Position numbers and translations under genes: made by a program
The notes under the pieces: model-generated
Seen by the model: the letters and a program-made list of their open reading frames with translations, nothing else
What the model was told of the DNA's origin: nothing
Database searches by the model: none
In this document: piece by piece, positions 1 through 32,000 of the stretch
Layout: the number at the start of each line of letters is the position of its first letter
Numbering within the stretch: position 1 is the first letter of the stretch
NCBI RefSeq assembly: GCF_001598795.1
Contig: NZ_BCZP01000011.1
Coordinates: 1-32,000, forward strand
Length of the DNA stretch: 32,000 nucleotides
Source: Delftia acidovorans NBRC 14950
Lineage (GTDB): Bacteria; Pseudomonadota; Gammaproteobacteria; Burkholderiales; Burkholderiaceae_C
Direction: 5' to 3'

Positions 1-27
1 AACCCCGCCACACCACAGGAGACCACC

Positions 28-357
28 ATGGCCCGCCAGATCATCATTGCCATTTCCGCCGACGACGAGGGCCGCGTTGCCCTGACCACCAACCTGCCCC
101 GCCCGGTGCCTGGGCGCGGCCTGAACACTGAGGACGCGGCCGCCCTGGAGCTGCTTCGCATGGCCCAGCACCTGCCCAACCTCGAAACCACCACCTACGA
201 CGCCAACCACCTGGCGCCGGATGCGGCCGAGGCCTTCGACCTGATCCGCGAGCTGATCAACCCTGATGGCTACGGCTACTCGGTCACCGCCGAAGTCGGC
301 AACCACGCACGCCGCGTGCTGCAGATCAAGGGGCAGCAGGTCGGTCTCCCGCTATGA
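28..357 (+). CDS. hypothetical phage protein (109 aa)
   Basis: The ORF is preceded by AGGAG (16-20). Its stop overlaps the next start (ATGA at 354-357). No recognisable motif. Confidence 0.5.
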   Translation: MARQIIIAISADDEGRVALTTNLPRPVPGRGLNTEDAAALELLRMAQHLPNLETTTYDANHLAPDAAEAFDLIRELINPDGYGYSVTAEVGNHARRVLQIKGQQVGLPL

Positions 358-1193
358 GCAAGAACACACCATGGCGGGCCGAGGATGACGCCTACCTGCG
401 GGCGCACTACCCCACCCAGCCCACGGCTGCCGTCGCTGCGCACCTGCAGCGCTCGGCCAGGCATGTGCAGCAGCGCGCCTATGACCTGGGTGTGAAAAAG
501 GCACCCGGCGCCAAGACCGCGCGCACCGGCCGCTGGACGGACCTCGATGACCTGCTGCAGCTGCTGTATGCCGACATGCTCAACGAGGACCTGCGGGAGC
601 TGCTGGGCATGCCCATGCGAGACATCGCCACAAGGGCCAGCCGCCTGGGCCTGCACAAGTCCCCTGCGGTGCTGACCCAGACCTACCGCGCTTCCATGCT
701 GCGCCAGGGCCAGAGGCTGGGGCAGTTCACCGCAGGGTTCAAGCCGTGGAACAAGGGGAAGCACGGATACAGCGTGGAGCAGCGAAAAAGCCATTTCAAG
801 GCCGGAAACAGGCCTCCGACCTGGGTGCCCGTGGGCACCGAGCGCTGGACCACGCCGCCACGCGCGCTGCCACATGCAGCCCGCTACCTCAAGCGCAAGG
901 TGGCCGAGCCAAACCGATGGGCGCTGGTACACCGCATCGTCTGGGAGCAGCACCACGGCCCTATTCCGGAGGGACATGCCGTCATCTTCCATGACGGCGA
1001 CACCTCAAATTTCGACATCAACAACCTCCGCTGCATCCCTCGCGCAGAGCTGTCCCGCAGCAACGGGGCCGCCGTCCCCATCGACCTTCTGCCCGTGTGG
1101 CAACTCACACGCCAGCTGGACCGCGAGATCAAGGAAATCGAGAAAACCGAGCATGACCACCACCACAACCGACACCCAGCCCACGCCGCCTGA
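354..1193 (+). CDS. HNH endonuclease (HNH_3/homing-type) with two N-terminal SANT/Myb-like HTH repeats
   Basis: C-terminal VHRIVWEQHHGPIPEGHAVIFHDGDTSNFDINNLRCIPRAE matches the phage HNH_3 pattern (H..vw...G.ip.g..v.H.dgd..nN...NL). The N-terminus has two similar W/RW-x-DD..L....Y...-...A..L.R....V..RA..LG..K units. The tail is His-rich. Confidence 0.7.
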   Translation: MSKNTPWRAEDDAYLRAHYPTQPTAAVAAHLQRSARHVQQRAYDLGVKKAPGAKTARTGRWTDLDDLLQLLYADMLNEDLRELLGMPMRDIATRASRLGLHKSPAVLTQTYRASMLRQGQRLGQFTAGFKPWNKGKHGYSVEQRKSHFKAGNRPPTWVPVGTERWTTPPRALPHAARYLKRKVAEPNRWALVHRIVWEQHHGPIPEGHAVIFHDGDTSNFDINNLRCIPRAELSRSNGAAVPIDLLPVWQLTRQLDREIKEIEKTEHDHHHNRHPAHAA

Positions 1194-1203
1194 AATCAGC
1201 GGC

Positions 1204-1506
1204 ATGGGCCAGCTGCAATCGCTGCTGCTCCAGACCATCAAGGATCTGCGCAGCGGTGCCACCACGCCGCAGATCGCCCGCGCCATCACCGACATCGGCC
1301 AGACCCTGGTGGCCAGCTCCCGCGCAGAAATCGAATTTGCGCGGATCACCAAGGCCTCGCGCGTGGGATTTCTTGACTCTCCAGCGACGCAAGCTGCATT
1401 GCCCAGACCCACGGCAGACGGGTCCGGCCACACCACACCACTGCCGCCGGGCCAGCACTGGCAGGGCCTGGTCCACCGCACCAGCGATGAGGAGCCCAAC
1501 CGATGA
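1204..1506 (+). CDS. hypothetical phage protein (alternative start ATG 1153)
   Basis: In-frame ATGs at 1153 and 1204 lie within the 874..1506 ORF. The stop overlaps the next start (ATGA at 1503-1506). The start is uncertain. Confidence 0.4.
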   Translation: MGQLQSLLLQTIKDLRSGATTPQIARAITDIGQTLVASSRAEIEFARITKASRVGFLDSPATQAALPRPTADGSGHTTPLPPGQHWQGLVHRTSDEEPNR

Positions 1507-1742
1507 ATCAGCATCAGCCCAAAGGCTCAATGTGTCAGACCTGCTGCAGCGGCAGCCGCGCCTGCGCCGCGCTGCCCTTCGCATCCATGCCCGTCATCAA
1601 GACCTATCCGGACGGCGTGAAAGCCGTGAAATGCAGCGCATATCAGGCAACCACCAGCGCACAGGCCCGCCGCTGCCTCAGCTGCGGAGCACCTGCACCC
1701 ACCCATCTCGCCGAAGGCGAGGGACTGCCCTGCGGCCACTAA
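1503..1742 (+). CDS. small Cys-rich protein (79 aa), possible zinc ribbon
   Basis: CQTCC near the N-terminus and CLSC near the C-terminus, plus further Cys residues. Translationally coupled to the upstream gene. Confidence 0.45.
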   Translation: MNQHQPKGSMCQTCCSGSRACAALPFASMPVIKTYPDGVKAVKCSAYQATTSAQARRCLSCGAPAPTHLAEGEGLPCGH

Positions 1743-1766
1743 CCGCAATCACTCAAGAGGATTTTC

Positions 1767-2051
1767 ATGAACACATACCAACTCCTGCTCGCTCAGCGAG
1801 ATGCGCTCGACGCGCGCATCGCTACCGAATTCAACCGACTGCGCCAGGACTCCATCGACACGGTCAAGCAGCTGTGCACCATGTACAGCATCAGCGCTGC
1901 CGATGTGTTCTCCGCAGCGAAGCCCAAGGCCAACGTGGGCCAGCCGAAGTACCGGGACCCCGCCACCGGCGCGACCTGGACCGGCCGGGGCAAGCCGCCG
2001 AACTGGATCAACGGCAAGGACCGCGCGCCCTTCCTGATCGCCACCCAGTAG
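1767..2051 (+). CDS. H-NS family nucleoid-associated DNA-binding protein (phage-borne paralogue)
   Basis: N-terminal coiled-coil-like segment. The C-terminal YRDPATGATWTGRGKPPNWI matches the H-NS DNA-binding motif (TWxGRGxxPxW). Confidence 0.8.
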   Translation: MNTYQLLLAQRDALDARIATEFNRLRQDSIDTVKQLCTMYSISAADVFSAAKPKANVGQPKYRDPATGATWTGRGKPPNWINGKDRAPFLIATQ

Positions 2052-2101
2052 AGGCATGAGCACAGCGCATGGGCGCTGTCCTGATACCTCCCCCTCCCCT
2101 G

Positions 2102-2138
2102 AAGCCACCCGGCCCCGTGCCGCGAGTGGCTTTTTTTT
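2102..2138 (+). terminator. Rho-independent terminator candidate after the H-NS-like gene
   Basis: A GC stem (AAGCCAC...GTGGCTT) is followed by a T8 run (2131-2138). A second hairpin, ACAGCGC-atgg-GCGCTGT, lies at 2062-2079. Confidence 0.55.
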
Positions 2139-2159
2139 GGCCCAAAGGAACCCCACCCG

Positions 2160-4151
2160 ATGAAGCGCGACAACTTCACCATGCCGCTGGCCTTCCCCGG
2201 CGAACTCATCATCGACAACTTTGCCGGCGGCGGCGGCACGTCCACTGGGCTGGAGTCCGCATTCGGCCGGCCCGTGGACATCGCCATCAACCACGACCCC
2301 GAGGCGCTGGCCATGCACGCCGCGAACCACCCGCACACGCTGCACCTGCGCGAATCGGTCTGGGACGTGAACCCGATCCAGGTCACCGGCAATCAGCCCG
2401 TGGCGCTCGTCTGGCTGTCGCCGGACTGCAAGCACTTCAGCAAGGCCAAGGGCGGCACGCCCGTATCGAAGCACATCCGGGGCCTGGCGTGGGTGGGCAT
2501 GCGCTGGGTTGCCATGTGCAAGCCCCGCGTGCTCATGCTGGAGAACGTGGAGGAGTTCCAGACCTGGGGTCCGATCCTGGTGGGCCCCGATGGCCTGGCC
2601 CGGCCGGACCCCGCGCGCCGGGGCAAGACCTTCAAATCGTTCGTGCGCCAGCTGCGCATGCACGGCTACCAGGTGGACTGGCGCGAACTGCGCGCCAGCG
2701 ACCACGGCACGCCCACGATCCGCAAGCGCCTGTTCTTGGTGGCCCGCCGCGACGGTCTGCCCATCGTCTGGCCCGAGCAGACACATGCCGAGCCCACGGA
2801 TCGCCGCGTCATCGCGGGCAAGCTGGCCGCGCACCGCACGGCCGCCGAGTGCATCGACTTCGACCTGCATGCCGAGAGCGTGTTCGGCCGCAAACGCCCG
2901 CTGGTGGACAACACCATGCGCCGTGTCGCAAAGGGCCTGTGGCGCCATGTGCTGACCAGTGCCAGCCCGTTCATCGTTGGCGCTGGCGGCCCGGTCTATT
3001 CGGGCCGGCCTGCAGCGACAGACCGCCCCATCGGCACCGTGACCACGCAGAACCACCGCGCCGTGGCCCAGCCCGTGATCGCGCCCTACCTGAACGAACA
3101 CGCGAACGCCAGCAACCAGCGCACCATGCCCGCCGACGCACCGCTGCGCACGGTCTGCGCGCAGGTGAAGGGTGGCCACTTCTCAGTGGTGGCGCCCACG
3201 CTGGCCCCGCTGCGCGGCACGACTGAGCAGCACCTGCTCGGCCATGCCGTGGATGCACCGCTGTCCACGGTTGCCGCGTCCGGCACGCACCACGCGCTGG
3301 TGGGCGCCAACCTGGTCACCATCGGCTACGGCAAGCGCTGGAGCCATGGCGCGCGCAGCCTGGAAGTGCCGCTCAACACGGTCACGGCTAGCGGCGGCAC
3401 CAGCGCGCTGGCTGCCGTACACCTCACCCACCTCACCCACCACGGCGAGCGCACCGGCAACGATCCGCGCGAGCCCCTGCGCACCGTCACCGGCGCCAAC
3501 CGGGGTGAGCAGGCCATGGTGGCCGCGTGCTTGGAGCAGGCCAACGGCGGGTTCTACGACGGCGACGGCCGCAGCGCGGCGGACCCCATGTCCACGGTGA
3601 CTTCCAGCGGCACGCAGCAGCGGCTCATCACCGCCTACCTCGTGAAGTACTACAGCGAGGGCGGCCAGTACAGCGCCTGCAGCGAGCCGATGCACACCGT
3701 GCCCACGAAGGCGCGCATGGGCCTGGTGCAGACCTGCCAGGTGCCGGCCGCAACGCTGGCGCCCGAGCATGCCGAGCGGGCCCGGCTCTGCGCCGAGCTG
3801 CTTCACAAGCACCTGCCCGAGCACTTCCCAGACCCCGCCGAGCTGGTCCTGATGTGGCACGCGGGCCAGTGGTGGGTGCTCGTCGACATCACGCTGCGCA
3901 TGCTCAAGCCACGCGAGCTGTTCCGGGCCCAGGGCTTCCCGCGCGACTACCACTTCGAGCGCGTGCCCGACCCGGCCCTGCTGTTTCGAGGTGGCAAGCA
4001 AGCCGCCGACCCGCGTGATGTGCCGCTCATCGACCTGAGCACTACCGCCCAGGTCCGCATGTGCGGCAACAGCGTCTGCCCACCTCTGGCCGAGGCCCTG
4101 GCCCGCGCCAACTTCGCCCACGAGGCGCTGATTTACGGAGTCGCCGCTTGA
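2160..4151 (+). CDS. DNA (cytosine-5)-methyltransferase, orphan, with an expanded repetitive target-recognition region
   Basis: Motif I IDNFAGGGGTSTGL, motif IV SPDCKHFSKAKG (catalytic Cys), motif VI ENVEEF, motif VIII TIRKRLFLVARR, motif IX RELFRAQGFPRDY, motif X GNSVCPPLAEAL. About 385 aa lie between motifs VIII and IX. Confidence 0.9.
   Translation: MKRDNFTMPLAFPGELIIDNFAGGGGTSTGLESAFGRPVDIAINHDPEALAMHAANHPHTLHLRESVWDVNPIQVTGNQPVALVWLSPDCKHFSKAKGGTPVSKHIRGLAWVGMRWVAMCKPRVLMLENVEEFQTWGPILVGPDGLARPDPARRGKTFKSFVRQLRMHGYQVDWRELRASDHGTPTIRKRLFLVARRDGLPIVWPEQTHAEPTDRRVIAGKLAAHRTAAECIDFDLHAESVFGRKRPLVDNTMRRVAKGLWRHVLTSASPFIVGAGGPVYSGRPAATDRPIGTVTTQNHRAVAQPVIAPYLNEHANASNQRTMPADAPLRTVCAQVKGGHFSVVAPTLAPLRGTTEQHLLGHAVDAPLSTVAASGTHHALVGANLVTIGYGKRWSHGARSLEVPLNTVTASGGTSALAAVHLTHLTHHGERTGNDPREPLRTVTGANRGEQAMVAACLEQANGGFYDGDGRSAADPMSTVTSSGTQQRLITAYLVKYYSEGGQYSACSEPMHTVPTKARMGLVQTCQVPAATLAPEHAERARLCAELLHKHLPEHFPDPAELVLMWHAGQWWVLVDITLRMLKPRELFRAQGFPRDYHFERVPDPALLFRGGKQAADPRDVPLIDLSTTAQVRMCGNSVCPPLAEALARANFAHEALIYGVAA
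3021..3794 (+). repeat. Seven tandem ~34-39-codon modules inside the methyltransferase variable region
   Basis: The P-x-x-T-V core recurs at aa 290, 328, 367, 404, 439, 476 and 510 (PIGTV, PLRTV, PLSTV, PLNTV, PLRTV, PMSTV, PMHTV). Each is followed by a small-residue turn and a hydrophobic strand. Confidence 0.8.
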
Positions 4152-4245
4152 CCCCGACCCCACCCCAGACCTGCGAGCTGCTGCAGCGCGCAGGCCACGT
4201 CATCAACACCACTGCCACCTGGTGGCGCATCCCCAAGGAAGCCTC

Positions 4246-4821
4246 ATGACAGCAACGAAGCAAACGCCCGAAATGATCCTGGCCAGCTCCCCCGAGGCCG
4301 CAAGCATTCAGACCGTCACCGGCTGGGTCGCGCGCGACGGCCGCTTCTGGGGTGACGACGAGCGCATGGCGCGCTACTGCGGATCGACGCACAGCATTTG
4401 CGAAAAGAACCCTGCACACGGCCCTGTCGAGAACCGCTCCTACTGCGAGGCCTGCTACGCCGAAAGGAAGGATGCCCAGTGGCAGGCCCTGCCGAAGGCG
4501 CCTGTTTCTGAGGAGCTGATGCCGCTGTGCGTCTTCGACAGCGATCGCTACTTCTTCGACCTCGATGACCTGCGCGACTGGCTGAAGGAGCACGAACTAA
4601 ATCCAGAAGATGTTCGCCTCGTGCAATGCGAGCCAGTGCACGCGCAGCCCATCGACCCCAATGAGCACTTCGCGGACGACTTGCCAGAAGACGGCGAGGT
4701 CCCGGATGAGCTGCGCGAGGCATTCGAGGCCTTGAACGCAGCGATTGAGAAGTGCAACCCCCTGGGCTGGCGCGCCGCAAACAAGCTGGGTGTTCTGATC
4801 CCCGCCGACTTCCTCAACTGA
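4246..4821 (+). CDS. hypothetical phage protein with Cys cluster
   Basis: ATG 4246 is preceded by AAGGAAG. Contains YCGSTHSIC...SYCEACY and an acidic C-terminal half. Confidence 0.55.
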   Translation: MTATKQTPEMILASSPEAASIQTVTGWVARDGRFWGDDERMARYCGSTHSICEKNPAHGPVENRSYCEACYAERKDAQWQALPKAPVSEELMPLCVFDSDRYFFDLDDLRDWLKEHELNPEDVRLVQCEPVHAQPIDPNEHFADDLPEDGEVPDELREAFEALNAAIEKCNPLGWRAANKLGVLIPADFLN

Positions 4822-4845
4822 TCCCCGCGAACACAGGAGCAACAC

Positions 4846-5892
4846 ATGACTCACATCCTGATCCCGCGCGAACCCAGCACTGCCCTGCTTCGCCCCTTCA
4901 TCGGCTGCAACACCCAGGAACTGCACGAGGCCTGGGCCGCAATGGTCCGCATTGCCGAGGTCCAGCATGCCCGCGCCGGCAGCCAGTGCCTGCAGCAGAT
5001 TGCGGAGCCCGCAACCCTGGCCGGCAGCACCATCGAGCAGTACGCCCGCATGTTCAACGCAGCCTGTGAGGCTCTGGGCCAAATCAGCGACTGCCTGGGC
5101 ATCAACTCGGACATCAACCCAGGCGCCGAACCCATCATCGCCGCCATTGAGCAGCTGCGCGCTGGCGGCACTCATCCTGTGCTGGATGACCGCTGGAAGG
5201 CCCGCATGCTCGACGGCCGCGCGCCAGAGCGCGACGAGATGGGCCTGGGCGATCACCCCGATCTGCCTTGGCTGGACGAAGGCATGATGCCGCGCAGCTT
5301 CTTCGCCGCGCTAGGTCTGGAGCTGGCCCACACGATGGCCGAGGACCAGCTGGACGCCGATGCTCTCGAAACCATGAGCGAGGCCGTCAACTGGACCGAC
5401 TGGCAGCCGACCTCACCCCAAGGCGTCGGCTGGAAGCTGGTTTCCATCTTCGACACCGAGGACGGGCCGGCGGCGTGGTGGCTGCGCGAGTTACCCGAAG
5501 CCGAAGACGGCACCACGACCATTAGCAAGCTGCAGGCCGAGGCCGGGCGACTGCAGAAGGCAATCAACGAGCTGGCCGGCATGTTCCATGACCAGATCGT
5601 CGCTCAGCAAGCCGCCTACATCGAATGGCAGCATGGCGCGGGCGCGGAGGCTGCGATGGGATGGATCGAGAACGGTCTCTGCGGCCCTGGCCACATTCCT
5701 GACGAGGACGCCCCCTATGGCAAGGAGGCGCAGGCTTGGTTCGACGCCAACAAGCACGAACCTTTCCCTGCATGCCCGTGCGGACGGCCCTCAAACATTC
5801 TCTGGATGGGCAAAGGCTTCTGCTGCAACGCGCACTACGACGAGGCATTCAAGGCCCACCAGACCGCCAAGGGGGAGCACGGCAATGGCTGA
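4846..5892 (+). CDS. hypothetical phage protein (348 aa) with C-terminal Cys/His cluster
   Basis: Long ORF preceded by AGGAG. The C-terminus has CPCGRPSNILWMGKGFCCNAHYDE. No family recognised. Confidence 0.6.
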   Translation: MTHILIPREPSTALLRPFIGCNTQELHEAWAAMVRIAEVQHARAGSQCLQQIAEPATLAGSTIEQYARMFNAACEALGQISDCLGINSDINPGAEPIIAAIEQLRAGGTHPVLDDRWKARMLDGRAPERDEMGLGDHPDLPWLDEGMMPRSFFAALGLELAHTMAEDQLDADALETMSEAVNWTDWQPTSPQGVGWKLVSIFDTEDGPAAWWLRELPEAEDGTTTISKLQAEAGRLQKAINELAGMFHDQIVAQQAAYIEWQHGAGAEAAMGWIENGLCGPGHIPDEDAPYGKEAQAWFDANKHEPFPACPCGRPSNILWMGKGFCCNAHYDEAFKAHQTAKGEHGNG

Positions 5893-6130
5893 CGCGCACG
5901 ACGAATTCCTCAAGGCTTTCGATCGGCTGCTGGAAGAGCACGGGATCGCCGAGGCCATGTCCATCGCAACTGGAACCTTCGTGTCGCTGGTTGTCGGCTT
6001 TGCCAAGCACAACGGCCATGCCGACAACCTGCCAATCACTATCAAGGGCACGGACCGCAACAGCGGGCACCGCCGCGACATCACGATCCACCCCGCGAAA
6101 TCGCGCCCCGCGCCGCACAAAGAGAGCTGA
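5885..6130 (+). CDS. hypothetical phage protein (81 aa)
   Basis: The internal ATG at 5885 overlaps the upstream stop by 8 nt. It lies in the 5588..6130 reading frame. Confidence 0.45.
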   Translation: MADAHDEFLKAFDRLLEEHGIAEAMSIATGTFVSLVVGFAKHNGHADNLPITIKGTDRNSGHRRDITIHPAKSRPAPHKES

Positions 6131-6131
6131 C

Positions 6132-6686
6132 ATGCAAACAGCAACACCCCAGCAGGTCCGCCTGCTGCAGCACACGCTCGGCCTGTGCGAGCACCAACGC
6201 AGCTCCTACCGCAATCACTTTGTGGCTGGGCCTGGCCACCACGACATGCCGGACCTCGAATCGTTGGAGAGCCTAGGCCTCATGGCCCGCGTGCACGCGC
6301 CGGCATTTTGCGAGGTGAGCGACATCGTGTTCGTGACCACCACGGCCGGCGCCGCCCTGGCGCTGGAGCACCTGCCCGAGCCGCCGCCACCTGCGAAGCA
6401 GACGCAGTACCGCCAATGGCTGAATGCGGACACGGGCTGCACGTTCTGCGAGTGGTTGTGCGGAAGCCGGCTACCGAAGTTCGAGACACGCGGCTACGTC
6501 CTCAACGGAACCCAGGAATACCGCATGTACCGCATGGTCTGGGACGGCGACTGGGACAGCTACCGCGACGTGCAGGGCCAGTGGGCCACCACGAAGAAGG
6601 AAGCAAAGGCCAGCTACAAGGCGGCGCTAAAGGCGCACCAGCAAGCACGGCGCACAGCAAGCAAACAGGAGAGCCACCATGCGTGA
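6132..6686 (+). CDS. hypothetical phage protein (184 aa)
   Basis: ATG 6132 starts 2 nt after the previous stop. It lies in the 5736..6686 frame. The C-terminus is basic. Confidence 0.5.
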   Translation: MQTATPQQVRLLQHTLGLCEHQRSSYRNHFVAGPGHHDMPDLESLESLGLMARVHAPAFCEVSDIVFVTTTAGAALALEHLPEPPPPAKQTQYRQWLNADTGCTFCEWLCGSRLPKFETRGYVLNGTQEYRMYRMVWDGDWDSYRDVQGQWATTKKEAKASYKAALKAHQQARRTASKQESHHA

Positions 6687-7332
6687 ACGTCCCATTCTCT
6701 TCAGCGGCCCGATGGTCCGCGCCCTGCTGGCGGGCACGAAGACGCAAACGCGCCGCGTCGTGAAGCCACAACCCGACTCCACACACAGGGGCTTCCCCTA
6801 CTGGCACGTCGGCGGCTATCGTGCATCGTGGTGCCGCAGCGCGGCGGATGGCGGTCCGCTGGAGCCCTCGAACCCGCTACTCTGCCCCTATGGCCAGCCC
6901 GGCGACCGGCTGTGGGTGCGCGAGACCTTCGGCCACTTCGAGCGCAACGAGAACTTCAAGCCCGGCTGCGATGTGTTTTACAGGGCCGATGGCGACTGCT
7001 TGGAACTGGAGCCCTGGCGCCCCAGCATTCACATTCCCCGCTGGGCCAGCCGCATCCTGCTGGAGATCACCAGTGTGCGCATCGAGCGCCTGCAGGACAT
7101 CAGCGACGAGGATGCCCGCGCCGAGGGCATGGAGTGCATGGCAGGTGACCCGGAATGCGGCTACCGCAACTACCTGGACAAGACCGACCAAGACTGGACG
7201 CTGAGCCCGCGCGAGTCGTTCCAGAGCCTCTGGGAATCGATCAACGGCCCGACCAGCTGGAGCGCTAACCCTTGGGTGTGGCCGCTGGACCTCAGGCGCA
7301 TCCTGAACCAACAGCAAGGACAACAACAATGA
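6679..7332 (+). CDS. phage protein, ASCH/PUA-like fold suspected
   Basis: The N-terminal RPILFSGPMVRALLAGTKTQTRRV resembles the ASCH N-terminal strand-turn motif common in prophages. Overlaps both neighbours (8 nt upstream, ATGA downstream). Confidence 0.55.
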   Translation: MRERPILFSGPMVRALLAGTKTQTRRVVKPQPDSTHRGFPYWHVGGYRASWCRSAADGGPLEPSNPLLCPYGQPGDRLWVRETFGHFERNENFKPGCDVFYRADGDCLELEPWRPSIHIPRWASRILLEITSVRIERLQDISDEDARAEGMECMAGDPECGYRNYLDKTDQDWTLSPRESFQSLWESINGPTSWSANPWVWPLDLRRILNQQQGQQQ

Positions 7333-7583
7333 GCAACACAGACACCCTGAACCTGCGCGAAGCTGCAGACATCCTCAAGATTCACGTCAAAACCGCAGAA
7401 GACATGGCCCGCGAGGGGAAAATACCGGCCGCAAAAATCGGCCGTGCCTATGTCTTCATGCGCCGCGACGTGGTGCGCTTCGCCGAGCAGGCAATCAACA
7501 AGCAAACCGCCGACCGCATACTGAAGCGCTCACCAAAGCGCGTTCGCAAGGTCAGTGCCCCGCAGGTTCGCGTAGCGCATTAG
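7329..7583 (+). CDS. excisionase-like / MerR-type helix-turn-helix DNA-binding protein
   Basis: LNLREAADILKIHVKTAEDMAREGKIPAAKIGRAYVFMRRDV fits the excisionase-family HTH pattern. It is positioned next to the integrase. Its 3' end overlaps the integrase 3' end by 54 nt. Confidence 0.65.
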   Translation: MSNTDTLNLREAADILKIHVKTAEDMAREGKIPAAKIGRAYVFMRRDVVRFAEQAINKQTADRILKRSPKRVRKVSAPQVRVAH

Positions 7584-8648
7584 CATGCGCTGCGTCTTGT
7601 GGCCTGTGATCTTCATGATCTGCGTCTCGCTCAGCGTGGTCCGCTCAAACAGGCGGCTGGTCGCTTCGTGTCGCAGATCATGAAATCGCAGGCCCTTGGC
7701 CCCGGCCTGCTCCATGATCCCCGCATACAGGTTCGACAGGTAGTCAGTGGTGGCATGCAGATCTTCATCACGCTTCGACCACCACGGGAAAATCAACGAC
7801 TGCGGGCTGGGCAGATCCAGGCCCTGCAGGTAGCCCTCCAGCACTCCAACTGCCACCGAGGACAGCGGCACTTGCCGCTTGTCACCGTTCTTGGTCTTGT
7901 CCAAAAACACCGTTCGCCGTGGCAGGTCCACCTGCCCGAGCGTCAGCGTGTACATCTCGCGCATCCGCATTGCCGTCTCCACGGCCAGGACGAACAGGCA
8001 TCGCAACGCTGCCTGGTTCTCCAGTTTCAGCGGCCGCTGCCTTCGCGCGAGAACTCCCCCATCAATCACAGCCAACACGGCCTCATACTCGCCGCGCTCC
8101 AGGCGCCGGTCACGCTCCACATCGGTGCGAGCACCACCTTCTGCAAGCGCGGCATCCGTCTTTGTGTACTGGGCATATCCGTCTGGCAGCGTGCGTAGCG
8201 GATGGTCCGGCAGGGACAGCAGCCCCTTTCGCATGCCCCAGTCCGTGCACCTGGCCAGTGCCCCTACCTTGGCACGGATGGTGGCCGGCGCCAGGTTCTC
8301 CACCCTCTTCATTTCCGAAATCCAGCCATCGACCCAAGCCGAATTGATCTCGCTCAGCGGGTAGTGGCCACGGCTGTCCAGGATGGTGCCGAGGGCACTT
8401 CGATCTTTCGGCGACGGATGCGCATCGCGCTCGTACTCGCGCACCAGCTCCTTGATTGTCAGCACCACCTCAGCCTTTTGGTGCTCGGCGGGCACGATGC
8501 CCCGTGACAGCAGGGCATCCAGCCTGGCTGCATATTCATCGCCCTCGGCCTCGGTTGCGAAGGTCAAATAGAGCGGTTTGTCCAGCACGCCCCGGCGCTT
8601 GAACGTGTACTGCCAGGTGCCATTCGGGAACTGTTTCTTGCCTGCCAA
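7530..8648 (-). CDS. int: tyrosine recombinase / phage integrase
   Basis: C-terminal catalytic signature ...RFHDLRHEATSRL...GHKTQRMLMRYANL (R..H-x-x-R..Y). Adjacent to the tRNA 3' end. Confidence 0.9.
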   Translation of the reverse strand: MAGKKQFPNGTWQYTFKRRGVLDKPLYLTFATEAEGDEYAARLDALLSRGIVPAEHQKAEVVLTIKELVREYERDAHPSPKDRSALGTILDSRGHYPLSEINSAWVDGWISEMKRVENLAPATIRAKVGALARCTDWGMRKGLLSLPDHPLRTLPDGYAQYTKTDAALAEGGARTDVERDRRLERGEYEAVLAVIDGGVLARRQRPLKLENQAALRCLFVLAVETAMRMREMYTLTLGQVDLPRRTVFLDKTKNGDKRQVPLSSVAVGVLEGYLQGLDLPSPQSLIFPWWSKRDEDLHATTDYLSNLYAGIMEQAGAKGLRFHDLRHEATSRLFERTTLSETQIMKITGHKTQRMLMRYANLRGTDLANALW

Positions 8649-8701
8649 GCCGGCCTCCGATCTGCTGCAAATGGGGCGCGAGTCTACGCCCAGGCAGGTT
8701 G

Positions 8702-8747
8702 GTAGACAACTATTCTCGGCTGGTAGACGCTCCCTTTGGCTACCATT
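8702..8747. promoter_or_regulatory. Candidate integrase/Xis arm-type binding sites
   Basis: TGGTAGAC occurs at 8702-8709 and 8723-8730 (21-bp phasing). An inverted near-copy, GGCTACCA, is at 8740-8747. All lie between the int start and the tRNA. Confidence 0.3.
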
Positions 8748-8762
8748 CTGGCGGGTAAAACG

Positions 8763-8797
8763 GCAAAGAAAAAGGCCCTAGAAGTCTCTAGGGCCTT
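8763..8797 (-). terminator. Rho-independent terminator downstream of tRNA-Val
   Basis: A 10-bp perfect stem, AGGCCCTAGA / TCTAGGGCCT (8774-8797), is followed on the minus strand by TTTTTCTTT. Confidence 0.6.
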
Positions 8798-8816
8798 GAT
8801 TTAATTCAGTTTTTGG

Positions 8817-8892
8817 TGGTGGGTGCTAACGGGGTCGAACCGCTGACCTACGCCTTGTAAGGGCGCCGCTCTACCAACTGAGCTAAGCACCC
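8817..8892 (-). tRNA. tRNA-Val (anticodon TAC)
   Basis: Manual cloverleaf: acceptor GGGTGCT/AGCACCC, D arm GCTC-AGTTGGTA-GAGC, anticodon arm GCGCC-CTTACAA-GGCGT, T arm AGCGG-TTCGACC-CCGTT, discriminator A and an encoded CCA. Length 76 nt. Confidence 0.93.
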
Positions 8893-8906
8893 CACCTTGA
8901 CTGGTG

Positions 8907-9179
8907 TCAGTTCAGGGCATCTTTCAATGCCTTGCCCGGACGGAACTTTGGAACCTTGGCGGCCTTGATCTTGATGGTTTCGCCGGTGCGGGGGTTGCGG
9001 CCCGTACGAGCAGCGCGCTTACCAACGGCGAATGTGCCAAAACCAACGAGCGACACTGTACCACCCTTTTTGAGGGTTTTCTTCACAGCCTCAATCGTGG
9101 AATCCAGTGCACGAGCAGCCGCAGCCTTGGAGATGTCGGCGTTGTTAGCGATGTGCTCAATCAGTTCGGTTTTATTCAC
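8907..9179 (-). CDS. hupB: DNA-binding protein HU (beta-type)
   Basis: [11 protein letters not shown]...[40 protein letters not shown] is a canonical 90-aa HU sequence. Confidence 0.92.
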
Positions 9180-9310
9180 AAGATGCCTCTGGAGAAATAA
9201 GTGAATGGGATGTCTCTGCGGCCACCAACTTGGCTCGGCCAGAAACCCGGCGCGACGGATACGGAATCTGGCTTGCCGTTCGACGCCTGCCTCGGGGCAG
9301 ACATCGGTGA

Positions 9311-9339
9311 ATTAAAGCCATCGACCTTCCAGGTGTCAA
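9311..9339 (-). promoter_or_regulatory. Sigma70-type promoter candidate for hupB
   Basis: On the minus strand: TTGACA (9339-9334), a 17-nt spacer, then TTTAAT (9316-9311). This implies a ~125-nt leader. Confidence 0.4.
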
Positions 9340-9561
9340 TGCACGCTGCGCATCGCAGCGACAGGGGACGATTCTATGCGGTTTTGGCGCCAGCTTTGGC
9401 TTTGCGGCCGGTTTTTTGCGCCCGGCGCAGGCTAGCGGCTTCACGAATTGACAAGGGTTGACAATGGACTTGTCCGCTGCAGGCCTTGCCAGTGCTGCAA
9501 TGCGCCTCACCGCTTCGCATCCACGACGCCGCAGCGGCTGCCCTGCCTGATTCAAATGCTT

Positions 9562-9602
9562 CCAAAAAAATAGCAACGCCAGACAGTTTGACGTGTCTGG
9601 CG
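9562..9602 (-). terminator. Rho-independent terminator downstream of pgsA
   Basis: A 9-bp stem, CGCCAGACA / TGTCTGGCG (9577-9602), is followed on the minus strand by TTGCTATTTTTTTGG. Confidence 0.55.
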
Positions 9603-9631
9603 CAGGATCCCGGGAACGGCCGGAAAGGCCC

Positions 9632-10210
9632 TCAGTGCGTGACCCGCGCGCGGATCTCGGGCAGGGCTTTTTGCAGGTAGTACACCATCGACCAGACGGT
9701 GAGCACCGCCGCCACCCAGATCAGCACCTGGCCCCAGACGCCGGTGTCGATCATGCCGAACACACGGCCGTCGTACAGCAGGAAGGGAATGGCCACCATC
9801 TGCGCCGTGGTCTTGAGCTTGCCGAGCATGTGGACGGCCACGCTCTTGCCCGCGCCCAGGTGCGCCATCCACTCGCGCAGAGCCGAGATGGCGATCTCGC
9901 GGCCGATGATGATCAGGGCCACGAACACATCGGTGCGCTGCAGGTGCACCAGCACCAGCAGCGACGCGCAGACCAGGAACTTGTCGGCCACCGGATCGAG
10001 GAAGGCGCCGAAGGCCGATGTCTGGTTGAGCTTGCGCGCCAGGTAGCCGTCGAGCCAGTCGGTGGCCGCGAAGACGATGAACATGACCGTGGCGACCAGG
10101 TTGCGGGTCGCCACATCGAACGGCGCGTAGAACACCCCGACGATCAGCGGAATCGCGACGATCCGCGTACAGGTCATCAAGGTGGGGATTGTGAGAAACA
10201 TGGCCGCCAT
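9632..10210 (-). CDS. pgsA: CDP-diacylglycerol--glycerol-3-phosphate 3-phosphatidyltransferase
   Basis: The CDP-alcohol phosphatidyltransferase motif is visible (TDWLDGYLARKLNQTSAFGAFLDPVADK). Multi-TM, 192 aa. Confidence 0.9.
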   Translation of the reverse strand: MAAMFLTIPTLMTCTRIVAIPLIVGVFYAPFDVATRNLVATVMFIVFAATDWLDGYLARKLNQTSAFGAFLDPVADKFLVCASLLVLVHLQRTDVFVALIIIGREIAISALREWMAHLGAGKSVAVHMLGKLKTTAQMVAIPFLLYDGRVFGMIDTGVWGQVLIWVAAVLTVWSMVYYLQKALPEIRARVTH

Positions 10211-10278
10211 TGTGTCACGTACCTTGGTGTTTGAGGTTCTGTTTCAAGGCCCGCGGTGCAGCCTGCGGGACGGTCATT

Positions 10279-12231
10279 TCAATGCAATGCACGGTAGATA
10301 TCTTCAGCCAGCGCGGCCGAGATGCCGTCCACGCTGCACAGGTCCTCGACGGTGGCTTCGGACACGCCGCGCACGCCGCCAAAGCGCTGCAGCAGGCGCG
10401 CTCGCTTCTTGGGGCCAACGCCCGGAATCTCCTCGAGCTTGCCGCCGCCCACGCGCACCTTGGCACGCGCCGCGCGCATGCCGGTGATGGCGAAGCGGTG
10501 GGCCTCGTCGCGGATCTGGGCCACCAGCATCAGCGCGGCCGAGTCGTAGCCCAGGTAGATCTTCTCGCGCCCGTCGGCAAAGACCAGCTCTTCCAGGCCG
10601 ACCTTGCGCCCCTCGCCCTTTTCCACGCCCACGATGCGCGAGACATCGAGGCCCAGCTGCTCGAAGACTTCGCGCGCCATGCTGACCTGGCCCTTGCCGC
10701 CGTCGACCAGCACCAGGTCCGGCAGTTGCGGCTGCTTGCCCGTGAGCTCGGCACCGCCCGCCTCTCTTTGCGCTTCGGCCACGCGGCTGTAGCGGCGCGT
10801 CAGCACCTGGCGCATGGCGGCATAGTCGTCGCCGCCCGTGATGCCTTCGATGTTGAAACGCCGGTATTCGCTGCTTTGCATCTTGTGGTGATGGAAGACC
10901 ACGCAGGAGGCCTGCGTTGCCTCGCCCGCCGTGTGCGAGATGTCGAAGCATTCGATGGTGAGTTCATCCAGGTTCTCGCAGGCCAGGTCCAGCGCCTCGA
11001 CCAGCGCGCGCGTGCGCGCCTGCTGCGAGCCTTCTTCGGCCAGCAGGCGGGCCATCTGGATGTCGGCGTTCTTTTGCGCCATCTCCAGCCAGATGCGACG
11101 CTGCTCGCGCGGCTGCTGCACGGCGGTGATGCGCACGCCGCCTTGCTCGCTCAGCAGGGCCAGCAGCTTCTTGTCCACTGGATGGCTGACGATGAGCACG
11201 GGCGGCACGGCCACGCCGGTGTAGTGCTGGGCGATGAAGGCCTCCAGCACGATGTCCTCGACCGGGCGCGCGGATTCGGCAAGATTGGCCTCTTCCTCGC
11301 CGGCGTAGACCGAGGCGGCATCGCCCAGATTGGCGGGAAAGTACGGCCGGTCGCCCAGGTGGCGGCCGCCGCGCACCATGGCCAGATTCACGCAGGCGCG
11401 GCCGCCCTGCACCTTCACGGCGAGAATGTCCACGTCGCGGTCGTCAGCGGTTTCTATGACCTGCTGGTGCAGCACGCGCGACAGCGCCGTCATCTGGTTG
11501 CGCACCTCGGCGGCCTGCTCGTATTCCATGCGCCCGGCGTGCTCCATCATGCGGGCCTCCAGCTGGCGCAGCAGTTCCTGGGTTTCGCCGCGCAGCATGG
11601 CCTCGGCATTGCGCACATCCAGCGCATAGGCTTCGGGCGAGATCAGATCCACGCAAGGGCCGCTGCAGCGCTTGATCTGGTAGAGCAGGCAGGGGCGCGA
11701 GCGGTTGGCAAAGACCGTGTCCTCGCAGGTGCGCAGCCTGAAGACCTTCTGCAGCAGCTGGATGCTTTCCTTGACGGCCCAGGCGTTGGGATAGGGACCG
11801 AAGTAGCGGTGGCGCTTGTCCACGGCACCACGGTAGTAGGCCATGCGCGCGAAGCGCTGGTGGGCAGGCTCGCCAGCCTGGCCGTCGCGCGCGGCCACGC
11901 CGGTGATCTTCAGGTAGGGATAGCTCTTGTCGTCCCGGAACAGGATGTTGTACTTGGGGTGCTGCGTCTTGATGAGGTTGTTTTCGAGCAGCAGGGCCTC
12001 GGCCTCGGAGCGCACCACCGTGGTCTCCATGCGGGCGATCTTGCCCACCATGTGGCCTATGCGCGTGCCGCCATGGTTCTTGGTGAAGTAGCTGGAGACC
12101 CGGCGCTTGAGGTTGATGGCCTTGCCCACGTACAGCAGGCCGCCTGCCGCGTCGAAATAGCGGTAGACGCCGGGCAGACCCGGCAGCGCTGCCACCTGGG
12201 CCAGCAGTTCATCGGAATGGGGTTCGGACAT
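10279..12231 (-). CDS. uvrC: excinuclease ABC subunit C
   Basis: N-terminal GIY-YIG ([25 protein letters not shown]), a UVR domain, and a C-terminal HhH pair ([15 protein letters not shown]). 650 aa. Confidence 0.95.
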
Positions 12232-12289
12232 GCGCCTATTGTGGCCGCTGCCCGGGCCCGCCGCAGCGGGCCTGCGGGCCCTCGGGCTC

Positions 12290-13276
12290 TTACTCGGCCT
12301 CGATCTTCGAGGATTTGACCACCTGGGCCCAGTTGGACCACTCGGTCTTGACCATGGCGCCCAGCTGCTGCGGGTTCATGTAGTCCGCCGTGGCGCCCTG
12401 CTCCTGTGCCTTTTGCTTGAAGGCCGGGTTCTCCACCACCTTCTTGAGGTCGGCCGTGAGCTTGTCGATCACGGGCTTGGGCGTGGCGGCGGGCGCAAAC
12501 ACGGCAAACCAGGAGGTGGCGTTGACGCCCGCATAGCCGGCCTCGGCCGTGGTGGGCGCATCAGGCAGGCTGGGCAGGCGCTGCGTGCCGGTGACGGCCA
12601 GCACGCGCAGCTTGCCGCTTTGCACATGGGGCATGAAGGGCGGCGCCGTGCCGAAGGTCAGGTCCACCTGGCCACCCAGCAGGTCCTGCAGCGCGGGGCC
12701 GGTGCCCTTGTAGGGGACGTGGACCATCTTGATGCCGGCCTGCTGCTCCAGCATGGCGCCCGTCACGTGCTGCAGCGAGCCATTGCCCGACGAGGCGTAG
12801 TTCAGCTTGCCGGGGTTGGCCTTGGCATAGGCCACGAGTTCGGCCAGCGTCTTGACGGGCAGCTCGGACCGCACCACGATGATCTGCGGCGCCGACAGCA
12901 CATTGGCCACGGGCTGGAAGTCGCCCTGCTCCCAGATGCGGGCCTTGGTCAGGTGGGGCGAGATGACGTGGTAGCCCGAGTACTGCATGAGCAGGGTGTA
13001 GCCATCGGCCTCGGCACGCTTGACCAGGCTGGCTGCGATGGAGCCGTTGCCGCCGCCCTTGTTGTCCACCACCACCGACTGGCCGATGACGGGCGCCAGG
13101 GCCTGGGCCGCCATGCGCGCCGCCAGGTCGGTAGTGCCACCGGCTGCGGCCGGCACGATCATGGTGATGGTCTTGGCGGGGTAGCCGCCCTGGGCCAGCG
13201 CGGCTGTGCCGCCCAGGCCCAGTCCTGCGATGGCCATGGCCACGGCTGCGATCTGTCTGCGTTGAATCTTCTTCAT
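12290..13276 (-). CDS. Bug-family (TctC-like) tripartite tricarboxylate transporter periplasmic substrate-binding protein
   Basis: Signal peptide ending ALAQG, followed by [23 protein letters not shown] and downstream Bug-family motifs. 328 aa. Confidence 0.88.
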
Positions 13277-13327
13277 CTTTGTCTCCTTGGTTTGCTCGGT
13301 TCTTGTGAATGAGAATGCGCGCCGGCC

Positions 13328-14317
13328 TCAGCCCTTGGCCAAAGCCCGTTCGCGGATGGCTGCAAAGTCGGCTGGTGGCTGGTGCAGGTCCAGCCGGGCA
13401 CCGGCCTTGGCGATCTGGCTGGCCGTGTCATGGCCGATCAGCGCGGGCAGGCTGCGCGCGGCCGCGACGATCTGCGCCAGGTCCACGCCGGTGTCGTAGC
13501 CCATGAGCTGCAGCGCGTGGACGATGTCCTCGGTGCAGGCATTGCCCGAGGCGCCGGGCGCGTAGGGGCAGCCGCCCAGGCCGCCGATGGAGGCGTCGAA
13601 GCGGTCGCCGCCCGCCTCGATCGAGGCCAGCACATTGCCCAGGGCCATACCGCGTGTATTGTGGAAGTGCAGGGTCAGTCCCAGTTGTGGCCAGCGCTGC
13701 CGGAAGGCGGCCACCATGGCACGCACCTGGGTCGGGAAGGCCATGCCCGTGGTGTCGCACAGCGTGATGCCCTGCACGCCCAGGTCGGCAAAGCGCTGCA
13801 CCCAGTCGAAGACTTCCTGCTGCGGCACGTCGCCCTCCATGGGGCAGCCAAAGCAGCACGACAGCGAGACGTTGACGGGCACGCCCGCCTGCTGCGCCGT
13901 GGCCACGACCTGGGCCAGCGCCGCGAACGACTGGCTGCGCTGCATGCGCAGGTTGCACAGGTTGTGCGTCTCGCTGACCGACATGACCAGGTTGAGCTCG
14001 TCCGTGCGCGCCTCGATGGCGCGCTCGGCGCCGCGGGCATTGGGCACCAGGGCCGTGTAGACCGTGCCGGGGCGGCGCTCTATCTCACGCATGACGATCT
14101 CGCCATCGCGCAGCGCGGGAATGGCCGTGGGCGAGACAAAGGCCGTGACCTCGATCTTGGACAGGCCAGCCTGAGACAGCGCATTGACCAGGGCGATCTT
14201 GTCCTCGGTGGGGACAAAGGCCTGCTCCATCTGCAGCCCGTCGCGCGTGCCGACCTCGTTGAAGAAGACGCGGCGGCCCGCGCCCTGCCAGACATCCGTG
14301 GGGTGGACGGCATTCAT
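13328..14317 (-). CDS. hydroxymethylglutaryl-CoA lyase-like (HMGL family) enzyme
   Basis: EVGTRDGLQME near the N-terminus and LHFHNTRGMALGN match the HMGL/DRE-TIM lyase signature. The start overlaps the upstream stop (ATGA-type junction at 14314-14317). Confidence 0.88.
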   Translation of the reverse strand: MNAVHPTDVWQGAGRRVFFNEVGTRDGLQMEQAFVPTEDKIALVNALSQAGLSKIEVTAFVSPTAIPALRDGEIVMREIERRPGTVYTALVPNARGAERAIEARTDELNLVMSVSETHNLCNLRMQRSQSFAALAQVVATAQQAGVPVNVSLSCCFGCPMEGDVPQQEVFDWVQRFADLGVQGITLCDTTGMAFPTQVRAMVAAFRQRWPQLGLTLHFHNTRGMALGNVLASIEAGGDRFDASIGGLGGCPYAPGASGNACTEDIVHALQLMGYDTGVDLAQIVAAARSLPALIGHDTASQIAKAGARLDLHQPPADFAAIRERALAKG

Positions 14318-15531
14318 TGGATCACTCCCTTGCTGCGCAGCAGCGCAATCTGTTGGGCCGTGAGGCCGGCCTCGGCCAGCACGGCATCGGTGTCATCGCC
14401 CACATGGGGCGCACTGCTGCGCACCGTGCCGGGCGTGAGCGAGAGCTTGGGGACGATGCCCGGCACCTCGATGTCGTCTCCGTCGCGCGTGTGCTGGCTG
14501 AGGATCATGTCGCGGGCGCGGTAATGCGGGTCCTCGGCAATGTCCTTGGCCGTGTAGACCTTGCCGGCCGGCACGCGCGCGGCGGCCAGTTGGTCCATCA
14601 CGGCCTGCACGCTCTGCGAGCGCGTCCAGCCGCCAATGACGGCGTCGATCTCGGCGATGCGCGCCACGCGGCCCGCGTTGTCGGCCAGTTGCGGATCGTC
14701 GGCCAGGTCCTGGCGGCCGATGGTGGCCATCAGGCGCTTGAAGATGGAGTCGCCATTGCCGGCCACCAGCACCCAGCCGTCCTGGCAGGGATAGGCGTTG
14801 GACGGCGCAATGCCCGGCAGCGCGCTGCCCGCCGCCTCGCGCACGGCACCAAAGGCGCTGTATTCGGGCAGCAGGCTTTCCATGACGTTGAACACGGCCT
14901 CGTGCAGCGCCACGTCGATGACCTGGCCGGCACCGCCGTTCACCTTGCGGTGGTACAGGGCCATCATCACGCCGATCACACCATGCAGCGCGGCCAGCGT
15001 GTCGCCTATCGAGACGCCCACGCGCACCGGCACGCGGCCCGGCTCGGCCGTCAGGTGGCGCAGGCCGCCCATGGCCTCGCCTATCACGCCAAAGCCCGGC
15101 AGGTCGCGGTAGGGGCCGGTCTGGCCGTAGCCCGAGATGCGCAGGATGACCAGGCCGGGGTTGAGCGCATGGAGCTCTTCGGGCGACATGCCCCAGCCTT
15201 CCAGCGTGCCGGGGCGGAAGTTCTCGACCAGCACATCGGCCTCGGCGATCAGGCGCCGCGCGATGTCCTGGCCCTCCTGCTGGCGCAGGTCCAGCGCCAC
15301 CGAGCGCTTGTTGCGCGACTGCACCTGCCACCAGACCGAGGTGCCGTTCTTGATCAGGCGCCAGTTGCGCAGCGGATCGCCCGCGCCCGGCGCCTCGATC
15401 TTGACCACGTCGGCGCCGAACTCGCCCAGCGTCTTGCCGCAGAACGGCCCTGCAATCAATTGCCCCATCTCGACCACGCGCACGCCATTGAGTGCGCCGG
15501 GTGTGGGTGCCTGCCTTGTCTGTTGTGTCAT
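14314..15531 (-). CDS. family III CoA-transferase (CaiB/BaiF type)
   Basis: GVRVVEMGQLIAGPFCGKTLGEFGADVVKIE plus an overall 405-aa CaiB/BaiF layout. Confidence 0.9.
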   Translation of the reverse strand: MTQQTRQAPTPGALNGVRVVEMGQLIAGPFCGKTLGEFGADVVKIEAPGAGDPLRNWRLIKNGTSVWWQVQSRNKRSVALDLRQQEGQDIARRLIAEADVLVENFRPGTLEGWGMSPEELHALNPGLVILRISGYGQTGPYRDLPGFGVIGEAMGGLRHLTAEPGRVPVRVGVSIGDTLAALHGVIGVMMALYHRKVNGGAGQVIDVALHEAVFNVMESLLPEYSAFGAVREAAGSALPGIAPSNAYPCQDGWVLVAGNGDSIFKRLMATIGRQDLADDPQLADNAGRVARIAEIDAVIGGWTRSQSVQAVMDQLAAARVPAGKVYTAKDIAEDPHYRARDMILSQHTRDGDDIEVPGIVPKLSLTPGTVRSSAPHVGDDTDAVLAEAGLTAQQIALLRSKGVIQ

Positions 15532-15637
15532 GGGTTAGCGCTTCCTCTTTGTCTCCTGCGGCCAGCCTCCGATGGCATTGCCGCGGCGCCGATCTTGCCG
15601 CCGTCCGCGCGCGCTGCAAAACGCTCAAGCGCGACGC

Positions 15638-15660
15638 TGCCATCGCAAACCGGCATGGCA
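15638..15660. promoter_or_regulatory. LysR-type T-N11-A dyad in the divergent intergenic region
   Basis: Perfect dyad TGCCAT-N11-ATGGCA. It lies 40 bp upstream of the LysR start and ~107 bp upstream of the CoA-transferase start. Confidence 0.45.
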
Positions 15661-15699
15661 GAACCCAGCCGGGCGGGGCCGGGAGATAATCGCCACCCC

Positions 15700-16584
15700 A
15701 TGAAACTCGACCCGATTTCGCTGCGCCTGTTCGTGGCCGTGATGGAGGAAAGCGCCATCGCCCGCGCCGCCGCACGTGAACACATCGCCCCCTCGGCCGC
15801 CAGCCGGCGGCTGGCCGAGCTGGAGAGCCAGCTGCAGGTGGAGCTGTTCACGCGCAGCAACCGCGGCAGCGTGCCCACGGCTGCCGCCTATGCACTGCTG
15901 AACATGGCGCGTGGCGTGCTCAACGACCTGGACGGCATCGGCGAGCAGATGCGCGAGTACGGCAGCGGCCTGCGCGGCCATGTGCGCGTGATGGCCAACA
16001 TCTCGGCCATCACGCAGTTTCTGCCCTCCCAGCTGCAGCGCTTCCTGGACCAGCATCCGCATGTGGACGTGCGCCTGCAGGAGCGCGTGAGCAGCGACAT
16101 CGCACGCGCCGTGGCCGACAACGAGGCCGACATCGGCATCCTCAACCAGGGCAGCTATGGAGAGAAGATCCGCCTGCGCCCGTACCGGCGCGATCGCCTC
16201 ATCGTCATCGTGCCCCAGGGCCATGCGCTGGTACGGCGGCGCTCGCTGCGGCTGGCCCAGGTGCTGGACCATGACCTGGTGGGCATGCACGCCGGCAGCG
16301 CGCTCAACCACCAGATCACGCGCGCGGCCGCTGACCTGGGCCTGCAGCCCCGGCTGCGCATGAAGGTCACGGGCTATGACGCGCTGTGCCTGATGGTGGC
16401 CTCGGGCCTGGGCGTCGGCATCCTGCCCGAAGGCAGCGCACGCCTGTACCTGGGCGCCCTGCCGCTGCGCTGCATTGCGCTGGACGAGCCCTGGGCCGAG
16501 CGCCAGCTGATGCTGTGCGTGCGCTCGCAAGAGGCACTGCCGCCCGTGGCGCAGTTGCTGGTCGAACACCTGTGCGAACCCTGA
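15700..16584 (+). CDS. LysR family transcriptional regulator
   Basis: N-terminal wHTH LRLFVAVMEESAIARAAAREHIAPSAASRRLAELESQL and a C-terminal substrate-binding domain. Only the last 885 nt of the 14317..16584 ORF is used. Confidence 0.9.
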   Translation: MKLDPISLRLFVAVMEESAIARAAAREHIAPSAASRRLAELESQLQVELFTRSNRGSVPTAAAYALLNMARGVLNDLDGIGEQMREYGSGLRGHVRVMANISAITQFLPSQLQRFLDQHPHVDVRLQERVSSDIARAVADNEADIGILNQGSYGEKIRLRPYRRDRLIVIVPQGHALVRRRSLRLAQVLDHDLVGMHAGSALNHQITRAAADLGLQPRLRMKVTGYDALCLMVASGLGVGILPEGSARLYLGALPLRCIALDEPWAERQLMLCVRSQEALPPVAQLLVEHLCEP

Positions 16585-16589
16585 TTCCC

Positions 16590-17723
16590 ATGCTTGCCTT
16601 CAACCCCATCCCCCCGGCCCCTCTGCCAGAGCAGGCCGCCGCACGGACCTGGGACATCTTCTGCCAGGTCATAGACAACTTTGGCGACATCGGCGTGTGC
16701 TGGCGCGCGGCGGCCGACCTGGCCTCACGCGGCCAGCGCGTGCGGCTGTGGATGGACGACGCCAGCGCCCTGGCCTGGATGGCTCCCCGGCCGCACCCGG
16801 CCGGGCTCAGCGTGCACGGCTGGCCCACGCAGGCGCAGGATGTCCCGCAGTCCATGGGTGATGTGGTCATCGAGGCCTTCGGCTGCGAGATCCCGCCGCC
16901 CTTTCTGGCGGCCATCGCGCGCCGGGCACCGCTGTGGATCAACCTCGAATACCTGTCGGCAGAGGACTATGTGGAGCACTGCCACCGCCTGCCCTCGCCG
17001 CTGATGTCGGGGCCGGCTGCGGGGTTGACGCGCTGGTTCTTCTACCCGGGCTTCACGGCCGCCACGGGCGGCCTGCTGCGCGAGCCGGACCTGGCCGCGC
17101 GCCAGGCAGCCTTTGCTTCCGAGGGCCGGCAGGCCTGGCGCACACGCCACGGCATAGGCACCGGCGATTGCGCCATCTCTCTGTTCTGCTACGAGCCCCC
17201 TGCCCTGCCTCAATGGCTGGCCCAACTGCATGCAGCGCCCCCTGCGCCGCAGGCCACGCATTTGCTGGTAACCCCGGGGCGCGCAGCCGCCACCGTGCAA
17301 CAGGCCATGGCCAGCGTGCCCGCCACGGAACAAGGCGCGGTGACCCGGCATGCGCTGCAGCCCTGCCCCCAACCTCAGTTCGATGAAATGCTCTGGGCCT
17401 GCGACCTGAACCTGGTGCGTGGCGAGGATTCGCTGGTACGCGCGCTGTGGGCGGGCCAGCCGCTGGTCTGGCACATCTATCTCCAGCACGACGACGCCCA
17501 TCACGACAAGCTCGACGCCTTTCTTGATTGGCTGCAGGCACCAGCCAGCCTGCGCGCCTTCCACCATGCCTGGAACGGCATGGCACCGGCAAGCACCTTG
17601 CCCGCAATCACGCCTGCGTTGCTGCAGCAATGGCAGGAATGCGTGCAGGCGGCACGCTTGCGGCTGCTGCAACAGACCCCATTGATTGAGCAGCTACAAG
17701 CTTTCGTGACCGAAAAAAGCTAG
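16590..17723 (+). CDS. earP: EF-P arginine-32 rhamnosyltransferase EarP (DUF2331 family)
   Basis: N-terminal WDIFCQVIDNFGDIGVCWRAAADL is the EarP hallmark. Located immediately upstream of an Arg32-type efp. Confidence 0.85.
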   Translation: MLAFNPIPPAPLPEQAAARTWDIFCQVIDNFGDIGVCWRAAADLASRGQRVRLWMDDASALAWMAPRPHPAGLSVHGWPTQAQDVPQSMGDVVIEAFGCEIPPPFLAAIARRAPLWINLEYLSAEDYVEHCHRLPSPLMSGPAAGLTRWFFYPGFTAATGGLLREPDLAARQAAFASEGRQAWRTRHGIGTGDCAISLFCYEPPALPQWLAQLHAAPPAPQATHLLVTPGRAAATVQQAMASVPATEQGAVTRHALQPCPQPQFDEMLWACDLNLVRGEDSLVRALWAGQPLVWHIYLQHDDAHHDKLDAFLDWLQAPASLRAFHHAWNGMAPASTLPAITPALLQQWQECVQAARLRLLQQTPLIEQLQAFVTEKS

Positions 17724-17885
17724 AATGCACGTTTTGCCTCCCTGGAGGCGCCGCTGCGGGCGACCGCCAGCCGGCCGCCATCGACCAACCAGGGTTGCAC
17801 CCGCCGCGGAACTGCGGCAGGCGCACCGTCCCAGCGACTTCGCTTGCCTGCCCTGTTGAGCGGCTCAACCTCAGCCAAGCAAGCT

Positions 17886-18440
17886 ATGAAAATCGCTCAA
17901 GAAATCCGCGCCGGCAACGTGATCATGCACGGCAAGGACCCGATGATCGTCCTGAAGACCGAATACGCTCGCGGTGGCCGCGGCGCCGCCACCGTCCGCA
18001 TGAAGCTCAAGTCCCTGCTGGGCAACATGGGCACCGAAGTCGTCTTCAAGGCCGACGACAAGATCGACAACGTGATCCTGGACAAGAAGGAGTGCACCTA
18101 CTCCTACTTCGCCGATCCGATGTACGTGTGGATGGATGCCGACTTCAACCAGTACGAAGTGGAAGCCACCAACATGGGTGACGCCATCAACTACCTGGAA
18201 GACGGCATGGAAGCCGAAGTCGTGTTCTACGACGGCAAGGCCATCTCCTGCGAACTGCCCACTTCCGTGGAACGCGAAATCACCTGGACCGAACCCGCCG
18301 TCAAGGGCGACACATCGGGCAAGGTGCTCAAGCCCGCCAAGATTGCCACCGGCTTCGAAGTGCCCGTGCCCCTGTTCGTGAGCCAGGGCGACAAGATCGA
18401 AATCGACACCCGCACGGGCGAATACCGCAAGCGCGTCTAA
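17886..18440 (+). CDS. efp: translation elongation factor P (Arg32 type)
   Basis: [11 protein letters not shown]...[16 protein letters not shown]...TGEYRKRV. The loop residue 32 is Arg (CGC at 17979-17981). Confidence 0.95.
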
Positions 18441-18465
18441 ACAACGCTTGCAGTTCCCTCTGCGA

Positions 18466-18500
18466 AGCCCCTGGCAGTCTCTGCCAGGGGCTTTTTCTTT
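18466..18500 (+). terminator. Rho-independent terminator after efp
   Basis: A 12-bp perfect stem, AGCCCCTGGCAG / CTGCCAGGGGCT, with a 3-nt loop, followed by TTTTTCTTT. Confidence 0.7.
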
Positions 18501-18539
18501 GGGCGCGCGGTATCCATGCAGATATTTACCCGGATTTAA

Positions 18540-18568
18540 TTGACTTGCAAATTTTACCCGGCTAATAT
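18540..18568 (+). promoter_or_regulatory. Near-consensus sigma70 promoter for the DUF2239-like gene
   Basis: TTGACT (18540-18545), an exact 17-nt spacer, then TAATAT (18563-18568). Confidence 0.45.
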
Positions 18569-18575
18569 CCACCGC

Positions 18576-19196
18576 ATGACTACCGACTCTTGCATGGCGG
18601 GCGCCGAGCCCGCACCCAGCTACACCATCTTCCAGGGCCATGGCCGTCTGCTCCAGGGGGACAGGCCTGCCGTCCTGCAGTTCCTGCAAAGCCATGAACA
18701 ACAGGCGCAGGGCAGTGGATCGGCACCGCCGTTGTGGGTTTTCGACGACCACAGCGGCATGCGGCTGGACCTGGACTGGCGCAGCGAGCTGGCCGCATCG
18801 CCCGTACCCGGTCAAGCCGCCGCGCCCCGCAGCGTGGGCCGCCCCAAGCTGGGCGTGGTGGCACGCGAAGTCACCTTGCTGCCACGGCACTGGGAATGGC
18901 TCAACCGCCAGCCCGGCGGCGCCTCCGGCGCACTGCGCAGGCTGGTGGACGAGGCGCGCGGCAAGCACGCCGCACAGGATGCCGTGCGCGCCGCCACCGA
19001 AGCCGTCTACCGTTTCATGAGCGAGATGGCGGGCGACCTGCCCCATTTCGAGGACGCCAGCCGCGCCCTGTTTGCACGCCAGGCCGAAGCCTTTGCACAG
19101 CACACCGCCGCCTGGCCCGAGGATGTGCGAAGCTACCTGCAGCAACTGGGCGGCCCCGTGTGGGCGGGCTCACCTGCGGCACCAGCCCAGGACTGA
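18576..19196 (+). CDS. DUF2239-like conserved hypothetical protein
   Basis: The central GRPKLGVVAREVTLLPRHWEWLNRQPGGASGALRRLVDEAR resembles my recollection of the DUF2239 family. Alternative start at ATG 18594. Confidence 0.6.
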   Translation: MTTDSCMAGAEPAPSYTIFQGHGRLLQGDRPAVLQFLQSHEQQAQGSGSAPPLWVFDDHSGMRLDLDWRSELAASPVPGQAAAPRSVGRPKLGVVAREVTLLPRHWEWLNRQPGGASGALRRLVDEARGKHAAQDAVRAATEAVYRFMSEMAGDLPHFEDASRALFARQAEAFAQHTAAWPEDVRSYLQQLGGPVWAGSPAAPAQD

Positions 19197-19250
19197 AAAC
19201 CTAAACCGGCCCGACCTCACTGCTTTTCTCGTCGCATTACCAGACACAAC

Positions 19251-20669
19251 ATGACGAAACCAACCGAACCCCTGCCCCAGGCCGCCGCGCCTGCCGCATC
19301 CAGCCCCGGCGGGCCGCCCATTGCCGGCAGCCAGCCGCTGTGGCGCACCTTTCTGGTGTTCCTGGGCCCCATGGTGCTGGCCAACATCCTGCAATCGCTG
19401 TCGGGCACCATCAACAGCGTCTTCATCGGCCAGATGCTGGGCGTGCAGGCGCTGGCCGCCGTCGCGGCCTTCTTTCCGGTGATGTTCCTCTTCATCGCCT
19501 TCGTGATCGGCCTGGGCGCGGGCTCCTCGGTGCTGATCGGCCAGGCCTACGGCGCGCGCATGCATGACAAGCTGCGCGCGATTGCAGGCACGGCCATGTG
19601 CATAGGACTGCTGTTTGGCGCCATCGTGGCCCTGTTCGGCGGGCTGTTCACCGAGCCGCTGATGCGATTGCTGGGCACGCCGCCCGACATCATGGAGCAG
19701 GCCACGCTGTACTCGCGCATCGTGCTGCTGGGCATGCCGGGGCTGTTCGTGTTTCTGCTGGCCACCTCGCTGCTGCGCGGCGTGGGCGACACGGTCTCGC
19801 CCATGCTGGCCCTGCTGATCTCCACGGGCACGGGCCTGGCCTGCACCCCGGCGCTGATCGCGGGCTGGGCCGGCCTGCCGCGCCTGGGCGTGGCCAGCGC
19901 GGGCGTGTCCATGATCCTGGGCTTCACCCTGGCGCTGGCCTGGCTGGGCTGGCGGCTGCGCCGCATCGGCAGCCCGCTGGCGCCCAATGCCGCGCTGTGG
20001 AAGGCGATGCGCATTGACCGAACCCTGCTCAAGAGCATCCTGCGCGTGGGCATTCCCACGGGCGTGCAGATGATTGCCTCGTCCATGGCCGGGCTGGTCG
20101 TCGTGTCGCTGGTCAACGGCTTCGGCTCCAGCGCCACGGCCGCCTATGGCGCGGTCAACCAGATCAACTCGTTTGCGCAGTTTCCCGTGATCTCGGTCGC
20201 CATCACGGCCTCCATCCTCGGAGCCCAGGCCATCGGCGCGGGCCGCAGCGAGCGGCTAGGAGCCATCACGGCCACGGCCATCCGCATGAACCTGGCATTG
20301 GGCGCCGCACTGGCCCTGATCGGCAGCCTGTTCGCACGGCCGCTGCTGGGCATGTTCATCACCGACGAGCAGGTGCTGGTGCTGGCCATCGAGCTGCTGT
20401 ACATCGTGCTGTGGAGCGGCCTGCTGCTGGGCTGCTTCATTGCCCTGTCGTCCATCATGCGCGCCAGCGGCGATGTGGTCATTCCCACGGCCATCACCAT
20501 CACGGTGCTCGCCGTGCTGGAGCTGCCCATGGCCTGGTGGCTGAGCCGCGGCTTCGGGCTGATGGGGATCTGGATGGCGCTTCCGCTGTCCTACACCCTG
20601 ACGCTGTGCCTGCAGACCGCCTACTACAAGCTGGTCTGGAAGAAGCGCCCCATCCGCCGCATGGTGTAA
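19251..20669 (+). CDS. MATE family efflux transporter
   Basis: 472 aa and ~12 TM. N-terminal LWRTFLVFLGPMVLANILQSLSGTINSVFIGQ fits the MATE pattern, with an internal duplication. Confidence 0.9.
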   Translation: MTKPTEPLPQAAAPAASSPGGPPIAGSQPLWRTFLVFLGPMVLANILQSLSGTINSVFIGQMLGVQALAAVAAFFPVMFLFIAFVIGLGAGSSVLIGQAYGARMHDKLRAIAGTAMCIGLLFGAIVALFGGLFTEPLMRLLGTPPDIMEQATLYSRIVLLGMPGLFVFLLATSLLRGVGDTVSPMLALLISTGTGLACTPALIAGWAGLPRLGVASAGVSMILGFTLALAWLGWRLRRIGSPLAPNAALWKAMRIDRTLLKSILRVGIPTGVQMIASSMAGLVVVSLVNGFGSSATAAYGAVNQINSFAQFPVISVAITASILGAQAIGAGRSERLGAITATAIRMNLALGAALALIGSLFARPLLGMFITDEQVLVLAIELLYIVLWSGLLLGCFIALSSIMRASGDVVIPTAITITVLAVLELPMAWWLSRGFGLMGIWMALPLSYTLTLCLQTAYYKLVWKKRPIRRMV

Positions 20670-20684
20670 GGCGTGCGCCATGCA

Positions 20685-20716
20685 AAACAGGCTTCCCGAG
20701 GGAAGCCTGTTTTTTT
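20685..20716. terminator. Bidirectional rho-independent terminator between convergent MATE and adh genes
   Basis: Stem AAACAGGCTTCC / GGAAGCCTGTTT with loop CGAG, an A-run on one side and T7 on the other. Confidence 0.65.
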
Positions 20717-20731
20717 GGGGTGGGCAAAGCG

Positions 20732-21769
20732 TCAGGCGTTCAGGTCCAGCACCACGCGCCCTTCGATCTTGCCTTCATGCATGCGCGCAAAGATGTCGTT
20801 GATGTTCTCCAGCCGGTCGGTGGACACGGTGGCCTTGACCTTGCCCATGGCCGCGAAGTCCAGAGACTCCTGCAGGTCCAGCCGCGTGCCCACGATGGAG
20901 CCGCGCACGGTCACGCCGCTGAGCACCATGTTGAAGATGGGCAGCGGAAAGCTGCCGGGCGGCAGGCCGTTGAGCGACACCGTGCCGCCGCGCCGCACCA
21001 TGCCCAGCGCCTGCTCGAAGGCCTTGGGCGATACCGCCGTCACCAAGGCGCCGTGTGCGCCGCCAATCTCCTTTTTCAGGTAGGCCGCAGGGTCCGTGGT
21101 CATGGCGTTGACCGTGACCTGTGCGCCCAGGCGCCTGGCCAGCGCCAGCTTGTCGTCATCCACATCCACCGCCGCCACGTTCAGGCCCATGGCCTTGGCG
21201 TACTGCACGGCCATGTGGCCCAGGCCGCCGATGCCCGAGATCACCACCCAGTTGCCGGGTTTGGTGTCGGTGACCTTCAGGCCCTTGTAGACGGTGACGC
21301 CCGCGCACAGCACGGGAGCGATCTCGATGAGGTCCACGCTGCCGGGCAGCAGGCCCACGAAATTGGCATCGGCCAGCGCGTACTGCGCAAAGCCGCCGTT
21401 GACGGAGTAGCCGGTGTTCTTTTGCTGCTCGCACAGCGTCTCCCAGCCGCCCAGGCAATGCTCGCAATGGCCGCAGGCCGTGTACAGCCAGGGAATGCCG
21501 ACGCGGTCGCCCTCCTTCACATGGGTGACACCTGCTCCCACGGCGGCCACATAGCCCACGCCTTCATGGCCTGGGATGAAAGGCGGATTGGGCTTGACGG
21601 GCCAGTCGCCCTGAGCCGCGTGCAAATCGGTATGGCAGACGCCGCAGGCCTCGATCTTCACCAGCACATGGCCGGGATCGGGCCTGGGCACCTGGACTTC
21701 CTCGATGGTGAGCGGCTTGCCAAACTCCCGCACCACGGCGGCCTTCATGGTCCTGTTCATTCGCGCCAT
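20732..21769 (-). CDS. adhP: zinc-dependent alcohol dehydrogenase (AdhP-like); likely start at ATG 21760 or 21748
   Basis: [18 protein letters not shown]...[26 protein letters not shown] and ISGIGGLGH (Rossmann) are present. GAAAGGA lies 8 nt upstream of ATG 21760. Confidence 0.88.
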
Positions 21770-21853
21770 CCTTTCTTTGCGTCAAAGTAGGTACAGCATT
21801 TCAGCGAAGCGACCTGAACGCCTTGATCAAAATCAGGCCTTGGACCATCAAGG

Positions 21854-21888
21854 ACAAAAAAAGCGGGCAAGGAAAACCTTGCCCGCTT
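21854..21888 (-). terminator. Rho-independent terminator after rimO
   Basis: 12-bp stem AAGCGGGCAAGG / CCTTGCCCGCTT with loop AAAA. The minus strand is followed by TTTTTTTG. Confidence 0.65.
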
Positions 21889-21910
21889 TTCAGGGATGCG
21901 AATGCAGGCC

Positions 21911-23326
21911 TTACACGGGCTGGCCCACCAGGTCGTGGCCCTGCGTGCCCACGATGCGCGCCTTCACGAAGTCGCCCACCTTGTAGGTCTTGCTGGCCTT
22001 CTCGGGCGGCAGCAGGTGCACCAGGCCGTCGATCTCGGGCGCATCGGCATAGCTGCGGCCCACGCCACCCTTCTTGCCCAGGCCCACGGACTTGTCCACC
22101 AGCACCTGCATGGTCTGGCCCACGCGCTTTTGCAGGCGCGCAGTGGAAACCTCTTCGGCCACGGCCATGAAGCGCGCACGGCGCTCCTCACGCACTTCCA
22201 GGGGCAGCATGCCGGGAATCTCGTTGGCGGCAGCGCCTTCGACCGGGCTGTAGGCAAAGCAGCCCGCGCGGTCGATCTGCGCCTCGCGCAGGAACTGCAG
22301 CAGGTGCTCGAACTCCTGCTCCGTCTCGCCAGGGAAGCCCGCGATGAAGGTTGAACGGATCACCAGATCCGGGCAGATCTCGCGCCAGCGCTGCAGGCGC
22401 TCCAGGTTCCTCTCGCCGTTGGCGGGGCGCTTCATGCGCTTCAAGACATCGGGATGGCTGTGCTGGAAGGGCACGTCCAGATAGGGCAGCACGCGGCCCG
22501 TGGCCATGAACGGAATGACCTCGTCCACGCTGGGGTACGGGTAGACATAGTGCAGGCGCACCCAGGCGCCATAGGGCTCGGCGATCTCGGCCAGCGTCTG
22601 CACCAGTTCGAGCATGCGCGTCTTGACCGGCTTGCCGTCCCAGAAGCCCGTGCGGTACTTCACATCCACGCCATAGGCCGAGGTGTCCTGGCTGATCACC
22701 AGCAGCTCCTTGACGCCGCCCTCGAACAGCGCGCGCGCCTCCTTGAGCACATCGCCCACGGGGCGCGAGACCAGGTCGCCACGCATGGAGGGAATGATGC
22801 AGAAGGTGCAGCGGTGGTTGCAGCCCTCGGAAATCTTCAGGTAGGCGTAGTGCCTGGGCGTGAGCTTGATGCCCGCCTCGCCAAAGGCGCCCGGCACCAG
22901 GTCGATGAAGGGATCGTGCGGCTTGGGCAGATGGGTGTGAACGGCGTTCATCACCTCCTGCGTGGCGTGCGGCCCGGTCACGGCCAGCACGCTGGGGTGC
23001 ACTTCCTGGATCAGGTTGCCGCCGTCCTTGCCCGCCTTGGCACCCAGGCAGCCCGTGACGATGACCTTGCCGTTCTCGGCCAGCGCCTCGCCAATGGTGT
23101 CCAGGCTCTCGCGCACGGCGTCATCGATGAAGCCACAGGTGTTGACGATCACCAGGTCAGCGCCCTCGAAGGTCTTGGAGGTCTGGTAACCCTCGGCGCT
23201 GAGCTGGGTAAGGATGAGTTCAGAGTCCGTGAGTGCCTTGGGGCATCCAAGAGACACGAAGCCCACGCGCGGAGCGGCCGCGCCTGCAGGGGTTGTCATG
23301 GTTGTTGCGTCGCTCGTGGGGGTCAT
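21911..23326 (-). CDS. rimO: ribosomal protein S12 methylthiotransferase RimO
   Basis: N-terminal UPF0004 [16 protein letters not shown], radical-SAM CNHRCTFC, and a C-terminal TRAM domain. Confidence 0.93.
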
Positions 23327-23391
23327 AGGGGCGATATTGTCCCAGTTCTGCGAGAACTTGGTAAACCGCCCCTGAACTTATCCCTGCAAGC

Positions 23392-23931
23392 TCAGCTATT
23401 GCGCTTGATCCCGAGCGCGCCCAGCATCTGCTCGGTCTGCTTTTGCATCTGCTCCTGCATCTGGGTGAACATGTTCTGCGACTGCTCCATGTAGCTGCTC
23501 ATCATGTTCTGCATGGCGGGCGGCTGCATGCGCATGAACTGGCTCCAGGCCTCGGGCGAGGTGCCCTGGGCCTGCTCGGCCAGCTTGTTCTGGAAGTCGG
23601 TGAACATCTGCACGTTCTTTTCCAGATACGAGCCCATGTAGCCCTGCATGGCATGGCCGTAGAAACGGATGATGTTGGCCAGCACGGTCTCGGAGAACAT
23701 GGGCGCGCCACCAGCCTCTTCTTCCAGAATGATCTGCAGCAGGATGCTGCGCGTGAGGTCTTCGCCGCTCTTGGCGTCCTTGACCACCACGGGCTCGTTG
23801 CTCATTACCAGCTGCTTGACTTCCGTCAGCGTGATGTAGGAGGACGTGTTGGTGTCGTAGAGACGGCGGTTGGGGTATTTCTTGATCACGCGCTGAGCGC
23901 TGGGGGCGGCGGCTGTTGTCGTCTCTTGCAT
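23392..23931 (-). CDS. phaR: polyhydroxyalkanoate synthesis repressor PhaR
   Basis: IKKYPNRRLYDTNTSSYITLTEVKQLV...LTRSILLQIILEEE is the PhaR N-terminal signature. ATG 23931 is preceded by AGAGGAGAAG. Confidence 0.88.
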   Translation of the reverse strand: MQETTTAAAPSAQRVIKKYPNRRLYDTNTSSYITLTEVKQLVMSNEPVVVKDAKSGEDLTRSILLQIILEEEAGGAPMFSETVLANIIRFYGHAMQGYMGSYLEKNVQMFTDFQNKLAEQAQGTSPEAWSQFMRMQPPAMQNMMSSYMEQSQNMFTQMQEQMQKQTEQMLGALGIKRNS

Positions 23932-24139
23932 TGCAATGCTTCTCCTCTTGTACGTGCTTGTACGGGCAATTGATCTATTGCACTGCAACAGATTCTAGGC
24001 AGCGCACACAGCACCTGGCGCAGCAGTAACCCTGATGGTAGCCGCGTACGGCGCGCCTGCGGGCCTTGCCGCGCGCAACAGCGTCTCAAGGGCGACCTGG
24101 CCAGGCCGCCGTGCGCAGCCAGTTGCAGGTCGCGCGCCG

Positions 24140-24562
24140 TCAAGCCGGCAGGCCCGGGCTGGCAGGCGGCATTCCCAGGCTGGAATGCGTGGCCAGTTGC
24201 TCCAGCAAGGCCTCGCCGATGGCCCAGGTATAGGCGGCATTGATGCCTGCACAAGTCAGCGGTCCGGTAAACCAGCTGGCAATGGAGGCCAGGCGCAGCA
24301 CCTGCGTGCCCAGGCGCGGCGGCTCCATGGCCTGCACGAGCCCGGTGATGACCTGCACAGCAAGCTCCTGTGTAAAAGGCGCGCCGAACAGCAGGCACAG
24401 CCGCTGCGCCATGCGCAGCTGCACGGCCATGGCGACGGCCGCGCTGACCATGCCGGGAGGCGCCGCAGCGCTGGCAGCGGTCATCAACGTGTGATTGCGG
24501 ATGACTTCGCGCGCACGCAGCCGGCGCAGGCCATCGCGGGTCAAGGCTCGGGAAATGGTCAT
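24140..24562 (-). CDS. DUF697-like small protein (paralogue of 29741..30319)
   Basis: Third codon positions are strongly G/C-biased in this frame. GAGGG lies 7 nt upstream of the ATG. The pattern ...AAAPPGMVSAAVAMAVQLRMAQRLCLLFG... parallels ...ILPVPGLDLIALTGVQLSLLRKVGRLYG... in the other copy. Confidence 0.5.
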   Translation of the reverse strand: MTISRALTRDGLRRLRAREVIRNHTLMTAASAAAPPGMVSAAVAMAVQLRMAQRLCLLFGAPFTQELAVQVITGLVQAMEPPRLGTQVLRLASIASWFTGPLTCAGINAAYTWAIGEALLEQLATHSSLGMPPASPGLPA

Positions 24563-24616
24563 GGTTCAGCCCTCGTTTCACGCATGGTATGCACGGCGCG
24601 CCGGAATCAGCTCCGC

Positions 24617-25366
24617 TCAGGCCACCATCTCCAGCAGCAGCACTTGCACCTGGACTCCCGGCGCCCCCACGGCCAGCGCGCCCACATAGCCGGCCGGCAC
24701 AGGCAGATCCAGCGTGGTCCAGTCCTGTGGCGCCATGCCGGCCGGAGCATGGCACAGCCAACCGGAGGCGGCAGGCCCGCAGTCCACGGCGTAGGCATCC
24801 AGCGGCAGCGACAGCCCCTGGCCCACGGCCTTGGACACTGCCTCCTTGCGCGCCCAGCAGCGCATGGCCGCACCGGACGCCTCTTCGGCAAGGGCCTCGA
24901 TGGCCCGCTTCTCCGTGGGGTGGAAACAGGCCGCAATACCCAGGAAGTCAGGGGGCGCCTGGGCGGATTCGACGTCGATGCCTGCCGTGGTGCAGCGCGT
25001 GGCCACGGCCCAGACCTGGTTGCCGCTGTGGCTCAGGTTGCAACCCAGCCCGAAGGCCGCGAAATCGGGCCGACCAAAGGAGTTGAGTGCCAGCGGCGCC
25101 AGCGCCGGCATGCCGCCATAGGCGCTGGCCAGACGCCGCAGCAGGCTGCGCCCCGCGAGGTGACGCAGCGCATCGCGCCCCTGCACAAAACGCGCAGCGC
25201 GCGCATGTTCGCAGGTGGCGGTATGCGCCGCCAGGGCCGGGCGAAAGACGCGCTCGAGTGTCCAGTCCAGTGTCAGCCCCAGGCAGACGGCAGAGTCCGG
25301 CGCCAGGGGTGGCAGCTCAAAATCCAGCGGCGCATGGGCCGGCACGCGCAGCCGCTGCAGTGTCAC
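24617..25366 (-). CDS. Sfp-type 4'-phosphopantetheinyl transferase
   Basis: GIDVE and WARKEAVSKAVGQG (W..KEA..K) motifs are present. The GTG start overlaps the SPFH stop (GTGA at 25363-25366). Confidence 0.8.
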   Translation of the reverse strand: MTLQRLRVPAHAPLDFELPPLAPDSAVCLGLTLDWTLERVFRPALAAHTATCEHARAARFVQGRDALRHLAGRSLLRRLASAYGGMPALAPLALNSFGRPDFAAFGLGCNLSHSGNQVWAVATRCTTAGIDVESAQAPPDFLGIAACFHPTEKRAIEALAEEASGAAMRCWARKEAVSKAVGQGLSLPLDAYAVDCGPAASGWLCHAPAGMAPQDWTTLDLPVPAGYVGALAVGAPGVQVQVLLLEMVA

Positions 25367-26520
25367 CTGGCGGCCGCGATACCATCGCGTTGCGTGGACG
25401 GAGCCGCAGCAGGCGCCGGGATGGCTTCCGGCCTGGCCGTCTCGCGCCGATGCGTGTCGGGAACCGTCGGCCGTGGCATGGCGGACGAGGCCGGCCTGGC
25501 GTCGCGCACCAGCGGTCCGGCAACGGCATCTGCAGGCGTGGAGGCATCGCCCCTGCTGGTGCCGGCGACCGGCTTGCCGGCCGTCTTGCCCTCGGGTTTG
25601 AGGCCCTCGCCACCGATGGAGATCAGCGGCAGCCCGCCCGTCTTGTCGTTGCCCATGATGACCACCTTGGCATTCTCGGAGCGCGCCAGCTCCAGGGTTG
25701 CCTCGATGCCGCGCCAGCGCAGATAGGCATCGTTCATGCCGCCACTGATGATTTCCTGGAAGTTGCGGATGCCCAGTGCCTCAACCCGCTTGCGCTCGCT
25801 CTCCTGCCCTTCCTTTTCCACCATCAGCGCGTATTGCTCGACTTCGTGGCGGGTGACGTTCTTGCGCACGATGGCATCTTCCACGCCGTCCGGCAGCACG
25901 ATGCGCTTGATCAGCACGTCCTCGATCAGCACCCACTCCTGGCCAGAACGCAGTTCGGTGTTGAAGCGGTGGCGGATGTCGTAGCGCACCGACTCCGAGA
26001 TCTGGTTCTGGATCTCCAGACGGTGACTGGTGTAGATATCCTCAGGGCGGTAGATGGCGATCACATCGCGCGCACGCGCACCGATGGACTGGCCCACCAG
26101 GGTCTCGGTGTAGTCGCTGCCGATATAGCGGTGCAACTCCCCCAGGAACTCGGGCACCAGGCGGAATCGCCAGGCCAGTGTGACCTGCAGCTTCAGTCCG
26201 TCGGAGGCCAGCACCTCGTACTCGCGGTCCACGCTCTGCAGGCGGGCGTCGTAGATGTAGAGGATGTCCCAGGGCGGAATCAGGGTCGTGCCCTCGGAGC
26301 GCACCGAATCGATGTCCGTGCCGCCGCCAAAGCGCTTCCAGTGAACCCCGAGGTGGCCCGCCGGAATGGTGACGACCATGGAAGGCAGCAGAAAGACCAG
26401 CAGGACCAGCAGGACCACGGCGGCGATCAGCAGATCGTCCCCGAAAAAACGCAGCCGTGCCCACAGCCTGCGGCCCATCGCGGCCATGCCGCCATCCCGG
26501 CTTGCGGTGGTGGCGTTCAT
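25363..26520 (-). CDS. SPFH/Band 7 (prohibitin-homology) membrane protein with Pro/Ala-rich C-terminal tail
   Basis: N-terminal TM, then VTIPAGHLGVHWKRFGG..., a coiled EQYALMVEKEGQESERKRVEA segment, and ...ATLELARSENAKVVIMG. The start overlaps the ABC stop (ATGA at 26517-26520). Confidence 0.85.
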   Translation of the reverse strand: MNATTASRDGGMAAMGRRLWARLRFFGDDLLIAAVVLLVLLVFLLPSMVVTIPAGHLGVHWKRFGGGTDIDSVRSEGTTLIPPWDILYIYDARLQSVDREYEVLASDGLKLQVTLAWRFRLVPEFLGELHRYIGSDYTETLVGQSIGARARDVIAIYRPEDIYTSHRLEIQNQISESVRYDIRHRFNTELRSGQEWVLIEDVLIKRIVLPDGVEDAIVRKNVTRHEVEQYALMVEKEGQESERKRVEALGIRNFQEIISGGMNDAYLRWRGIEATLELARSENAKVVIMGNDKTGGLPLISIGGEGLKPEGKTAGKPVAGTSRGDASTPADAVAGPLVRDARPASSAMPRPTVPDTHRRETARPEAIPAPAAAPSTQRDGIAAAR

Positions 26521-28178
26521 GATGCACTCCCTCGGTTAGAGACGGAGGCGATGCGCCCGTCCTCTATGTGTACGCGGCGGTCCGCGTGGTGGAAATAGCG
26601 GTCGTCATGGGTGATGGCGATGACGGTCACCCCCTTGTGCTGCAGGCGCGGCAGCAGGACCTCGTAGAACTTGGCGCGGAAATGCGGGTCCTGGTCTGCC
26701 GCCCATTCGTCAAGCACCAGCACGGGCCGGCCTTCCAGCTGGGCCGCCACCAGGGCCAGGCGCTTGCGCTGTCCGGTGGACAGGCCCACGGTCGAGAAGC
26801 GCCGGCCGCCCTCTATGTGCACCTTGCTCTCGATCTCCATCTCGTCGATCAGCGCATCGGCATGTGCGCTATCGACAGGATCCAGGCCGTACAGCGTGCG
26901 AAACAGGTGGAAGTCCGAGAAGATGGCGCCGAACAGGTCGCGGTAGGCTTGCAGGCCCTGGGCATCCACGGGCTGCCCGTCCAGGACGAGGGAGCCGGAG
27001 TCCAGCGGATACAGCCCCGTCAGCATCTTGACCAGCGTAGTCTTGCCCGAACCGTTGCCGCCCGTGATGAACAACGTCTCGCCCCGGTGGATGCTCAGGT
27101 CGACAGGCCCCACCGTGAAACGGTCGCTGCCCTCGCCTCGCGTGAAGACGGCATGGCGCAACTCGATGGTGTCGAAGCTGGCGGGCGCGCCGGAATCGGT
27201 GCCCGTGCTCGTGGGGTTGCCAGTGCTGGTGCCCGGAGGCTCCACGTTGTCATCCAGCAGTTTCTCGACAGCCAGCAGGTTCTCCGCAGCCGCATTGGCC
27301 ACGGTGATCTGCGGCGCGGCGGAGATCACACCCGACACCGGCCCGACAAGAAACAGCACGGCGGTCAGCACCTTGACCGTGATGGCCGCGAAGGTCGTGC
27401 TCAACACCGGCAGGATGAAGACCAGCGAGCCCAGCAGCACGAAGATCGCCGCCTGGGAGAACACGAAATTCATGCCCAGCGTGCGCTGCGCCAGCGAACG
27501 GTAGTGGGCCGTGCGCGAGGACACGCGCACCGCATCGTCCAGCAGTTCCGCGGCGCGGCGGCTGGACAGCTTGATTTCCTTGAAGCCGCCCAGCAGCGCC
27601 TCGACCATCTCGTGCAGGGCGCCGATTTCCTCATGCGCGCGGCGCAGATCCTGACTGGCACGCTGGCCACGGCGGGCATACACGCGCGCGGCCAGCAGCA
27701 GGACCACCACCACCAGCCCGAGCGCAGGCAGGGACAGCGTGGCGATGTAGACCGCCGTGCACAGGATCATCATCACGGCCTGCACGCCCAGGATCAGGCT
27801 GCCGGCAGTGTGCGAGACGGTCTGCGTATCGGCATTGATGGCCGTGAAGATGGCCCCATGGCCGATCTTCTCCACCCCCACCAGGCGGCTGGCGGCCAGC
27901 TTGCGGATCAGGCGGCGGCGCCATTCGTCAACGATGCGCTCGACCTCGTCGGTGGTGGTGTTGAGAACATAGCGCTGGCTGAAGATGTAGACCAGCAGCG
28001 CCAATCCGTACAGCGCCACGTACTGGGCGTTGCCGCCCGAACGCAGCTGGCTGTCCGTCGCCACCGAGTTGACCACGGCCAGGATCACCGTGCTGGAGGC
28101 ACCGGCGAGGAAAGCGACAAAGCCCAGGCGCTGCAGCGGGGTCCGCGCATCGCGGATCAGGAGTTCCGTCAGGCGCAT
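26517..28178 (-). CDS. cyclic-peptide-type ABC exporter, fused permease-ATPase (SyrD/PvdE/YojI-like)
   Basis: 6-TM N-terminal half. Walker A GGNGSGKTT, signature LSTGQRKRLAL, and Walker B region VLVLDEWAADQDPHFR, which I recall as typical of this exporter class. Confidence 0.9.
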   Translation of the reverse strand: MRLTELLIRDARTPLQRLGFVAFLAGASSTVILAVVNSVATDSQLRSGGNAQYVALYGLALLVYIFSQRYVLNTTTDEVERIVDEWRRRLIRKLAASRLVGVEKIGHGAIFTAINADTQTVSHTAGSLILGVQAVMMILCTAVYIATLSLPALGLVVVVLLLAARVYARRGQRASQDLRRAHEEIGALHEMVEALLGGFKEIKLSSRRAAELLDDAVRVSSRTAHYRSLAQRTLGMNFVFSQAAIFVLLGSLVFILPVLSTTFAAITVKVLTAVLFLVGPVSGVISAAPQITVANAAAENLLAVEKLLDDNVEPPGTSTGNPTSTGTDSGAPASFDTIELRHAVFTRGEGSDRFTVGPVDLSIHRGETLFITGGNGSGKTTLVKMLTGLYPLDSGSLVLDGQPVDAQGLQAYRDLFGAIFSDFHLFRTLYGLDPVDSAHADALIDEMEIESKVHIEGGRRFSTVGLSTGQRKRLALVAAQLEGRPVLVLDEWAADQDPHFRAKFYEVLLPRLQHKGVTVIAITHDDRYFHHADRRVHIEDGRIASVSNRGSAS

Positions 28179-28181
28179 GCG

Positions 28182-28364
28182 TCAGCGGCCACCCAGGCGG
28201 TCTTCGGCCTGCAGCGAGGCGAACAGCAGAAGGTAGATGAATGCCACCAGCGGCGTCAGCATGAAAGCCACGACCAGGGTACGCATCCAGCCCAGGCGGG
28301 TGCGCCGGCCGATGAAGGAAACGATCAGGCACAAAATCAGATAGATGAGAAAGGCGTTCGACAT
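28182..28364 (-). CDS. 60-aa two-TM membrane protein, unknown function
   Basis: A TAGGAG Shine-Dalgarno spans the upstream stop ~8 nt before the ATG. The stop lies 3 nt before the ABC start. Two hydrophobic helices are separated by GRRTRLGW. Confidence 0.5.
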   Translation of the reverse strand: MSNAFLIYLILCLIVSFIGRRTRLGWMRTLVVAFMLTPLVAFIYLLLFASLQAEDRLGGR

Positions 28365-28374
28365 GCCCGGGCTC

Positions 28375-28941
28375 CTATTTTTTGTCGATGATCTTCAGGG
28401 GAATGGCGCCGTAGGCCAGCGCACGCACGTCGGCGGAGCAGTCGGCGCCGTTGGAGTACGTGCACTCGATGACTTCGAGCTCTCCGGTCAGGTTGTCGCA
28501 GCTGCCCACATCGATGGCATTGGACAGATGGGTCAGGTCCTGCTTGCCGACCTTGAGGACATAGAAGCGGGCGATCGTGCTGCCGGCCGACTTGTCGTTG
28601 CCCTGCTTGCGGTAGCGGATGCCGGCCACCAGTTCCTCCATGGTCTGGTTGGAGGAGTTGTTCACCTGGATCTGGGGCGAGCACACGGAGCGGCGGTTCA
28701 TGCCGTCGTTGGCCAGGATCACCAGGGCCTGGGGAATGGATACATAGATCTGCCCCTTGGGCCGGCGCCTCTTGACCAGTTCCTGCAGCGGCTCTTCGAT
28801 CACATGGTTGTTGCTGCCCAGCCGGTGCCCCACGTCCTGGGCCCTGGCGCCCGTCGCGGTGGCGGCCAGGCCGCACGCCATCAGCGTCCACAGCAGCGCG
28901 GCACGCAGGGCGCCGCTCGTCATCATCGGGAAATCGTTCAT
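28375..28941 (-). CDS. secreted/periplasmic orphan protein with 4 Cys (188 aa)
   Basis: ATG 28941 overlaps the thioesterase stop (ATGA). Signal peptide MMTSGALRAALLWTLMACGLAATATGARAQ, with a possible lipobox LMAC. The mature part has 4 Cys. Visibly less GC-rich than its neighbours. Confidence 0.6.
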   Translation of the reverse strand: MNDFPMMTSGALRAALLWTLMACGLAATATGARAQDVGHRLGSNNHVIEEPLQELVKRRRPKGQIYVSIPQALVILANDGMNRRSVCSPQIQVNNSSNQTMEELVAGIRYRKQGNDKSAGSTIARFYVLKVGKQDLTHLSNAIDVGSCDNLTGELEVIECTYSNGADCSADVRALAYGAIPLKIIDKK

Positions 28942-29720
28942 GCAGGCACCAGGCAGGCCGCTGCGCCCAGGCGCAGGCGGTCGATGTCGGCGGACAGAGT
29001 GTCCAGGAAGTCGGGAGCCGACTGGAGGAAGAAATGCCCGCCATCGAAGCAATGCAGCCGCGAGCCACCCGTGGTCATGGCGGACCATCCGGCCATCGCC
29101 AGGGGCGTGGCGAGCGCATCGGCCCGTCCCGCATAGGCCACCACGGGGCAATCCAGGGGATGCCCCGGCCCCGGCAGCGGCTGGGCCGCCAGTGCGAAGT
29201 CGGCCCGCAGCACGGGCAGCGCCATGGTCCAGAAACCGGGGTCGGCATCCAGCTCGGGCGGGATGCCGCCATAGGAGCGGACCAGCCGCTGGAAGGCGCC
29301 ATCATCCAGGCCAGCCGTATCGGCCACGGCCGGGCGACCGGGGGGCGCGCTGGCGGCCACCAGCAGCCCGCACGGTGGCGGCAGGCCGCGTTCGGCAAGT
29401 TGCCGGACCAGGGCAAACGCAAGGCGCGCGCCCAGGCTGCAGCCAAAGAGCGCGTAAGGACGGTCCAGCCAGGGCGCCACGGCATCGGCAAGGCCGGCTA
29501 GCATGGCGTCCAGGCTGACCAGCGGCCTTTCCGACAGCCGCGTTTCGTGGCCCGGGTACTGCAGCGGCGCCACGGCCACGCCTGGCAGATGGCGGCGCCA
29601 GCCCAGATAGGCCGAGGCACCGCCACCGGCGAAGGGCAGGCACAGCAGGCGCACGCCTGCATCCGCCGCACCTGCACCGAAGGCCAGCCAGGGGCAGCGG
29701 GAGGGCTGCATCGATGTCAT
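28938..29720 (-). CDS. type II thioesterase (NRPS/PKS editing alpha/beta hydrolase)
   Basis: LLCLPFAGGGAS, nucleophile elbow GCSLG (GxSxG), and the C-terminal GGHFFL catalytic His region. Confidence 0.85.
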   Translation of the reverse strand: MTSMQPSRCPWLAFGAGAADAGVRLLCLPFAGGGASAYLGWRRHLPGVAVAPLQYPGHETRLSERPLVSLDAMLAGLADAVAPWLDRPYALFGCSLGARLAFALVRQLAERGLPPPCGLLVAASAPPGRPAVADTAGLDDGAFQRLVRSYGGIPPELDADPGFWTMALPVLRADFALAAQPLPGPGHPLDCPVVAYAGRADALATPLAMAGWSAMTTGGSRLHCFDGGHFFLQSAPDFLDTLSADIDRLRLGAAACLVPA

Positions 29721-29740
29721 CGCAACCGGGCCGTGCCTGC

Positions 29741-30319
29741 TCAGGACGCGCCGGCCTTGCCGCCGCCGACGTTCTTCTGGACGAAGGCCTTGCCCTCTTC
29801 CACCTGTTGCTTGAGCTTGCTGCTCATGTCCGAGACCTTGACATCCAGGAAGGTGCCGCCCGTCTCGAAATGCTGCATGAACAGCTTGCCGACCGCGTAG
29901 GTGGTCGCGCCCGCCAAAGTGGACTGGGCCAGCACGCCGGCGGCGATGCCCACGCCCGGGATGAACTTCAGCAGGCTGGCCAGCGGTGCCGTCACCACCA
30001 GCGGCAGGTAGCCCCCCAGCAACGCGCCCAGCAGCTTCTTGCCGGTCTCGTCCGACAGCGAATGGCCGTACAGGCGGCCCACCTTGCGCAGCAGGCTCAG
30101 CTGCACGCCGGTGAGGGCGATCAGGTCCAGGCCCGGAACCGGCAGGATGCCGATGCCCATGGCCGTGATCACGTGGTTCTTGATGGTGTGCAGGGCCTCG
30201 TTTTGCCGCTCCTGCGGGGTCAGGGGCGCATCGGCTGTTTCAGCAGAGGCCACGGCAGCATCGGCAATGGCCGTGTCGGTGGCAGGGCTCACGGTACTTT
30301 CGGCTTTTTCCACGCTCAT
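29741..30319 (-). CDS. DUF697-like protein (192 aa)
   Basis: ATG 30319 is preceded by GGAG. IKNHVITAMGIGILPVPGLDLIALTGVQLSLLRKVGRLYG...KFIPGVGIAAGVLAQSTLAGATTYAVGKLF fits the DUF697 pattern as I recall it. Confidence 0.6.
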   Translation of the reverse strand: MSVEKAESTVSPATDTAIADAAVASAETADAPLTPQERQNEALHTIKNHVITAMGIGILPVPGLDLIALTGVQLSLLRKVGRLYGHSLSDETGKKLLGALLGGYLPLVVTAPLASLLKFIPGVGIAAGVLAQSTLAGATTYAVGKLFMQHFETGGTFLDVKVSDMSSKLKQQVEEGKAFVQKNVGGGKAGAS

Positions 30320-30405
30320 GGGAAATCTCCAGTTGGGGAACAAGTGGCCCGGCGCACGGCGCCGGGAAGGCGGCACAGGAAGCGGAGTTCGCCCAGTGCC
30401 ACGGC

Positions 30406-30421
30406 GGAACACAAATGTTCC
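30406..30421. promoter_or_regulatory. Perfect palindrome GGAACA-N4-TGTTCC in the operon leader (operator candidate)
   Basis: Read directly from the sequence. It lies ~+14..+29 relative to the candidate promoter. Confidence 0.3.
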
Positions 30422-30441
30422 AAAGTGTCACCGACACCGGA

Positions 30442-30470
30442 ATCATTCGTGAAACACAGGTAACAGTCAA
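30442..30470 (-). promoter_or_regulatory. Sigma70-type promoter candidate for the accessory operon
   Basis: On the minus strand: TTGACT (30470-30465), a 17-nt spacer, then AATGAT (30447-30442). Confidence 0.3.
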
Positions 30471-30542
30471 CCCTGCGCGCCGCGCCCTGGCCGCGGGCGC
30501 AGGAGGGGGTCAGGGGACTGCGAACGGGGTGCATTCGGGGCC

Positions 30543-31970
30543 TCAGCCTTCGGCTTTTCCGTAGAGGCGCTCGGCCGGGATGCCCAGATCCTCGCAGGCG
30601 GCCAGCAGGGAGCGCACGGAGCGCATGGCGGCCGACTCCGGGTCGAACTCGATGCTGGTGATAAACGACAGCCACGGCTCCAGCCCCAGTGCATAGACGA
30701 AGACCTGCTCGCACTGCAGCATGCGCAGCAGGCCCATGGCGCGGCGGTAGTCCGAGCCGTCGAGCCGGCGCGACTGGTCGCGTGCGCGGTCCAGCGGTGT
30801 CGGCAGCAGCGGACCGTACAGCCAGCTCAGGGGCGCGCCCTCGCACTCCATGCCGATGAACAGGGCCTGCAGCGAACCCACCACGGGGCGCAGGTGCTCG
30901 TACAGGCGAGGCTCCAGATTGTTGGAGTCCGCCGCGAACAGCAGGCGGCTGCCGGCGGCATCCACCAGCCAGGCGGCCTTGGTGCGAATGTCCAGATCGG
31001 CATGCTCGCCCAGGAAAGGCAGGGCGGTGACCGTCAGGTCGCCCTCGCTGAAGACCTCCAGCGGGCCGATTTCCTGCACATCGGCAAAGCCCGCCGCCTG
31101 CAGTGCGAGCTTGAGCGAGGGGTCGGCAAGACTGCCTCCCCCGCCGGCTGGCACCAGAACCCGACCGATGCGCGAGCGCAGGGCCAGCAAGGTCTCCAGC
31201 TGCACATGGTCCTGGTGGTTGTGCGTCAGCGCCACGCAGTCGATGCGCTGCGGCAGGTCGGCCAGCGTGAAGCGCGGTGTCTGGCCCGCGCTGCCACCGG
31301 CAGGCACCAGGGGATCGATCAGCACGCTGCGCCCACCTGGCGTCTCGACCAGCACGCAGGCATGGCCGAAATACCGCCAGCGCGCGCTGCCCACCGGCGC
31401 CGTGTCCGCCAGGTCCCCACCGCGCCGGGCCGGTGGCGTGCCGGTCAGCAAAGCGTGGAAGCGGTCGGCCCGCGCGCCCTCCAGCCCGAGCGACTCGGCG
31501 ATGGCATCGAAGGGGCGCGGTGCGTGCCGCAGCGCTGCCAGCATGTCGTTGGCGGGGCTGGCATACGGAATCTGCAGGGCGACCGCCCCGTCACGTTCGA
31601 GCTGCGGCGTGCCCAGGGCAAAGGGCCGCACATCGCCGCCGCGCATCACCAGCGTGCTCTGAGCCGAGGTGTCATACAGCGGGCTGCGGTAGAGCAGCGC
31701 CTCGATCAGGCGCAGGTCCGGTGCGCCGGTCAGCGAGTACACGAGCTCCGCATAGCCGCGCACCGAATCGGGAAGGCGCGGATACAGCTGCGCCATCGAA
31801 TGCCCATCGGCCTGGGTCTTGAGCAACTCCCAGCACTGCCCCAGGTCGGCAGCAAACGACAACAGCCCGGCATGGCGCTGGCGCGTCTCGTCCAGCAGGG
31901 CCTGGATGTCCCCGCGGCGCTCGGCCGGCCAGTCCATGAAGGGGCCGCCGCGCATGGCGGCATTGGCCAC
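30543..31970 (-). CDS. MBL-fold metallo-enzyme with a ~200-aa N-terminal extra domain; possibly a CmlA-like diiron beta-hydroxylase. The frame stays open to the window edge, so the 5' end may be truncated.
   Basis: HxHxDH motif (LTHNHQDH) in the C-terminal half, preceded by FGHACVLVE. No stop occurs between 31970 and 32000 in frame. Confidence 0.75.
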   Translation of the reverse strand: MANAAMRGGPFMDWPAERRGDIQALLDETRQRHAGLLSFAADLGQCWELLKTQADGHSMAQLYPRLPDSVRGYAELVYSLTGAPDLRLIEALLYRSPLYDTSAQSTLVMRGGDVRPFALGTPQLERDGAVALQIPYASPANDMLAALRHAPRPFDAIAESLGLEGARADRFHALLTGTPPARRGGDLADTAPVGSARWRYFGHACVLVETPGGRSVLIDPLVPAGGSAGQTPRFTLADLPQRIDCVALTHNHQDHVQLETLLALRSRIGRVLVPAGGGGSLADPSLKLALQAAGFADVQEIGPLEVFSEGDLTVTALPFLGEHADLDIRTKAAWLVDAAGSRLLFAADSNNLEPRLYEHLRPVVGSLQALFIGMECEGAPLSWLYGPLLPTPLDRARDQSRRLDGSDYRRAMGLLRMLQCEQVFVYALGLEPWLSFITSIEFDPESAAMRSVRSLLAACEDLGIPAERLYGKAEG

Positions 31971-32000
31971 GGCCTGGGCATGCAGCTCGGGCGCCTCCAG

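Follow-up and report, generated by a model that had tools for sequence, protein, structure and literature searches.

The target-recognition domain (TRD) of the DNA cytosine-C5 methyltransferase (C5-MTase) M.HhaI consists of recognition loop 1, a Thr-Leu dipeptide and recognition loop 2. The multispecific C5-MTases of Bacillus phages have two to three specificities, and pseudo-domains are known in some of them from the literature of the Trautner laboratory. A review describes SPR, phi3T, rho11s, H2, SPbeta and M.BssHII as possessing one catalytic core and an enlarged variable region composed of contiguous ~40-aa units. In the literature searched, discussion of multispecific C5-MTases is confined to Bacillus phages. 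A second group, studied by Dziewit, Radlinska and co-workers, comprises relaxed-specificity prophage m5C MTases of ~550–700 aa. Paracoccus prophage enzymes of this group partially block AluI, BglI, BsuRI, EcoRII, Hin6I, HpaII, MspI, NciI, PvuII, TaiI and XhoI, and leave Bsh1236I, Bsp143I, NcoI and FspBI unblocked (PMC3925955 Additional file 8). To their authors the partial protection indicates relaxed specificity ('at least one C in CC') rather than several discrete specificities added together, and the ARM81 enzymes have likewise been termed relaxed (PMC5537653). Paracoccus aminophilus JCM7686_0772 and JCM7686_2655 are ~69% identical to Pyei1_p05 of Paracoccus phage vB_PyeM_Pyei1 (PMC6536676). 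A tandem cassette or TRD array is not described for this family in the literature searched, a J Gen Virol 2016 paper lying outside that search.

The window analysed here is a stretch of 32,000 nucleotides from Delftia acidovorans NBRC 14950. The open reading frame at 2160..4151 (+ strand) encodes a 663-aa DNA cytosine-C5 methyltransferase, the product of an orphan prophage gene of the 'SPDC' phage family (phrog_116; E=2e-94 over aa 15–656). In a profile search the PF00145 match (E=1e-25) is confined to aa 17–213, because a long insert parts the two halves of the core, and the TIGR00675 score of 81 bits falls below the cut-off of 100.65 because the alignment covers the N-terminal half only. A Foldseek search of the PDB with the core returned DNMT1, MET1, M.HaeIII and M.HhaI at probability 1.0, as well as the prophage enzyme 3g7u; this confirmation is limited to the generic C5-MTase core.

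The catalytic motifs are all on the + strand. Motif I (DNFAGGGG, aa 19–26, 2214..2237), which binds AdoMet, is invariant in 67 homologues, and motif VI (LENVEEF, aa 127–133, 2538..2558) aligns with the ENV of 3g7u and SPR. Motif IV (SPDCKHFS, 2418..2441) retains the catalytic Cys, Cys90, with an Asp inserted between it and the preceding Pro, and motif VIII (TIRKRLFLVA, aa 186–195, 2715..2744), which aligns with PTIRTRYFF of 3g7u, reads I-R-K-R where the canonical form is Q-x-R-x-R. Both deviations are family-wide: SPDC[KTR] occurs in 60/60 diverse representatives in which this motif-IV pattern was found. Homologues are reported to be active in vivo (PMC3925955). The fold is completed 3′ of the variable region by motif IX (LRMLKPRELFRAQGFPRDY, aa 579–597, 3894..3950), aligned with residues 317–337 of 3g7u and 377–392 of SPR, and by motif X (CGNSVCPPLA, 4062..4091), in which N637, S638, V639 and P641 are invariant. 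The stretch RMLKPRELFRAQGFP aligns to motif IX in both 3g7u and SPR. Motifs VIII and IX are ~385 aa apart, as the first-pass annotation of this DNA had noted.

The Asp inserted in motif IV could be taken to reflect altered chemistry, in which a group other than methyl, for example carboxymethyl from Cx-SAM, is transferred to C5. Restriction-protection assays are blind to the difference between methyl and other C5 adducts, and among solved structures only one matches the sequence better than the C5-carboxymethyltransferase 8yf3 (E=1e-3), although the match to 8yf3 is weak and covers the generic core only. Among the neighbouring genes there is no cofactor-synthesis gene (e.g., CmoA-like), and members of the family are annotated, and homologues assayed, as m5C MTases. 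We consider such chemistry very improbable.

The gene lies in the rightward early operon of a prophage. A phage protein with an H-NS C-terminal domain is encoded just upstream (1767..2051, + strand; PF00816, E=3e-13), a synteny that is repeated in a second prophage of the same genome (L009 7135–7449). The operon ends with a gene for an excisionase-like HTH_17 protein (7272..7583, + strand; PF12728, E=1.5e-13), followed by the tyrosine integrase (7530..8648, − strand; PF00589, E=6e-21) and a tRNA-Val(TAC) (8817..8892, − strand) that is the likely attachment site and prophage boundary; beyond it lie host genes including UvrC, EarP and MatE. The order from early operon to xis, int and tRNA-Val matches that of Pyei1. 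No restriction endonuclease partner was found among the genes neighbouring the methyltransferase, which agrees with its earlier description as an orphan. A Type II restriction-modification pair with the HNH_3 protein encoded at 354–1193 was considered and rejected: that protein is a phage-type HNH (phrog_1891), its gene is three called genes upstream of the methyltransferase, and no HNH_3 gene occurs within 8 kb upstream of the paralogous methyltransferase in the second prophage.

The pattern P[LMI].TV has exactly seven matches in the protein, at aa 290, 328, 367, 404, 439, 476 and 510 (nt 3027–3701), with spacings of 38, 39, 37, 35, 37 and 34 residues; in 5000 residue shuffles it occurred 0.04 times on average and at most twice. 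The seven cores and their 34–39-residue period had been reported before and are reproduced here. The acidic residue included in the earlier core, [D/E]-x-P, proved less general: the stricter pattern [DE].P[LMI].TV[TACP] matches 4/7 cores, missing three because R, E or A stands before their Pro. In the module alignment a turn of small residues and then a hydrophobic stretch come after every core, also in keeping with the earlier description of a Gly/Ser turn and strand, and pairwise identity among the modules ranges from 12 to 44%. The first-pass annotation further held that the repeat is visible in the DNA. At up to two mismatches, CCGCTGNNNACGGT does match all but one of the seven cores in register (at 3141, 3258, 3369, 3474, 3585 and 3687), but this match only mirrors the conserved peptide. 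A search for long DNA repeats found none, on which ground a recent tandem DNA duplication was rejected.

The unit itself had been drawn as a core followed by its turn and strand, and these boundaries had to be shifted. Single-linkage clustering of modules at 60% identity chained nearly everything together and was replaced by average linkage, and the final cassette typing used a frame anchored on the Pro. The loop preceding the core is associated with the core and its following loop with an adjusted mutual information of 0.836 (50 distinct pairs), compared with 0.583 (94 distinct pairs) between the core and the loop after it. This tighter pairing of the preceding loop with the core implies that the unit holds both putative recognition loops. 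The recombining unit is a loop-PxxTV-loop cassette bounded by hydrophobic strands.

So defined, the array consists of seven cassettes of 31–41 aa, all encoded on the + strand and all containing a T-[LIV] dipeptide. Cassette 1 (aa 276–309, 2985..3086; GGPVYSGRPAATDRPIGTVTTQNHRAVAQPVIAP) is of a variable type, being replaced by another type in the homologue P0005 and missing from many relatives. Cassette 2 (aa 310–350, 3087..3209; beginning YLNEHANASNQRTMPADAPLRTVCAQVKGGHF) belongs to the widespread type 5, which occurs in Aeromonas ARM81mr_p29 and in gp73 of Pseudomonas phage Dolphis as well and is missing in P0011, the paralogue in the same genome. Cassette 3 (aa 351–388, 3210..3323; beginning LRGTTEQHLLGHAVDAPLSTVAASGTHHAL) is of type 0. 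Cassette 4 (aa 389–425, 3324..3434; beginning GYGKRWSHGARSLEVPLNTVTASGGTSAL) is of type 4, and its leading loop, relative to that of P0002, has been shortened by a 45-aa deletion that took out a type-11 cassette; with this truncated loop it may be impaired. Cassette 5 (aa 426–461, 3435..3542; beginning THHGERTGNDPREPLRTVTGANRGEQAM), of type 2, is cleanly missing in the near-identical P0013. Cassette 6 (aa 462–497, 3543..3650; beginning NGGFYDGDGRSAADPMSTVTSSGTQQRL), of type 3, recurs in almost every one of the 120 close relatives (module type B in 120/120, cassette type 3 in 111/120). Cassette 7 (aa 498–528, 3651..3743; beginning YSEGGQYSACSEPMHTVPTKARMGLV) is a universal terminal cassette, retained even in two-cassette Bacillus forms, and is probably a constitutive PxxTV element ahead of motif IX with a structural role.

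Comparison of relatives supports the view that cassettes evolve as independent units, gained, lost and replaced one by one; in this respect the early assignment of the protein as a C5-MTase with a tandem TRD-like array is borne out. Among near-identical Delftia homologues, the only differences are clean gains, losses or replacements of entire units. P0001, P0002, P0005 and P0013 are near-identical elsewhere in the alignment, and what separates them is one cassette replacement together with whole-cassette indels of 45, 86 and 36 aa; P0013 carries types 11 and 7 in addition to lacking type 2. Set against a near-identical homologue of 708 aa, the query has lost one cassette, and the paralogue P0011 lacks the type 5 cassette and carries two others, of types 11 and 12. 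Among 120 close homologues there are 41 distinct module orders, and the array has fixed ends and a combinatorial middle. Across relatives the final two or three cassettes do not vary, and they may serve structure rather than determine specificity. At least 57 recurrent cassette types were recognised in the sample, several of them common to Betaproteobacteria and Firmicutes, with 44–62% identity within a type across these phyla as against 18% between different types.

These patterns bear on the possibility that the repeats form one composite, repetitive DNA-binding domain, a β-hairpin stack or clamp with a single relaxed or degenerate specificity, whose repeat number would tune affinity, processivity or degeneracy. 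The invariant terminal cassettes suit such a domain. So does the size of the unit, ~36 aa being small for an autonomous domain, and its appearance as a β-hairpin (TVT, Gly turn, hydrophobic strand), several of which could pack into one sheet. The homologues, moreover, are called relaxed-specificity enzymes, and their protection is only partial. The discreteness of the cassette types across phyla and the gain, loss and replacement of individual cassettes in otherwise near-identical proteins argue against it, as do the type-specific loop sequences, which structural repeats rarely keep. The protected sites AGCT, GGCC, CCGG, CCWGG, GCGC, ACGT and CTCGAG also lack a single common degenerate motif, and CGCG, GATC and CCATGG are untouched (PMC3925955 Additional file 8). 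On balance we regard a single composite domain as unlikely, though as the most serious of the alternatives. An AlphaFold2 model of the query from a 67-sequence alignment is confident in the core and uninformative in the array (aa 269–528; pLDDT 21–32), and in a minimal two-cassette Bacillus homologue (P0296; 78 sequences) the array likewise has a pLDDT below 50. The models therefore do not separate independent TRDs from a single domain.

Estimates of dN/dS are 0.12 for the array and 0.06 for the core at a dS of ~0.32, and the array is under purifying selection; a disordered neutral linker was rejected on the array value. The same estimate is relevant to another alternative, that active TRDs are confined to one or a few cassettes, the others being inactive pseudo-TRDs or spacers left from past recombination, as is known for some Bacillus phage enzymes. 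The truncated leading loop of cassette 4 and the universal, probably structural terminal cassette are what would be expected under such a scheme. The low dN/dS, together with conservation of types across phyla, instead suggests selection on most cassettes, and homologues guard many unrelated sites. We therefore judge it improbable that most of the array is idle.

We favour the reading, to which we assign a probability of roughly 0.6, that this orphan prophage C5-MTase carries cassettes that each read their own target, resulting in multispecific methylation and anti-restriction. One catalytic core would be served by the seven 31–41-aa cassettes between motifs VIII and IX, each laid out as a variable loop, a D/E-x-P-x-x-T-V core and a Gly/Ser loop, with a hydrophobic β-strand before the next cassette. 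Employed singly or in small groups, the cassettes would each read a different short DNA sequence, and the enzyme would methylate several unrelated targets; we infer that one cassette corresponds to one specificity. Expression would presumably be confined to prophage induction, whereupon the replicating phage DNA would become resistant to many host restriction enzymes, and new cassette combinations would arise through recombination in the conserved cores and strands. An anti-restriction role, proposed earlier for this kind of enzyme, is consistent with the protection that homologues give against many m5C-sensitive restriction enzymes (PMC3925955, PMC5537653).

Seven modules had been thought unusually broad, and here the family data point the other way. 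A search with the array by itself matched no fewer than 729 clusters (50% identity) at E≤1e-10, among them sequences from Proteobacteria, Firmicutes and phages of Actinobacteria. The 120 close relatives have 7–11 cassettes, most often 8–9, and the wider family has 2–11, seven being the modal number among diverse representatives. Within this very large phage family, recognised by its S-P-D-C motif IV and matched by PHROG 116, the query is an ordinary member. The first-pass annotation had allowed that the seven-module form might be the usual, already characterised condition of the family, and this caveat is largely borne out. The gene itself, as one more member of a common family of prophage anti-restriction methylases, adds little. 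We put forward more tentatively, at somewhat under even odds, that the SPDC family is a second and much larger class of multispecific C5-MTases, unlike the Bacillus SPR group in sequence, in which dozens of cassette types each specify a short DNA target of their own and arrays of 2–11 are built combinatorially by recombination in the inter-cassette strands, across Proteobacteria, Firmicutes and Actinobacteria phages. If so, C5-MTase specificity could be read from the family as from a natural code. The near-identical single-cassette series (P0001, P0002, P0005 and P0013, with two paralogues in one Delftia genome) is natural material for matching DNA target to cassette type. Should each cassette read its own target, m5C motifs, which SMRT sequencing detects poorly, could be predicted from the sequences of thousands of prophages, multispecific methylases could be engineered to design, and there would be a structural route to how one core accommodates many TRDs.

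Among the enzymes with published activity, Pyei1_p05 and ARM81mr_p29 (Aeromonas phage phiARM81mr) are full-length homologues of the query (40–42% tblastn identity over 96–97% of its length) that have both the SPDC motif IV and the PxxTV cassette array. Like the query, the relaxed-specificity enzymes are orphans whose genes lie close to the integrase, in the early or replication region of a prophage, and they have some cassette types in common with it, e.g., EHANASNQR...PLRT[IV]CAQVKGGHF. The cassette sets differ, as do the numbers: eight in Pyei1_p05, five in ARM81mr_p29 and seven in the query.

The monospecific enzymes M.HhaI and M.HaeIII and the prophage CP-933R MTase 3g7u have the catalytic fold and motif order of the query. 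In enzymes of their kind motifs VIII and IX enclose one loop-T[LIV]-loop TRD, whereas the query has seven cassettes, and the variable region is ~90–140 aa (estimated from the 3g7u alignment and from M.HhaI) as against ~385 aa. The layout of a query cassette resembles this canonical TRD anatomy, as judged by analogy with M.HhaI.

The parallel with the Bacillus phage enzymes, drawn in the first-pass annotation, holds for architecture and does not extend to TRD sequence. Module HMMs found no significant match in SPR, rho11s or H2 (E>0.01), a 59-type cassette profile found nothing meaningful among all PDB sequences, including solved C5-MTases, and a BLASTP alignment of the query with SPR is limited to motifs IV–VIII (26% identity, E=1e-4). 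BLASTP gave no alignment between the C-terminal regions of SPR and phi105-type enzymes; by eye these two regions are alike ([DE]P..TV.T.DR.G). The Bacillus enzymes have the core signature SPT[IL]T and PC in motif IV, in contrast to P-x-x-T-V and PDC in the query family, and three SPT[IL]T-type cores are visible in their sequences, compared with 2–11 cassettes. Independence of the units has been shown experimentally for the Bacillus enzymes only. As in the query, each Bacillus unit contains a Thr-[Leu/Ile/Val] dipeptide and the enzymes are orphans of temperate phages; their relatives, like those of the query, have gained, lost or exchanged units, and they protect against several restriction systems, as do the query's homologues. 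The resemblance between the two groups is one of architecture and not of family membership.

The C5-methyltransferase (MTase) is encoded by a forward-strand open reading frame at 2160..4151 that specifies 663 residues. The C-5 cytosine DNA methylase family PF00145 covers residues 17-213 (Pfam, E=1e-25), PHROG 116 ("DNA methyltransferase") covers residues 15-656 (E=2e-94), and PHROG 23072 hits the protein three times over distinct segments, which already hints at internal repetition. Structure comparison by Foldseek places the core in the C5-MTase fold. Motif VIII ends at residue 195 and motif IX starts at residue 579, in agreement with the long gap reported in the first-pass annotation. Two motifs of the core described as intact differ from the canonical form: motif IV reads S-P-D-C-K-H-F-S (2418-2441, residues 87-94), where an Asp splits the usual Pro-Cys pair, and motif VIII reads T-I-R-K-R instead of Q-x-R-x-R. 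Both deviations are invariant in relatives, and SPDC[KTR] is present in 60/60 diverse representatives where this motif IV pattern was found. Among solved structures, the second-best sequence match is the Cx-SAM-dependent DNA cytosine C5-carboxymethyltransferase 8yf3; the match is weak (E=1e-3) and limited to the core, but it is worth keeping in mind that a restriction-protection assay does not reveal which group is transferred. An altered transfer chemistry in the Delftia enzyme is nevertheless very unlikely.

Between motifs VIII and IX there are exactly seven copies of P[LMI]xTV (residues 290, 328, 367, 404, 439, 476, and 510) at a spacing of 34-39 residues, which confirms the first description; 5000 shuffles of the protein yielded a mean of 0.04 occurrences and a maximum of 2. 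All seven cores are followed by a small-residue turn and then a hydrophobic stretch, again as claimed, and pairwise identity among the units is only 12-44%. In the DNA, CCGCTGNNNACGGT lies in register at 6/7 cores when ≤2 mismatches are allowed, and long DNA repeats are absent. The repetition is therefore an ancient one, at the level of the protein.

A word-indexed protein search with the Delftia MTase returned at least 8000 matches. The best 120 of these, 643-972 residues in length, derive from Delftia, Comamonas, Variovorax, Acidovorax, Burkholderia, Pandoraea, Cupriavidus, and Pseudomonas. A hidden Markov model (HMM) derived from the query's own seven modules counted 7 modules in 14 of these proteins, 8 in 46, 9 in another 46, 10 in 11, and 11 in 3, which puts seven at the bottom of the range for close relatives. 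When the array by itself (residues 285-545) was searched with phmmer against 1.84 billion 50%-identity representatives, 1632 clusters matched at E≤1e-3, of which 729 reached E≤1e-10, and 38 complete representatives carry 4-11 modules, with a mode of 7. By tblastn, 403 of 50,697 phage genome records matched, with hosts that include Gordonia, Mycobacterium, Pseudomonas, Arthrobacter, Vibrio, Burkholderia, Bacillus, Klebsiella, and Escherichia. There are 3 modules in the phi105-type phage enzyme, 4 in Pseudomonas phage Dolphis gp73, 5 in Aeromonas phiARM81mr p29, and 8 in Paracoccus Pyei1 p05, and in a Firmicute branch protein length climbs stepwise from 431 to 684 residues (2-9 modules). The multi-module state is therefore the norm in this SPDC MTase family, which is abundant and has tested members; seven units are ordinary, and the proposal that they are unusually broad was not upheld.

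When the 1023 modules of the 120 relatives were clustered by average linkage, ∼22 types in 41 different orders emerged. The query order is E-D-F-G-A-B-C; the last three types (A, B, and C) are present in 120/120 proteins and the first two (E and D) in most, and the central positions are combinatorial. On inspection the modules proved to be mosaics with breakpoints in the hydrophobic strand, and a formal test bore this out: the loop ahead of a core is strongly associated with the core plus following loop (adjusted mutual information 0.836, 50 distinct pairs), and the core far more loosely with the loop after it (0.583, 94 pairs). The natural cassette is therefore [loop]-[D/E-x-P-x-x-T-V]-[loop], bounded by hydrophobic strands. 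The query still contains seven cassettes in this frame, so the original count of repeat units is retained while the boundaries initially drawn (core, turn, strand) shift. Among 389 family members, at least 57 cassette types have five or more members. Several are common to Betaproteobacteria and Firmicutes, and same-type cassettes across phyla are 44-62% identical, compared with 18% for different types in a single protein. All of the enzymes, including those with 2 cassettes, have the terminal cassette (…KYYSxGGQ…EPMHTVxTKxRMGLV), which probably corresponds to the constitutive PxxTV element found ahead of motif IX throughout the C5-MTases.

Alignment of the query with three homologues (P0002, P0005, and P0013) shows near-identity outside cassette differences. 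P0002 contains a 45-residue cassette, GEREGQQPRTQDIEAPLGTVVAGGIKSALVAAHLVDMGHGEGPAG, that is absent from the query; at the same site P0005 and P0013 carry 86 residues, equivalent to two cassettes. P0013 is devoid of the 36-residue cassette 5, and cassette 1 of P0005 differs from that of the query. The query has thus arisen by deletion of one cassette. Its cassette 4 has a leading loop ∼6 residues shorter than in relatives (GYG-KRWSHGARSLEV vs GHGEGPAGGKRFSHGIRSLEV), and this junction (IGYG|KRW, 3324-3341, forward strand, residues 389-394) is the scar of that deletion. A 659-residue relative, P0100, has the same module order as the query.

A paralogous MTase of 704 residues and 8 cassettes (P0011) is located in a second prophage of the same genome (positions 8001-10115 of its locus; GCA_000741825.1, scaffold KN046795.1), ∼1.36 Mb from the query locus, which lies on this scaffold too. 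It is without query cassette 2 (EHANASNQR) and has two others (GYGEREGQ and NTTGHPG). The paralogues differ at a dS of ∼0.32, with dN/dS of 0.06 in the core and 0.12 in the array. Purifying selection acts on the array, which is not a neutral linker; a mix of active cassettes and pseudo-cassettes is an unlikely alternative.

Genes from 28 to 7583 are all on the forward strand with phage-family matches, several to PHROGs of unknown function, and include an HTH_17 excisionase-like gene. A reverse-strand tyrosine integrase (7530-8648) abuts tRNA-Val(TAC) (8817-8892), which marks the prophage end, with the other attachment site falling beyond the window; the MTase thus lies in the early arm, ∼3.4 kb from int. 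Beyond the tRNA are host genes (UvrC, HMGL-like lyase, CoA-transferase, EarP, MatE, and others), and at the far end (28938-31970) a thioesterase and a CmlA-like diiron β-hydroxylase with a metallo-β-lactamase fold, typical tailoring enzymes of non-ribosomal peptide clusters. Gene order is the same in the second prophage (H-NS-like gene, MTase, further genes, HTH_17 gene, integrase). The gene directly upstream of the MTase (1767-2051, forward strand) codes for a small phage protein that has an H-NS C-terminal DNA-binding domain, and its counterpart (7135-7449 of the second locus) likewise adjoins the paralogue, so this pairing is conserved in both prophages. An HNH_3 endonuclease of 279 residues (354-1193, forward strand; phrog_1891, phage-type HNH), whose N-terminal 100 residues also match phrog_323 ('transcriptional regulator, D5-like'), is not an obvious restriction partner. 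Pfam and PHROG matches among the neighbouring genes yielded no candidate restriction endonuclease, consistent with the earlier assignment of the enzyme as an orphan.

Published data on relatives bear on specificity. Pyei1_p05 is ∼69% identical to JCM7686_0772 and JCM7686_2655 of Paracoccus aminophilus prophages, and such enzymes render DNA resistant to "a wide variety" of m5C-sensitive endonucleases (PMC6536676). The two Paracoccus enzymes protect partially against AluI (AGCT), BglI, Bme1390I (CCNGG), BsuRI (GGCC), CaiI, EcoO109I, EcoRII (CCWGG), Hin6I (GCGC), HpaII and MspI (CCGG), HpyF10VI, NciI, PauI, PvuII, TaiI (ACGT), and XhoI, with complete cleavage by Bsh1236I (CGCG), Bsp143I (GATC), BspLI, Eco130I, FspBI, Hin1II, HinfI, MbiI, MluI, and NcoI (PMC3925955). 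Homologues of ∼700 residues are widespread, and Aeromonas ARM81 phage enzymes including ARM81mr_p29 are also relaxed (PMC5537653). Because the protected sites have no single degenerate motif in common and some C-containing sites are untouched, several specificities added together account for the pattern no worse than one relaxed specificity would. The protection is only partial, and its authors did not read it as several specificities summed (PMC3925955); the main rival, possible but clearly less favored, is that the repeats form one composite domain of relaxed specificity. In two AlphaFold2 runs the cores were confident, with array pLDDT of 21-32 in one and below 50 in the other. We favor, with a probability of roughly 0.6, a prophage orphan C5-MTase with seven cassettes akin to target-recognising domains (TRDs) that serves as a broad anti-restriction methylase. 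The broad anti-restriction role taken alone is more secure, and a strict correspondence of one cassette to one target less so. We found no mention of tandem TRDs in the accessible literature on members of this family, and a 2025 review cites arrayed TRDs in Bacillus phages only; the family-wide combinatorial architecture may be what is under-described, and natural single-cassette variants make it directly testable.

The parallel drawn at the outset with the multispecific Bacillus phage enzymes survives at the level of architecture and function. The tandem units of M.SPRI, M.Rho11sI, and M.H2I have SPT[IL]T or TTLT cores, and the module HMMs gave no significant match to these units. BLASTP aligns M.SPRI with the query across motifs IV-VIII only (26% identity, E=1e-4), and a 59-type cassette profile found no solved MTase among PDB sequences. 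Homology of the recognition units is therefore not demonstrable by these comparisons, and the query would fall outside the SPR group. In the canonical C5-MTase TRD, as in M.HhaI, a Thr-Leu dipeptide is situated between recognition loops 1 and 2, and the layout of the query cassettes resembles this arrangement.

Follow-up and report, generated by a model that had tools for sequence, protein, structure and literature searches.

SPFH proteins (prohibitins, stomatins, flotillins and HflK/C) form membrane cages, and we know of no identified client for most of them. Within this group, HflK/C and prohibitin are oriented with the N-terminus inside (N-in). Cyclic-peptide ABC exporters of the TIGR01194 type, such as PvdE, SyrD and YojI, are cluster-encoded. 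An SPFH protein and an ABC exporter have been brought together in a study of the glycopeptide exporter Tba (balhimycin), where proximity labelling captured an SPFH paraslipin and the authors propose a membrane microdomain anchoring biosynthetic enzymes (PMC11960670). Beyond that paper, our search for literature linking DUF697 or SPFH proteins with NRPS/PKS found nothing. Putative kasumigamide clusters have been named in Delftia acidovorans CCUG 274B (dakas) and Herbaspirillum sp. CF444 (hkas) by Nakashima et al. (2016), who did not confirm kasumigamide production in Delftia (PMC5061366). In the kasumigamide system, KasA is a loading module (A-KR-PCP), KasB a hybrid ending in KS-AT-KR-ACP, KasC a 3560-aa terminal NRPS (C-A-PCP-E-C-A-PCP-E-C) without a TE domain, KasD a CmlA homologue and KasE a cyclic-peptide transporter (PMC5061366). 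The available text of that article nowhere mentions SPFH, DUF697 or orphan genes, or a PPTase.

A gene chain at the end of a putative kasumigamide-type cluster

The window analysed here is a stretch of 32,000 nt from D. acidovorans NBRC 14950, with DNA 99% identical to D. tsuruhatensis. Open reading frames and Pfam/NCBIfam profile searches returned the eight minus-strand genes and the family assignments that an earlier note had made from the sequence (Table 1), and all seven junctions that it described were confirmed letter by letter. These are a 20-nt gap between the first DUF697 gene (DUF697-1) and the thioesterase gene, an ATGA overlap of the latter with the secreted orphan, 10 nt beginning TAGGAG before the micro-protein, a 3-nt gap between micro-protein and ABC exporter, an ATGA overlap of ABC and SPFH genes, a GTGA overlap of SPFH and PPTase genes, and a 54-nt gap before the second DUF697 gene (DUF697-2). 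The operon-like chaining proposed in the note therefore holds by junction geometry. Stoichiometric co-production and a platform role, which it had also suggested, would go further than what can be read at this level, namely the translational coupling of ABC and SPFH. A scan of the eight-gene chain for internal terminators gave nothing convincing, and an Rfam scan of 23300-32000 gave no match. The candidate promoter that the note placed near 30470 exists as a site, lying in the 223 nt that separate the hydroxylase gene from DUF697-1; it is the sole sigma-70-like match in 23300-30700 (7.4 kb), yet it is weak evidence for a promoter because shuffled sequences average 0.6 matches by chance. The transcription unit could extend into the upstream same-strand hydroxylase and NRPS genes.

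Table 1. Features of the gene chain, in order of transcription (positions in the window)
Feature	Coordinates	Strand	Remarks
3' part of kasD-like CmlA-type diiron beta-hydroxylase gene	30543..32000	-	5' end beyond window edge
Promoter-like site TTGACT-17 nt-AATGAT	30442..30470	-	sigma-70-like match, 9/12 positions
DUF697 protein 1, 192 aa	29741..30319	-	PF05128; GGAGA ribosome-binding site 6 nt upstream
Stand-alone (type II) thioesterase, 257-263 aa	28938..29720	-	PF00975
Secreted orphan, 188 aa	28375..28941	-	signal peptide, AxA-Q cleavage site, beta-sandwich (predicted)
60-aa micro-protein	28182..28364	-	two transmembrane helices by hydropathy
ABC exporter, KasE-like, cyclic-peptide exporter subfamily	26517..28178	-	TIGR01194
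Prohibitin-type SPFH protein, 385 aa	25363..26520	-	PF01145 Band_7
Sfp-type 4'-phosphopantetheinyl transferase (PPTase), 249 aa	24617..25366	-	PF01648; GTG start overlaps SPFH stop
DUF697 protein 2, 140 aa, divergent less hydrophobic paralogue	24140..24562	-	PF05128 sub-threshold

The hydroxylase gene at the window edge encodes CmlA_N (PF18456, 1.5e-46) and metallo-beta-lactamase-fold domains. It is 534-538 aa at full length in Delftia loci, and complete copies in three of them (L003, L016, L019) overlap the stop of a 3544-aa NRPS gene. The earlier prediction that a megasynthase should lie to the right was borne out by near-identical Delftia loci (97-100% identical), in which the 3544-aa NRPS ends beside the CmlA-like gene and an NRPS-PKS hybrid lies upstream of it. 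The NRPS has the order C-A-T-E-C-A-T-E-C with no TE domain (five Condensation-type stretches, two A, two carrier and one TubC_N docking domain), its tail reading A-T(GGDSI)-E(HHxxxD)-C(HHxxxDG) in L003, and the hybrid gene upstream in L019, which runs off the contig, spans at least 3281 aa and reads C-A-T-KS-AT-KR-ACP. Because the CmlA-like gene, the NRPS and the hybrid match KasD, KasC and KasB, the region is, by sequence comparison, the end that carries the accessory and export genes in dakas, the putative kasumigamide-type NRPS-PKS cluster of Delftia; Herbaspirillum sp. CF444, the source of hkas, is represented by one of the loci surveyed below (L008). Delftibactin biosynthesis uses a stand-alone TauD-type hydroxylase, DelD. 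Assignment to the delftibactin cluster was rejected, as the synthase architecture matches kas and the delftibactin papers mention none of these genes. Siderophore and lipopeptide clusters, with which the earlier note had compared the region, do not apply either; the type is this published, putative kasumigamide one. Since the locus corresponds to the putative cluster dakas/hkas already in the literature (PMC5061366), it is not new as a biosynthetic cluster, and its helper enzymes are routine.

A conserved exporter-SPFH cassette

Conservation was followed in a synteny survey of 21 loci, all found by SPFH similarity, and because of this the survey ties this SPFH clade to the cassette and not such clusters in general to the cassette. 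The eight-gene chain that had been described as a unit is real in Delftia, but the conserved unit is DUF697, (thioesterase), a secreted protein of ~185 aa, a micro-protein of ~60 aa, ABC exporter and SPFH protein. This full order occurs in 20 of the 21 loci, at identities down to 33-57%, in at least four genera and several metagenomes, and the genes for the SPFH, secreted and ~60-aa proteins occur in 21/21. Loci with proteins no more than 40-55% identical to those of the window still show this gene order, which is more than chance would give. The exception (L021) keeps orphan, micro-protein and SPFH, with the ABC genes separate and the DUF697 gene absent. The presence of SPFH and DUF697 at the orthologous locus in relatives, proposed earlier as a check on chance neighbourhood, thus extends from that locus to far beyond it. 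In at least 12 of the 15 non-Delftia loci the cassette has NRPS, cis-AT PKS or trans-AT PKS genes as neighbours, with differing architectures, and RND or MFP efflux genes adjoin it in three of these 15 (L013, L020, L012). The kas clusters of Entotheonella and Microcystis, as published, list none of the SPFH, DUF697 or orphan genes, so the cassette is not needed to make kasumigamide (PMC5061366). What is new and undescribed is the conserved cassette itself, which couples an ABC exporter to an SPFH protein, two tiny orphans and DUF697, and recurs beside diverse NRPS/PKS clusters.

The two helper enzymes follow the cassette less strictly. The thioesterase (PF00975, 121 bits, 1.2e-34; GCSLG nucleophile motif at residue 93) has an ambiguous start codon, giving 257, 260 or 263 aa depending on the gene caller, and its gene is near the cassette in all loci but L012, in varying position. 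It may clear mis-primed carriers or help chain release, since a TE is missing from the last NRPS, whose final domain is a C domain. The Sfp-type PPTase (PF01648 ACPS, 44.6 bits, 1.6e-11; AASDHPPT_N weak; 57 bits to the HetI model, below the equivalog cut-off) carries the motifs GIDVE at residue 129 and WARKEA at residue 171 and would prime the carrier domains. Within the exporter-SPFH-PPTase triplet, for which neighbourhood conservation had been suggested, exporter and SPFH stay together in 20 of the 21 loci, but the PPTase gene is co-oriented only in Delftia and lies elsewhere on the opposite strand or upstream; in Herbaspirillum, it shares the opposite strand with the second DUF697 gene. Both enzymes are ordinary helpers, and only in Delftia are they chained on one strand with the second DUF697 gene.

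The ABC exporter has fused membrane and ATPase halves, scores 334 bits against TIGR01194 (cut-off 286.2 bits) and 326 bits against the YojI equivalog (below its cut-off of 604), carries the Walker A motif GGNGSGKT and the signature LSTGQ, and is 48-73% identical in non-Delftia loci. The SPFH gene is tied to it closely, its ATG and the ABC stop being -8, -4 or 0 nt apart in 20/20 loci. The SPFH protein (Band_7, 64.8 bits vs a 23.6-bit cut-off, 1.3e-17) begins with an Arg-rich N-terminus and one transmembrane helix, continues with the SPFH domain and a pair of long helices, and ends in a disordered tail rich in Ala and Pro; an AF2 monomer model places the transmembrane helix at 27-48, the SPFH domain at 49-208 and the helices at 213-259 and 264-280. 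Prohibitin 1 and 2 are its closest solved sequences (1e-10), and Foldseek ranks the human prohibitin complex (5e-18), HflK/C, erlin and stomatin highest, so that the protein models as a prohibitin/HflK-type cage subunit. Since arginines precede the transmembrane helix, as they do in all homologues, an N-in orientation like that of HflK/C and prohibitin is predicted, and by the positive-inside rule and this analogy the SPFH domain probably faces the periplasm.

The remaining members are less familiar. DUF697-1 (57.3 bits vs a 27.7 cut-off, 2.1e-15; weak EcsC match) starts with an acidic N-terminal stretch and continues in glycine-rich segments of moderate hydrophobicity; its hydropathy peaks at 1.8 in residues 50-68, 96-114 and 113-131. 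It fills the same slot in 20/21 loci at 33-77% identity, and a search for a relative of solved structure found none. DUF697-2 scores 19.2 bits, below the 27.7 cut-off, but its Herbaspirillum orthologues (39-44% identical; L001, L002) carry the PF05128 call and are themselves detected by DUF697-1 at 26-29% identity. The secreted orphan matches nothing in Pfam or NCBIfam, and a search of 1.84 billion proteins gave just 53 representative clusters for it; homologues in L013, L014, L015, L020 and L021 were found at 1e-43 to 1e-51. An alignment of 15 sequences holds 45 invariant columns, including C87, C148, C160 and C168 in the mature part, which suggests two probable disulfides. Its AF2 core (62-184, ~125 aa) is all-beta with pLDDT ~90, and Foldseek against the PDB returned only generic beta-sandwiches (E >1e-3, TM-score <=0.38). 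Assignment as a lipoprotein was rejected, since the signal-peptide Cys is not conserved and the AxA-Q cleavage site is. The micro-protein (hydropathy 2.2 and 2.6), whose helices are joined by a conserved GR(R/K)T(R/K)LG loop, keeps its slot at every locus, even where a BLAST search had overlooked it.

A proposed export role and its alternatives

From the order, coupling and conservation of these genes beside megasynthases we infer a topology, a physical complex and a role in export. The SPFH paraslipin that proximity labelling captured with the exporter Tba is an experimental precedent (PMC11960670). The best explanation, to which we give a probability of about 0.5, is a dedicated export complex for the kasumigamide-type product. 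Apart from the thioesterase and PPTase, the six other genes would form a cassette built around the ABC exporter, which would pump the finished peptide-polyketide across the inner membrane as a homodimer, working inside or beside a ring or cage that the prohibitin-type SPFH protein forms. The single N-terminal helix of the latter would anchor it so that its SPFH domain lies in the periplasm. There would be two partners on that side, the micro-protein with its two helices and the secreted, disulfide-bonded beta-sandwich, and the DUF697 proteins would act at the cytoplasmic membrane face. At loci with an adjoining RND/MFP pump, the product might then be passed on for outer-membrane crossing. A broader version is offered more tentatively, as a possibility below even odds: that this is a new dedicated export machine, a periplasm-facing prohibitin-like cage enclosing ABC exporter, micro-protein and secreted subunit with DUF697 as cytoplasmic-face partners, which moves as a unit between unrelated NRPS/PKS clusters.

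Several other readings deserve weighing, the simplest being a chance juxtaposition of unrelated membrane-protein genes with NRPS helpers, which the synteny refutes, with the same order and start-stop coupling in 20 loci at 33-57% identity, and to which we assign next to no probability. The cassette might instead be a membrane assembly platform, in which SPFH and DUF697 tether the megasynthases or tailoring enzymes to the inner membrane and couple synthesis to export outside the transporter itself. The proximity of the cassette to megasynthases (in at least 12 of the 15 non-Delftia loci) and to PPTase or thioesterase genes agrees with such a role, as do the DUF697 proteins, which are without signal peptides and moderately hydrophobic and so fit the cytoplasmic face, and the microdomain proposed around biosynthetic enzymes in PMC11960670. 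With the predicted N-in orientation, however, the SPFH domain would sit across the membrane from the synthetases, on the periplasmic side; two members of the cassette are predicted to be periplasmic or extracytoplasmic, and specific docking is made less likely by the unrelated architectures of the synthases served. We regard a platform as unlikely.

Self-protection or membrane quality control is improbable to a similar degree. Here, the SPFH ring and its partners would shield the producer's envelope from its own product or act on a protease in the way HflK/C modulates FtsH, leaving export to the ABC protein alone. Prohibitin and HflK/C, the nearest relatives of the SPFH protein in structure, are indeed protease-associated cages, but none of the annotated loci has a protease gene linked with the cassette, the strict 0-8 nt SPFH-ABC coupling points to the exporter as partner, and kasumigamide is, to our knowledge, not known as membrane-active. 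That the cassette is dispensable for the chemistry and absent from the published kas clusters of other phyla (PMC5061366) would suit a protective role. Periplasmic maturation, in which the secreted beta-sandwich processes or binds an exported precursor (cf. prodrug activation) and the SPFH ring holds it near the exporter, draws on the invariant polar residues and two probable disulfides of the secreted protein and on the fixed slot of its gene just upstream of the exporter. This reading seems very doubtful, as the protein is small (core ~125 aa), is without a recognisable catalytic motif and matches no enzyme family or fold in Pfam, NCBIfam or Foldseek/PDB.

If the broader version of the export reading is true, this would be the first time that genetics had defined a transporter as the client of an SPFH cage, and DUF697 would have its first functional context. 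Such a client is suggested genetically by start-stop coupling to the ABC exporter gene in 20/20 loci with the same two small proteins alongside, and the part that an SPFH cage plays for a transporter becomes open to study in a tractable bacterial system. For DUF697 and the two unannotated families, this is a first context in which function can be tested. The cassette is also a recognisable genome-mining marker of NRPS/PKS clusters in Betaproteobacteria, and heterologous expression of such clusters may need it for secretion.

Comparison with known systems

The published kasumigamide clusters agree with the Delftia locus in the KasC-type NRPS, KasB-type hybrid, CmlA-like KasD and transporter KasE, all of which were matched; the kas and makas clusters of Entotheonella and Microcystis differ in that, as published, they list an exporter (kasE) or none at all, and no SPFH, DUF697, secreted-orphan or micro-protein genes (PMC5061366). 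The Tba-paraslipin case likewise places an SPFH protein near the ABC exporter that a non-ribosomal peptide cluster encodes, but in an actinomycete, by proximity labelling and with a paraslipin, a different SPFH subfamily (PMC11960670). The Delftia exporter is above the TIGR01194 cut-off and sits inside an NRPS cluster, as cyclic-peptide ABC exporters do, whereas those described are, as far as we know and could find, without coupled SPFH, DUF697, micro-protein or secreted partners.

In SPFH-NfeD operons (QmcA-YbbJ, PH1511-PH1510), an SPFH gene is also translationally coupled to genes for small membrane and beta-rich partners. The partner here is different, a secreted beta-sandwich of ~125 aa without an NfeD/OB-fold match among its best 50 fold matches, and no NfeD domain was found in neighbouring genes (window proteins and Pfam calls of nine annotated loci). 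There is also a likeness to HflK/C-FtsH and prohibitin-m-AAA, which gave the best sequence and fold matches of the Delftia SPFH protein and share with it the N-terminal transmembrane helix, the SPFH domain, the two long helices, the predicted N-in orientation and the coupling of an SPFH gene to a membrane ATPase gene. The Delftia system departs from them in that it has a single SPFH gene where they have two paralogues, and in that the partner is an ABC exporter instead of an AAA+ protease.

An eight-gene chain and its surroundings

An ORF listing, together with inspection of the minus-strand sequence itself, reproduced the eight genes and all the junctions described in the earlier note. The family names given there were backed by profile searches, with DUF697-2 remaining below threshold (19 bits against the DUF697 profile). 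Matches were obtained for DUF697-1 (DUF697, 2e-15), the thioesterase (1e-34), the SPFH protein (Band_7, 1e-17) and the PPTase (ACPS, 1.6e-11), while the ABC exporter scored 334 bits, above the cut-off, against the cyclic-peptide exporter family TIGR01194. Catalytic motifs are intact. Profile searching also identified a CmlA-like beta-hydroxylase gene, of which the window contains the 3' three-quarters and which was absent from the earlier list. The promoter proposed at 30470 is the sole sigma-70-like match in 7.4 kb; however, about 0.6 matches would be expected by chance. No Rfam elements were found in a scan of 23300-32000. Between the hydroxylase and DUF697-1 genes, one gene caller predicts a 72-aa Arg/Cys-rich ORF whose stop overlaps the DUF697-1 start (22084-22302 in the Delftia locus L019); given the high-GC DNA, it is probably spurious.

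Features of the window
Feature	Coordinates	Strand	Remarks
CmlA-like beta-hydroxylase (3' three-quarters)	30543-32000	minus	
72-aa ORF	30316-30534	minus	
DUF697-1	30319..29741	minus	20-nt gap to thioesterase
Thioesterase	29720..28938	minus	ATGA overlap with secreted orphan
Secreted orphan	28941..28375	minus	10 nt starting TAGGAG before 60-aa protein
60-aa protein	28364..28182	minus	3-nt gap to ABC exporter
ABC exporter	28178..26517	minus	ATGA overlap with SPFH
SPFH	26520..25363	minus	GTGA overlap with PPTase
PPTase	25366..24617	minus	54-nt gap to DUF697-2
DUF697-2	24562..24140	minus	last in chain
EarP (EF-P arginine rhamnosyltransferase)	16386-17723	plus	PF10093, 9e-126
tRNA-Val	8817-8892	minus	
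Tyrosine integrase	7530-8648	minus	
C5 DNA (cytosine) methylase	2160-4151	plus	

The cluster boundary was placed at 24140 because phaR and rimO, downstream of it, are housekeeping genes. These two are adjacent in the window (23326-23392) and in the related locus L017, unlike in L016, from one complete Delftia genome, where HTH_3 regulator and DUF4062 genes are inserted between them (15733-17337). An EF-P gene lies in L017 near the region corresponding to EarP. Positions 1-8900 contain several ORFs without a Pfam match, neighbouring tRNA-Val and integrase genes and, near the integrase, the cytosine methylase, with GC down to ~0.61 at 7-10 kb; this stretch resembles an integrated mobile element or the remains of a prophage.

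Kasumigamide-type synthases and conservation of the cassette

The SPFH protein shares 99% identity with its counterpart in Delftia tsuruhatensis NBRC 16741. The megasynthase predicted to lie to the right was found there in near-identical Delftia contigs, in which an NRPS gene (3544 aa) ends within the hydroxylase gene and follows a hybrid gene encoding 3281 aa or more. The NRPS comprises a TubC_N dock, five C-type stretches, two A domains and two carrier domains, ending in T-E-C without a TE domain, and the hybrid has the domain order C-A-T-KS-AT-KR-ACP. Judged by domain architecture, the NRPS, hybrid and hydroxylase correspond to KasC, KasB and KasD of the kasumigamide (kas) cluster; this is not the delftibactin cluster. 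The cluster has been published before, as a putative kasumigamide cluster (PMC5061366): homologous clusters were named dakasA-J in Delftia acidovorans CCUG 274B (Nakashima et al., 2016) and hkasA-H in Herbaspirillum sp. CF444, the strain from which our locus L008 originates. That paper, which gives m/z 787.4 for kasumigamide [M+H]+, did not show production by Delftia, and SPFH, band 7, prohibitin and the PPTase go unmentioned in its text.

By SPFH similarity, 21 loci were gathered (6 Delftia, 7 Herbaspirillum, 3 Noviherbaspirillum, 1 Sulfuricella-like and 4 other metagenomic), in which the cassette genes were traced with a secreted-orphan profile alongside tblastn and blastp searches. The order DUF697-1, secreted orphan, ~60-aa micro-protein, ABC exporter and SPFH is kept in 20 of the 21, with protein identities down to 33-57% in distant loci, and the offset of the SPFH ATG relative to the ABC stop is -8, -4 or 0 nt in 20/20 loci. 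The remaining locus (L021) retains orphan, micro-protein and SPFH, with two ABC genes, PPTase and thioesterase nearby. The earlier note had left room for a chance juxtaposition of the SPFH and DUF697 genes, which this synteny excludes. The thioesterase is absent from L012 only and varies in position (after SPFH in L013, after pump genes in L020). In Herbaspirillum, PPTase and DUF697-2 are encoded on the other strand, and elsewhere their genes lie upstream. Thus the eight-gene chain is a Delftia arrangement, made up of a conserved six-gene core to which PPTase and DUF697-2 are loosely linked.

Megasynthases adjoin the cassette in at least 12 of the 15 non-Delftia loci, L005 and L007 having been left out of the search for synthase genes and L012 being cut short by the end of its contig. 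Kas-type NRPS-PKS genes were seen directly at L001 and L002 and were assigned at L004, L006 and L008 from KasC-type NRPS matches on their contigs. Other NRPS (L013, L015), cis-AT PKS (L014, L020) and trans-AT PKS (L021) were also found beside it. Because these synthases are of several types, the cassette is not tied to one product. L011 carries a very large unannotated ORF. An RND tripartite pump is encoded next to the cassette in L013 and L020; in L012, SPFH is followed by a gene for an HlyD-type adaptor.

Individual loci carry further features. Luciferase-like monooxygenase, P-type ATPase and MbtH genes follow the cassette in the Herbaspirillum-type L002 (11749-15489), where another hybrid PKS-NRPS (4220 aa), encoded on the opposite strand, places the cassette between two megasynthase blocks. 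The first PKS gene past the cassette in L014 (11499-20627) has a hit to a putative beta-barrel porin family (PF10082) that stands before the ketosynthase domains in the domain list; if real, this is an odd fusion. Beside the cassette, the distant loci L013 (577-4708) and L015 (1-2997) have in common genes for a solute-binding protein, an Asp/Glu racemase and two transporters of the SDF family, a set that may provide those clusters with a D-amino acid.

Predicted properties of the cassette proteins

The solved sequences closest to the SPFH protein are prohibitins 1 and 2. An AF2 model built with 38 sequences comprises a transmembrane helix (27-48), an SPFH domain (49-208), long helices (213-259 and 264-280) and a disordered Ala/Pro-rich tail. 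In fold the model comes closest to the human prohibitin complex (5e-18), HflK/C, erlin and stomatin, all of which form cages. Since Arg residues precede the transmembrane helix in every homologue, the positive-inside rule predicts an N-in protein with a periplasmic SPFH domain, as for HflK/C and prohibitin.

The secreted orphan has a variable signal peptide, an AxA-Q site, four invariant Cys and an all-beta predicted core (pLDDT ~90). It matched no Pfam or NCBIfam family, its fold search returned no informative match, and its homologues form only 53 representative clusters in 1.84 billion proteins. The micro-protein, present in every locus, has two strongly hydrophobic helices linked by a conserved basic GRRTRLG loop. 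DUF697-1 has glycine-rich, moderately hydrophobic segments, and DUF697-2 is less hydrophobic; searches found no solved structure and no literature on function for DUF697. DUF697-1 shows weak profile similarity to EcsC, whose gene is third in ecsABC, a Bacillus ABC-transporter operon. NTPase-DUF697 pairings and fusions, such as YcjX-YcjF, have been noted in the family, and L013 (4724-5988) has a ParA/CbiA-type P-loop ATPase gene that shares 4 nt with the start of another DUF697 gene, which hints at DUF697 proteins as NTPase partners.

A candidate export module and its precedents

The analysis establishes the identities, order and coupling of the genes and their conservation beside megasynthases. 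A dedicated export module is the best-supported reading of the cassette; its topology, physical association and export role are what we infer. The ABC exporter would work together with a periplasm-facing SPFH ring, joined by the orphan and micro-protein as two extracytoplasmic small partners, with the DUF697 proteins at the cytoplasmic face and a tripartite pump, where encoded alongside, taking the product onward. The PPTase primes the carriers, and the thioesterase would edit the chain or, because the terminal module lacks a TE domain, possibly release it. Less likely alternatives to this export module are a platform for assembly at the membrane, protection of the producer from its product or quality control, and maturation in the periplasm.

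The cluster and its helper enzymes are of known kinds, and our literature search found no description of an SPFH/DUF697/orphan/micro-protein cassette coupled to a cluster exporter. Genes for SPFH, DUF697, orphan and micro-protein are missing from the kas gene lists published for Entotheonella and Microcystis (PMC5061366), so the cassette is an add-on seen in Betaproteobacteria, outside the chemistry itself. Entotheonella KasI is a hypothetical protein of 341 aa. The nearest precedent is the account of proximity labelling of the Tba exporter, in which a paraslipin was detected nearby (PMC11960670).
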